Origin: Mytilus trossulus
Lineage: Eukaryota
Reading direction: 5' to 3'
Length of the DNA stretch: 64,000 bases
NCBI RefSeq assembly: GCF_036588685.1
Contig: NC_086377.1
Span: 18,104,001-18,168,000, forward strand
Below, in pieces: positions 1 through 64,000 of this stretch. The notes beneath the pieces are model-generated. The model had not been told where the DNA came from and did not search any database. It was given only the letters and a program-made list of their open reading frames with translations. Made by a program: the position numbers and the translations under genes. How positions within the stretch are numbered: the first letter of the stretch is position 1; each line of letters starts with the position of its first letter.

Positions 1-909
1 AAATATGTTTAAACTAAACTAAGAAAATGGCACCTCTCTATATTTACATTTTTTTACAATTTAAAAACCTTAAAGTCCTGTAATTGCTCTAGTTTGTGTA
101 CATGTACGTGCTCTATTGATATTCAGATTGGTGGTAACTGTTTTACTCATTAATTGGAGTTTTTAAGACCTTATTTCAGAATATTGGTTCATTTTATGCA
201 TTATTAGATATTCAAAGGTAAAATGCCAATTTCTCAAGAACCTGTTTTAATACAAACCCTAACAAAAAACTCATCAACAAGCTTTTACACTAGTGTTTCT
301 TATTTTTCTAGATAACTGTAACAATGGCTTATTCCTTATTTTTCTTTCGAAATACGTAAAAAAATTTCATCAAAACTCTACAGTATCTGTAATTTTTAAA
401 TGTTGACCATTTAAATAAATTAACTCGAATCCACAAAATTGAAATTCTTAAATGTCTAATTACTTGAAGAACTTCATCACAAAAACAATTAGCTTAATGT
501 TTGATGAAGAATTTTTGAAGGTTTTTTACAGATAAGTACAGAAAATGAGTAACCAAGTCTACCCAACAAGGTCAACTTTGTCTGAGAACGTTGGAAACTA
601 AGTGTCGGGAAAGCAGTCCACCAGCAATGTTACATACTCATTGCGAGACAGGGATGATGTCTTTCTGAATTTTGTGCATCCAAAATAGGTGATAATCAAC
701 GTGATTAGATGGAATTAAAATCTAAGTTTTAATACAGCTATATCATTAATATGGGGAACATAATGATACATAGAGTATTTTAATGAATTTATTAAGAAGG
801 AAAAAAGGTATTCCTTTGACACTTTGTAGAATACAAATTATTTTTTAAACTATAACTTTATATATTATAACAATGTACTACCCACTATTCCTCTAGGAGC
901 TTAACGAGG

Positions 910-1160
910 GCCATCGGTGGCCGGGTTGTCTAAGTAATTACTACTGTAATCACAAACCAGTCAACATTTGGGTTGTAAGTTCTAACCCCGCCCATGCGGG
1001 TGCATTCGACTCTAATCTCAATTGACTAGGGATTGTCAGTTTTTCTATCGAAGGTCGGTAGTTTTCTCAGGGCACTCTAGCTTCATCCATTAATAAAAAC
1101 TAGCCGCCACAAAATAATTTTAATGCGGTGCTTACAAGTTGCGTTTAAAACACCAAAAAA
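910..1160 (+). mobile_element. tRNA-derived SINE, V-domain-like core, degenerate
   Basis: A-box-like GGTGGCCGGGTTG and B-box-like AGTTCTAACCCC, then central GTTTTCTCAGGGCACTCTAGCTTCATCCA. Related copies lie on the minus strand at ~8470-8725 and ~11130-11400. Confidence 0.6.
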
Positions 1161-1246
1161 ATCAAAATTAATCTAGCTGAACGTTAGAAAAATAAAAGGT
1201 ATAAAAAAAGTAAAAACTACAACGAGATTGAAAATACTTGAGAAGA

Positions 1247-3556
1247 TTATGCTACTGATATGTCTGTACTGCTAGTTTTCATCATTTTATCGATCCTTCG
1301 TTGTACCTCTGATATTCTCTGATCAACTAGAAACATACTGGAATATCTATTCACAGAGAGATTTGTCCTTGGTTTTATTGGAACAGTTAGTTTTTGTCTC
1401 CTTTCGCGACTGTCTTCATTGGTGGAAAGCTTTACATTCTCGGTTTCATTTTTTTGCAACGTAACTCCCGTTATTTGTTCTACAGTGGTTGTTTTTGGAG
1501 CCTCTTGTGTTTTAGGATTTCGAAAACCTTCTTCTACTTCAGTCGATTTACCAAAGCGATGTTTTGTTTGAGTATTATTTTCGAGTTCTTTTATTTTAGT
1601 TTTTAGTGACACTTTTGAATTGACTGCCCCTGTCCCCATCTCTGGTGGTTTTACTCGAGTGTTGTCTACAAGAAGTGCCTGTTTAGTAGTTGTGCGGTTC
1701 GGTACAGAATGTTTTGTTGACTTTTCATCTGTTTTCTCCTTGGTTTTACTCTTGCTTTCATCGTCTCCTATCCTTTTAGGCTTTTGAATTGTAGAAAATA
1801 GAAACTCGTAACGTTCTTTCTTATCATTATTCTTTGAAATTTGACCTTCCGTCAGTTTTGAATATTGATTGTCAAATTTTGCATTTACAGGCTCCTCGTT
1901 GTTTGTTTCACTCTTTGGTTCTATGTCTTTCATTGTTGGTTTCTTGCTCTCTGGAGACTTGTTTTCGAAATGGACCTTTTTATTTGTTATATTATCTTTC
2001 GCCATTGCTAGGGGCTGGATTCCCATAATTTCCTCAACTTCCGGTTGTCCGAGTTCAAGACTTTTTGGAATCAACGGATCAGACAATGTGATTATTTGTT
2101 TCTTTTCTTTAATTGAGCTGAAATTATCAGTAGGTATTTGAGTTAGATTTGGTTTGATTTGTCCAGGTTTTGATGTGTCCTTACGATCTAAACTGCCTGT
2201 GCGGGCGGCATGGTTGTATTTTTGAATTGGTTTTTCGTTTATTTTTGTTGGTTTGTCTGCAATATCCTTCGGTCTTGTAGCTTGTGATTTCTGTTTAAGT
2301 TCTACATCGGGATTCTTTGTTTGCTTATTGGAAATGTTTGGATCTAAAGGATTGTTTCGTCTGTTATCTCTACGAACATTATCATTATTACTTATTTTCT
2401 TTTTTGGATTTACTTTATCTTGTTGTGTTGTACTTAACTCCGCACCGTTTGTTAGGCTTTCGGCTTTGTTCAGAGGATAATTTGTACTGACATCCGTATA
2501 TGTTTTTCTAAACGTTTTTAGAGTAGTGTGTTTAACAGCATAACTATGCTTTTGAGGAACATAAAAACGTTGAAAACGTTCTGAGGTGGAACGTCGCACT
2601 ATATCCTGTTTTACTACGGTTTTAGAAATACGTTGTTTTGTGCTTATTCTAGGTGTAATTTTCTTTTTGCCTACGTCTAGTAAAATAGGATCTTCTTCGT
2701 TTACAGTTGATAATGTCGCCTTTACAGCGATATTATTAATTGCCTTTTTGGTCATGTTTTTATGCAATTTATCTTTTCCACTTGGATATGTCTTGTTTTC
2801 CCAGTCTACCTCAAACTTTCTTTGAGATTTATAAACGTTATTGCTCTCGCCTTCATTTGACTTTTCAAGCGACTGTTTTTTCTTCTCAACTGTCTTTCGT
2901 CCAATTTCCCAAAGTTTTCTACTAGATAATTTCGTCCCACTTTCAATTCGTCTCGCAGCCATAAGTTTGTGCTGCCAAATCATACGCTCCTGTACAATCT
3001 TTTTCTCAATGTATGATATTCTGCGTTCAGCTTTTACAATATCTTTATTTCTTTCCTGTTCAGCGGTTGTTACTCTGTGCATAAACAACTTCCGGTCCTC
3101 CGCGTGTTTCTTTTCTATTGTTTTAATTCGCGTTCTCGTCTCCTCTCTGGACTTTTCCGCTCTTTTTTCGATACTCTCTATGTTTTTGGCAATTATCATT
3201 GATTCCTTTTTAATGTGTTCTTCCATATGTCTAGTGCTCCTATTAGAAAGAGAAGAACTCAGTCTTTTCCTTTCCTCAATTTTTCGTTCTCTTAACTTCA
3301 TTTTTTTCTTGTTTGATATTTTCTCTTTTTCGATATTTTGAACAAACATTTCCATCATTCCTTCATCTTTTTTCATCCTCTCCTTCTCTTGCTCTTTCCA
3401 AGCTTTTTCTTTTCTTTCAGCAATTTCTCTTTTATGTAGTTCCTCTTGTCGTATATTCCAGGCTATACACGCTTGATAGATTTGTCGTTCCTTCTCCGTC
3501 TGTTTTTTTCGCTCTTCAATTTTCTTATGGTACAAAATGTCAACAGCATTACCCAT
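1247..3556 (-). CDS. Uncharacterised K/E/R-rich coiled-coil protein with long low-complexity tail (769 aa, single coding exon)
   Basis: 2.3-kb uninterrupted ORF. Acceptor ttttcttttcaacag precedes an exon start at 3619, with an in-frame stop upstream of ATG 3556. Candidate upstream exon ~5450..5372 ends in G|gtaag. The N-terminal ~200 aa carry a ~22-aa periodic motif shared with the neighbouring genes. Confidence 0.75.
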   Translation of the reverse strand: MGNAVDILYHKKIEERKKQTEKERQIYQACIAWNIRQEELHKREIAERKEKAWKEQEKERMKKDEGMMEMFVQNIEKEKISNKKKMKLRERKIEERKRLSSSLSNRSTRHMEEHIKKESMIIAKNIESIEKRAEKSREETRTRIKTIEKKHAEDRKLFMHRVTTAEQERNKDIVKAERRISYIEKKIVQERMIWQHKLMAARRIESGTKLSSRKLWEIGRKTVEKKKQSLEKSNEGESNNVYKSQRKFEVDWENKTYPSGKDKLHKNMTKKAINNIAVKATLSTVNEEDPILLDVGKKKITPRISTKQRISKTVVKQDIVRRSTSERFQRFYVPQKHSYAVKHTTLKTFRKTYTDVSTNYPLNKAESLTNGAELSTTQQDKVNPKKKISNNDNVRRDNRRNNPLDPNISNKQTKNPDVELKQKSQATRPKDIADKPTKINEKPIQKYNHAARTGSLDRKDTSKPGQIKPNLTQIPTDNFSSIKEKKQIITLSDPLIPKSLELGQPEVEEIMGIQPLAMAKDNITNKKVHFENKSPESKKPTMKDIEPKSETNNEEPVNAKFDNQYSKLTEGQISKNNDKKERYEFLFSTIQKPKRIGDDESKSKTKEKTDEKSTKHSVPNRTTTKQALLVDNTRVKPPEMGTGAVNSKVSLKTKIKELENNTQTKHRFGKSTEVEEGFRNPKTQEAPKTTTVEQITGVTLQKNETENVKLSTNEDSRERRQKLTVPIKPRTNLSVNRYSSMFLVDQRISEVQRRIDKMMKTSSTDISVA

Positions 3557-4839
3557 GGCAACGTTTCTATCAAGTCCATTTCCTTGTCATAACGATTGGT
3601 ATGCACTTGGTGTGTGTATCTGTTGAAAAGAAAACATTATACAATAAATGACTGTAATATTTCTAGAAATAACATCAAAAATGTGATATACACTGAATAA
3701 CACGCATAGCAGGTTATTTTCAATTGTGCACATCATTTTTTATGTTATATGAAATAGACAGAAAAAATGTTACAGTCATTTACTGGAGTAAATCTTGAAA
3801 AAACGGTGACGACGTCGAGGTCACATGACGAAATGATTTCTATGAGCTGATAAACAAAACAACGTCATCCAATCAGAAGACACGTAATATCCAAAATTAA
3901 ATTATAAAAAATTGTACCTCTCTTTAAATAACAGAGCCGAATCAAGTAAAGGTATCTAACACAAGAAGCTAAATGAGTTGTGAAACAAGTGATATATCAA
4001 ATGTGTGATCTTAATGTGTTTGTTTCAGAAATGCATTGACCTTATTTACATAGCTCTTTTAAATCATTTGATCTGACTAATTGTGTATATAAACGTAATA
4101 TTTATCTAAATAATAACGAATATTTAACCAAATAAGATCAAGTATCTTGATTTATTTTATGTGAAAAGAGCTTCAGACGCATGAAATTATTAAACGTATT
4201 GTTTTCAATTTTTTAATGTCTTTTATATTATTTTAAGGAAATGCGTCTCATCCTCTTAGTCATCTTTTCAAAATCTGTAGGATAGTGGATATGTTTGGGT
4301 CCTGGTCGGATCTCTCATTTCTTTAATTTTTTAATTATTTTTTTTTTAGTTCTTTCTTATATATTTGTTCTATAATCATTTTGCCCAATATTCTCAAGTC
4401 TTCATTTATCAATATCCTGGTATTGTTAATTAGCTTTTCGCCATATTCCCTATTATTCAATCTGTGTTTGCTTTTAATCTGTACTGTTTGACCATAACCA
4501 TTATTCTTTTAATCACATATAGACCCTTAGAAAAAAAGTGGTCGGTTGGTTTGAATCTCAATGGTTTTTTAAAGTTGATTAAAAATAAATATTTGGGGCT
4601 CTTTTATTATTGCTATGACTACTTTATAAAGATATAAAAATATGTCTTTTAACACAAAGACCGCATTTTAGGGATATTGTTTGTTTTTGTTTTTTTATGG
4701 GGGAGGGATCTCATGTGAAATTGATTGCTATCCAATGACACACTTAAAACAGATTACATATTTGAGACAAACATTCTGGTTCAATATGAAGCAAGAATCG
4801 TGTCAAAATATATTCCAATTATTTTACATTCTTTACTAA

Positions 4840-5120
4840 TAGGTACCAGGATTATAATTTAGTACGCCAGACGCGCGTTTCGTTTACATACAACTAGTCA
4901 GTGACGCTCAAATCGAAATATTTATAAAGTTAAACAAGTACAAAGTTGAAGAGCATTGAGGATCCAAATTCCAAAATGTTGTGCCAAATACGGCTAAGGT
5001 ATTCTATGCCTGGAATAAGAAAATTCTTAGTTTTCCAAAAAAATCAAAGTTTTGTAAACAGGAAATTTATAAAAATGACCACATGATTGATATTCATGTC
5101 AACAACGAAATGTTGACTAC
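4840..5120 (-). mobile_element. Retrozyme-like element with mutated type I hammerhead
   Basis: Closely matches 35059-35390. Minus strand 4907..4864 reads GCGUCA CUGACUA GUUGUAUGUAAAC GAAAC GCGC GUC UGGCGU, i.e. core CUGANGA changed to CUGACUA (G8U). Confidence 0.75.
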
Positions 5121-8100
5121 TAAACACATATTCAGGGTTTCATGTTCATATAGATATAGTATGAGCATATGAGCTTTGAATATGCATAATTTGTGTTTTA
5201 TCTTAATGCTTGCATTTCTAAGCTTAAAAGAAAAATAAGCGAATTTTATTTGTTTACATTTTTAAAAACACTGCATGTAGTTATATTTTTATATTAAATC
5301 AAGTGATATAGTTTAGTATTGGAAAAATAGCTTCATAAATCTTTCATATCAATAAAATATTTTCATCTTACCATATTTCCACAAGTTCATAATTTCCCCC
5401 GTATGATAATAATTGCATGTTATAATGGATATGATATTATTGTCCGCCATCTTGTAAATAATCTAATTTAAACAATGGCACACATAAATGCTTACTCACC
5501 CCAAACAATCAAACGAAACGTTAAATTAAAATAATTGAGACAATATTTAAAATATGTTATTTAAAAAATTGTTAATGATGCATAAATATTGAGCTTACAT
5601 TGCAGTATTTACAAATACTGCTATTGTTATCTTTGAAATGATTTTGTTTTGTTCATAAAATAGAAGATTATTGGTAGCTAGACACTTAATTCTATAATAA
5701 CTGTGTTTATGACTTTGATATAATGTCTACAAATTGATGTTTGTATTAATTTAGACAAACAAATAATCTTTCCTTTATGCGATCATGAGTAAATAGTCTG
5801 CAGAATATTTTATGAAATAGTTGTAACGGTTGTTTTTAATTCAATCCCACGGTTACGTTCATTAGCTTTAACGTCAATATGAGACTTCATAATTGCGAGT
5901 GATTTGGCTGCATAAATTTAGATATATGAGGGTCTGGAGGGGGTTTACAGAAACGAAAATATTTGGAAAAAAGTGAAGAATAAATGACAAAATGAATGAC
6001 AGAATATAGAGAATTGTACGTTGATAATATATAAAGAACAAATAATGATGGGGAAAATAAATAAAAAATATAGAACAATGTCAAAAGATTAAAGTATAAA
6101 TGTGGTTGTAAAATTGCCACGTCAAACTTATGGTCGGTAATGCAGTTTTACCACCATTTTCTTCTTAAAATGTCCTATACCAAGTCAGAAAAAATGGCCA
6201 TGGTTATATTATAATTCATTTCTAGATGTGTTACATTCTAATGTTGTATTTTCTGTTGTGTCTATAGTTTTCCTCTTATATTTGATGTGTTTCCCCTAAG
6301 TTTTAGTTTAGGTTTTTTTCTCAATCGATTTATGAATTTTGAACAGTATTATACTAATGTTGACTTTATTTGTGAGGGATACATAATCATATTTCGTACA
6401 ATATGTGCACCTGAAGTTAAAATCATCAAGTATATTTGAAGCATTGAAGACTTATTAGTGGCTTTCGGCTGTTTTCGGCTCTTTGGTCAGGTTGTTGTCT
6501 CTTTGACACATTCCCCGTTACCATTCTCAATTTTATTTGACAAATATAATGAAGTCTTAAACAATTTCTATGATTTTTTTTATAGTAAATCTAATAGTTG
6601 CAGCTTCATGGTTTTGAGAGTCTACATGATTTGTACAAACTAATTAAAACTAGACAAGAGACGTATAATGCAAGACGTTATATAAATTATATATATATTT
6701 CACAAATCGCAATATATGTTTCTATTGTTGCCAACGAGAGGAAAGATATTCATCAAATGTTTAGTGTCTTGAATTTCAGATTAATACAAGCATATTAATA
6801 TCTTCAATGCAACGTTTTACCAACTTAAGGGAAGAGCCTATAATCCTTCAATATAAGAACGTTTATTTCGTTTATTATATTTCATTATGACACTGAAAAC
6901 ACAACATAGTTCATAATTCATTTCTAAAGTATGACTAAGAAAAACAAAAAATTATATTAAAAAATTAAGTGTATTAGGAAAGATAAACACGACAAAACAT
7001 TTACCATGACGGCTTATCCTGTTTAAATTATGTTATGCTGTCCAGACACGTGGTGTATATTTTTGGTTTTCCAAAGTTAAAGTTTCCATTTTAACTTGTA
7101 GGAGTTCTTCTGAAGAAATGTTGCGCGTTCATGGAAATCATATCGAACGAGTTTCGCTTCCAGTTGGTCAGTACCAATAATTCAGGACGATAAAACAGTG
7201 ATAATGAATTTCGGTCTGTAATCTTATTCATAACATTATTTCAGTAAATCATATCAAGTCTCCAACTCCCTAACGAAAAGATAGTCCCAGGCAGCTTTGA
7301 AATATTTAGTATGTTACTATCAATATCTTAAATCCAAGCTAACCGTCTATAATAACGCGTTTCTTGAAAAACATATTCTTTGCATTTAAACTACTTCAGC
7401 CCGTCCAATGTTGCACTACAACTATCTGAGGTTAAAAAAATCAAAAAGCACTAGAGTTTCGGTAGTTTTACTACCTAAGGGTTGGTTTATTTGGTCTGAC
7501 GGTTCCCTATTTATTGAATAGCGCGATGGCGTTAGCGCAGAGACGGTAAATTCATGTATTATGCAAACAGTACACAAAACTTTTCTTTTGACGTTCTTTC
7601 CAGAATAGACAAAAACATATCGCAAGAGTTATGTGACGAGAGTAAAACATGACTCTCACACGACAGGTTAAAATTTAATTAATGTCCACATTATTGTTGT
7701 ATGTTCAATTCAAACCTTGCCGATATAAAGTAACATATGCTTTGTTTCCGAAATACTATCTGCAACTTTCGATTTTTTTGGTCAAAAGTAAAATAACAAA
7801 ACAAGCAAACTCCGCGGAAAATTATAAAGGGAAAGTCCTCAATCAATGACTAAATTGAATGATAAAACACATCAAACGAATGGACAACAACTATCATATT
7901 TTAGGATTGAACATAGTTTTAAAGCGCTAAACCTCTCACTTGAATGATAGACGCAATAAACAACAATTTTCAGCTTCGTACTTTATTTTGCATTTTCAAT
8001 TATTTTATTTGAGTGTCACTGGTCATTTGTAGACTATCTATTGGTATCTATAATAAATTTAGTAAACGCACAATTGTATTGGAAAACAAATTTGGTTCTT

Positions 8101-8448
8101 TTCAGGTTGAGTGTTATATAAAACAAAAACCAAAAGACACAACTAGAAGGAGAACAAATACAAAAAAGACACGTGACTGTGTCATGTATCTAACTCCACC
8201 TCATCTGAGTGTAGAAAACATGAAAAGTTTTGCATATGTATGTATCTTTGACTACATGTAAAATATATTATTCTGCACATAACAAGTAATAACCTTTTAC
8301 TGAACTGTATCGCATAAATTGTTTTTGTTTTATTCCTTGAAACAAATTGGTCTGCATGATTGCGTGCAATATCTCTTCAAAGTCCACAGAATAATAGTGT
8401 TTATACAGAAATTAAAAGGTGGAGAAAACTCTGATATAAATCAACTGT

Positions 8449-8469
<21 letters not shown>

Positions 8470-8480
<11 letters not shown>

Positions 8481-8725
8481 GTGTCAAAGGCAACTTTCAG
8501 TTGATGTGTACAGGACGCGATAAGAAAGTTGTGACTAACTAGTTAACCATTGCTTTTTCGTAGCGGCTAGTTTTTAATGGTGGAGGAAGCCGGAGTACCC
8601 AGAGATAGCCAAAAAAATTCGGTAGAAAAACTTACAATCCCAGCAAATTCAGAATAAGAGTCGAACATAACTGCGTAGTGCCGGATTCGACATCAAAACC
8701 TCAGTATTGACAGACTAGTGATATA
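8470..8725 (-). mobile_element. tRNA-derived SINE, V-domain-like
   Basis: Plus strand shows GGTGGAGGAAGCCGGAGTACCCAGAGA (reverse complement of the V-like core), GGATTCGA (B box) and a (GATT)n tail at ~8450-8480. Confidence 0.6.
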
Positions 8726-9269
8726 CTATGTATTGATCATATGCGGTACATCTTCAATATCACAATACATATTAGGTAACCTCAATAAAAAAAAAACACT
8801 ATTTTTTGCTCAATGTAAATAGGAGAAAAGATACCTAGTAGAAAGATCCTTTCAATCGACACAATGACCAAAAGACAAACGTTAAATTAATTAAACCCAA
8901 ATACAACTAGTTTAATAAATAATATGTTCACTATACTACCAAACATTCAATACCGCTTACTAATGATATTATCTTGAATAGTCTTCTGGCGGTTCATATC
9001 TCTAAAGATAATCATTCAGCTCTTGTGTTGCTCCTTTACTTATATGTCTATCAGACAAGATGTTGAAAGACTAATTAATAAAGACAAAATATGTTAGAAA
9101 CTTCTATTTTGTATATCATAGTTTAATGATGAAAATTAAATTCCTCAAATAAATTGGAATTAATAAAAAGATATAAGGGGTACATACAAAACACAAAGTC
9201 ATTATAGTTGATTTATTGACACATATAATTTTTAAAGGTATTCTCTGGATATAGAAACGTATGTTCAGT

Positions 9270-10901
9270 TTAATTTGATACTGTGACATTTTGCCTTATA
9301 TCTTCTGAATTATCTTGTATATTTCCACTATGTAAAGACTTCTCAGTTGCTGTAACACTCAAATTGTCATAATCCTTTTCTTTTTTCTTTCGTGATTTTG
9401 CTCCATCCGTTTTAACCTTACCTATCAGACCTCGTTTTGGTATTTTAGGAAGCGTTAAGGCAGTGGCACGTGGTGTGTTTCGATTACTAACAGTTTCCAT
9501 GACTCTTGCTTGGTCCTTCACATTCTTAACGATATTTTGATGATGTGATACATCTTGATCACGTGATTGTTCATGTGTATCTGTTTCTCTGGGTTCGACG
9601 TCGAAGGACTGGACGGATCTCTTGAAAACTTCCTTCTTTAATCCTTCGATCTTTTGGACATGTAAAAGCCAAGCCTTTCTTTCATTATATTTGCGTTTTT
9701 CAATTTCTTGAAAACGTTTTTGTGATGCTTCGAACTCTTCTTCTCTTTTGTGTTCCAACTCTTGCATGCGATGAAGAAATGCTTCCTGTTCTCGTTGTTT
9801 CGTCTCTTCAAGGTGACTAACTCTGTTTTTCAATTTTTCAACGTTCTTTTGTTTTTGTTTCTCGATTTCAAGAATTCTTTGTTGTAACGCATCATTTTCC
9901 GTTTGGTATTCTTTATCCTTTCTTTGTAACATTCGACAAAAAGCAAAATTGTTCGCTCTCCGTCTTTTTTCAAATTCAACCATTCTTCTTTTAAGCATTA
10001 AATTATCAGTCTTTTTCTTTTTCTCTATTTTTCTAATCTGTGTTTGAATTTCGTCCCTATAACTTTGTTCTAGTTCCCTTTCGTCATTTTTCCTTGTTAA
10101 CTTCCGTTCCAAAAGCCTCTGCCACTGAATTTCTTCCATTCGAATATGAGTCGTGATTGGTTCAAGATTACGTATTGTCCCTATTATTCGACTATTTTGT
10201 TGTTCAAATGGTTCATGCTTCCAAGTGTAAGGCACTATTCTTCTACCGGTGTCAGTGATTTCTTCATCATTATCGTTTGCACAATTCGTTTCCTTTGCCT
10301 CAGTAAGCTGATTTTTTGTGAGTTTACTCCGTTCATTATTGCGCGGGTCTTTCTCGTGTTCGTCAACAGCTGGTATTGGAGAGCTACTGTGTTTGCTCCG
10401 TTCATTGCGCGGGTCTTTCTCGTGTTCGTCAACAGCTGGTATTGGAGAGCTACTGTGTTTGCTCCGTTCATTGCGCAGGTCTTTCTCGTGTTCGTCAACA
10501 GCTGGTATTGGAGAGCTACTGTATACAGATTCCTTTCTGTCTTGATTGTTCTTCTCGTTTATGTTTTCTTTAATTTCTTCATCTTTGACGTTCATATTTT
10601 CTTCTTGTCCTGTCGCCACTTTATGAGGTCTTTTCACAAATCCACTATCAACAAAGTCGTTTCTATTCTTTCCATTTACGTTTTCTTTTGATTTCTTATA
10701 TTTTTCGTCAGTATTTTTGTCTTTTCGTTCCACATGTGGGTATCTAGATTCCGGATTATCTATACTCGCGTTTGTTGAACTGATAACATTTTCTTGGTTC
10801 GTTATGTCGTCGTTCAAATGCGTTCTTCTGTTATCTTCCTTTTCATGTTCTTCTTTTTTCTTTCCTGTTTCCACGTTTCTTGTTTCACTTTGATCGCTCA
10901 T
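9270..10901 (-). CDS. Uncharacterised coiled-coil protein (543 aa, single coding exon), related to the 1247..3556 gene
   Basis: 1.6-kb ORF. Acceptor ttttatccag precedes an exon start at 10952, with in-frame TAA before ATG 10901. Candidate upstream donor AG|gtaagc near 11623. Central QQRILEIEKQK...EAFLHRMQELE...KRFQEIEKRKYNERKAW periodic coiled coil. Confidence 0.75.
   Translation of the reverse strand: MSDQSETRNVETGKKKEEHEKEDNRRTHLNDDITNQENVISSTNASIDNPESRYPHVERKDKNTDEKYKKSKENVNGKNRNDFVDSGFVKRPHKVATGQEENMNVKDEEIKENINEKNNQDRKESVYSSSPIPAVDEHEKDLRNERSKHSSSPIPAVDEHEKDPRNERSKHSSSPIPAVDEHEKDPRNNERSKLTKNQLTEAKETNCANDNDEEITDTGRRIVPYTWKHEPFEQQNSRIIGTIRNLEPITTHIRMEEIQWQRLLERKLTRKNDERELEQSYRDEIQTQIRKIEKKKKTDNLMLKRRMVEFEKRRRANNFAFCRMLQRKDKEYQTENDALQQRILEIEKQKQKNVEKLKNRVSHLEETKQREQEAFLHRMQELEHKREEEFEASQKRFQEIEKRKYNERKAWLLHVQKIEGLKKEVFKRSVQSFDVEPRETDTHEQSRDQDVSHHQNIVKNVKDQARVMETVSNRNTPRATALTLPKIPKRGLIGKVKTDGAKSRKKKEKDYDNLSVTATEKSLHSGNIQDNSEDIRQNVTVSN
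10322..10520 (-). repeat. Coding tandem repeat, 66 bp x3 (SSSPIPAVDEHEKD[L/P]RNERSKH)
   Basis: Three near-identical in-frame 22-codon units within the 543-aa ORF. Confidence 0.95.
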
Positions 10902-11129
10902 TTTGTTTCAATATTGACTTTCATCTTATTCGGTTAAAATAATGTGTATTCTCTGGATAAAATAAATAATTTGTTAAAAAATTGCTGCATTCACTAGAAT
11001 AGGATTCGTTTAATTTGTAAACTCATTTTTTTGTTTGTATTGCCTTTATAGTTTGTTTTCAAATCAATTCGCCTAATACTTGATGTTTACGGGAAAATGA
11101 ATAGATTGTTTTACACTCGGTTAATAAAT

Positions 11130-11400
11130 TGATTGGTTGATGTTTAATGCCACTTTAAATACTATCGCGCTATTTCGTGTCGGTCAGTTTGTATTGTTGG
11201 AGGAAGCCGGAGTGCTTAGAGGTAACCATGCACCGACTGTCGTTAAAAATAAATGACAATCATAGTCATTTAAGATTGCGACCTATCCCATGTGGGATTC
11301 AACTCACAACCTCGGTGTTGACTGTCTATAGTGATACAGTAGTTGAAACTCGGAACGATTTAGAGGTTGAACTATCATGTGGATACTCGCCTCTTGGTGA
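11130..11400 (-). mobile_element. tRNA-derived SINE, V-domain-like, degenerate
   Basis: GGAGGAAGCCGGAGTG and GGGATTCAACTCACAACCTC match the 910 and 8470 copies. Confidence 0.55.
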
Positions 11401-12618
11401 GGAATCTTTGTTGACCTTAATGTCTTTTGTTCAAAGTATATTTTCTTTATCCCAAAACACATATGATAAATTTCAAATTTTTAATTCGAATGCATTCTGA
11501 ATTAAATATTAACTTTATGAATGTTGATCTTCCAAAGCAACACCAACAAAGACGAATAAATAATTAAAATCGGGACACAAGTAGAAAAAAAAAATAGTTT
11601 CATCATTAATAACAGGTGCTTACCTCTTAAATCAAGTCCATATCTTTATAGTCTTTGATTAGATTCGTTGATAGTGAAAATATACAGCACAAAGCTAGAG
11701 CGATTAAATTTTGTCAAACGTTTAGTAACATAAGCAACATAATTCTATGTATAATTGAAATGCATAGTATCGATCTTTCAAAAATTAGGTACAATTACAA
11801 AAACCAATAACTTTCCTAAGTCAAAAAGACAATTATAGTAAAATTAAAAAACACAGATGTTTTCTGCAATTAAAGCAATTTGAAACTAAATATTATGTAT
11901 TTGTTGGACGTAGTTTTTTAAACAAAAAGCAATTATAGTTGACTAGATATTTTAAAAGTACATTCGAGACATTTAAAAATAATTTCCTCATTACGCTTTT
12001 GTTTATGTTACCCTATTCAGCTTATCTAGAGACCAAATGTTACATGATGACAAGTGGCAAGTATTACACGATTATGAATTAATTCAAAATTTTCGAAAAG
12101 ATATTTTCGCAAAGAAGATCGAGCAAGAAGAAAGAAGCCACCAAAAAAGGTTACGGTGACCTACAAATGTATAGTTGGTATTCTTCTATGTAATTTATTC
12201 TCATGCGTTGTGCTTTTTATATGTATGGTATTTACTAAAATCTTGTTTGCGACAGCCTATAGAATTGTAGATCTTTATTCCTATATCGATACTATTGCAT
12301 TTCAATAGCAGTTGCAATTCCCTATCCGTTATTCTAGCTGACACACTTTGTAGAAATCATTATTGTTTGTTAACGTATTATCACGTCCGGACTATGCATG
12401 AATATTTGCCGCTGAACATTAAACGAAACAAATTTAGTCGATCATCCACTGTGTATCTAAAATTGAAAACGCAAAGAAGAAGACAATGCCTTAGGTCATT
12501 ATTTAATTAGTTATAAATAGTATACAAATATAATTTGATATTGCATTTAACTTTGGATGAACTATAGAAGAACAATGACATTTTCTGAGGACAGACTTAT
12601 CCCAAACACAAAAAAAAA

Positions 12619-12893
12619 CAAGAATGTGCCCCCAGTACACAGATGCCCAACTCGAACTATCATTTTCTATGTTCAATGGAATTGGGGTAAACACTCTAAT
12701 TTGTCATTATAATAAGAAAGATCATATCGAAGGGAACATGTGTACTAAGTTTCAAGTTGATTGACTTCAATTCCATCAAAAACTATCTTGACCAAAAACT
12801 TTAACTTTAAGCGGGACAGACAGATGAACGGACGAACGGACGGACGCACAACCCAAAAAACGTAATGCCCCTCTACTTTTGTAGTTGGGGCAT
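12619..12893. mobile_element. Non-autonomous helentron-like (DINE-1/Pearl-type) element
   Basis: Starts CAAGAATGTG.CCC, has an internal GACA/ACGG microsatellite and a terminal hairpin ATGCCCC...GGGGCAT. Second copy 42763-43047; partial copy ~52570-52713. Confidence 0.6.
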
Positions 12894-12921
12894 GAAAGTA
12901 AAAAAAATACGTAGTGTCTTA

Positions 12922-15552
12922 TTAGGGTTTGATAGTACTTTTCATATGATGAGTGGTCATTTTGTCATTTTTCATTCGGACCTTGATTACACTTTTATGT
13001 CTTTGCCATGTTAAGTGGCCGTCTTTGTTTTTTCTTTCTTTTGCTGAAAGTTTTCTTTGAAAAGCATCTTTTTCCTCCCTTATTTTTCTCTCTATTTGCA
13101 AAATTCTTTGTTCAGAGTTATATCTATTTTCCTGTTGTTTTTGTTCAATGTCCTGTATTTTTCTGTATAAACTGTGCCTTTCTGCCACTTTTCGACTTTC
13201 GATTTGTTCCAGTTTTTTTCGTGTAATTTCCCTAAAATATAAAATATAAGGTTAATTAATTAATAGTAGCGGTATATCTTTATGAATAGGTCTGAAGTAT
13301 ACACAATTTGAATACTTTTACCTGAAGTTTTGTGCAAATGTCGCCAATTCAACGTTAAAGGGGCTAGTGCCGAGTTCCTCTTTATGCACTTCATTTCTAG
13401 CCAATCAAAATTACAGATTTCCAGTAGATTATAAATCTTCATTATGTGATACCCGATGTAGTATGATTGTCCATGAGACAATTCTTCACAAGAAAACAAA
13501 TTGTAACGGATAGTAGTTCCTTCATAATACAAGTTCCAAAAGGAAAAATCATTCTGGAATATCATTTATTAGGAATAAATATTACAGTATATGTTACTAA
13601 CGGAATGAATGGTAAAGAATATTTATTCCAACAGGAATAGATATTATAACAATGTTTATAAAAAAGTTTCCATTGGAACGTCTGTTAGGTGGAACAAATA
13701 CAAAATGTACATACGTTGACACAATGACATAGAAATTAAAACCCATTTAGGTCACCGTACGACCCTCAACAATGAGCAAAACCCCATACCACATAGTCAG
13801 TTATAAAAGGCACGCAAATGACAAATGTAAAACAGTTGAACGAGAATGATAGGCAAAATAAAAAAAATAGAGAAAAGGGCGTAAAACATTGCAAAATAAC
13901 GAAATGTCGCGTACAGAAAAACGAGGTGACCAAATATAAAGAATAGATAATGATAAGCAAAATGAAAAAAAGAATAGAAACAGAGATCGAAAACAATTCA
14001 ATTAAAGTCATGAGAGATCCCAAACCAGACCTCCAAACAAAAAGAAGAAAAAATACTTTGATGTATGACATGTTTGTTTTTCGTTAATTTTATGTACATA
14101 AATAATGCCGTTAGTTTTCTGGTTTGAATTGTTTTACATTTGTCATTTCGGGGCTTTTTATCGCTGACTATGCGGTATGGACTTTACTCAATGTTGAAGG
14201 CCGCACGGTGACTATAGTTGTTAATTTCGGTGTCATTTGGTCTTTTGCGGAGAGTTGTCTCATTTGCAATCGTACCACATCTTCTTTTTCTATATTTTGT
14301 AAGTTCAACGAATTAAAAATATTGTTTTTAATACCCGATTTTATTTAAACATAAAATATAATAATGATAATTCAGACCTTTTTTTCTGCTTTACATTTTC
14401 AATATCTTCCAGTCTTTGATAGAAGCTGCCTCTGTTGTGATATTCGTGCTGCAATGCAATCGCAGGCAATCTGTCCGTTTTCCTGTCGTTAATATCCGTA
14501 AGTGGTCGGTAATAGTCGGAACGAGAAGTGTTTGATTCTAAACATGTTAACGGGGGTAACGTTTGTGCGCTTTGTCTATCTAACACATTTTGTCTCTTAA
14601 TCTTCTCCATTTTCTTTATCCTTCGTTGAACAACCTCCTTTTTTAAATGGTGTATTTTGTTAACCTCATTGACTACTTTGTGATACTCTATTAGATCGTC
14701 CGTTGATAACGAGTCTCTCTCAGTACTAACGCTTGATTCTGACGAAGGATGTGAATCGGCTACATGATGTTTCAGCCTTTCGAGTCTCCCTTTCCATGCA
14801 CACATAGAAGACTCACATCGTACATATTTGCTCTCTATTATGTTTCTCAAATCTGTATTATCACTGTACGAAGCGTGCACTCCACATGTAGGGCAAGTTT
14901 TGTTACCTCGTTTAGTCCATTCTTTGATGCATGACAGGCAATATAAATGTCCGTTACAACATTGCTGAGGTTGATTCAAAATAAGTCGACTGAAAAATTA
15001 AAAAAAAATGATCAAAAGTTGGGATACTAAATAAAATAAAAAAGAGTGCGCACGCTGAAATGTCTCGGCTGCCTTACTAACCATGATAGATATTTGTATA
15101 TAACCCTTACGCCAAATTGGTGAGACTCTATTCAGTGGCTCCAAATAATTCGAAATCATGGCTAGTGAAATAACAAAAACCTTCTTGTTTTTATCATGCA
15201 AGTGCAACAAATACTGCGGATTTATATTTGCCATACACATGCAAGGAAAGATATTAATACAATTGTTTACAAATATTCTCTCAGCAAGACTCGTTTGAAT
15301 ATTGACATGAAACAATAAAAAGTATTTGCTAGTCTCATCCTTTCGTTTTCATATAATCTTGTTTATAGTAGTTCTAATTAATAGTCCTTCTCTCATGGCT
15401 AAATCAAAGTGTTAACTGATTTAGTTCAGAAATTATAGTTCTAATTAAGAATCTTACCAAATAGAACATTTATACTCTAGTCTTTCTCTTTTAGAAAGGT
15501 CCAGGAATATCTCGTTATCATGTCCTCCAACGTCAACCAACGTTTCATCCAT
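12922..15552 (-). CDS. C3HC4 RING plus TRAF/SIAH-type zinc-finger E3 ubiquitin ligase (RNF41/RNF151/PDZRN-like N-terminus) with C-terminal coiled coil; 338 aa, 3 exons
   Basis: Exons 15552..15458 (MDETLVDVGGHDNEIFLDLSKRERLEYKCSI+TG|gtaag), 14989..14378 and 13231..12922. Both junctions are phase 2 and frame-compatible. Splicing completes the RING: CSIC...C-NGH-LYCLSC...CPTC, followed by C-ESSM-C-AWKG...LKHH...H. The exon-2 donor (AG|gtctga) is weak. Confidence 0.85.
13470..13720. repeat. Dispersed repeat (second copy 42510-42717)
   Basis: Shared GGAATAAATATTACAG...TTCCAACAGGAATAGATATTAT.ACAATGTTTATAA.AAAGTTTCCATTGGAAC. Confidence 0.8.
14070..14290. mobile_element. Abundant interspersed repeat family (AAGATGTGGTATGA.TGCCAATGAGACAACTCTCC head)
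   Basis: Other copies or fragments at ~13730-13850, 38100-38390, 39598-39856, 43064-43290, 43980-44413, 45246-45370, 52866-53275 and 62667-62781, in both orientations. Confidence 0.8.
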
Positions 15553-16204
15553 TTATATCACGAACCCTGAGCGAATCAAATCACATTAGTACTAAAACAA
15601 ACCGGTCCTAACTATAACATTGTGTTTGTGTAATCATCGATGAAGAGTTAGTCCAATAGTCCTTCCCTCATGGCGAAATACATTATTGTTCCATCATCAG
15701 TTGTGGTTTCTGCGCATCAAAATAAACTTAATGCACTTGCTTGACCTTTAGACGAATTAAAAATCCAATAGAAATCAAAGAATTAACTGATTTAGCTCAG
15801 AAATTAGTCTGTTGAAACACAAAACTGAATCCAGATGAAGTTTGTCGTCAAATCAAAACACAAAACTAAACCAAACGAAATAAAACGCTAAAATATTCGT
15901 GAATCTAATTTTTCAAAATATTTAGAACACACACAATGAAAGATTGAAAACTCCTCTTTAATAGTTTTAAACAATAACAGAACAATCTTTTGAATATATA
16001 CATTAAATACTTTATGGGTTCAGAATATAACAAATAACTATCAATTTCAGTTTAAAAAGGTGTAAACGTAATTTGATATTGTATGCACCGTTTCATCTCG
16101 GTACTTCTTATTATTATAAACAAATTAAACATAACGTGTTTAACGGTATACTAATTCAAAAGTTGTATATTTGGTGTTTTCCCCCATATAACCCGTCTGA
16201 TACG

Positions 16205-16360
16205 GTGATTTCTGTCCGCAATTTATTTTTGTCCGATAATTTTGCTTTTTGTCCGCTTTTGCTTTTGTCCGTTGCTTTTTATTCGCGACACTTATGCTTT
16301 TTGTTCGACTATTTTGCTTTTTGTCCGACTATTTTGCTTTTTGTCCGACACTTTTTACTT
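16205..16360. repeat. Short tandem array of TTTTGCTTTTTGTCCG-like units
   Basis: About six degenerate ~15-20-bp units between the divergent RING and DNase II starts. Confidence 0.75.
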
Positions 16361-17052
16361 CCGGGCGAGAAAAGACTACCAAACCAACTATAAACTTATT
16401 TACTACAAAATTGGTTGAGCATGGCGAAGACAGCGAAATACGCTTATGAAAAGGAGGTTATGTTGTACAGGGGCAGAAATTGTGCTTTACAACATCCCAT
16501 CTATAATTACGAAAATGTTAAAGTATTGAGCGTGGCACAGACATTTTAGCATAACATGGTTGCGTATTTACACATCCACTCAACAAAAAGGACGACATCC
16601 TAAGGGCACGACACCCTAAAGGGGGGGAGGGGGCTCGATCCAGTCATAATGCAGTGATTCCTTATATATCAATCAATTTTTCCCATAAAAAGGGGAGGAG
16701 ACGTTTGAGATGATTTCATTGGCCCAGTGTATCTTGGAGATTTGAAAAAAAATAATAGTTAGGATCAGCTCAAATTTAATTAGTGACAACACTTCCCTTA
16801 TCATAAGTCGACCGACTTTACTCTTTGAAATTTGAAAAAGGTAAGTACAGACTAAATATATAAACGAGCGAAAAACCGCTTTCACATTTACACAAGGAAA
16901 TAATTTATTTGTAATTTCGTCAATGACTAAAAACGAGGAAGTCATATTAAAACATCACATGTGAATTAGTTCCTGTATAAAATGGATGATATGATTTCCG
17001 TCAGGTGATAATGGTATTCTGATCGATGACTTTAGTGTACATTTAATGAACG

Positions 17053-20000
17053 ATGTTTGTGCTTGTGTTTGTGGGTATGTTTGTTCATACTGTTTTCTGT
17101 ATGCAGTGCAGATCGCAAACAAATAAACCAGTAGATTGGTAAGATTTAAGTCACATGATAACATTTGAAATTTAATAATATTTTACATTTTCAGTTCTCA
17201 TTCTTTTTGAACATGTTTAAACACTTTTGTGGTGTCTAAAATAGACAAATCAATTTGTTTGTTTGTTTGTCCGTGTGTGTGCTTTTTTTCCTTTTCCTAT
17301 ACATAAAAAGGATAATACATATCATGATTTTCAACCTATACATTTAGTCAACCTTTTATAGATATTTCATATACATGTAGGTGTATTATTTTGTACCCGA
17401 GGGGTCTTTCGTTTTTCATTATACACAACAGCTGTTCCCGAATTAACAGTTCGAAAGTCAACGAAAATGAAATTGAAAAGCATTTCAAACCGAAAATCTT
17501 ATAAGTGTTGCTAAATACGGCTAACTTAAAGGTAATCTATGCCTGAGTGTAGAAAAACCTGAATAGTCTGGTAACCTTTTAGTAAAATCGCATGTTCAAT
17601 CCTGCTCAACAAATCGGTCTAACACAAAGACGCCTTAACACGATAACGACGCGTGTAACATTTGGAGCAGGATCAGATTACCCTTTGCGAAGAAACTGAT
17701 GTAAGTGTTGCTCAGTCTTGAGTTATGTATGTTGTGTTTTGTACACAGTTGTTGTCTATTGATAGTTTTTGTTTTTGCCCTGACATTGTCATTTCGTTTT
17801 GGACAAATGAGTTTGATTATTCCTAAAGTATCTTTTGTTTTCTTTTCTAGTATTAAATATGCATTCAGCAAACGTTATATTATATATTTTAAGGTTCATA
17901 GTGTACAAGATACCTAAGCTTGGAAGTCATCCTGATCCTATTTTCCAATCTGGGACGGGATTCTATTACATGGACAATGATAATCCTGAGCTGACACCTT
18001 CTGACAGAGGATTAGATGTGAAGAATGATGCCTTGTTTCATACACTCGATCAAATCTACAATAACAAGGTATAAAGTTTGATGAAATTTGGTAGATTCTG
18101 CATTGTTTCGTATCTTTTGGATCATATAGGAAGGGAGGCATGATATCTCACCAAACCTATTTAACCCGCCGCATTTTGCGCCTGTTCCAAGTCAGAAGGT
18201 TATGATCTTTGTTATACTAATTACTTGAAAGCTGTTTAATTCAATTTATTTATTAGTTTATAAGTTAAGTATGACTTTCAATATATTTGAAGTATTTGAA
18301 TAAACCGTGTTTAACAGTTCAAGGAAACCTTAGATAGTCAGTCATTCACATTGGTGCTACAAGTCCTTTCATTATTATTTTTTTAATGATACGCCAAGAT
18401 ATACACAAATTTGAGGGGTTGGTCTTATTTCAGACAGAAGTTGGCTATTTTATGTATAGCGATCACACACCAGACAATAGAACAGGCAACGACCCAAGAG
18501 GACATGCAAAAGGTAAACAGTACAAGCATTTAACATTACATGTTCCAAAGTCTTCTTTTATGTTCCCAGAAATATGATATAGATGGAAATATGCAAAACT
18601 GAAAGTTGACACTTATCTCTCAGTATTTCAAAAAGTTGAGATTTTCCGTACAACAATATTTGTTTACAATTTGCCTGTCTTTTCTAAGCTTTATTAAACA
18701 CAATATGTAGCAAAAAATAATAAGTCAAAACATTTTCTTTTAAAAATTGTAAGTAAACAATTGCAACTTTATAACATGGAGAAGGATAGATGGGTAAAGC
18801 GCAAATAGGAAAAAAGAGAGAAAAAAACCAGCTGCGTTCTAACTGTTTTCACCTGCTGGAGTGATGTCCCATCTGTAACTAGGTTTTATTGGAAATTTTC
18901 TTTAGTTAATAACCAAACATGATAATAGACATGCATCAGTAGTATATATTTAAAGAATTATATATTCGTAGAAATTTCATGAAGTATTAATTATTTTTAA
19001 TTCTTAATTTTTATTCAAAACGTATATAGTTGTTGCGTCACTGTAAAGCAAAGTTACATCTGGTTACGGTTAAAAAAAAAATGAAATACTCTTAATATAG
19101 CGGACTTAAAATTAATAAATATTTTTTTCAGGAGTTTTGGGATTTGAACAATCAGGTGGATTTTGGATGATACATAGCGCACCACAGTTCCCTCCATTGA
19201 GGTCTGATGGCTACAAATGGCAAGAAAAGGCCTCGAAAAATGGACAGACTTTCCTATGTTTATCTTTAGATTACGGGATCTTTAATCGCACAGGTACTCA
19301 GTATATAAATGTAAAGTGTAATAATTATAGGTTATCGTCACTGTCTATAGATATCATCATATATGTTGTCTTCAGATATTGTCTCACGTTTTCTCTACGT
19401 ATATCTTTATTCGTTTCGTGTAAGATATCTTCCACGTGTTGTCTCAAGATGTTATCATACGTGTTGTCTTCCCATATCATAACACGTACGAGTTGTCTTC
19501 CGATATCATAACACGTAAGTGTTGTCTTCAGATATCATAACACGTATGTATTGTACAAGATATCGTCACATGCATTGTCGTTTTAAATCGTAAGCATATA
19601 TTTTCTCCAGATATCGTCTCACGTTTGTCTTCATATATCGTCTCACATTTGTCTTCATATATCGAATCACGTTTGTATTCAGATATCGTCTCACGTTTTT
19701 CATCAGATATTGTCTCAAGTTCGTCTTCAGATATTTTCTCACGTTCGTCTTCATATATCATCTCACATTTGTATTCAGTTTCACGTTTGTTTCCAGATAT
19801 CGTAACTTGCTTTGTCTTCACATGTCGTCTCACCTTTGTCTACAGAAGTCGTCTCACGTTTGTCTACAGATATCGCCTCACATTGGTCTTCAGATATCGT
19901 CTCACGTTTGTCGTCAGATATCGTAACTCGCTTTGTCTTCAGCTATCGTCTCATGTTTGTCTTCAGTTTTCGGCTCATGTTTGTCTACAGATATCATAAC

Positions 20001-23000
20001 TCACTTTGTCTACATATATCGTCTCACGTTTGTCTTCAGATATCGTCACTCATTTTGTATTAAGATATCATCTCTAGTTTATCTTCAGATATCGTCTCAC
20101 GTTTGTCTTTAGATGTCGTCACTCGCTTTGTCTACATATATCGTCTCACGTTTGTCATCAGATATCGTCACTCGCTTTGTTTTCAGATATCGTCCAAGTT
20201 TGTCTTCAGATATCGCCTGACGTTTGTCTTCAGATATCACCTCACATTTGTCTTCAGATATCGTCTCACGTTTGTCTTCAGATATTGTCACTCGCTTTGT
20301 CTCAGGTATCGCCACTCGCTTTGTTTTCAGATATCGTCTCACGTTTGTCTCCAGATATCGCCTGACGTTAGTCTTCAGATATCACCTCACATTTGTCTTC
20401 AGATATCGTCACTCGCTTTGTCTTAAGATATCGTTACTCGCTTTATCTTCAGATATCGTCTCACGTTTGTCTTGATATATCGCCTCACGTTTGTCTATAT
20501 TTATCGCCTCACGTTTGTCTTTATGTATTATCTCAGATTTGTCTTCAAATATCGTCCCACGTTCATCTTCAAATATCGCCTCACATTTGTCTTCATATAT
20601 CGCCTCACATTCGTCTTCAGATATCCTCTCACGTTTATCTTCAATTATCCTCTCACGTTTATCTTCAATTATCGTCTCACATTTGTCTTCAAATATCGTC
20701 CCACGTTCGTCTTCAGATCTCGTCTCACATTTGTCTACCGATATCGCAGATATCGGCCCACGTTTGTCTTCAGATATCGTCTCATGTTTATCTTCACATA
20801 TCGTCTCACATTTGTCTTCAGATATCGTCTCACATTTGTCTTCAGATATCGTCCCACGTTTGTCTTCAGATATCGTTACTCACTGTGCTTTCAGATTTCG
20901 TCTCACATTTGTCTTCCGATATCTTTTCAGTTTTGGTGATTTTTAATTATCCTCACACGTTTTGTCTCCAGATGTCATTACACGTTTTGTCGTCAGATAC
21001 CTTAGTTCATTTTGTTGCGAGATGAAAATATCAATAATAGAATTGAGAATGGAAATGGGGAATGTGTCAAAGAGACAATAACCCGACCATAGAAAAAAGT
21101 TTACTCTGGTAGTTAAAGATATCGTTATTTCTTTCATTCATGAAAATATGTTAAGATATCTGTATTCATTACATTTTTTTTTAGATATCATTATTAACCT
21201 GTCTCGTATGATATTTCTTTATTCTCTATTTATTTGTTAAAGTGTTTAAATATCTTTATTTATTAGTTTTTGTGGTAAATGAGTGCAGATATCTTTATTT
21301 ATTCATCGTGTATAGATATCTTTATTCATTTGTAAATTTGTTAAGATATCTTTATTCCTTTGTAGTTGAGCTATCTGTCTTCCCTAATTTTGTCTACAAA
21401 TATGTTATTGTATGCTTTTTGCTGTACGGTTATGCATATACAATGGTAGTTTGTTGGATTCTTAATAATTACCCTCAAATGTTTGATTTTTATTGGTGTA
21501 TCTGTTGATGGGATTTTGGCTTATTGCTATGAATCTATTACCAACCATTAAGTTTAATTCATTTTTGTTCATATTATATTTCTTGTGTTTAGATATTCTT
21601 TGGTCATGATTATTGTTTCAGACGTCTGTGTTTCAATATATGCTCTATTTCAAAAATCTTTTATCTATAATTTTTTAATAGTTTATATTATATCATATTC
21701 GCAGGAACGGTGTTCAAATACATTTTCCCGTATATATACGATGTTGGCTTCCCTGCAATGTTCAACAAAGATTATCCAATGTTAAGACTTTTTAGTGTAG
21801 ACAAAGGTACAAGACAGCTACATGTCCAAAAGGCACCATGGTATGACGTAATAAAACTGCCAACAAAAGAAGGCGTGAGTTTCTTGAGTTTTTCGAAGTA
21901 TGGAAAATTCGGGAATGATTTATATGATGGCTTATTGTCAAATGAACTTCAACAGGACTTACTAGTGCAGTCATGGATAGCGACACAAAAAACGGCGGGA
22001 GATAAGCTACCTTCAAACTGTTCTATTCAGTACAAGGTAAGTGCAGACATGGATACATTAACCCCTATCCAAGTCCCACCAAAAATAAGCTGATGCCAAA
22101 CCACATTTTAACTGTTACATTAATGGGGCTGCTTCATTTGTTCTAGGTCGGGCTATGCCCGGTTCGCCCTATCACGTGACCGGGTTAAATATGGCTGAAA
22201 ATAAAACGAGTGGAACCGGCTGATTTAAAGATGGCGACAGAAGTTCAAATTTATACTTTTTTGCTTTCTAAGCTAGGGAATTTAAAAGATGAACCTATTA
22301 ACAATAAATATATATTTTTAAGATGCAGACTTTTTTTCTGAGGCCTTATTCATCATAAAAACGTTTCTCCGAGATAGTTTTATGAATTTGAAAAAAAAAT
22401 ATAGCATGGCAATTTAATATCGTCGTAGTGGACTAATTAAGTATCATGTATCATACTAGTCTGATTGACAAAAATCAATATTCACCTTTTAAATTCCGAT
22501 TATTTATCTAAAATTGCACTTTCTGCCATACTTTTATGACCGGCTGATTGCTTGCCGGTTAGTGTACACCGGCGAGAGCGGCGTATGCCTATTAGCGCCG
22601 GCGGCTGATTTTACAGCCTATGAAGCGACTGTGCCTATACCGGAAGAGTCAACCGGGCTAAGCCGCTGTGTCAAATCAAGTACTACCATTAAGCACTAGG
22701 CAAGTTCAGTCTTGGAGAGGGAGAGTCAGAAATAAAAAAAATATGAAAAATAAAAATAAAAATATATGTGTCCATGGTTCCTAAGCATATTAAACTGGTA
22801 ATATAACTACATCGTCGTTTAAAACAGTCATCAGCTTTATTTAAAAGAAATGCAGACATATATCTATTCAACAGTCTAACTTCAAAATTTGAATATGAAA
22901 TTGTCAGAATTAGTCGATTTACTGTTTTCCAAGTATACTCTATTTGGGATGGTCATTATGTTACGTTGCTAAGTTTTTTCCTCTTCAGTATAATAAATTA

Positions 23001-24955
23001 CAGTGAATTATCCATTTAAAAAAAAAAGTCCTATTTATTTAAACAAAATGCAATGAATTTTTAACATTTACAGGTCTACAATGTCAATATAATGAGGTTT
23101 CCGGGCAAGAACATAGAGTTTACAACATCTAAAGACCACTCTAAATGGGTTGTCTCTAAAGACAATGGGAACTGGTTGTGTATCGGTGATATAAATAGAC
23201 AGGTTAGTGGTTAGCTCATTGAAAAGTCAATACGTAAGTAGCCATTTGTAGACCGGTCAAAACTGACATTTTGAGGTACTCACTGAAAGCTGGAACAGAC
23301 TCCAACCCCGGACTTTGGTCTAAAAGCCTGTCATATGCTTATACATACATAAATAATATATAGACAACATTTATTTGAAATAAAAAGCATGACTTAGACA
23401 GTTACAATAAAGCTGTCAACCTGGGACTAGTAGTAAGTTCTGTGTCTAAAATTCTACGAACGCCATCACGAGTTGGTTGACCGTACTGGAATATCTATTT
23501 CCGAGATAATAACGGGTATGTTCCTTATGTCGAAACTACAATCCCCTTCCAATATCAGGATTGTGACCTTCTGATTGAAACTATTTGCCAGTTTTGTAAA
23601 CAAATAAGAAACATGACGGGTGCCACATGTGGAGCTGGAGCTGCTTAACCTTCCGGGACACATGAAATCACTACCAGTCTTTGATGAGGTTCGTGTTGCT
23701 TAGTCTTTAGTTTTCTATATTGCATTAATAAAATCATATTTGTGAGTTCTTAATCGCCCAAAACTGAAAAATAGCCGTAAAAACACAGACTATAAAGTCG
23801 AGAATCTCAATATAACTTGAGACGACGGCTCTTTAAATTGTAATTTTAAAAGGTTACAACTCTGAAATAAATTTAGGTTTTTCAGTCTGGTAATAACTCA
23901 CAACATATTCCTCCATATGAAAAAAGTTCAACATTTTTAAAATTTTCATTAAGTATTCAGTATTGTTTTACCTAATATTTTTATTTTCCGTATATAATTT
24001 TGTTCTTTGTTCCTTTGCCCCCTCAATTATTCTCTAATATTTGCTAAGTTTTCTGTATTCAATACTTGTTGCCATTTATTTTCTATAATGTATGCTAACA
24101 TTGCCTATGTAAATTTTAAAATTGCTTGTATGCACATTGAAGGACAAATTTATGTGACGTATAAAAGATTTCTGACGTCAGACACTCAAATAAATCAATG
24201 TGTTCGTAGATAGTAAATGTTTTTGTGTTCTGTTAAATTGTTTCATTTAAAATTGATATACGATGATGACTGATGTACCCATATCTTGACTATTTTATTT
24301 ATTGTGTCTGTAAATTTAACACATCAATGTAAATATAACGGAATTTGATGAGACTGTCATTAAAGTGGGAGGGTTCGCGCTATAGAACCAGGTTTAATCC
24401 ACCATTTTCTACATTTGAAAATGCCTGTACGTAGTCAGGAATATGACAGTTCTTGTCCATTCGGTTTTTAGCGTTTTGTTATTTGATTTTGCCATGTGAT
24501 TATGGACTTTCCGAATTGATTTTCCTCTAAGTTCAGTATTTTTTTTATTTTACTTTTTTCTATTCGGGTAACTCAATCCTGACCCTCTTTTTTACTCATG
24601 GCATTGTCTGTTTATTCACACTTAAAAGTTTGAATATCATTTGATATCGTTCGCCTATATTTTACAAAAAGATATTACCATTTGCTATATGCAATTAAGT
24701 TGAAATAACAGGTTTAATTTTATTTAAAAAAAATGTAAAAAATATAAGTTTCAAATGATAAAGCAATGCTTCTGTATTCTTATTATAGCCCGTTTTCCTC
24801 CAGAATGTGTCTTTTGTATGCAGCTGTATATCTTCACTCTAGTGTTTTCATTTTAGAAGCCACAGAAATATAGAGCTGGTGGGCAAGTTTGTTTTCAGAA
24901 TAAATTTGCTTGGAATAGTTTCAAAAAGATTGTCAAAGACTTTGAAGCATGTTAA
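17053..24955 (+). CDS. DNASE2: Deoxyribonuclease II (plancitoxin-1-like); 353 aa, 7 exons
   Basis: Exons 17053-17138, 17894-18068, 18434-18512, 19132-19293, 21705-22036, 23074-23202 and 24857-24955; all GT-AG and phase-consistent. Signal peptide [16 protein letters not shown], then KPVDWFIVYKIP, both HxK motifs (GHAKG, DHSKW), [28 protein letters not shown] and RAGGQVC. AATAAA at 25051 and 25069. Confidence 0.95.
19350..21005. repeat. 24/25-bp minisatellite (CAGATATCGTCTCACGTTTGTCTT) in DNase II intron 4
   Basis: Dozens of tandem units. Explains all [16 protein letters not shown] ORFs between 19528 and 21025. Confidence 0.95.
22124..22688. mobile_element. MITE-like element with GC-rich subtermini, flanked by TTAA
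   Basis: Imperfect TIRs TGGGGCTGCTTCATTTG / CAAATCAAGTACTACCA; TTAA at 22120-22123 and 22689-22692; lies in DNase II intron 5. Confidence 0.55.
23451..23720 (+). mobile_element. Penelope-like retroelement 3' remnant
   Basis: Encodes [20 protein letters not shown], followed by GACGGGTGCCACATGTGGAGC. Same family as 28858-29240. Confidence 0.65.
24352..24560. mobile_element. Abundant interspersed repeat (AATGCCTGTACCAAGTCAGGAATATGACAG family)
   Basis: Copies at ~6140-6370, 7784-7960 (reverse), 25330-25560 (reverse), 26007-26150, 35510-35640, 36230-36432 and 58727-58880. Confidence 0.8.
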
Positions 24956-27659
24956 GCCTTTGAGTAGTTGTGACAGATTGACTGAAGTACCTATAACGTA
25001 ACAAAGAAGTGATAGTATGAAGAACATATTTTGTACAGGATTTATTTTGTAATAAAGTATGTGCCTACAATAAAGTTTGATATTTGTGTGTCTTTATGGA
25101 AATCATTGCAATACCATGAACAACATTAAATGTATTGGAATGTATCTGTTTCTTAACTTCCGTTTTCAAGCATCGAAATTAACGAGTCCCTAACAAACAA
25201 TTATCAAGGTTACATATACAGATCATACTCTCTGAATTTGGTTTAAATCCAATAACACTTGAACTTTTTAAAGCAGGAAGATGAAAAAAAGATAAAAAAC
25301 AAACTTCCCGATAAACGAATTGTTAAGTACTAAAAAGTAAAATCACAAAAATATTGAACTCCGAGGAAAATTCAAAACAGAAAGTCAAAAATCAAATTGC
25401 AAAATCAAATAATAAAACACATCAAACGAATGAACAACAACTGACATATTCCTGACTTGGTACAGGCATTTTCAAATGTAGAAAATGGTGCATTGTACCT
25501 GGTTTTGTAGCGCTAAACCTCTCACTTGTGTGACAGTAGCATTAAATTCCATTATATTGACTACGATGCGGAATGTATAGATCTGTATATTAACTTCTGT
25601 TTTCAAGCATCATAATTAACGAGCCTCGAACAAACAATTATGAAGATTGCATCTACAGATAATATGTGTTAGTCTCTCTGTGTTTATGGTTGATATCCAT
25701 TAACACTTGAATTATTTAAAGCAGGAAGATAAAACAAGGCATAATACCAAACTTCCCGGGAAATAAATTGTTTATAATTTGTTAAGATCATATCTGCTAT
25801 TGGCTATTTTTATATTGAGTGAGAATTGTGTATACGCAGCTAATTTACAAAAGTCAAGACTGAGTGATTTGAAAAAAGTAAACTAATAAAAATACCTAAC
25901 TCAAAGGAAATTCTAAAACGGAACTTTCTTCAATTTAATTTAATCCAATGGCAAAATCATAAGATCAAACTCATTAAACAATTGTGGAAAATATGCCTGA
26001 CTTGGTACCTGTACCAAGTCAGGAATATGACAGTTCTTGTCCATTCGTTTTTGATGCGTTTTGTTAAATGATTTTGCCATGTGATTATGGACTTTCCGAA
26101 TTGATTTTCCTCTAAGTTCAGTATTTTTGTGATTTTTCTTTCTTTTTTTTTGGTACAGACATTTCCTCGTGTAGAAAATACTGGTTTAAAACTCTCAGGT
26201 GTATGACAGTGATATACAATTCAATATTGTTGACAACAACGATTTAACAAGACAAACAGAAATAAAAGTTACAAATATCAAAATTGGGGCTCACCGGTCA
26301 AGTTCGAATTATTAAATACCAGCGCGAACGAGAATAATGCCACATTAACTCGGTGATTTAGGATAAGTTAAACTTGTATCTCAAACGTTAACACTACTAT
26401 AACGCGGTTTCCTTTAACATTGTTAACGTCACCATATCTTTTGTTAACGTTGTTCTATTGTTATGAAATATGTTACTAAATTGAGTTTAGATTATACAAT
26501 CAAACAAAACAGACGTTGTTGATTAAACACCACCACATATAAACATATTCATGAATTGGCACAGACACGTAAGGAAGACAAATCTTTCGTTTGTTTTTAT
26601 CTACTTCAATGGTTACATGAGGTATGTAATCCCTTTTTATATCTCCTATTGTCTTGGAATCAATGGTAAAGTTAAGATGATTGCAAATCTACGCATAACA
26701 TATGGCGTTAGGTCATTGTATCAACACAAATTAAATGATGCTTAAAGCTAAATATTACATAAATAATAACAAAAAAACTGCATAAACCATTTGATGTCGG
26801 GACCAAACAATGAGACAGCAATTATGGGACGTAATAAGGTCAGCACATGGACATAGAAAAGTACATACAGTTTTGAAACATCCTACTAGTCCAGTGGACA
26901 GTAAATGCTACATAGAAATGATAATAGAAGGACACCTATTAAATTTGTATCTTGCATTCAGGAAACAGTAGCTTAACTGTATCAATTCATGAATATGGCA
27001 GTTGTTAAATAGTCCGCTTCCATGAATGCTTGCTCTTGTTTTTGTTGCACCTAAGTGTTGTTGATGTTCCTTTGTTTCCTTCTCCTTTGACTGGTGTATT
27101 TTTTCCCGGTTTTATTTTTTTTTATTTTAATTAAATTGTAACCCGCATTTGTTTTCTCTAAATCGACTTATGACATCTGAACAGCGGTATACTACTGTAG
27201 CCTTTATATATAAATAGAGCAAAGAACAAATCGATATAATAAACATAATCTGTGAAAATTTCAACAAATATCCCAAAATAAATGAATACACCATCTACCA
27301 TGCAACATCAAACTTAATTTAATAGTCACAATCGGGAATAGGAAAATTCCAATTACAGACTAAAAGACTATCCAAGTATTTAAAGATTCAAGACTGTAAA
27401 TATACGCGGCTAGTGAGTTAAGAATATGACCGTATAACTTAAGTATTACGTTCAGTTATTCCCCATTATAACTCTGTAAGAGCAGTTTTTCATAAAGATC
27501 ATCATCAGTGGAATATGAACAAATTGTGTTAACATTTATGAGTGTAATGTTTCAACTTATATATGTAATTTCCATACGTTTGACAAATTGTATGTTTTGA
27601 GGAACTAGGAGTTTACAATTTGAAAATTGAAATCGTCACTTGTTCCATAGATTCTTTAT

Positions 27660-27830
27660 TTAGGTTGTCAGATATGACCTTGATCTTTCGGAATTATCCT
27701 TAATCTTAAACATACTGGGATAAATGAGATCTAAACATTCATTGAGGTGTTGGTTTTTGTGTGAGAGGACATTACCAATATATCTACAAAAGATATAAAA
27801 GAACCCTTCATGATAACTGTTTTTGTTTTT
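27660..27830 (-). mobile_element. Penelope-like RT fragment
   Basis: Translates ...RYIGNVLS...LDLIYPSMFKIKDNSERSRSYL, resembling the RYIDDVLS...IYPxELEIKDTT...SYL region of PLE RTs; catalytic DD lost. Confidence 0.5.
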
Positions 27831-28857
27831 TAGGAGATTATTTGTAAGGTTACAAACGAAATCGCTTCTACACTTATGGTACCACATGTGAAGCAGGGTC
27901 TGCTTACTCTTCCGGTGCACCTGTTATCGCCACTTGTTTTTGTTTGGCTCAATTTTTTGTGTTTTATCTTGTTTGTTTTGTATACTTCTGTTTGTTGATT
28001 CAACATATGCAATTCGATGCGATTGAGTTGGAATCGAACGAACTTGCGGGTTCGAACTTTTAATTGAAGCAATAGCAGACTGATGCGACTTTATGTGAAC
28101 GACATGAACTACTTTGCAACCAATGTCCCCCTTTTGTTTTTATTCGTCAACTTCAGTGCCTCAAAGTCAGGAATAGGACATTTTTTTAAATTTTTATTCC
28201 CTTGAATATAGACCAACTTGTTGTTTTGTCGTGTTTTTTAAAAAGGCTTTTCCCATTTTGAGTTAATCATCGATTTTGTTATTTTATTTGTTGATACTCT
28301 TTTTCCTTTTCAAGCATTTGAAGGTTTGTCCGTGACTTGTTAAACAATACACTTAATTGGACGGGGAATTCGCTTAATAGGATGAGGAGTTTATATGTCA
28401 AGAAAGAAAAGTATATTTCTTTCAGATGTTTCACTAATGCACACATGAGAACAAAATTCATTACCCAAAACCCAAAACTACAATATCAAAGTCAAGCTTT
28501 ATAGAACAGTTTTATGAAAACCTATTCCTGCAAACAAAAGTATATTAAAGTTATTTAAGTGACATTAGTTAATCACATCACTCTGAAATTGATTAAAGTG
28601 TAAATCCTCATAATAAAACAAGGGCTTTCTTGAAAAAAATCTAGGTCCCTAGTAAAATTCAGTTCTAGTTAAACGTATCGCCGCAAAATTAAGTTATTGT
28701 ACAATATTTTGGAAAATATCAGAATCTTCATAAATCAGTCTCACTAACTAATGAATTATTTAATATTAAATAAACATCGACAAAAACTAAGTGCCAATAA
28801 AATCGCAACACTTGTAAGAGTTCTAAAATGGTAAAGTTAAAATCATCCCTTCGTTAA

Positions 28858-29240
28858 TTTTACGGACGCCATCACGAGTTGGTTGACCGTTATGGAATAA
28901 CCGTTTCACAAATGATATCGGATATGTTCTTTTTGTCGTAACTACTATCCCTTTCCCTTTCATGAATGTGATCTACCGAATCAGACTATTAACCGGATTT
29001 GTTATTACATAAGCAACACGACGGGTGCCACATGCGGAGCAGGATATGCTTACCCTTCCGAAGCACCTGAAATCACCCCCAGTTTTTGATGGGATTCATG
29101 TTGTTTATTCTCTAGTTTTCTATGTTTTGTCATGATTACTATTGTTTGTCTGTTTGTCTTTTTCATTTTTAGCCATGGCGTTGTCAGTTTATTTTCGATT
29201 TATGAGTTTGACTGTCCTTTTGGTATCATGCGTCTCTTAT
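28858..29240 (+). mobile_element. Penelope-like retroelement 3' remnant
   Basis: Encodes [24 protein letters not shown] and shares a 3' tail with the 23451 copy. Confidence 0.7.
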
Positions 29241-29549
29241 TTGTAAATTTCAAATATTAAGAAAAAATATATAAATATTTGTTTTAAAATGATTACCTAT
29301 ATACATTATATAGATCGGTTTGAAAATGAATTGTGAGACTTCCTCAAATAACTTAACGCTTCAATGATTTTAGAAAAATCGTAACTTGCTTGGTTACAGA
29401 AAAGAGGAGAGAGTCGAGTGCATTGTTATGTTACGCACAGGTGATTTTCTCATGTTTGGTTTGAAAGCCCTACTTAAGTATTAAAATTTTCCATCCTTTT
29501 TCGTAAGCTACTTCAATAAACTAAGACGTAGTTGCCTAAACTTGCAGAC

Positions 29550-30360
29550 TTTACAAGATACATGAAGTTTGGGGCATGGTACAAGGAGGCATTTCAAGTC
29601 GTGAAATTTCTCGCAAAATGAAGTGTTCGGCCTCAACAATTACCAAACTCATCCAAACCAACCACACTTGGTCTGTGAATAATAGGCCATGTCCCGGAAG
29701 ACAGAGTGCAACTTCTGCCCAAAAATGTTCGATGTATTTGTCTTCAGCACGTTCGAGATTGTTTCCGTACGACTGTCCAATCAGTATGAGAGACTGTCGG
29801 CGTCCATGGGAGACAAATCGGACCACACACGGTAAGATGCGGTTTGCCCAGCAGTGGGTTAAGAGCAAGGCTATTTCTGTGGTAACATGCTAACAGCAAT
29901 AAGAGACCAAAACCGCCTTAGATGGACACATAGGTAATGGCCAACTTTCTTATTAACGGACGAATAAAGATCACATCTTCGCCGTAGTGATTGACGAACT
30001 TGTGTGTGAAGGAGCTACATTGAGGAAGTTGTATGGCCGACTGTTATACCGTTTATGGCTTGACATCGTGATGTTAATATTTTTCAAAAAGATAACGCTC
30101 GTGCACACTCCGCTGTACTCACAGATGCTTCAATCATTGACAACCATATAAAGACATTATCATGGCCATCCCTTTCTCATGATTTAATCCAATTAGACAA
30201 GCCGTAAGACGACGACAGCAACCACCAAATACGCCGTGCCAACATGAAATTGCACGGTCGAAAAAATGGACAAAAATTACACACCACCGTATTCGACGTC
30301 TTTCAGGACAATGCTCCGTTGTTAAAGAGATTGCGTTACAGCACGCAGTGGACACAATAG
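29550..30360 (+). pseudogene. Degenerate Tc1/mariner transposase
   Basis: HTH region GISSREISRKMKCSASTITKL...SVNNRPCPGR; FLLTDE at ~29947; IFQKDNARAHSA at ~30079; WPSLS-DL at ~30162. Stops and frameshifts present. Confidence 0.85.
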
Positions 30361-31266
30361 TTATTAAAGATGTTTGCTCCTCCATCGTTGATTTTTTCCC
30401 CAGGTTTTCGAAATCCTCTTGTTTTGTCATTAAAAAAATTGCCCACTAATCCCTACTTTTCTTTTCATAATCTTATTACATTAAGTTTGAAAAAACATAT
30501 TTCAAAATTTTATAAAATTTTTGTTATTTTTTCATAGTTTTTGAAACAAAGAAGGTGTCATTGTCAAATGTAAGAAAAATCTGGAGAGAATTATTTCCCG
30601 CCAAATATTCAATGACTTGTATCTCAAAAACGAGCACATGGACCGCCATTTTTTTCTTTTTTTATATTCTTTCAATTCATAATTGTCTTTTAAAAAGCTT
30701 GTTATTTTTTACAGAGTAGCAAATATCCTTAAGACTGTGAGTTAGTGAATTGTAGCGTTGTGTTGCATTAACGTATTGTATTCGAATTGTGTTAATTGAG
30801 CATTTTAGTTTGACCTTTATCTTCAGATAAACACATAAAATATCATTTACAATTATTGTAATGAAAGTATTACTGTGTATAAAAACTTTTTTGCGTGTTC
30901 ATGTGCACTCAGTATATTAAATTTTAAATCAACACCGACACATATAGTAAATACATTTCAATACGTCAACATAACTGCAATGATACTATTTATAGCATTA
31001 CATAAACATAAATCACATTGTACACTTTTCTCATAACATGTATACTATTTTTCCTAATCTAATACATCATTACCAACTAAAGGGAAGGCACGGAATCAGA
31101 TAATTCATTTACGGAAATGAAATATTCATTATCAATTGTTAGGCATAGCTAAATTAAATGTATTTGTGATGTGTTTGAAGTCAGTATCACAAAGTTAAGA
31201 GTTTTTTAATTGTTAAGAAGTCTGATATAAGAAACACAATATGAATTTACACAATCAAGTTTCATA

Positions 31267-34200
31267 TTAATTGCAATCAAGTTTTGATATCCTTTTTACT
31301 GCTGTGATACTAGATTGGGATCTATTACGTTGCAAAGCTTCCTCGTAACACTGATAGGCTCTGTCTTTATCACCAGATATTTCATAGCATACACCAAGTA
31401 ATATTAAGGAAATATATATATGTGAAACTGTAAATGAACAATTGTCTGTCACTATTAAATATAAATCACGTAAAGCTTGTTGTCTTTTATCTGAATCACC
31501 AAGACGATGAAAGCATAGACATCTTAGACAATGAGACATAACATTAGGCGGTACGTGTATATCTTCATCTTCAACCTCCAGCTTCAGTTCTGATGGAATC
31601 AATGATGAGTTCCGAATGTATTTGACATGAGCTATAGTAGCTATTTTCATCCTTTCATTTAATTTCATTTTAGAATGTACATTTTGTCGGTAACAATTTC
31701 TGTGTTTTTCACACTCGTAATCATCATCCCTCATCATATCAGGTGAACATCTTGATAGAACATACTCCGCTAGTCTGAGTGTAACATTAAACTGTCCTGT
31801 AACATAATAAAACGACGCGTATAACAACCAACCTGACACAGCATCTGTTTCGGTGCCGTTCTGTAAATGTCTATGATAACGAGCAGATATGCTGTACGAT
31901 TTACTTACAGATTTTGGTGGCGGTAAAAATTGTGCTACAATTTGGCTGATTTTAGCATAATGATACTTACATACATCACTTACAAATGTAGACGATTCGG
32001 ACATAAGTAACGATTCGGTAAATGATAGATAGTTATGGCAACCTAAAATGTCTTTTGGTACTGGTATCCTGTTTGCAATCTTGTAAAATAAACAGTCTAA
32101 CATAACTAAAGAAGATTCACTCTTTGTACTTTCATTGTCAGGTGGAAATAAACCCATTAGCAATCCACCAATCCCTTCATGCTTTATATTCTCAAGAGCA
32201 CGCATTAATATCTTACTGTTACTCTCACTGATCGTCCCTAGGAACATATTATGTTCAGGTATAAAATAGTTCGGACAGTAGCAGATCTTTACCCATGATA
32301 TCAATTTATCAAGACAGAGTGAAAAACAATGAAACAATTTTGGTATTTGAAAGGTGTCAATATCCACCTCCTCTGAGACCCAAAATAGAGCCGTCTTCAG
32401 AAAGTAAGAACACACTAAGTCCTTTACATCATTATCTGTGTTTACAATACGCTTAAATGTTAACTTGAGTAGACTGTAACAAAGGAGTTGAGTGAAATTA
32501 AACGAATGTACAAGTATTTTTTCTGCTACAGAGAAAGAAAATCTCCATAAGTAACGATCTGAAATAGTTTTAGGACCGATAGCCACTATCAAGCATCCAT
32601 AACTTTTGATCCTGTTGATTACGAAATTAGACGGCCATTGTCGTCGATGACGGACTGTCCATTGAATTGCATTGTGAGGTAAATACTTACTTCTTATGCA
32701 GAATGCCTCGTCTTCAGTCCTACTTAGATTGGATATACATGGACCATGTATACTTACACGTTTGCCATATCCGTATCTTTGTATGTAATAACCAAGAAAG
32801 TCATCAACCGAAAAATAAGCACCTCTACATGTTTTTGGAGGACAGTTACATTTTACATTGAACCAGGAATTTCGATCCGTTTGTGCTATAATTCTGATTC
32901 TAGTAAATCCAGGATGGTCAATGGCTGTCTCCATAACCGCTATATCACTGTTAATTGGATGTTTGATATTCCTTTCGTCCTTTATTAAGTCTATGTTATT
33001 TAAAACGTGCATTGTATCTATGTCACTGTCTGGCAAAGCAAGGCCTTCTGCCAAACTTCCACTTGTTATGTGTGTGTGACGCTGATCAATAGCACACACA
33101 TTGGCGATTCTATCATGTATGATACATAGTCGTTGTTTGTTTCGTATATCTAGTTCAGTACCAACTGCTATTGCTAGTTGTTTGTATAAGTATTTCTCCA
33201 TCGAGTTTCTTCCAAGTAAAAGCAAAGTATCTATAAAATATATGTATGTATCAATCATCCTAAAACCATTACATGACATTAATACATCCGGGAGAGTAGT
33301 GTTTCAGAACATCGGATTTTAATGAGGTTGTTAATACATAGATTATCATCTCCCTTAGATATATTGAAAGCTGTCTATCTGATCGGATCGCCAAAGGTAA
33401 GTATTAAGGATATGTATCTCTGTTTAAAAATGATAAGGTTTTTAAAATGTAGTAGATGATATATGGAACTGAAAAGTCTGACTTTTGGTCCATGTGGTTT
33501 TTTCGGGATATCATCCTTTGCATATTTGGAGGGAATTATTTCGTCTTGATTTCTCATACAAATAACATTGGCTGCATTTTTGTTTAAAAAAACAATGAAA
33601 AAGAGTAGACATTATATAGGCTTTTGAAACTATGTATGGTATAAGATTAAGAAAAGAAAAGTTTCGGTTAGTGTGCAAAATTACTATGACAGTACATAGA
33701 TAAAACAAGACGATTAAAAAAATGGCAAAATTTTAAAAGCAAGAGGAGCAAACATCCTTAGGTAGACGCCATTGAAATCTTACGTCGAAAACGTTTAGTC
33801 AGGTATGGCTATTTATAACCATATATACCCATGGCAGGGGCAGCTACATCAATTCTTATAAGGGAGGGGCTCCAACCAAGGATTAAGGGGAGTTCCAACT
33901 ATGTGCCCCCTTCAAGTGCATTGATCGTTCACAAAAGAGGAGGTTCCAACCCCTGTATTCCCCTTAGGCCACTGCAAGTATTTAAAACTATTACTTTAGT
34001 TACTATAATAAAACGATCGATAGTTTGGCTGTTTGTGATAAATGATCTGCTGTAAAAATGTCGATATAAATAATAATCTATACTTTGATATTTGTTAACT
34101 TTTTCTATATCAACAGTTGAAATCATTATAAAAACTTTAGTTATTGTGTTGTCTGTTCGTTATTTCATTTCTTTAGTCATGGTGTCGCCTGTTAGTAATT

Positions 34201-34824
34201 TTGCTTTCCTAATCAAGTTGTCTGTTTGTCGGGTCTTTTCTATGACATTGTATTTTTCTATGACATTGTATTTTTCTATGACATTGTATTTTTCTATGAC
34301 ATTGTATTTTTCTATGACATTGTATTTTTCTATGACATTGTATTTTTCTATGACATTGAACATTTTTATGATATTGTATTTTTGTCTTTGGTCTTATAGT
34401 TTCCTCTTATTACACTGTTTCTGATCACATCAGGACCTCGTTTACACTCTATATTTTCAAAAGTTTGAGAAATTATAATTCGAAATGTATTACTAGTACC
34501 TTTCTCAGTGTCGTTACAATTTTGTAAGAATTCCAGATATTCATTTGAAGATTTGTCAGGATATCTAAGGTTCAGTATCCACTGTTCTCTTGTTTTCCTT
34601 TTTTCTAAGCAAACTTGATACGTTCGTTCAAACTGTTTAATTGTTAGTCCAAAAACATCATTTGTTATCATCATTCCACCATCTAAAGATTGGTAAAGTA
34701 AAGGTGTAAACTTGCGCTTTCCCCGGTACGGAAAACGTTTTACACCGTATATTTCCCAGTACATGATCTTCTTTATGCAAAATCGATTTTCATCATCAGA
34801 TTTGTCTTGGTTTTTTGATGACAT
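31267..34824 (-). CDS. Mab-21/cGAS-like receptor (cGLR) nucleotidyltransferase with unrecognised N-terminal domain and TPR-like C-terminus; ~762 aa
   Basis: Exon 34824..34500 (...DTEK+G|gtacta, phase 1) joins 33230..31267 (tattttatag|AT) in frame. Motifs: SGSLAEGLALPDSDID, likely third acid in TEDEAFC, WRFSFSVAEKILV, YSLLK, SYFLKTALFW, CPNYFIPEHNMF. C-terminal LLGVCYEISGDKDRAYQCYEEAL is TPR-like. A further upstream exon 35957..35876 is predicted. Confidence 0.88.
34236..34383. repeat. 18-bp tandem repeat (TTTTTCTATGACATTGTA), ~7 copies, in cGLR intron
   Basis: Perfect units; source of the NVIEKY and MTLYFS ORFs. Confidence 0.95.
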
Positions 34825-35058
34825 GAAGCCTGTTGGAAAGATACGATTACATAGATAATTTGGTTACTACATTTTAGTTAATGTTACTATAGTTGCATTT
34901 TAAAATACGTTGCTATGAATGAAATAAATAAATATGAATATGTCTAACGTTTCGTAGCTTTCACGGCTCTCGAAGGTTAAGTTTTAAATATCTTAAACAT
35001 ATTAATAGTTATCTGCGCGTCTGGCGTATAAAATTATAATCCTGGTACTTTTGATAAC

Positions 35059-35390
35059 TATCAAAAGGTACCAGGATTATAATTTAGTACGCCAGACGCG
35101 CGTTTCGTCTACATAAGACTCATCAGTGAAGCTCATATCAAAATAGTTATAAAGCCAAAAAAATACAAAGTTGAAGAGCATTGAGGATTCAAAATTCCAA
35201 AACGTTGTGCGAAATACGGCTAAGGTAATCTATGCCTGGGATAAGAAAATCCTTAGTTTTTTTTTAAAAGTTCAAAGTTTTGTATACAGGAAATTTATAA
35301 AAATGACCACATTATTGATATTCATGTCAACACCGAAGTGTTGACTACTGGCCTGGTGATACCCTCGGGGACGAAACGTCCACCAGTCAT
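35059..35390 (-). mobile_element. Retrozyme-like non-autonomous element (~330 bp)
   Basis: Same family as 4840-5120. Contains an intact hammerhead core. Its end is inversely duplicated at 35015-35056. Confidence 0.8.
35089..35132 (-). ncRNA. Type I hammerhead ribozyme
   Basis: GCUUCA CUGAUGA GUCU-UAUGU-AGAC GAAAC GCGC GUC^UGGCGU. Canonical core, 4-bp stem II, palindromic short stem III, stem I with one mismatch. Predicted cleavage between 35095 and 35094. Confidence 0.9.
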
Positions 35391-35677
35391 TTTTAGCTCT
35401 TTATACAAACCGGGAGTTGTTTCGTCAACACCAAAAGGAACAAGACCGGGTGCGCCAATATAAAATGACCGTCTTCGTCTGTGCATGCTTTTGATGTTAT
35501 ACAAATGAATGGTTAAGCTAGCTATAAAACCAGGTATAATTCACACTTTCTTCATAAGAGAATACCTGTACTAAGTCGGGAATATGACAGTTGTTATCCA
35601 TTCGTTTGATGATTTTGACCTCTTGACTTTGCGTTAGGACTTTTCGTTTGGGATTAAAAAATATATATATATATATA

Positions 35678-35843
35678 CAACTCGTCTAAACATCAACCCA
35701 ACAATGTTAGATCTGTAAATTTGCTTTCGCAAATTTTTGGTTCTTCCCTCGCCGGGATTCGAACCCATGCTTCTGTGATATCGTGACACCAAATCGCCTG
35801 CACTGCAGCCGTCCCGCTAGACCACACGACCACCTGGGCTCTC
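35678..35843 (-). mobile_element. tRNA-derived SINE inserted in (TA)n
   Basis: Minus strand GCCCAGGTGGTCGTGTGGTCTAGCG (A box) and GGGTTCGAATCCC (B box), followed by a non-tRNA tail; TA repeats on both sides. Confidence 0.75.
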
Positions 35844-35875
35844 TAAAAAGAGCTATATATATATGTATATCTTAC

Positions 35876-35957
35876 CTTTTTTGCTTGGCCGTAGAATATA
35901 CACTTGTGGCTTCACACCACTACAACTCGAATAATTAGAACTAGGAATTAATGGAAG
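35876..35957 (-). other. Predicted upstream exon of the cGLR gene (5' UTR or coding)
   Basis: Acceptor ctctttgtttcag and donor G|gtaag. 82 nt, open as LPLIPSSNYSSCSGVKPQVYILRPSKK; the phase-1 end fits the acceptor ctttccaacag before 34829. Confidence 0.55.
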
Positions 35958-36819
35958 CTGAAACAAAGAGAAAAAAATGTCCTGACTAAAACTTTATAAG
36001 TACTTGTATTGATGCTATCTGATTTTGTGTGTATCAAAAAGGATGAGCGGCCACTTAACAATAGTGTAAAGTAAGATTACAAGGAAATCGAAACAGAACG
36101 TAGGCGAATTTCACATTTCTCCACTTTATTCTATTACATATATTTCCCAGTGGTCATTTGCAATTGATAACGTGTACAGTGCATGAACGTTCTTCTTATC
36201 GATTGATGTCATTTATGTTATTAAACTGTTATTAAAGTGAGAGGGTTAGCGCTATAGAACCAGGTTTAATCCACCATTTTCTACATTTGAAAATGCCTGT
36301 ACCAAGTCAGGAATATGACAGTTCTTGTCCATTCGTTTGTGATACGTTTTGTTATTTGATTTTGCCATGTGATTATGGACTTTCTTAATTGATTTTCCTC
36401 GGAGTTCAGTATTTTTGTGATTTTACTTTTTATGTGCGTACTAGTATATAAATGACTGAGGTTTTGGAATACTTTTTATTACATTAAGTGTAAACTTATC
36501 AAAAATCGATTATATATAATTTGGTATGATTTCAAATGTGGCAACGAGACTTGTCAGGACTGAGAACTGGATGATCAGTTGTAGAGACCATATTCAGACT
36601 ATGCCAGGACCACCAAGTACACACTCAGACTCCTTGATTAAAGTCGAGAGAAAAGCCAAGAACAGTTTAGTAAAGTTAAATACTGTCGCAATTAGGTAGT
36701 GTCTTCATAAGTAAAATTTGTGCTCGAACCTACTGGTCGAGCACAATAAAATAAATCAAAATCTGAGCTGTTTGTATTGAGACAGGCTACGCGAGTAAAC
36801 AATTTCACAATTTTTTTTA

Positions 36820-37280
36820 AGACACTTTTTAAATGCGGACAGATTTGTTTGTCAATTTAATAGACACTTCTTTCGTTGAACATGGAGATGAGCCAGCAAT
36901 TTAACGTTATATGTACGGAATATTGTATAGTTTAGGTATCACATACAAATAAGTGAAGTCAACCGATTAGCTTTTCAATGAAATGGTCATTAAATCCATG
37001 ATTCGCCAAAATCTCATCCTTGTTAAATAATATATTTTTTTGTAAGTGTGATTACCTGCATGCTAATGTATTCCTTATTTTTTCATAGACATACTCGTAG
37101 TAGTACAATTTAAATACAATAATAATATTATTTGAAGCTTTGTCCTCAGGTACAACATACTTGTGGTGAAGAGCTTTCATAGCATTTTTTTGTGGTTTGA
37201 AAGCACGGACTTTAAAAGCATGGTCGATCGTCCACACATGTTTTAACTGATGAATGCGACATTTAACCAGAGACATATTT
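36820..37280 (-). mobile_element. Degenerate Penelope-like reverse transcriptase
   Basis: LHHKYVVPEDKASNNIIIVFKLYY and YLYVIPKLYNIPYI*R*IAGSSPCSTKEVSIKLT, resembling PLE motifs VPADKASNN and YWIPKLHK..RYIAGS..CSTK; internal stops. Confidence 0.8.
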
Positions 37281-38427
37281 TTAGATCACCATTAATAACT
37301 TGGCCAGAGAGGCTGTATAAAATATAAGGCGAGTGGGAACAGTAACATGTCAGAGTTTTTTTAAAAGGTATTGTTCTATATCAAGGTCCTGCAATGCTTG
37401 CTTATAGTTATATATTTGAGGTTAAATGGTTTTTGTAACTGTAGGATACAATAGGAACAGACCCATTTTGAGGAAAAGGTGATATTGTAGATATTACCTC
37501 CTTGTGATTTAGAGCATTGCATCAATCCCTTAATTGTAAAATTAATCAGGAAGGAAATTCCTCTTTTTGTCATGTAAAAGTTCCGATTTAACTAGTTTAA
37601 GAGCCGAAAATGAGCTATATCACAAGTTATACTGACCATTCTGTATATCAGAGAACATGTATTCATGCATCCTTTGCATATTAATCTCTCAAACATTTTA
37701 GAATATAAACAGGCTTTAATAAGAATAGTTCTTATGTGATGTTACCCTGATTAATGATGATAATGTGAAAGAAAGTCTTTAAATCTCCCAGATAGCGATC
37801 TACGTTTAAAAGACATTTTACATTAGGTCAATGAAAATGTTTTGGCCCATTAGTTTGTTACTATTTTTAAGAAGGGGACTTATTAAAGTACCTCTTGTGT
37901 GACGTCAGTGCAGCAAAAATAAAGGTGAGGTATTAGTATTATATGAAAGGGAAATGATGTTATTTCAATGGAACCAATGTAAACACACAAGACCACTGTC
38001 AATACTTATTATATATAAGTATCACACCTGTAAGCTTAAGTACAGTGACAATAAAATGTTGAAAAATAAGAAAATCTATTTAATTGCAAAATTTACTACC
38101 ATACATTAAACCCACTGCATTTGTTTGCACCTGTCCTTAGTCTAGAATCTGATGTTCAGTAGTTGTCGTATGTTGATGTGGTTCATAAGTGTTTATCGTT
38201 TCTTCTAATCTATAAAGGTAAGAACATTGGTTTTGTTGTTTTGTTGTTTAGTGGTTTGAATGATTTTACACTTTATGCAGCCCTTCCTAAATAGCTTGAA
38301 ATTTGGTATGAGCCAAGGCTCTGTGTTAAAGACCTAGACTTTACTTTTTGCAAATTGTGACTTGGTTGGAGAGTTGCTTCATTGGATCTCTTGATAGTAG
38401 TTGTTTATCATTAGTATAGACTTTGTA

Positions 38428-38659
38428 TACTGTAAACCAACTTATTTTCCTGGATACTTTTTTTTGCCTATAGGCATTTCTAGCCCACTTTGCAGTGATT
38501 TAATTTCGTGATTTTCAAATTAGCATTATTATTAATAATTAGAAAAGAAACAATTCCAAGTTTAAACATTTTGTGACAGTTTATCTCCACATTATATTCA
38601 CATTATTTTTCTACTTACCACAAATAGCAATCAGTCCAAAATTTAAAAGATTTACAGTA
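38428..38659. mobile_element. TA-flanked MITE (TACTGTAAA...TTTACAGTA)
   Basis: Short TIRs and TA target site, Tc1/mariner-pogo style. Confidence 0.55.
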
Positions 38660-40639
38660 ATTCTATAACAGAAATATAGTTAAGTCTTTCCACTTTTCCA
38701 TGGTATACTTTTTGATTTTGTTCTGATTTAATTTTTTTCTTCTGCCAAATTTTTTACTTGCGCTTTATTTTTAAAGATGTCACTTAGTTTGTTTGTATAT
38801 AATATCATAAAGTCTATATGCTTTTGAAATTACCCTGTTTAATCGAACACTTTTCTGTGGACCAGCTGTCTTGCCAAACACAGCTTTTTTTGTTATGAGA
38901 TCTCTTTTGCAATCGTTAAAGAAAACCAAAATTTTATTATCAGGATGTTACATTTAGTTTTGATCAAATCTATCTGGAGACTCCAGATAAGAAATATTTC
39001 CCCTTTTAAATTTGATAAAAGTGATATGCATTTGTAGCTGGTAAACCATTAAGTGATCAAGACCTAGGGCCTATTAATTTCAGGTTCTTTGTCCAAAAAT
39101 TAAAGAAAACTAGTTCAAGGTTATTTTCTTTTTTTTTCCTATTTTGGCTTATTCTCACTTCAATTCATTAACCCTACAAAATGTCAACAACACATTTTTG
39201 TCATTTGTGGAAATTTAGGTTGAAAGGGTTAGTAGACATACTAAAGTCCAAGTTTTTTTTTAGTTGAGGTCCTTGGTTAATGATCTTAAAAAAGAGGTCA
39301 AAGTCATATGTGAATTCGTCATTCTAGATTTTGACCTTTGCTTAAAATTCATGTTTAATCTTCATAAAGCCATAGGATTTTGTGCATTAGGTTACAAGCA
39401 CTATGACTTTGATTGATTTATTGCTGGTTACTTAATGTCCAGTAGAAAATATGTCATGCAAGTTTATACCCATAGCCAGGGGGGGTCAGGGGGTTTGGAC
39501 GAAATTCCTGGCTACAGGCCTGATGTTCAGGATGAATAAATGACTTTGAAAATGCAAACCTGAAGCGGCTTTTTTATACTTATTTCAGGTAAAATAAAAA
39601 AGAAGATGTGGTATGATTGTCAATGAGACAACTATCCACTATCCACAAAAGACCAAAATGACACAAACATTAACAATTATAGGTCACTGTACGGCCTTCA
39701 ACAATGAGCAAAGCCCATACCACATATAGTCAGCTATTCAATGGCCCCAATAATACAATGTAAATTAATTCAAAGGAGAAAACTAACGGCCTTATTCATT
39801 TTAAAAAATGAACGAAAAACAAATATGTAACAGATAAACAAACGACAACCACTGAACCTATATAAAACAGTATATTTTTAAAAGTAGTATCACATAAACT
39901 ATCAAATAATACCAGAAGTGACACTTTCAGACAGGAAGTAACAAATTACCTCCCTTATTTGAACCACATTGTATAGAAACCATATGTTTTTGGAATATGC
40001 AAACAATGCGCTATCATTTGACACTGGAAATGACATTTTAAACTGAATTTTAATGTTACATATTTTATTTACCATATGAAAAACTTTTAAAAATTCAAAT
40101 AATATGCATGATACAAAATAACATTTATTTATAATGTTCAATGAAATATATTTATCATGAATACCATACAAAATGAGATGCAGTCGTCTGCAAAAAAAAT
40201 GACCATCCACCAGAGACCAAAAAGTATGGATTTCAGCAGATATATGTCACAACATCCATCTCCTTATGGAAACAGTACAATACTGGAAATTATTGTAAAA
40301 TTCAAGAATCTTAAAAATCTTAAATACAAATTTTCACAGTCAGAAAGAACCAGTCAAGCAACAAAAAATAGAACTTAAATATACAACTTTTAAAAATATA
40401 TATCTCATATCTCAAGTTTAAATAAAATGAACATAAAGACAACACAACATACAATTATTGATATAAAAACTAGAATATTAAATAACAACAAACTTAAGAT
40501 AATATATTATGTGCACTCAGTTATTTCAGCATTACAAATTTAAGTGGATTAGGGAAAAAATGTATTTTACAAGAACATTTTGTTTGATAGTTTAGTTGAA
40601 GTTTGATCTATTAATTATGAAATTTATAAATTGATTGAA

Positions 40640-40911
40640 GGTGGTACCTAACACTACAGGGAGATAACTCTGTAAAATCCGCTAAACGTTTTAATAATGT
40701 TTTGTTGTTAAGGGAATATTAAGCTTCTTAATGATCAAAATTAGTGTTTGTCAAACTGCTATATAACAAATATAATTTTTCTGATAAATTGGTTGGTTCA
40801 ATTTTTTTGAAATTTTTATATTTATGTCAAAGGGTCAAAGTAAATACTTTGTCAAAACTTTATGAAAATTAAACGAGCCAAATTAATTTTAGTGAAGGTG
40901 TTAGGACAACC
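40640..40911. mobile_element. TTAA-targeting MITE (GGTGGTACC.AACAC TIR; Kolobok-like), copy 1 of 5
   Basis: Other copies: 47221-47526, 48252-48524, 49487-49647 (internally deleted), 51084-51348. GG...CC termini, mostly TTAA-flanked. Confidence 0.85.
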
Positions 40912-41730
40912 TTAACCAAAACACAAACTTAAACAATAGCTGATGTCAACATCAATGTCATAATAGTACACCTTATTAAACAAAATAAATAAAAACAAAT
41001 TACTGATGAAATGTATAAAAAATATAATATTTTGTATGATTGCAAATACTTTAGTTTAAACATATTTTATTGTTTAAAAATGACAAATGGATTAGAAAAA
41101 AGTTTGCAAATGAGACAGCAGTCAGCTTGCTGTTGAAAATTTAGGCAACTGGTTTATTGTTTTATGAGTTTTCATAGTTTAAGTGTCACAAACTTGGCAA
41201 ATTTGGTTTCTTTGTTTGACAGATGTGGCTTTTTGAGAAGACAAATTCTACATTTAAACAAAATTTGATGTTAAAATTTTGACTCATTTCAATGACTTTT
41301 TCAAAAAGTTATACACAATCAAAAAAAACAATTTCAAAGAAACTAATGGTTTGTGATCTGCTATTCTATTGTTTTGAGTATATTTGAACCTCATATCTTA
41401 AAATTTTCGCTAATATATTTGTCAATTATGCAAACTAAAAATGTGATGATAATACTTATAAAAATAAATTTGCAGAATTCGAAATGTCTGCAGCTAAAAT
41501 AAAGGTACACAAAGCAGCAAATTATATTAAAATGGAATAGACTAGTTGAACATTTTTCTGCGTATACTTAAAAAATATCACATACATAATCTACAACAAA
41601 TCTATTAAAAACATGAAAGACATGAATAAATAGGATTGTATTCCCTCAAGTTTTTGTATAAATCAAAACCCACTGGTTATAATATTTTTAGTTTCCCATA
41701 ATTCTTTGTTTCAGATTTTCTGCGACATAG

Positions 41731-44700
41731 TCACTTCCTGATTAGGCTTTTGTTTTCACTGTCTATTGTAGATGTGCTGGACATTTCTTCGTTGACATTA
41801 TTTACAGATGCTGTATCAGGGCCTGAGTTGACAATGTCTGGTTGTGGTGGAGGACCCTCACTGTTCTCTGTCACATTCTGTCCAATAGATAAAGTATTCA
41901 AGGTTAAATAAAGATTCAACATCCAAGGGTAAATAAAAAATAAACATTCAAGGTTAAAAAAATAATAAACATTCAAGGTTAAATAAAGAAAATATTTGAT
42001 TAATTGAAATTTAATTGTATAGAGTGGAGAAATATGGTATACAACTTGTTTAATTGTGGAATCTGTTTCCCTAAACAATTTTCATACTAAAATCTGAAAG
42101 AGGCTTATCTTCCCTTTTCAAAGAATTACAGAAAGTTTTTTTTATACTTGATGTCATCAGGCATGTATGCCTTTTTCATGATGTCACAACCGGAAATTCA
42201 GAAAAATTTGAAATGAGAAATATTGTTCTCACGCCGATCAAGATGTGTGAAAAAAACATGAAAATAAGAGAAAAATATTTTACCACTTTTTTAATTCCAT
42301 TCCACAATAGTTTAAATTCTCCTCTGATACAGCCAATCACATAAGTTGTTATAAGTGTACAAGGCACCAGGTACAATAAAGCTGGTTGGCCAGTCTGCAT
42401 CAACTCCAAGGCAACAAACGTGATGATCATTCCAATTCCATAGGCTGTAAATACATACATACATTAAAGACATAATCATGACTATGTATATGTAAATGTA
42501 GTAATGCTGTCACGGAATAGAGTTTCCTTCTTATTATAAGTTCCAAATGGAAAAAATGTTCTGAAATATTATTTCCACAGGAATAAATATTACAGTTAAT
42601 GTTCCCAACGGAATAAATGGTATAGAATATTTGTTCCAACAGGAATAGATATTATGACAATGTTTATAACAAAGTTTCCATTGGAACTTTTGCAAGGTGG
42701 AACAAATATACATTGACAATGCCCAGTGACCATCCCCTCTTTACCCAGTTATATCATCAACAACAAGAATGTGTCCATAGTACACGTTTGCCCCACTTGC
42801 ACTATAATTTTCTTAGTTTAGTGGACCGTGAAATGGGGGAATATCTATAATTTGGCATTAAAATTAGAAAGATCATATCATAGGGAACATGTATACTAAG
42901 TTTCGAGTTGATTGGACTACAATTTCTTTAAAACTACCTTGATCAAAAACTTTAACCTGAAGCCGGACAGACAGATGAACGGACAAACGAACAGAATCTA
43001 CAGACCAGAAAACATATTGCCTTTCTACTATTGTAGGTGGGACATAAAAACTAACTATAAAAAAGAAGATGTGGTATGGTTGCCAATGAGACAACTCTCC
43101 ACAAGAGACCAAGATGACATAGAAATAAACAACAAATTGTACAGCCTTCAACAATGAGCAAAGCCCATACCACATAGTCAGTTATAAAATGCCCTGAAAT
43201 GACAATGTAAACAATTCAAATGAGAAAACTTACAGCCTTATTAATGTACAATTTTTTTAAAAAAAAAAGGTAACACATAAACAAACAACAATGTTTTTTG
43301 CATTCTTCTGCTTGTCTTAATAAATTATGAAATAACCTGTGCAAACCTATGCATGTTTACAGCAAGACTTACCTATAACTGTAGCTATGTAGTAAATCTT
43401 TTTACTTTTGACATTTAAATCTATTCCATGGTTATAACCAACCAATAAACCTGCAATACACCAACAAAGATTGGATGGATAAATAAAGCAGTAATATACA
43501 ATATTTAGATGATTTACTCAATATTTAGCCTCTCATTATGAATTTTCATTACTTTTTTTTTAATTCTTGTTGTGACATTTCAATGGACAAGCACTGTTTT
43601 TATGAGTGAGGTGTAATTTTTTAATTTCTGCGATCTTTCTGTAATATTATGACTTTGACCATTCATAAATCATTCTCACAAAACATGTCACATTCAAAAT
43701 TGATTAAAGACTTTGAAAAACATTAAAAGCTCTCAAATTCTATATTTTTCTTTGAACCTCGTGATAATTTGAATTTGACTTTTCACAATCTGTACATATT
43801 TAGTAAATGTGTTAAATATCTTTTTGTGTCCGGTAATGCATTTGTTTTATCGTGTTTATGTCTGCTGTTAACTTGATATTAGCTGTGTTGGATAGACTTT
43901 ATACAAATGATAATCAGTACATCTGTTTACTTTTTCAGGTGGAAAAAATCCTCTATGCAAAGTATAACTCTATACATCCATATTTTTGTATATCTGATGA
44001 GTTAAGCCTTTTTCAACTGATTTTTATAGTTCATTCTTATGTTGTTCTGTCATGACTGTTACACCACTGTCCCAGGTTAGGGGAGGGTTGGGTTCATGCT
44101 AACATGTTTAACCCCGCCACATTATTTATGTATGTGCCTGTCCTAATTCAGGAGCCTGTAATTTAGAGGTTGTCGTTTGTTAATGTGTTACATATTTGTT
44201 TTTCGTTGATTTTTTTACATAAATAAGGCCGTTAATTTTCTCGTTTGAAATGTTTTACATTTCCATATCGGACCCTTTTATAGCTGACTATGCGGTATGG
44301 GCTTTGTTCATTGTTGAAGGCCGTACAATGACCTATAGTTGTTAATGTCTGTGTCATTTTGGTCTTTTGTGAATAGTTGTCTCATTGGCAATCATACCAC
44401 ATCTTCTTTTTCATATGCCAACAATCATCTTTTATTTCATATTTGAATGTTCCAAAATGAACTAAAGTTTTATCAATGTTAATGTTTACTTTCATAAGGT
44501 CGATTTCTATCCTAAGCAGCTCATATGTTAATATCAAATATTATGAAGACAAATATTTTGCTAAAATTTAGATTGATAATTGCTGCTGTAACCTTGACAT
44601 ATCCTCGGGGGTCACTTCCTATATATATATGTAGGACTCAAATCCATGGTGGGTTCCAAATCTATGGCAGATTCCTAATCTGTGGTAAATGTGACGTCAT

Positions 44701-47700
44701 GCCATCACAAATCTATGGCAAGTTTTGTAATTTCCTAATCTATGGCGGATTTATGTTGTTTCCAAATCTATGGCAAGTTTTGTGCAAATGGAAAACAATG
44801 CAGTACATTTTCGACCAATGACTTGTCTTAGGCAAGTGGAAAAATACGGCAACGGGAACATGTCTATAAACATTTGTGAAATAAACATTCCATAATGGTC
44901 AACTAAAAAAAAACATAACTGATAAATTCATATGCCTTAATAAAGACTTCATATGCTTTGTAAAAAATAAACATTTTTTAATCTGTGCATGGTACCTGTT
45001 TAACCAATTCATTTAACCAATATATAAGACCTCTAACAAACAAGAAGGCCGCTTTTTTATTTTTTTTTTAAAAGTAACAACTGAAAATTAACAGGTTGAA
45101 TTTTCAAATAATATTTATTTCAGCGATATCGTTAATACATCTTTTTTATTTGATGACGATTTTAAATTAAATTTGTATCCTAGAATTTTATATATCATTT
45201 TATAAACTTTGCCAGCCGAAGACAGTAAACTACTACTAACTAGACATAGGAAGATGTGGTATGAGTGCCAATGGGAGAACTCTCCATCCAAGTTACAATT
45301 TATAAAAGTAAACCAGTATAGGTAAAGGTAAGGCCTTCAACACATCGAACAGCAAGCTATAAAGACCCCAAAAAAGCCTTTTTATAAAATATGTGGTACT
45401 GAAAATAGCAGCGCCATAATTCATCGCGGGATTCAGCCAAGTACAGCACATTTGGTTCATCTTTGGGATAATAGGTCACATCTTCCTTTAAACCACCCGC
45501 AAATTTTTGTCAGGAAAATATCTTCATCTTAAATGGTGTTCAAATCTATGGGTTCCGCCATCGTTAGCGGCGGCGAAGATGTAATATGGCGTTATATTCA
45601 ATTGTGACGTTATACGGTACCCTCTCCCCAAGAGCAACAGTCTAATCTATATAAAAACTGAGAAATGTTAAACGCTTCAGCTTATGAACCAAATCAACGA
45701 AGAACAAACACTTGTTCAGATAATAAAATTATTTCATTACACATTGGTCTTACCTGGAACTATCACATCTCCAAACCCTAACATGGAAGGCTGATTTAAA
45801 CAGGAACTATAGGGAGAATAATTCAACTTTGGTACTACAAACACCATAGGCAGCTGAAAAATATATCAGTTTAAGTCATTGGATACTAAACCACAAACAC
45901 CATAGGCAGAGCCGCAGCTGAAAAATATATCGCTATAAGTCATGGAATACTTATCTAGATTTTGTAATTAGTTGTAAGTTAAAAGCCTTCTAAAATTTTA
46001 AAATTTGTGGTTGAAAATCTAGACAGACAAAACTATAATTTGTCTGGCTGATATAAAGATCTCATAGCTAATTTGAATAAAATAATTAAACATTTGGTCA
46101 GACAATTGGCAATATTTGTTGACCAAACTAAAAGGACAAGGTACACTAAGGGCCGTATTTGGCCCCCTTTTTTGTCATTTTTTTTTCTTAATGAAATAAA
46201 CGAAATTATAATTGGAAATAATTTGCATTTATCTGTTCTTAAGAAGCTCATGCGGATTTTAATTTTTGGGAAAGCAGAAACCTGATTTTGGGTTGCTTAA
46301 AGTTTCTTAAGTACACCAAAACGTAGCAAAATGTTGATTTTTGGACTGAAATTCTCCGTTTTTAAAGGCCTCCGCCAACGTGAGCCACAGAAACGAATGG
46401 TGATAAAGATAGCATTCAAACGGAATTTTCTGATAATGAAAAGAAACTTTTGGCTCACGTTGGCGGAGACCTTCAAATATAAATAAAAGTATCTCCTAAA
46501 AAAACAACAACTTCGCCGTAATAGTAAAATCGGAGCGAAATCGGAGAAAGGGCTGAAAAACTCCGCATTCGACTGTGATTACCAGACACCACCAACTACA
46601 TCAAGAATATTTCCAAAGGTGAGGTTTTTAGTTTGAGATTTTGCAAACATTCTTCAAATTGTATTTTTTTTCTTATTATCAATCTAGATTTTGTTTTACC
46701 AATGACATGACTTATGACAAGCATACTGAACTGTAAATACTTAAATTAACTACATATCAAAATGCTGATCTTGTGGGTAGTTCACAAGGTAAAAGTCAAC
46801 ATGAACACCTAGGAAACATTTCTAAAGCTTGTCAAACTTTTCTTTTCATCCAGTTTTTAAAGTTAATTTTTTTAGTAATGCACATATATTTTATATGTAA
46901 CTTATATATATATATAATTAGAAAAAAGTGCAGGTTCCAGCCCCGGCGCGGGGGATGAAGTTACGAATCAAATCTACTCTTACATCGTTAGGTTGATTTT
47001 CTAGGCATTTTATATATCTATGTGTATATATAGATAATGAGGAAACAAATTTGCAGTTCACTTTAAGTGTTGTTGTCAATCTAGTGGTAACTTATATGAG
47101 TACATCTTTTACCCTTTCATTGGATTTTGATGCTCCTCCAGTAGCAACTTTAACCATTATACTTTCACCATTCTGTTAAAAAAATTCAGAAAATTCAATA
47201 TATATATATGTGTTATTTAAGGTGGTACCCAAGGCTTTCACTAAAATTAATTTGGCTCGTTTAATTTTCATAAAATTTTGCCAAAGTATTTACTTTGACC
47301 CTTTAACCAAAATATATAAATTTCCAAAATTTTGAACCAACCATTTTATCAGAAAAATTACACTGGTTATATAGCAGTTTGACAAACACTTATTTTGATC
47401 ATTGAGAAGCTTAATATTCCCTTTACAACACTATGTAATTAAAACGTACTAAATTATAATCCTGGTACTTTTGATAAATATTGGCTGATTTTACAGAGTT
47501 ATATCCCTGTAATGTTAGGTACCACCTTAAACAGTCAAGATATAATATGACTCATTTAGATATAGCTACCATCAGATAAAAAAACAATGTTTGCTGTGCA
47601 CAATTCATTTCTATAAGTTGTCATGCCATAGATTTGCGCTTCCTGTATTCCTTTAACCTTCTCAAACACTTAGAACCAATAAAGATACTATAAATTAGGA

Positions 47701-50700
47701 TATTTACTCATGACAGTCACGAGAGTATGACTATGAAAGTAACAAAGTTATAATTATTAACAAAACATAATTTTTATCTTGTTCTATGAAAAAGAAATTA
47801 CAGATGCAAACAGACTTTGGACATGACTTATATTTAACTGAGTTATTTGACCTTTCTCAAACATATTTAATTCATTTGAAATGAAAAATTTACTTTTCAA
47901 AAGTAAAGATCATCCAATATTAACCAAAGGTCATTGCCAATTCGCCCTTTCAGAATCTAAAGGACTATGGGTAATCGCATTGTTCATACACCAAAACAAA
48001 AATAATGTCAGATCATTGACATTGGTTGAATTTCTATTGTTTAGAACGTTTTAAACCAATCAGAACATTTTAGTGTACACTTTTGAAAATATAACCCAGA
48101 AGCATTGGATTCTGAAACGGCGAATTACAAATGCATCCTATTTCCTATACAACTTTTTTAAAGGTCTAAATGCAATGTTATATGGCAAGTCTAGACATCT
48201 CTATTGTAGCTTTGCATGAACGAATTATAATCATGGTATTTCTACGCTTAAGGTGGTACCTAGCACAATAGGGAGATAACTCCGTGAAATCAGCTAAAAG
48301 TTTTAATTATGTTGTGTTGTTATGGGAATATTAAGCTTCTCAATGATCAAAATTAGTGTTTGTCAAACTGATATATAACCAGTGTAATTTTTCTGATAAG
48401 AAGGTTGGTTCAAATCTTTTGAAATTTTTATCATTTTGTGAAAGGGTCAAAGTAAATATTTTGTCAAAATTTTATGAAAATTAAACAAGCCAAATTAATT
48501 TTAGTGAAGGTGTTGGGTACTACCTTAAAGGCAGGTTTATCTGAACATTCTATATCTATCATTGTCTATATATTTGTTTAATCATTTACATTCCATAGGA
48601 GCAAATTATAATTTTCATTCTTTATCAGAATGTTTGGTAGGATAACATACTCAAAACATACCAGTATAATTTATTAAATTTCAAAATAAAGTTCTGAACC
48701 CCAAAAAACTAAAAAAAAAAGAACCCCAAAAAAGTTGTAAATGGTATTTTCATATATTATTCAGTAATTAACCAAAGCCACAACATATTAAATCATTAAG
48801 CAGAGGGTCTACATGGATATCTTTTAAGCCAAGATTGTTTTACTTCAAAATATAGCATTTTACTTTTTAGCATCATGGTAATGTTCTGCTATTATCTTAA
48901 ATGTGATGCTATCTAAAGAGGTTTTCTTCTAGATTATGTTATGGATGTGATGCTATAATTTTTAGAAACAAGATGGTATTTTAATTTCCCCTGTTTACCA
49001 GGATGCTAAATGAAATATCTAGGAAGAACACTGTACATGCTCAAGAAAAATTAAAGCAATGAAAAAGTCGCCATGAAACTAAAATATTCCAGAGAAATAA
49101 ATAAACGTTCAATATCATATGACATTACTGTAAAACAAAAATACCATTTTAAAATTTATTTTCAAGTTCACCAATTTTCATTCTAAAAGATTCATGATAT
49201 ACATACAACATATTCCTGTTTACAAATCAAGTAATTTTTTATGGAATTTGGAAAATTTGATGAGAAAAATAAGAATAATCCAAATTATGTCAGGAAAGTC
49301 CATGAGAAGAATGAGTTAAGTGATAAAATGTCTTAAATTATTATCTTACAACATAACCCAGCCTTATATGTATGAACAAAATCATTATTAAATTTCTTCA
49401 AACCATCAATCTGATTATATTGACACACCATGAATTTATTAAGATGGGAATTGTCAAGAAAGAATTTAAGTGAAAAATTCACTAAAGGTGGTACCTAACA
49501 CTACAGGGAGATAACTCTGTAAAATCTGATGAAACGGTTGGTTCAAAATTTTATATTTTTGTCAAAGGGTCAAAGTTAATACTTTCTCAAAATTTTACGA
49601 AAATTAAACAAGCCAAATTAATTTTAGTGAAAGTGTTGGGTACCACCTTAAACTAGCCTTAATATTATTATTATTAAATTTCTTCAAACCATCAATCTGA
49701 ATGATCTTGACACACCCAGAATTCATTAGGATGGGAATTATCAGTAAACATGGTAAAATAGGTAACAAATTTGCTTATCTAAATTATTCTGTAACACATT
49801 TTCTGTTGTATTTTGTATATATTTATTTCATACATATATATGATGTATATACATATTTGGACCTATAATTCAGTTAAGAATATGCATGATATATTTGCCA
49901 CTAGACATTTAATAATGAATTAATTGAGCAATCAATTATCAGAAACAGTGTAACCAATATGAATGAAGACTTATCAGAAATTGACCAATATTAAAAATAA
50001 TCTGACATCTTTATATAACTATTCGAAAGTTTCGCCAAAGCTTAAAAAGTATTGCTATTCCAAAATGAAAACTAGTGAACTTGAAATAAATCCTTTTTAA
50101 AGTAATCCCACATGCAGATATAGAAAGCCTTACTCTTTTAGTCACTTCAAGAATTTCTTCATCCTAATTAACACAAAAAATTAATTCAATTATAGGTTCC
50201 ATAATGGACAAGGGTTTCTCTTCTTATAAGAATATTTAGAAAGTATTTGGGCAGCTCATTTAAAAGTTAATTTGTGATTGTTAGCTTTCAGATATTTATA
50301 TTGGAGTCTGTGACAAGGCAAAGTTAGAGATGTCCTGAAAGGAGTAGGTCCAGAAGACCCCTTTTCGGCCCCAAATTAAAGCAGCTTACAAAATTGTTAA
50401 AAATGTAAACTTTAAGTTATCTATTGGAAAGTAGAATGCTTCTGCTTCATAAATATGGGCTGGTTTTGACAATTCAATCCACAAAAATGGGATACTAGCA
50501 TCATTAAGTCATGCTAAATTACTGAAATCTTCACAATTTTAGCGTTTTAGTTAAACTTTTGGCAGTTTCTGTCTTAAATGAAGGTAGCCGCATTTGTGTT
50601 CATTCTTAATATTGAAATGCCATTCGTATTTGATGACAATAGATAACATATATAAAGGTTAAGGATGAACACAAATGCAGCCCCTTTCATTTTTGACGAA

Positions 50701-53700
50701 AACCATCTGAAAAATGACATATTTTGGCATATTTGATAGATTTTTCATATTTAAGCTTAAATCAGAGCATTTTTAAAGACTAAATCAGTTAAAATCTTTC
50801 AATCAAACTAATTGATTCAATTGTAATAGACATTTAGGTGTTTGAAAAGTGTCAAAATTTCATCAGATGAACCTGAAATTTGAGGCCAAAATCGGCCCTT
50901 ACTGAACCTACTCCTTTGACCTAAGGACAGTAATAACCTCCTTGAATTTATTTTTTATTGCGTAGCATGTTTCTTGAATAAAAGGTCAAAATATGCATTT
51001 GGTCTTGAACATGCTTATATCACTTTTTTTAAGTTTGGTCTTTCAAAACAGACAAACTTTTATCAACAGATTTTTTTAATTAAGGTGGTACCCAACACTT
51101 TCACTAAAATCAATTTGGCTCGTTTAATTTTCCTAAAATTTTGGACAATGTATTTACTTTGACCCTTGAACAAAATTATAAAACTTTCAAAAAATTGGAA
51201 CCAACCATTTTATCTGAAAAATTATACTGGTTATATAGCAGTTTGACAAACACTAATTTTGATCTTTGAGAAGCTTAATATTCCCTTAACAACACAATGT
51301 AATTAACTGATTTTACAGAGTTATCTCCCTGTAGTGTTAGGTACCACCTTAATAATCTGTATTGGAAAGTTTTTAAATATGATATCCCCTTTGAACCTTA
51401 ATATCAAATAAATTTGAACTGACGAACCCAGTTTGGCAAAAAGAATCATTAGTTTTTCTTAGCATTTTACACAAATTTAACGTTACAATGTCAACTACTG
51501 TAAATTCAAAAATTATTGCATGCACTTATTATTGCGATTTTATCATTTTAGACTTAAATGTGATTTTAATTTTGACGATTTTGAGAAAAATCCTGTTTAA
51601 TTCATACAAAATATTTCAAAATGCGAGTTTAAATTATTGTGTTTACAACTCTGTTGCATTTTTTCGGAATAATAAAAACATTGCAATAATTTCTGAATTT
51701 ACAGTATTGAAAAAAAATAATTCTTGACACGTGAATAAGCTGACTTAATTAGCCATATCTTACCTTAGTAAAAAAAGGTGTGATAAATACGAAGAAAATA
51801 TCATACAGGAATAACAGTATCAGTAATATTGAACAGATCTGTAAAAAATAAATAAACATTCAATTCTAACTCATGATCTTAATAGTACAAGATGTATTCA
51901 AAATGTATTTTAGTTTATAAATGTATAGAAGACACAGGTTTCCATAATATAAGTTGAAGAGTTTTTTTATATTTGCTTTTTGATTGACAGCTTACACATG
52001 AGGGCTCTTCCATTAAAATGCAAGTGGTAAGGTAGGAAAAGAAGGTCAATTATTGAATGGGGGTCACAGGTCTTTTTTCAGTATATGTCTATTACCATTA
52101 TGCAAAATTATCTAAAAATGGTTCTTAGTTGTAGGGATACTTTGGAAATTCCTACACGCCCACATAAATTCTAATGGAATAGCCCTCATCAAATTAATAT
52201 ATTAAGCCTTTTGCATTTAAATGTTCTTACTTCATTAATTCTGAAAATAGTTTAAATTTACTTTCATGAGTAAACACCTTTTTGTCAAGGATACTTATCC
52301 AATATATACTAAACACAGGGTCAAACACAATGTACAATTAAACAAATTTTTGATGATGGAAACTTTTGAAAAAATGGATTAAATATATACCAGCTTTTGT
52401 ACATACTCACCTTTAAATTGGGTACTTGGATAGTTTTAAGCATGTTGATACAGAAAGCCAAACCTAATATATCTTGTAATACCCAAGCATAGCTGGAAAA
52501 TATTGGAGCACATTAAATTCATACAAAAAGTAAAAATGTTATCATAAATCAATTGTTATATAAATAATTGGACTTCAATTTCATGAAAAACTAACTCGAC
52601 CAAAAACTTTAACCTAAAGCAGACAGACAGACCAAAGAACGAACATCAATCGATTGGACGGACAAACAAACAAAAACACAGACCATAAAACATAATGCTG
52701 CTAGGTAGGTCATACAATCATGCATTGTAAATTTTAATAGCATTATTGGTATACAACTTTAGTTAAAATCCCAATTATAAATCCCTCATTGATGTTCACC
52801 AAAGGCACAATAAATGCATGCAGATCAAATGTATTCGTTCATAGTGTATTAATTTATGTTTTTGATAGAGTTGAGCCTGCCAATTGATATTTTATCGTGT
52901 GTTTTTCTATGTTGTGATGTTATGCTATTGTTTCAGAAAAAGGGAGAAGGTTTGGAGCCGTTAAAACGTTTAATCCTGCTGCAAATGTTTGCACCTGTCC
53001 TAAGTCAGGAATCTGATGTACAGTAGTTGTCATTTGTTTATGTAATTTATACGTGTTTCATGTTTCTTTTTTTTTTATATATAGATTAGATTGTATGTTT
53101 TCCCGTTTGAATGGTTTTACACTAGTAATTTTGGGGCCCTTTATAGCTTGTTGTTAGGTGTGAGCCAAGGCTCTGTGTTGAAGGCCGTACATTGACCTAT
53201 AATGGTTTACTTTTTTTAAATTGTTATTTGGATGGAGAGTTGTCTGATTGGCACTCACACTACATCTTCCTATATCTACTAACGATTCTTGGCTTTACAA
53301 TAATAGTCTTTGTAAAAATCCTATAATAACTTTTTTAAAACATTATCTTGTTTTTTTACCTTTCATGTCGTTCTACAGCCCAAACAATGGCAAAGGTTAA
53401 ACATAAGGCATATAATATCAAATTCTTGACCTCTAACTGACTCTTACAGCATGGTAACTTTGGTGTACTACAATATAGAAATAACAAACATATAGCATTG
53501 TTTTGTTTGAGGCGTTCAAGATTTTTACATATAGGATTAAGGGCATGGTATGTACTTTTATTATATCATAATTCAATCATGAATAATATATAGTTTCATT
53601 ATACTTATACTTCTTTAGAAATTTTTATAGATACTGTGGATTCATTATAATTGTTGGATACCAATTTTCATGGGTTTCGTGGGTACAGGTGAACCACGAA

Positions 53701-56700
53701 TTCATATGTTCAACGAATTACAAATTTTGCGATAGGCTTTGTACACAGAAATCAATATACCACGAATTCAAGTATCCACGAAAATGCAATGTTTCCTCAA
53801 TCCATGAAAATAAATGAATCCACAGTAATGCAAACATACCCCATTTTATTCACTTGAATACTGTCATTTGTAATTATGTCCTTGGGTTGTGAAATCATTG
53901 ACATGGACCTCAAATCTCCTTTTATTCATATTGTAACTGAAAAGAAACATTTAAGCTTCCATATTCTTTAAGTGCCTGTCTCAAGTCACGAGTTGTCTTT
54001 AATTGGTTCATGTTTGCTATATTTGATTGACATAAAATTATTTTGATATATATATAGATTCTACCACTGCATCGAGTGTGATACGATATTTATCCACTCG
54101 AGACATTTAAATTTTCAAATTTAAAACGTGAGGCCTGCCGAGCGTTTTTAATATTTAAATTTTTTTTGTCGAGAGTGGATAAATATGTTATCACACGAGA
54201 TTTGGTGGTAGAATCTGTTTCTCTAATGATTTTCAAGCAATATGCAGGCAAACTTATTCTTTCTTTGCGATTGATCTGCAAAAAGATGTGTTCTTTCTAT
54301 GTGATGTCATCAGATATGGTCGCCTTTTTTCATGCCGTCACAATAGGAAATTCAGAGGAAAACAAGAAAAGTCGATGTCACAATCGGATTTTAACCAATG
54401 AAGAACTGAGATCAAACGAACCACAGAACCACATGTTGATTAAAATTTTTTATACAATTTGTGCAGAAAGGAATAAATTGACGAAGAATTATAGAAACAA
54501 TATATATATAATTATATAAAAGGGATGCCTTTGTCTTTTTCAAAATTATGTCCATGGGTTGTTAACTCATTGACATACTTCCAATCTCCTTTTATTTATA
54601 TTGTAGTCAAAAGAAAAAATTGGCTTAAACAAATTTATACCTTGTTCTTATAGGAATATATTTCCAGACTGGCTGTATACAATAATACAGTCCCATACTT
54701 CCAGCTATACAGAACAAACTAATGATAACATATACTGAAAAATATAATATAGTCATCAATGGTCAGACATACAAAACAAACAATTGCTGAAAGAAAAAGA
54801 TAAGTATAAAACAGCTATACAAAATTGTTATATCATAACAAAAACTAATATAAAACTAGAATTGCCATTGCAAGCAATAGCGGATGTCACCCTTCCCCAA
54901 TTGCCACTAAGCAGCAGCCATTTCAAAATGGTTTAACAGTGAATGCATATATATGCATGGCAATACATATTTTAACAAAAAAAATTCTAGTACATTCAGA
55001 GCCTTTTAAAAAATTTCAGATTTCTTCCGTTTCCATGGCAACAGCAGTCATTTTGAAAATTTCAAGTCAAAAGTCTCATCTTTACTTGCCAGTTCACAAT
55101 AATATTAAGTTCAAAGCATTTTGAGATTTTTTACTTTTTTTGCAGTTTCCATGGCAACGGTGGCCATTTTGGAAATTCCAACTTCAAAAGTCTCATCCAG
55201 ACTTGCCAGTCAACAATCATATTAAGTTTCATCAATTTTGGAGCATTTTTAAATTTTTGAAATATTTGATCCTGTATCCATGGTAACATAGTAGTTCCAA
55301 TGATTGTCAAAATCTTTCAAAATCTGTATATAGTGGACAAATATATTGCATGAAAATTTGATGATTTTAAGTTCAAGCGTACCAAAGTTATTCACCAAAC
55401 CATGATGTTTTTTGAGCATTTTGACGTTTTTGCATTGTTTCCATGGAAACGGCAGACATTTTGGAAATTCCAACGTCAAATTCCACATCTATCAAAGTTG
55501 CTCATCGTTATGCTGAAGTTTCCAAAAATTTGGAGCATTTTGATATTTTTGAAATTTTTGGTGTGGTTTCCATGTCCACATAGTAGTTCCAATGTTTGCC
55601 AAAATCATCCAAAACCAGTATATGGCCGGCACCTACATTGTATCAAAATATTATGATTCCGAGTTTAAGCATCTCCAAAATATTCACCAAAACCAAAAAC
55701 TGGAATTTTTCACAATTGTTCTGTTTCCATGGAAACGGCAGCCATTTTTTATGGTCTTAGACCCTACAGCAATCCGAAATTTTGTGTTCCACCTTATAGT
55801 GAACTATCATAAAGATTGGTTCCATTTTACTGGAAAAAACATGCCGGACAAAATAGGTGGAAGTATAATAATAATACAGAAAAAGAAACAGAGGAAAAGC
55901 AATATGTCACCCGACATTGTCGATCGGGTGACATAATAAGCACTTTAAAAATGAAAGGCCTCTAATACTTTTTAGCAAAAGATATGATAGTGTTATAGTG
56001 CCTTCTATATATATATTTAGAACTTACAAGCTTTTTATTCCTAAGATTATTTCATGAAAAGAGCCCCTAGAATGTGGTCCCATATGTATTTTTTGATTAA
56101 TGGAACAGTCTACACAAAACAGCGGTAACTTCCTCTTTGCAACGCTACCTTGACTATAACCCCTGCAACGAACTCCCAAAGTTTGTATTAGATTTTTTTA
56201 AACATTCTTGGGGGGAAAAAATGTGTTCAATTTATTTTTATTTGTATGGGGTTCAATACCATACAATTGATTGAATGTAGATTTTTAAGACTATAATGTA
56301 AGCTTTTTGAGAAAATGTTATTTTAAACTGGAAATATATCTTGGTGTACGATTCTTGAATATAAATCTCAAAACCAATAAAAGAGACAATCTGGAATGTT
56401 AATTGTCAGTTGTATCCATAATTAACACTGCAACTTAATAAATTTCTACAATTTTCTGGTAGGGTTTGGAAAAAGTACCATATTCCATGTGATGTCTAGT
56501 AGGTAAGACTTTTCAGATTTGTGGATATTTTACCGGCACCACCAAAAACTCCATTTTGTCCCCTCTTTTATCAATTTTCGAGCCCTAAATTTGTCTTTTA
56601 GATATGTAAGATACTGAATAATTGTGTCCATATTTCATTGTACTTTGATAAATATACAGTGTATTTTGCTTTATCCAAAACACTAGGGGGACCAGAAAAA

Positions 56701-59700
56701 TATTGCATAAAGCAAGGTGTTGGTTAAAACTGGATGTTATAATACTCAGGTTTCCGATTAGTTAGGTTACACAGTACAATTAAAAAGCATCCATTTCCTA
56801 CTACGATTCCTTGATATATATTGATACCTGTACTACTCCAATGTTATCATCCTTAGACCTTACCTAGATAGTCATAAAAGAAGTACAGCAGTACTAAGAA
56901 AGAACAGACTACATTTAGAGTTTTTTTAGACTACCTCAATCTTATCATCCTTACCTAGATAGTCATAAAAGAAGAACAGCAGCACTAAGAAAGCACAGAC
57001 TAGGACAAAGAAGACAATAACAGCTGGTACAGTAATGTCTAGATGTTCTTCATCATCTTTTTCATCATCAGTTTCATCTTTTCCCTGATCTGATGATTGT
57101 ACATATTTCTTCTCTCTTTTCTTTTTTTCTTTTTCTTCTTGTTTTTTCTGCCTATTAATCAATGATAAAGGCAAAATTAAGTTACTTTATACATAAAGCA
57201 ATCAAATAAAAAAGCCTGCTTAAGATCATCTTATATTTGAATTAGAGTTTGCCTTCTTTTGTATGTATCTATGTTGTATACTGAAAATTAATTTAAATTT
57301 ACAAATTGTGGGAGGTGTTTGTTGTTGTGTATGCATTTTTGTAAATAAAATTGAGAATGGAAATGGAAATGTGTCAAAAAGACAACAATTTGACCAAAGA
57401 GTAGAAAACAGCCAAAAACCATCAATGGGTCTTCAATACATCAAAAAAATCCCCCTCAACTGGCCCTAAATAAAAATGTGTACTAGCTCCGTGAAAATGA
57501 TTGTCATTATAAAACTCTACAAAAGTTTGTGTGTACTTCTATGTATATATATGTGGTTTTAGTTTAGTCCAAAAATTAATAATTCATTGCATTATTCATC
57601 TTTATAAGCAAATCCAGAAAATTGTCAGTTCTTCTACCGCCAGGAAATAGCACAAAAGTGTTGAAAGTGGTGTCAAACACAAATCAATCATTTAATTATA
57701 ATGATATAGCCCTCACAAGTATGGTCACGACGGTCAGATCATATGATTTCGTACTACGCATGCTTTTTCTATGGAAATTGTGACATCACAACGTATACTT
57801 AATAGTATGAAAACCCATGAAACCAGGATATATGTTATTTTAAGATTTTACCTCTCCATCACTGTAAGCCCTGACCAGAATCCTCCAACAGCAACACATA
57901 CAACAGCCAGCAGAAATATTACCACCATACATGGATCAAATATTTTTTCTGATACTTCTGGAGCATAAATCATCAACTCTACAGTCTTCCCAAGTTTCTG
58001 GAAAAATAAATAAGGACTTATCAATAACAAATAAGAAATAAATGAAACTTGCATACTGTGAATTCATAATTATTTGTGGGATAATATTTTTAAGTATTTC
58101 ACGGGTACAAATTTACATCAAATTTGAATACTGAAAAAAGTACACATTTTCTATAGGAGTAAAATTTAATGCAGATCATTTCAAATCAACAAAATGAAGT
58201 ATTAATTGCAATTGCAATGATTGCATTAATTACATTAGATTTTTATATTTTTCAAGAATTTACAATAATAAATGCACACATTAATTTCCTGAATTTTCAG
58301 CATACAAATTTTAGTGCCAACAATTCGTTTACTAAAACTGATTCCCATGAACATGATGAAGAATTATAAAAATTTAGCCTGATCTTTTTCATGTTTCTAT
58401 AATCTTTGTATAATATATAACTTACCTGTATTTTGATGAAGTCTGACTTGAGCATTGTTCCCGATGGTATGGTAAATCTATGTATATCTGATGTCTGGTT
58501 AATTCCAGGGGAAACCTATAGTGACATAGAGCAAAATTATCAATGATAAAAAAAAAAAATTTTTTAAAAATAAAATTTTAAAATTTTAAAAAAAATTATC
58601 AATGTTGATCAACACTTTTCAATTCCACAACTGCTGATTCTAATTTTTGTGAATTTCGTGGCTAAAGGTTAAATATAAATTTGAATGTTCAATGAATGAC
58701 AAATGTTCTATTGCAATATGTAGGTATCTACATTTGAAAATGCCTGTACCAAGTCAGGAATATGACAGTTCTTGTCCATTCGTTTTTGATGCGTTTTGTT
58801 TTTTGATTTTGCCATGTGATTATGGACTTTCCAAATTGATTTTCCTCTGAGTTCAGTATTTTTGTGATTTAACTTTTTTGTATGTAGGCATACTTTAAAG
58901 TATTGGTTTTGCTCATTGTTGAAGGCAGTATCATGACTATACAGGAATATAGTTTCTTAAAATACCTTTAATTTGGAATTTGAGTGGATAGTTAAGATAA
59001 TTTTAATGTTTCTCCTTATCTCATACTAAGTATGACAAATTATTTCTGCAATCATGCAATCTTTTCCCATGGCAAAGTTAAAGCATAATTTAGATAGAAA
59101 TTGATGTATCAAATGGCTAAGAAATTTAATAAATACACTTAAATTAATCCATCTACCATTCTTCTAGACAAAAAAAGTACCCAAAATTTTTTTTTTAAAA
59201 TAAATGAGCACATACATATGAACTTGATACAACTATGACAGCTTTAGCCTGGTGTTGCTGTGCCATGTCTGTTTTCTCTACAAAAGTACAGTTGCCCCTA
59301 GCAACAGCCACAATTTTGTTGAGTGCACTTCCACCATCATACAGGCCGCTGTCATCACATCCATAATCTGGTGTGAAATCTTTGAATAATCCTCGAATCT
59401 GGAATAAACATTTAAAATTAGAAAATTGAAAAAGTCAGATTTCCTGGAGTTATTTAGGTTACTAGCAATAGGATACTATGTCACTAGTGATATGATTTCA
59501 TGGTCTCAAAATCTTTAAATACCAGATTAGTCAAATGATATGTTGCCTACCTGTTCACCTTTTAACAATCTAAAAGACTATGGGGATCTAATCTTCATGT
59601 CATTGGTTCAATTTTCTTTCTTTTGTACATTTCAGTCATACTATTTAGGTGTATGCTTTCGAAAATTTAAGCCATAATTCATTAGGTTCTGAAATGCTGT

Positions 59701-62700
59701 ATTATGTCATTTTCAAATTTTGACATTTGACTGAGTTTGGATTTGTATGATTGAGAATGTATGCTTAGAAAGAGGAAAGGCTTACCCTGATAAATGGATA
59801 AAATCTTATCTGTCTTAAAGACTACAAGAAGTTCAATACGCAAATATTAAATCTGATAAATAAATGTTTGTAAAATATGGAGTGCCTTTATAAGGTTCTG
59901 TTTTAGGTCCTATATTATTTTAATTTGTATCAATGATTTAGTACTTTATGTTAGACAATCCAAAATGGTAATGATTCAACAATGCAATTTCAAGAGAAGA
60001 AAAAAAAAATTAACAGCATATTGCAGCATGATTTCAACGCTGTACAATCTTGGTGAAACAATAATCAAGAGAATGAAAATTAATGCACATAAAACTAGGT
60101 GTATGAAAATAATTACAAAAACTCGTGCAACTTTCAGAATAAAAATGATACAAAACACATACCTCAGAGTGTATTGTGAATGTTCATTACTTGTAATTAA
60201 TATTGGAATTGACATTGATGAAAATTTAAGCTGGGAAGAACATGTAATTTGTATTATGATGTAAGATAATGTTATCTAAATGTACCACTTCATAGTTTTG
60301 TAAGAATGTTATTATTAATTTGATTAGGAAGTACTATATCATGTATATGTATTCTTGTAGATTGGATACACTGTTAATTTGTGTTAAGATAGCACTTAAT
60401 TATATATATAAGATTTAAAAAATCATAATATCATGTTAATCATATATGAATATTAGTAATTTATATTATTGCATCTCTAGCAATATAATATTAACCACAT
60501 ATATAAAGTAACCAAAAGTAAGCCTGCAATAAATTCGAATATTATTGCACAAGTGCAATAAATCATGAAAATTCATGACGTCATCAAAAACAAAATTTTT
60601 GTATAAACCAATTTTTACTTTCAAATAATATATTGCTATACAATAAAAGGGTTATTGCATGAATATTGGGGAATATCGTCCCTCGTAACTCATAAACTGG
60701 TGCAATATAAAATTCTACTCTGGACAATATTACCCAATACTCATGCAATAACCCTATATTATTGCAACCAGCGCTAATCATACTAGCCATTCGCACAGAG
60801 TAAACAAAGTTATATTTTGTTGAGGCACCCACAGGAACCTTCCGAGAATGCTGCCATCAACCACTAGAAAAGAAATAGATAATAACGGACCATCTTAACC
60901 TAAAACGAGCCTTAAGGAGGAAAAGAACAGTGATAGGAAATTGTTTTTCTCTAATAGAATTCATTTGAAATTAAATGCACCCGATTTCGTATTCTTCAAA
61001 TTCAATCTGATGCTCCCTAAAATATGTTAATCAAACATACAACCCTCGAGATACAACCATTTTTACAGATAACCGCGGCCATTCCCGATAGTTTGATGAA
61101 CGAACACATAGTTAAAATTCAACATAGACTAGTGATATTTATACTTTGTCCTTTACTCTCAGCGACCGAAACATTTTACAGCATTCCTGACGCGATTGGA
61201 AGCAGTACCTCTGGCCAAGGGAAGCCAGTCGAAATGGTACGGAATTGCTGATAAAATGTCGTCTATTTTGGGGAAGAAAGTTAACAGAACACTCAGACCA
61301 CACAACCTATACAGTCTATACACAGCCTGACAACTTATTGTATTATTCCTTCCACGATGCAAGAGGACAAACACATGTTGGCAGAATAATTTTAACAAAC
61401 ATTTTCACAACAAAAACACTTTATTTTTTTAATTTCTTTTTATAGTTTATTTACATACTTACAATGAACTTTCACTTTCACTTTCAGTACGTTGCTATTA
61501 ATAACGTTACTTACGATTGCAACATTGTGACGTTTAAATTTTAACAACCCGATTTTGTACTTCAACATGATTTTATGTATTGTTTTTATCCTGATGACGG
61601 TGCCCTAGGCACCGAAACATGTCGATCAATAAATTTATGCAGCAGTCCGTAAAGTGTTGTTGTTATAAGACTCTCTACATCCTATATTATTGTATAGCAA
61701 TATAATATTTCCAACAGAAAGTAACCAAAAGTTAGCGTGCAATAAATTCTATTATTGCACTAGTGCAATAAATCGTCAAAATTCATGACGTCAGCAACGT
61801 CAAAATCTTAGTGTAAACCAATTTTTACTCTCAAATATTATATTGCTATACAATAAAAGGGTTTTTGCATGAATATTGGGGAATATTGTCCCTCGTAGAG
61901 CATATATTGCACTCGCAAGCTCGTGCAATATAAAATTCTACTCGGGACAATATTCCCCAATATTCATGCAATAACCCTATATTATAACATTAATGCTGAC
62001 ACAGACATGTCATATATATCTATATTTTTTCTGTTCGTTGTATAAGGTTGTTTTTTTAGAGTCACGCCATGAGTTATACATAACACATGTCTGAGAGGGT
62101 GATAAGCAGATTCTTACCCCAAGAAAACATTGTCAACCAAGATGAAGTCTAATCATTCTCTCAGATATACATTTTGGTGTTGTATATATGTGTTATAATA
62201 ATATAATTATTAATATCTTTAATTTGAAAATTGAAATCAATTTACTAACAGTATTAAGTCTTGTGTATGAGACAGTATGACTACCATCCATATTTATTAA
62301 AGCACAGGACTGATTTAGCTTCTTTCTTAAGGTAACACATACATGACATACATGTATCACACAAAAGGTCAATCTGTCAAAAAACCTTAAAATAAGCCTT
62401 TTCATACAGATGTATATTGTCCTGATTGTATACATATTTTTTTATGTAAATCCTTAAAGTTGAACTATTTCTGTTTCACACATTTATATACATATCTATG
62501 TTAATCATCAAAGTTAAACTTTTTCTGATGTAAAAAATATTTGTTAAAACAAAATATTATGTTCAACTGCATGAACTGTATTCAATTTATATAATACTGA
62601 ATAAAATAGAAATATAATGCATTTCTATTTAACAAGTTTAAGATTTGAAGCTTCTTATAATCATATAGATATAGGAAGATGTGGTGTGAGTGCCAATGAG

Positions 62701-63251
62701 ACAACTCTCCATCCAAACAACAATTCAAAAATTAAACCATTATAGGTTAAAGTACGGCCTTCAACACGGAGCCTTGGCTCATGATAATTTCAATTGGAAA
62801 GTTAAAAACTTGACTGAAGCACAACTTATTTATAATAATATATGAACTTACAGCATATTTTTCCTCTGTAGGAAGAGGATTCTGTACACTGAGGTATTGA
62901 GGATTATAGTTCAGACAGATAGGATCTGACCATTCTGTTTTTCCTTCCTGTCTTCCCTATACCAATCCAATGTTATTTACTGATGCAGCTGCCTGTCGAG
63001 ACTTGTCTCATGACTTGTCTTATGTCGAGAATGTCTCATTTGCAATCATACCACATACTCATTTCATTATACACAAACAAAAAAGTGTATCATGTGACCT
63101 AATAACTTACGGCATATTTTTCCTCTGTAGGAAGAGGATTCTGTACACTGAGGTATTGAGGATTATAGTTCAGACAGATAGGATCTGACCATTCTGTTTT
63201 TCCTTCCTGTCTTCCGTATACCAATCCAATGTTATTTGCTGATGCAGCTGC
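41731..63251 (-). CDS. SPPL2: Signal peptide peptidase-like 2 (SPPL2A/B-like GxGD intramembrane aspartyl protease); 14 exons and 553 aa in window, 5' incomplete
   Basis: Exons 63251..63111, 59398..59216 (PA domain, RGNCTF), 58515..58426, 57997..57852, 57151..56955, 54734..54641, 53467..53360, 52492..52411 (WVLQDILG), 51838..51764 (LYDIFFVFITP), 47172..47113, 45853..45754 (LGFGDVIVPG), 43450..43373, 42444..42284 (GQPALLYLVP) and 41877..41731. All GT-AG and phase-consistent. No signal-peptide exon found in the window. Confidence 0.95.
50338..50917. mobile_element. MITE (~580 bp) with AAAGGAGTAGGT TIRs
   Basis: AAAGGAGTAGGTCCAG ... CTGAACCTACTCCTTT. Confidence 0.75.
51496..51706. mobile_element. 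TA-flanked MITE
   Basis: TIRs TACTGTAAATTCAAAAATTATTGC / GCAATAATTTCTGAATTTACAGTA. Confidence 0.85.
53632..53827. mobile_element. TA-flanked MITE
   Basis: TIRs TACTGTGGATTCATT / AATGAATCCACAGTA; internal CCACGAA repeats. Confidence 0.85.
54056..54216. repeat. Long imperfect foldback palindrome
   Basis: AGATTCTACCAC...GTGTGATA..ATATTTATCCACTC pairs with GAGTGGATAAATAT..TATCACAC...GTGGTAGAATCT around a GAGGCCTGCCGAG centre. Confidence 0.8.
54857..55937. mobile_element. Helentron-like non-autonomous element with internal GTTTCCATGG(C/A)AAC tandem repeats
   Basis: GATGTCACC near the left end; terminal hairpin ATGTCACCCGA...TCGGGTGACAT at ~55903-55934; repeated internal units. Confidence 0.65.
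59870..60250 (+). mobile_element. CR1/L2-type LINE RT remnant
   Basis: YGVP..GSVLGPILF..CINDL at ~59876-59940 and IGIDIDENLSWEEHV at ~60202-60246; frameshifted. Confidence 0.75.
60500..60762. mobile_element. Foldback-ended repeat (second copy ~61715-61985)
   Basis: Terminal hairpin AGGGTTATTGCATGAATATTGGGGAATA..GTCC / GGACAATATT.CCCAATA.TCATGCAATAACCCT at 60648-60755 and 61858-61978. Confidence 0.8.
61588..61626 (+). ncRNA. Minimal type I hammerhead ribozyme (Penelope pLTR-type)
   Basis: AUC CUGAUGA C GGUGCC-CUA-GGCACC GAAAC AU GUC^GAU, followed by AATAAA. Short palindromic stem III and 3-bp stem I. Confidence 0.8.
62852..62992 (-). pseudogene. Duplicated SPPL2 exon with premature stop (pseudo-exon)
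   Basis: 141-nt copy of exon 63251..63111 with 3 substitutions, including TAC>TAG at 62959..62957. Retains cag| and |gtaagt. Confidence 0.9.
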
Positions 63252-63896
63252 CTGAAAAATAATAGAAAAAGATAAAAATGTTATGACTTGATATGAAGTA
63301 TGAACGCAATGGATAACATCTGATGCAGATTCATTGCCACATCGTCCATGTCTTTGTGTAGTATCATGAATTTAATCCGGAAATTCCACACCATTTTTAA
63401 TACATTCCAACTGTGTAAAATCCTGTGGCAGTACGAGTACACAAAGAGAGATAACTCAAATTTTTGCATTTATCTCATTATAAAGCTAGGATTACAAATA
63501 CTGCTAGACTTACATGTATGCTGTGTTCACACATAATATGACTTTGATTTGCATTAACTAATTCGAATTACAATGCATGTCAAATTTCCCTTCACTGTCT
63601 GTATTACAAATGTTTCTAATGCAAATTGCATAATACAATTTAAAATGATTTAGCCAATTTGAACATGTTGAATCAATTTGAATTAAAAAAGAAAAGATTG
63701 TGAACATGATTAGCAAACTTGATTTGCATTCGATTTGAATTCAATTAGAATTAAATGTAAAATATTGTAAAAATAAAATTTATAAGTTCAAGAATCTTGA
63801 AATAAAAGAAATCCAAGCTTATAATTTACTTAATCGGTCGTCCCACTGTCTATATCACTCTGTTCAGCTCTTAATATTATTCCGTATTATGTCTTT

Positions 63897-64000
63897 GTGA
63901 CGTCAAATACGTTGACCCGGCCTTAATAACTTTGACCCGGACATATCAGCGACGTCATAATGTTTGAACCGACGTTAATAACTTTGACCCGAACCTATCA
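63897..64000. repeat. ~52-bp tandem repeat truncated by the window edge
   Basis: GACGTCA...TTAATAACTTTGACCCG.AC.TATCA occurs twice. Confidence 0.7.

What the first reader, a model, noticed from the sequence alone, without database searches (positions are those of the whole stretch)
31267..34829. cGAS-like receptor with intact-looking catalytic residues, an unrecognised N-terminal domain and a TPR-like tail
Seen: the apparently separate ORF at 34824 splices in frame onto the Mab-21 exon. It adds ~108 basic/aromatic residues (FCIKKIMYWEIYGVKRFPYRGKRKF...LYQSLDGGMMITNDVFGLTIKQFERTYQVCLEKRKTREQWILNLRYP) that look globular and match no domain I recognise. The core retains GS...DID and a likely third acid; ~250 helical residues ending in a TPR-like repeat follow. 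Established: cGLRs synthesise cyclic dinucleotides on sensing nucleic acid. Inference: the N-terminal module is a new ligand-binding or localisation domain (RGKRK is NLS-like).
Basis: partly seen in the sequence, partly recalled or inferred. Interest (0 to 1): 0.7.

Follow-up and report, generated by a model that had tools for sequence, protein, structure and literature searches.

The report
Mussel cGAS-like enzyme, unnamed N-module
This mussel gene encodes a cGAS-like immune enzyme of an already catalogued type, but it and about ninety sister genes carry an extra, highly conserved, positively charged front piece of no recognised family that likely grips a fixed ligand, most likely nucleic acid, to help switch the enzyme on.

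Summary
Observation confirmed. Exons 34824-34500 and 33230-31267 join in frame into a 762-aa protein identical to a RefSeq Mytilus trossulus model. The core has the cGAS fold (Z 27.6) with G166-S167, D178, D180, D282, followed by a ~290-aa TPR-like helical tail. The N-module is not unique to this gene. It is a separate exon at 92 loci in this genome, 87 of which have a Mab-21 core downstream. It is upstream of 0 of 60 more distant cores. Its carriers form one clade. It is as constrained as the best-conserved part of the enzyme (dN/dS 0.17 against 0.34 for core plus tail). It has no Pfam, PDB or fold match, and AlphaFold does not fold it as a compact domain (pTM 0.33). Relatives are listed as cGLRs by Li et al. 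2023, with only Mab-21 annotated in the six rows checked. Best reading (inferred, about 35%): a constant basic arm that binds a polyanion, likely nucleic acid, beside the spine helix. Rivals are protein docking and nuclear import. No activity, ligand or junction read for this copy is shown. New variant of a known kind.

The parts
34500..34829 (-). N-module exon: AG acceptor at 34831-34830, 5 nt of 5' UTR, ATG at 34824, codons 1-108 plus one base, phase-1 donor
   Evidence: Sequence. 58 of 62 ATG-starting paralogues have a YAG within 20 nt upstream, 32 of them exactly 5 nt, so an upstream non-coding exon is inferred but not located.
34519..34773 (-). Conserved N-module, residues 18-102: basic/aromatic segment 18-41, short predicted hairpin 42-54, predicted helices 56-78, 80-87 and 94-102; pI 9.7, net charge +7
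   Evidence: dN/dS 0.17
34711..34740 (-). KRFPY-RGKRK motif (residues 29-38): candidate polyanion-binding patch or PY-type import signal
   Evidence: F31 95%, P32 92%, Y33 94%, G35 96%, R37 93% of the rows of A4 filled at each column (94-100 of 100); function inferred
33231..34499 (-). Phase-1 GT-AG intron, 1269 nt, with an 18-bp tandem array at 34236-34383
31267..33230 (-). Second coding exon: linker, Mab-21/cGAS core, helical tail, stop
32140..33201 (-). cGAS-fold nucleotidyltransferase core, residues 119-472 (spine helix 134-154; variable insert about 191-268)
   Evidence: Model pTM 0.83; Z 27.6, rmsd 3.0 over 304 residues to mouse cGAS 4LEY; Foldseek E 2.7e-10
33016..33060 (-). G166-S167 ... 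D178-I179-D180 catalytic motif
   Evidence: NTP_transf_2 hit E 0.004; conserved in A3
32707..32715 (-). Third catalytic acid D282, flanked by atypical E281 and E283
   Evidence: Aligns to 8GJY D184; D in 72 of 75 rows; E281 and E283 each 1 of 75
31270..32139 (-). All-helical TPR-like tail, residues 473-762; sequence-level TPR at 717-745 (31407-31321)
   Evidence: Atlas structure search TM 0.52-0.59 to bacterial TPR proteins and 0.82 to a molluscan Mab-21 cluster

Best explanation
The gene encodes a cGAS-fold enzyme with a TPR-like tail, predicted to make a cyclic nucleotide alarm, whose clade gained an extra basic front exon that likely binds an invariant polyanion, most likely nucleic acid, next to the activating spine helix. 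SHOWN: two-exon structure, cGAS fold of the model, retained triad, single clade, strong purifying selection on the module, and its constant positive charge. INFERRED: the module folds on binding and raises affinity or clustering on nucleic acid, as the cGAS N-terminus does, but through specific conserved contacts. It would act as a constant co-input, while ligand or partner specificity would vary in the insert (191-268) and first tail helices (461-560). ESTABLISHED for the family and untested here: the product activates STING. Whether this particular copy is active is open because of E283.
For: The module joins the spine helix through two short helices. Residues 18-102 are basic in all 75 aligned proteins (pI 8.8-10.6, net +2 to +12), while core charge ranges from -10 to +13. 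Adding the module lifts cores above pI 8.5 from 13 of 37 to 22 of 37; Li et al. give pI > 8.5 for nucleic-acid sensors (PMC9980059 section 6). Near-invariant basic and aromatic residues: K19, F31, Y33, R37, R75, R76, K91, Y96. dN/dS is 0.17 against 0.54-0.56 in the insert and first tail helices, at equal dS (0.98 against 1.00), which fits an unchanging ligand rather than a fast-evolving pathogen epitope. Tandem double modules occur in gene models P0003 and P0004, which fits an avidity role. Precedent: the cGAS N-terminus binds DNA and is needed for full activity (PMC11761673 abstract).
Against: There are no binding or activity data. Many invariant residues are hydrophobic or uncharged (N55, F58, I62, Q64, F65, C72, L73, I83, N85, P89, L100), which fits a protein interface equally well. 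AlphaFold gives neither a compact fold nor a confident placement on the core. Core and spine charge do not differ between the clade and the outgroup (median pI 8.16, n=37, against 8.18, n=8). Ten bivalve proteins with the HGPC motif of this wider tailed family were in Li et al.'s screen and none carries the note that marks the selected active enzymes; no Mytilus protein was screened (Table S3; Figure S3 not seen). The dN/dS set was picked by similarity to the module, which biases its dN downward, and the pairs are not independent. E283 replaces a mostly hydrophobic strand position in this copy.
Confidence: 0.35

Rival explanations
1. The module is a protein-docking unit: an autoinhibitory latch on its own core or tail, an oligomerisation element, or a handle for one conserved host protein shared by all ~90 paralogues.
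For: Amphipathic helices (hydrophobic moment 0.43 for 57-74 and 0.42 for 93-102) with a conserved F58-I62-F65-Y69-L73 stripe. Helices are locally confident (pLDDT 82-86) without a closed fold, as in segments that fold on a partner. Residues 81-100 reach pLDDT 72-86 in the full model. Strong constraint.
Against: The full-length model does not place residues 1-80 confidently on the core or tail. It does not explain the conserved basic/aromatic 29-38 patch. 17 of 20 outgroup core ORFs begin with their own Met just before the spine, so the fold needs no latch.
Confidence: 0.3
2. The module mainly targets the enzyme to the nucleus or another compartment, through a PY-type or long-spacer bipartite NLS in residues 18-38.
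For: [RKH]x2-5PY in 75 of 98 members (12.2 in shuffles) and a bipartite pattern with spacer up to 15 in 75 of 98 (18.3 in shuffles). The motif lies in the poorly ordered part. The PY-NLS consensus is R/H/KX2-5PY (PMC2408616 abstract).
Against: Classical patterns are at or below shuffle levels (3 of 98 and 6 of 98). In described PY-NLSs the basic or hydrophobic motif lies N-terminal to the PY, whereas here most basic residues follow it. An NLS does not explain why residues 53-102 are the most conserved part (dN/dS 0.15). The counts reflect shared ancestry.
Confidence: 0.15
3. The clade is functional, but this copy is catalytically impaired or drifting (E283 beside D282), acting as a decoy or an early pseudogene.
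For: E283 is 1 of 75. Many paralogues carry stops or frameshifts.
Against: Both exons and splice sites are intact. pN/pS of this gene against its paralogues matches the family (0.26 module, 0.53 core plus tail). The model keeps 281-289 as a strand. Near-identical contigs cover the exon 2 and 3' flank in runs guessed to be RNA.
Confidence: 0.15

Closest known systems
Animal cGLR family of Li et al. 2023 (PMC9980059), including Mytilus members VDI57443.1, VDI84017.1, VDI76260.1, VDI64477.1, CAC5366520.1, CAC5423023.1
   Same: These six N-module-bearing relatives are all in Table S1 (6 of 6 looked up). The motif NDVFGLT occurs 36 times in the searchable text of that table. Same core and triad.
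   Different: Table S2 gives these six only the Mab-21 superfamily hit, and the paper's truncated sequences start after the module. No Mytilus protein is in the biochemical screen. The module is not mentioned in the passages and sections 5-6 that I read.
Vertebrate cGAS (4LEY, 4K96) and coral Sp-cGLR1 (8GJY)
   Same: Core fold (Z 27.6, rmsd 3.0, 304 residues); GS and three acids; a basic N-terminal extension ahead of the spine.
   Different: 18% identity. The cGAS N-terminus is described as disordered, whereas this module has invariant residues and predicted helices. There is an extra ~290-aa TPR-like tail.
Other mussel Mab-21 plus TPR-like-tail genes (548 candidate cores in this genome, 150 scored)
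   Same: Same single long exon with core and tail.
   Different: No N-module: 0 of 60 cores below 53% identity have one within 35 kb; 17 of 20 have their own Met 43-56 codons before the GS motif; they form the other side of a branch with support 100.

Membership tests
cGLR (Li et al. 2023 criteria) | Active-site residues GS, [DE]x[DE] and a third [DE] | tested here: met
   G166, S167, D178, D180, D282; intact in 70 of the 72 rows with residues at all five columns (3 of 75 rows gapped)
cGLR (Li et al. 2023 criteria) | Literal pattern h[QT]GS X8-20 [DE]h[DE]h X50-90 h[DE]h | tested here: inconclusive
   This copy reads TSGS, DIDT, a 99-residue spacer and E-D-E, so it departs from the letter of the pattern. 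The paper's own table includes relatives with SSGS and, by eye, a close relative with DIDT and E-D-I (VDI77921.1), so the pattern was not applied literally.
cGLR (Li et al. 2023 criteria) | Homology across both the NTase core and the C-terminal helix bundle | tested here: met
   Mab-21_C E 2.8e-11, above cut-off; Mab-21 E 4e-4, below cut-off; 8GJY E 2e-9
cGLR (Li et al. 2023 criteria) | AlphaFold model structurally homologous to cGAS/cGLR | tested here: met
   pTM 0.83; Foldseek E 2.7e-10; Z 27.6 over residues 120-472
cGLR (functional) | Ligand-activated synthesis of a cyclic dinucleotide that activates STING | not testable with these tools
   No assay possible; no Mytilus protein in the published screen
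Nucleic-acid-sensing cGLRs | High pI (> 8.5) and a basic ligand surface | tested here: inconclusive
TPR repeat proteins | Tandem 34-residue helix pairs above the Pfam cut-off | tested here: inconclusive
   One repeat at 26.9 bits against a cut-off of 27.8; tail fold TM 0.52-0.59 to TPR proteins
Classical importin-alpha NLS (patterns recalled) | K[KR]x[KR], or bipartite with a 10-12 spacer | tested here: not met
   Absent in this protein; 3 of 98 and 6 of 98 in the family, below shuffles
PY-NLS | R/H/K-X2-5-PY preceded by a hydrophobic or basic motif | tested here: inconclusive
   K29-R-F-P-Y33 present; 75 of 98 members; upstream motif not scored; import not testable
Any known domain family (N-module) | Sequence or fold match to a described domain | tested here: inconclusive
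   No match, but the model is of low confidence and the alignments are shallow, so a distant known fold is not excluded

The most novel reading that the evidence does not exclude
The ~85-residue module is a previously undescribed ligand-recognition domain that arose once as a new exon and made a ~90-gene cGLR clade into two-input receptors: a constant N-module that licenses activation plus a variable insert and TPR-like tail that set specificity. This would explain why tailed bivalve cGLR cores did not stand out in nucleic-acid screens, and it would offer a way to assay them.
Probability: 0.22. Interest if true: 0.72.

Novelty: new variant of a known kind. Interest (0 to 1): 0.45.

Why it matters
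Bivalves carry hundreds of cGLRs (218 in M. galloprovincialis, Table S5 row), and what activates most of them is unknown. Li et al. count 87% of cGLRs as having no appended domain (section 5). In the six rows checked, this clade carries a module that their domain table does not annotate, and it is as constrained as the enzyme's best-conserved region. It gives a direct with/without test of how accessory domains gate cGAS-like enzymes, and warns that core-only constructs of these proteins may lack a required part. The range found is narrow and the function unproven, which limits the present weight.

Tried and rejected
Domain searches for the module found nothing. Pfam: 0 families for P0001; best among 56 members E 0.06. 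PDB sequences: best E about 0.5. ESM Atlas features: no usable hit for P0001 or P0246. Foldseek on PDB and BFVD: none at E <= 0.001. VIA wide: best Z 4.1, none >= 5. These blanks show neither a new fold nor absence. An origin by internal duplication was rejected (hhalign probability 0.08; profile against outgroup cores). The module profile on 20 outgroup loci gave one weak hit (E 0.005, same strand, 1.9 kb upstream of the core in L130) lacking N55, Q64 and R75-R76; I treated it as chance. Homodimer prediction of residues 14-108 gave no answer (score 0.00, alignment not used, fold uncertain); it is evidence neither way. Sequencing runs: no holder on record as RNA was listed; the joints have unknown letters between the sides and were not used as splice proof. 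Gene conversion as the cause of module conservation was rejected (equal dS; pS correlation 0.81). Fusions to unrelated domains in 10 of 120 listed proteins are probably gene-model errors; only one was checked (the module of SRCR model P0032 matches L049, which has a full Mab-21 exon 2 kb downstream). Of the 61 representative-search hits, P0170 (E 2e-5, five short stretches in a repeat protein) was dismissed as spurious. One search failed on a frame slip. The careful tree did not finish; the quick tree is reported. Literature: four searches listed no paper describing this module; only listings were seen except for PMC9980059, and subscription papers are not covered.

Full report
Observation. 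On the minus strand an ATG at 34824 opens 108 codons plus one base before a GT at 34499. An AG at 33232-33231 resumes a frame that runs to the stop at 31267. The joined product is 762 aa and identical to P0005, RefSeq LOC134719478 of Mytilus trossulus. The donor is at the same codon and phase in 67 of 80 paralogous loci, against 2 and 0 for the other phases. No contig spanning this copy's junction was listed. In runs only guessed to be RNA, paralogous contigs continue from the exon end into exon-2-like codons (8 in X2, 3 in X4). Near-identical contigs cover parts of this copy's exon 2 (491 nt with 4 differences). Splicing is thus well supported for the family and inferred for this copy.

Core and tail. 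Pfam gives Mab-21_C above cut-off, and Mab-21, NTP_transf_2 and one TPR below cut-off. The full-length model (75 sequences, pTM 0.83) matches cGAS over residues 120-472 (Z 27.6, rmsd 3.0; Foldseek E 2.7e-10). G166-S167, D178 and D180 form the motif, and D282 aligns to D184 of Sp-cGLR1. These five residues are intact in 70 of 72 scorable relatives. This copy is odd in having E281 and E283 around D282 (each 1 of 75). A close M. galloprovincialis relative printed shares E281 but has I at 283 (compared by eye). Residues 473-762 are helical and TPR-like in fold (TM 0.52-0.59). This tail is general to mussel Mab-21 genes, so it is not what sets this gene apart.

The N-module is a clade marker. It gives 99 matches in this genome (99 again with a broader profile). 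After dropping 7 second fragments of the same loci, 92 remain. Of these, 75 have a same-strand core within 10 kb downstream, 84 within 20 kb and 87 within 35 kb; only 8 have one within 10 kb upstream. Of the 150 scored cores (548 candidates), 80 of 90 at 53% identity or more have a module upstream and 0 of 60 below that do. Of the ten close cores without one, 10 kb around each was fetched and no module was found; most are broken or partial, but two (L135, L137) are unbroken. Outgroup ORFs mostly start with their own Met just before the spine (17 of 20). A quick ML tree of 49 cores places all 28 module carriers on one side of a long branch (support 100). These include two metagenome loci with a 42% identical module, the same GGT exon end and a Mab-21 exon downstream (2 of 3 loci; the third ends at the contig edge). 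So the exon was gained once and then amplified. A profile search of 1.84 billion representatives found 61 proteins. Every species-named hit listed is Mytilus; the hosts of the unnamed ones are unknown.

Constraint. Across 38 intact genes (703 pairs; 543-674 unsaturated per region), dN/dS is 0.17 for residues 18-102, 0.16 for the Mab-21_C region, 0.34 for core plus tail, and 0.54-0.56 for the insert (191-268) and first tail helices (461-560). dS is equal in module and core. The set was chosen by similarity to the module and the pairs share ancestry, so the contrast is somewhat inflated, but purifying selection is clear. The module is always basic (pI 8.8-10.6, n=75).

Structure of the module. 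No family or fold match was found. AlphaFold gives three confident helices (56-102, pLDDT 82-86) but pTM 0.33, and does not dock residues 1-80 in the full protein. 'Globular domain' is therefore unproven; folding on a partner is plausible, and a shallow alignment may also explain the result.

Mechanism. I commit, at about 35%, to a constant polyanion-binding arm, most likely for nucleic acid, placed before the spine helix and promoting activation. The precedent is the DNA-binding cGAS N-terminus (PMC11761673, abstract and opening text seen). Its invariance against variable insert and tail argues that it binds something unchanging and is not the diversified sensor. Against this: no binding data exist, conserved hydrophobic stripes suit a protein interface (rival, 30%), clade cores are no more basic than outgroup cores, and none of ten screened bivalve HGPC-motif proteins is noted as a selected active enzyme. 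Classical NLS patterns fail, though a PY-type motif is present (PMC2408616 abstract seen; rival, 15%). This copy may be impaired (15%).

Known versus new. The protein meets Li et al.'s homology and structure criteria and keeps the catalytic residues, though not the literal pattern (PMC9980059: passages, sections 5 and 6, and searches of six supplementary files seen; Figure S3 not readable). Six of six relatives looked up are in their cGLR table, annotated only as Mab-21 and trimmed of the module. Four literature searches (listings only) showed no description of the module. An earlier unchecked note on another tailed cGLR in this genome favours a non-nucleic-acid ligand; I take it as a lead only, and it bears against part of my reading. 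Verdict: a real, previously unannotated, clade-defining accessory module on a known receptor type; new variant of a known kind; interest 0.45.

Noticed in passing
window 33199-33201 (-): M119 lies 47 codons before the GS motif, where module-less paralogues start. It is not conserved in the clade (K or R in 49 of 75), so a module-less isoform of this copy is possible but unsupported.
   Followed up: partly
G000 contig C11 (58 of 92 module loci; e.g. L038-L040, L071-L075, L085-L092): The clade is concentrated in tandem clusters on one chromosome-scale contig, with many broken copies; the window's gene is one of four module loci on C5, far from the others.
   Followed up: partly
L109 (C13:11817231-11819792), L045/L046; proteins P0003, P0004: Tandem duplicated N-module exons ahead of one core, or without a nearby core.
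   Followed up: partly
L134 (C11:23604001-23614000): The paralogue closest in the Mab-21_C region (84%) has an unbroken core but a frameshifted N-module exon, a natural module-loss allele or a young pseudogene.
   Followed up: partly
window 14341-14997 (-): ORF with weak RING and Sina-type zinc-finger hits, all below cut-off; a probable E3-ligase-like gene.
   Followed up: no
window 1247-3586 and 9270-10907 (-): Two long low-complexity, charged ORFs (779 and 545 aa) with no Pfam hit; the second holds a 66-bp tandem repeat.
   Followed up: no
window 19604-20923: 24-bp tandem array (about 55 units) that produces several overlapping open frames.
   Followed up: no
window 34986-35100 and about 35700-35830: Upstream of the gene, a high-copy repeat with very high contig depth and a tRNA-like SINE-looking stretch by eye; ARAGORN calls no tRNA.
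   Followed up: no
L137:7551-8183: A second, very divergent Mab-21 sequence (28% identity) about 5 kb from a clade core.
   Followed up: no

What the first reader, a model, noticed from the sequence alone, without database searches (positions are those of the whole stretch)
35015..35132. Hammerhead ribozyme in a predicted cGLR intron, with an adjacent antisense arm covering its cleavage site
Seen: an intact hammerhead lies on the same (minus) strand as the cGLR, between predicted exons ending 35876 and starting 34829. Immediately 3' of it, 35101..35059 and 35056..35015 form a ~42-bp near-perfect hairpin. The distal arm (ACGCCAGACGCGC) is the exact complement of GCGCGUC^UGGCGU, which comprises stem III, the scissile bond and the 3' strand of stem I. 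The ribozyme fold and the hairpin are therefore mutually exclusive. Established: hammerhead retrozymes producing circRNAs are described in mussels; inverted ends are a known by-product of Penelope-type insertion; several cGLRs sense dsRNA. Inference: a kinetic switch or neutralising structure that protects the pre-mRNA and also places a dsRNA stem in a sensor's own transcript.
Basis: partly seen in the sequence, partly recalled or inferred. Interest (0 to 1): 0.7.

Follow-up and report, generated by a model that had tools for sequence, protein, structure and literature searches.

The report
Mussel ribozyme silenced by nested insertion
A damaged copy of a very common mussel jumping RNA sits in a likely intron of an immune-sensor gene, and a 46-base scrap of a sister element inserted backwards into its tail is predicted to block its self-cutting site; this is most likely an ordinary insertion accident, seen at 13 other places in the genome, not a regulatory switch.

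Summary
The hairpin and the gene are real; the switch is not supported. A type I hammerhead (35132-35089, minus) lies in a 328-bp copy of the known Mytilus non-LTR retrozyme, in the likely 5'-UTR intron of a Mab21/cGLR-TPR gene. It is not intact: stem I carries a U·C mismatch (G in 11,811 copies, other bases in 265). The arm is not copied from this element: its 46 nt match another retrozyme lineage exactly, all three hairpin mismatches are lineage markers, and GATA is duplicated around it, so it is a second, truncated insertion. Arms covering the cleavage site occur at 14 loci; none of the 13 others is within 5 kb of a cGLR, 8 have better ribozymes. No paralog shares the arrangement (0 of 24). 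The arm is predicted to cost the ribozyme fold ~36 kcal/mol and arrives within seconds, against ~0.1/min published cleavage: an off state, not a switch. One DNA run hints at an arm-less allele. No RNA evidence was obtained. The scan noted similar fold-back hammerheads in other genomes. Verdict: ordinary by-product.

The parts
35059..35386 (-). 5'-truncated single copy (328 of 356 nt) of the Mytilus non-LTR retrozyme, lineage A; one hammerhead only, so it cannot release a monomer circle
   Evidence: 94.5-96% identical to lineage A copies, 91-92.6% to lineage B; tandem 356-bp arrays elsewhere
35089..35132 (-). Type I hammerhead: core intact, stem II 4 bp, stem III 2 bp + GCGC loop, C17 at 35095; stem I with U·C mismatch at 35130/35091
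   Evidence: family G at this place in 11,811 exact copies vs 265 non-G
35015..35060 (+). 46-nt tail fragment of retrozyme lineage B, inserted tail-to-tail (the antisense arm in the pre-mRNA)
   Evidence: 46/46 identical to copies in L115 and L116; its diagnostic 27-mer occurs 4,802 times
35015..35101 (-). Predicted 39-bp RNA hairpin that buries the cleavage site
35004..35013 (-). Displaced normal 3' end of the lineage A copy; its first 4 nt (35013-35010) duplicate 35062-35059, read as a 4-bp target-site duplication, with one extra base at 35014
   Evidence: sequence; interpretation inferred
35350..35386 (-). Family-native hairpin region that is an imperfect antisense of the hammerhead core
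   Evidence: duplex -26.8 kcal/mol with 35132-35090; present in natural copies L002, L008, L103
35876..35957 (-). Likely non-coding 5'-UTR exon of the cGLR gene
   Evidence: acceptor and donor conserved in paralogs; no RNA cover
34501..34829 (-). First coding exon (ATG at 34824) of the cGLR-TPR gene
   Evidence: P0004 residues 1-108; 99 matches in the genome
31270..33230 (-). Main coding exon: Mab-21 NTase, Mab-21_C and a C-terminal TPR
   Evidence: Pfam; P0004 residues 109-762

Best explanation
A copy of the mussel retrozyme with a mismatched ribozyme stem lies in the likely 5'-UTR intron of a cGLR-like gene, and a 46-base fragment of a second retrozyme lineage, likely pasted backwards into its tail by a Penelope-type enzyme, is predicted to lock the cleavage site in a hairpin with no selected role. 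Steps: (1, shown) lineage A copy with a stem I mismatch; (2, shown) arm identical to lineage B, flanked by a GATA duplication; (3, inferred) the A tail was nicked after GATA and primed reverse transcription of a lineage B RNA from the family's fixed 3' end, which stopped after ~44 nt; (4, predicted) in the pre-mRNA the arm is made 1-4 s after the ribozyme and outcompetes it, so the site is constitutively off; (5, inferred) the intron is spliced out and degraded, with little effect on the gene.
For: Arm 46/46 identical to lineage B copies L115/L116, main tail 43/43 identical to lineage A copies L002/L003/L005/L006; lineage marker counts 4,802 and 3,394. Exact tail-to-tail pattern at 2 loci against 0.7-3.0 expected from random placement of 12,000-24,882 tails. 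Arms covering the cleavage site at 14 loci (6, 8, ours among the 8); 0 of the 13 others, nor L160, has a cGLR hit within about 5 kb; 8 of 13 have a full core with six paired stem I positions. 0 of 24 paralog loci has a retrozyme in the 1.5 kb before the first coding exon. In 20 paralog 10-kb stretches, 3 (two are duplicates) carry sense hammerheads with paired stem I and no adjacent arm upstream of the first coding exon. Model cost of the ribozyme fold: 36.6 kcal/mol with arm, 16.1 without, against median 7.25 (5.4-9.2, n=20) for G-bearing natural copies. Published kobs about 0.1/min for a cloned mussel repeat (PMC7229834) gives 0.2-0.7% cleavage in 1-4 s. Hammerhead cleavage inside an intron did not block splicing in mammalian cells (as reported in PMC2995048). 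PLE endonucleases recognise their own tail region and prefer AT-rich sites (PMC11167929).
Against: No cleavage assay, no RNA evidence. Nearest-neighbour models score even good hammerheads as unfavourable, and one natural copy with the same mismatch scored 7.4, so residual activity without the arm is possible; without the arm 10-39% could cleave in 1-5 min at 0.1/min. The chance estimate assumes uniform placement and a rough N; for the 14-locus pattern N was not counted. The arm junction is present in two DNA runs, so it is not a one-off. Whether the paralogs' sense hammerheads are transcribed is not shown. Retrozymes are depleted from introns in Xenopus (10.64898/2026.07.22.740005), so some cost of genic copies exists. 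About 4 of the 14 other loci examined look like same-lineage fold-backs, so more than one route makes arms.
Confidence: 0.85

Rival explanations
1. Selected suppressor: the sense-intronic ribozyme reduced cGLR output and the chance arm insertion was favoured because it shuts cleavage off.
For: The arm pairs the scissile bond perfectly over 14 bp and adds about 20 kcal/mol against the ribozyme fold; arm junction seen in runs X2 and X3; intronic depletion of retrozymes in Xenopus (10.64898/2026.07.22.740005).
Against: Stem I already mismatched; slow family rate (PMC7229834); cut introns can still splice (PMC2995048); same arrangement at 13 loci without a cGLR; frequency fits chance; X1 contig fits an arm-less allele (hint only); gene is one of about 99 paralogous matches.
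Confidence: 0.09
2. Kinetic switch: the ribozyme cuts or is captured by the arm depending on polymerase speed, temperature or a helicase, tuning cGLR expression.
For: The folds are mutually exclusive and the ribozyme is transcribed 60-75 nt before the arm.
Against: In stepwise truncations the ribozyme fold is never the predicted fold before the arm appears; at 0.1/min under 1% cuts in the 1-4 s window; a 36 kcal/mol gap is not switchable; no conservation in paralogs.
Confidence: 0.03
3. The 39-bp stem is a self dsRNA ligand giving feedback on the cGLR encoded by the same gene.
For: Seven of 15 active animal cGLRs respond to dsRNA and nucleic-acid sensors have pI above 8.5 (10.1101/2023.02.22.529553); P0004 has pI 8.61.
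Against: The stem is intronic; the two oyster cGLRs named there sense dsDNA; activation needs long ligands; ligand of this clade is untested; the third catalytic acid is displaced relative to relatives; retrozyme RNA is already abundant in mussel cells (PMC7229834).
Confidence: 0.015
4. The arm arose by replication template switching on this same copy, or is an assembly artefact.
For: A short quasi-palindrome sits at the fold point; some other loci have arms sharing private changes (L156).
Against: All three arm differences are markers of another lineage; contigs of X2 and X3 run from the unique flank 14 and 26 nt into the arm.
Confidence: 0.015

Closest known systems
Mytilus non-LTR retrozymes (Cervera and de la Pena 2020, PMC7229834)
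   Same: Type I hammerhead in a 356-nt unit that forms tandem arrays, thousands of copies, more than one ribozyme family.
   Different: This copy is a truncated monomer with one hammerhead, a stem I mismatch and a nested antisense fragment. I did not align it to the deposited circRNA sequences.
Inverted-repeat insertion units of Penelope-like elements (PMC8557442; mechanism PMC11167929)
   Same: Inverted truncated copy next to a longer copy; fixed 3' end some 40 nt after the ribozyme; AT-rich target in the element's own tail.
   Different: The described inverted copy adjoins the 5' end of one insertion unit; here it is tail-to-tail and from a different lineage, so a second event. The autonomous partner was not identified.
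Antisense-blocked hammerheads of plant LTR retrozymes, viroids and some mussel circRNAs (PMC7229834 discussion)
   Same: Ribozyme blocked by a complementary sequence in the same RNA.
   Different: There the blocker is a conserved part of the element; here the arm is locus-specific. The family has its own partial blocker at 35386-35350.
Functional intronic ribozymes such as CPEB3 (PMC10274809, search listing only)
   Same: Self-cleaving motif in the sense strand of an intron.
   Different: No conservation across paralogs, damaged stem, transposon origin, no measured activity.
Bivalve cGLRs with TPR (10.1101/2023.02.22.529553)
   Same: Mab-21 NTase plus C-terminal helical domain and TPR; large gene expansion.
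   Different: Ligand and activity of this clade untested; third acidic motif atypical in this copy.

Membership tests
Type I hammerhead ribozyme | CUGANGA, GAAA and UH core | tested here: met
Type I hammerhead ribozyme | Stems II and III closed | tested here: met
   4-bp stem II, 2-bp stem III with tetraloop
Type I hammerhead ribozyme | Continuous stem I next to the core | tested here: not met
   U·C at the fourth pair; family G in 11,811 vs 265
Type I hammerhead ribozyme | Self-cleavage | not testable with these tools
   needs in vitro assay; contigs cannot show RNA ends
Metazoan non-LTR retrozyme | Non-coding 150-400 nt unit with type I hammerhead, in tandem arrays, high copy | tested here: met
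   356-bp period arrays and more than 11,000 cores
Metazoan non-LTR retrozyme | Two hammerheads to release a monomer (active copy) | tested here: not met
   this locus holds 328 nt and one hammerhead: a family member, not an active copy
Penelope-type insertion | Fixed 3' end, variable 5' truncation, inverted neighbour | tested here: met
   tail table, arm anatomy
Penelope-type insertion | Autonomous PLE partner sharing the end | not tested
cGLR | NTase core plus C-terminal helical bundle | tested here: met
   PF03281 (E 4.7e-4, below cut-off) and PF20266 (E 2.8e-11)
cGLR | Active-site motif h[QT]GS..[DE]h[DE]h..h[DE]h | tested here: inconclusive
   GS and DID present; third acid 98 residues on, with E and D displaced where most relatives have D-hydrophobic-A
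cGLR | Ligand-dependent nucleotide signal synthesis; dsRNA sensing | not testable with these tools
   needs biochemistry
Regulatory ribozyme switch | Two folds of comparable energy or kinetics, conserved context | tested here: not met
   36 kcal/mol gap; 0 of 24 paralogs

The most novel reading that the evidence does not exclude
One mobile ribozyme rescued a host immune gene from another: the lineage B scrap is a naturally selected, still polymorphic antisense suppressor of an intronic hammerhead, so that mussels with and without the arm differ in cGLR output.
Probability: 0.07. Interest if true: 0.55.

Novelty: new member of a known kind. Interest (0 to 1): 0.15.

Why it matters
As found it matters little: it is one of more than 11,000 copies of a described element, and its hairpin is what nested insertion yields. 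It does give a clean, dated example of one retrozyme lineage inserting into another's tail with a 4-bp duplication, and a set of 14 such loci that could map the target preference of the unknown mobilising enzyme. If arm-less alleles cut and lowered cGLR mRNA, it would be a natural test of whether intronic hammerheads cost animals anything.

Tried and rejected
Rfam scan of the window: 0 matches. Sequencing-run search: no RNA holder listed on record; four guessed-RNA runs X6, X14, X19, X20 had no cover on either flanking exon and showed no splice joint, which is no evidence either way on expression. Template switching from the same copy was my first reading and was rejected once the arm proved to be lineage B. 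[quoted passage not shown] The hammerhead-like string on the plus strand at 35353-35380 is the complement of a family hairpin, lacks a proper stem II and has CUGGUGA; rejected as a second ribozyme. Using L175/L176 as proven intronic controls was dropped: their nearest 5'-UTR exon homologues, 25 kb upstream, lack the GT donor. Literature: 'retrozyme'+'cGAS' gave 1 unrelated paper; 'cGLR, bivalve, dsRNA, Mytilus' and 'hammerhead ribozyme, intronic, pre-mRNA, antisense, retrozyme' listed nothing on this locus or on nested retrozyme arms, judged from listings only. Earlier findings by place and by sequence: none.

Full report
Observation. The minus strand carries a type I hammerhead: core at 35126-35120, 4-bp stem II, GAAA, 2-bp stem III with a GCGC loop, C17 at 35095. 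Directly 3' lies an inverted repeat that folds into a 39-bp hairpin of -61 kcal/mol (z -10.9, 0 of 200 shuffles) whose outer 14 bp cover stem III, the scissile bond and the 3' strand of stem I. Rfam found nothing in the window. The ribozyme is not intact: stem I has U·C at 35130/35091. The exact 34-mer with G at this place occurs 11,811 times in the genome, with A, C or T 265 times.

Gene. The window is G000:C5:18104001-18168000. The ORF 33303-31270 has Mab-21, Mab-21_C and TPR matches. The exon starting at 34829 encodes 108 residues that match 99 places in the genome and the N-terminus of P0004, a 762-aa protein labelled Mytilus trossulus, which maps 100% to 34824-34501 plus 33230-31270. The small exon 35957-35876 keeps its acceptor in 11 of 11 and a GT donor in 10 of 11 aligned paralog stretches (some are near duplicates); two more homologues lack the donor. 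So the hammerhead most likely lies, sense, in a 1,046-nt 5'-UTR intron. No RNA contig confirmed the splice or the start site. The GS and DID motifs are present, the third acid is displaced, pI is 8.61; ligand and activity are unknown.

What the element is. 35386-35059 is 328 nt of a 356-nt unit that forms long tandem arrays, 94.5-96% identical to lineage A copies and 91-92.6% to lineage B. This fits the mussel non-LTR retrozymes of PMC7229834 (passages and sections 14 and 17 read; supplements not read, and they hold the mussel hammerhead drawings and sequences): about 5,000 hammerheads in 350-390 bp repeats, kobs about 0.1/min in the sentence that cites the mussel figure. A copy with one hammerhead cannot release a circle.

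What the arm is. On the plus strand 35015-35060 is a retrozyme tail in its own right. It is 46/46 identical to copies in L115 and L116, while the main tail is 43/43 identical to L002, L003, L005, L006. The arm's diagnostic 27-mer occurs 4,802 times, the main copy's 40-mer 3,394 times. All three hairpin mismatches are thus lineage markers. After the arm the main copy's normal end resumes at 35013, with GATA duplicated (35062-35059, 35013-35010) and one extra base. The simplest history (inferred) is a second, 5'-truncated insertion into the first copy's tail. PMC11167929 (passages) reports that Penelope-type proteins start reverse transcription at fixed internal sites, prefer AT-rich targets and, for D. 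virilis Penelope, need the tail for recognition; PMC8557442 (passages) describes inverted truncated neighbours as typical.

How common. The tail 13-mer occurs 24,882 times (control 20), 6,273 of them continuing in tandem. Random placement of 12,000-24,882 tails predicts 0.7-3.0 exact tail-to-tail pairs with a 6-30 nt spacer; 2 are seen. A pattern for arms that cover the cleavage site finds 6 loci at spacer 28-60 and 8 at 61-90, ours included; I had no count of N for this pattern. In 10-kb stretches around the 13 others and L160, none has a cGLR hit; 8 of the 13 have a full core with six paired stem I positions; by eye about 10 of 14 join two lineages, and several show the host tail resuming behind the insert. 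I could not tell which are intronic.

Paralogs. None of 24 paralog loci has a retrozyme in the 1.5 kb before the first coding exon. Of 20 paralog stretches of 10 kb (20 of the 99 matches), 9 hold retrozyme sequence, and L165, L175 and L176 (the last two duplicates) carry sense hammerheads with paired stem I 1.7-2.8 kb upstream with no adjacent arm; that they are transcribed is not shown. At 9.3 cores per Mb about one such intronic hit is expected among 99 genes.

Folding and timing (predicted). Forcing stems I-III costs 36.6 kcal/mol with the arm and 16.1 without, 12.5-13.6 in longer arm-less contexts, 34.6-35.6 with the arm. Natural G-bearing copies cost 5.4-9.2 (median 7.25, n=20); the 10 other stem I variants 6.8-16.1, one with the same mismatch 7.4. 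These models omit tertiary contacts and Mg2+, so only the ranking counts. The arm is complete about 75 nt after stem I, 1-4 s of transcription; at 0.1/min 0.2-0.7% would cut first, and 10-39% in 1-5 min if there were no arm and no mismatch. PMC2995048 (passages) reports, second hand, that hammerhead cleavage in an intron left splicing efficient whereas a fast HDV ribozyme did not. The arm is therefore a permanent block on a weak site, not a switch.

Polymorphism (hint). Contigs of X2 (34730-35028, no difference) and X3 (34733-35040) run 14 and 26 nt into the arm, short of the tool's 31-letter bar for a bridge. An X1 contig fits 34817-35013 without difference and then has 16 letters that do not fit, as an arm-less allele would; another X1 contig fits 35386-35500 and has 75 letters that do not fit on the element side. 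The letters were not shown. X4 gave no listed piece at the junction.

dsRNA reading. 10.1101/2023.02.22.529553 (passages): 7 of 15 active cGLRs sense dsRNA, two oyster enzymes sense dsDNA, activation depends on length. An intronic 39-bp stem in a cell already rich in structured retrozyme RNA is an unlikely ligand (inference).

Against my reading: no bench or RNA data; the chance estimate is rough; retrozymes are depleted from Xenopus introns (10.64898/2026.07.22.740005, first fifth and passages read); the arm allele is in at least two runs of one study.

Verdict. Observation partly confirmed, function not supported. A decayed copy of a known element with a nested inverted fragment. Earlier notes of this scan describe like arrangements in octopus and sea squirt (unchecked). 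Interest 0.15.

Noticed in passing
L147-L152 (G000 C4:86229686, C6:91323662, C7:3735630, C8:4210194, C10:16976409, C21:2980912): All 6 nested insertions with spacer 28-60 sit 10-13 nt after the host copy's cleavage site, although about 25 offsets were open to the pattern: a likely target hotspot of the mobilising endonuclease; some show a 4-5 bp duplication.
   Followed up: partly
   Followed up: partly
L156 (G000:C10:47326622) and L160/L032 (G000:C6:7376873): Arms from one lineage; L156 shares a private change on both arms, so true templated fold-backs also occur.
   Followed up: partly
L175:6416-6858 and L176:6358-6806: Partial-tandem sense retrozymes upstream of two duplicated cGLR paralogs; first hammerhead intact, second with C3>U.
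   Followed up: partly
window 4838-5121 and 47445-47481: Two more family copies in the window: a 284-nt copy with a broken core and a 37-nt tail scrap.
   Followed up: partly
window 34935-34975 (minus): Unique sequence with a hairpin followed by GAAACGTTA that resembles a decayed Penelope-type minimal hammerhead (resemblance recalled, not tested).
   Followed up: no
window 35680-35845 and 35500-35640: The same intron holds a tRNA-like SINE ending in (TA)n and another high-copy repeat: it is an ordinary repeat-filled intron.
   Followed up: no
window about 17000-22100 (+) and 41700-59500 (-): Neighbours: a DNase II gene (PF03265) downstream of the cGLR, and a gene with a QPALLYLVP motif, recalled as signal peptide peptidase-like, upstream.
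   Followed up: no
window 34236-34361: 18-bp minisatellite in the next intron.
   Followed up: no
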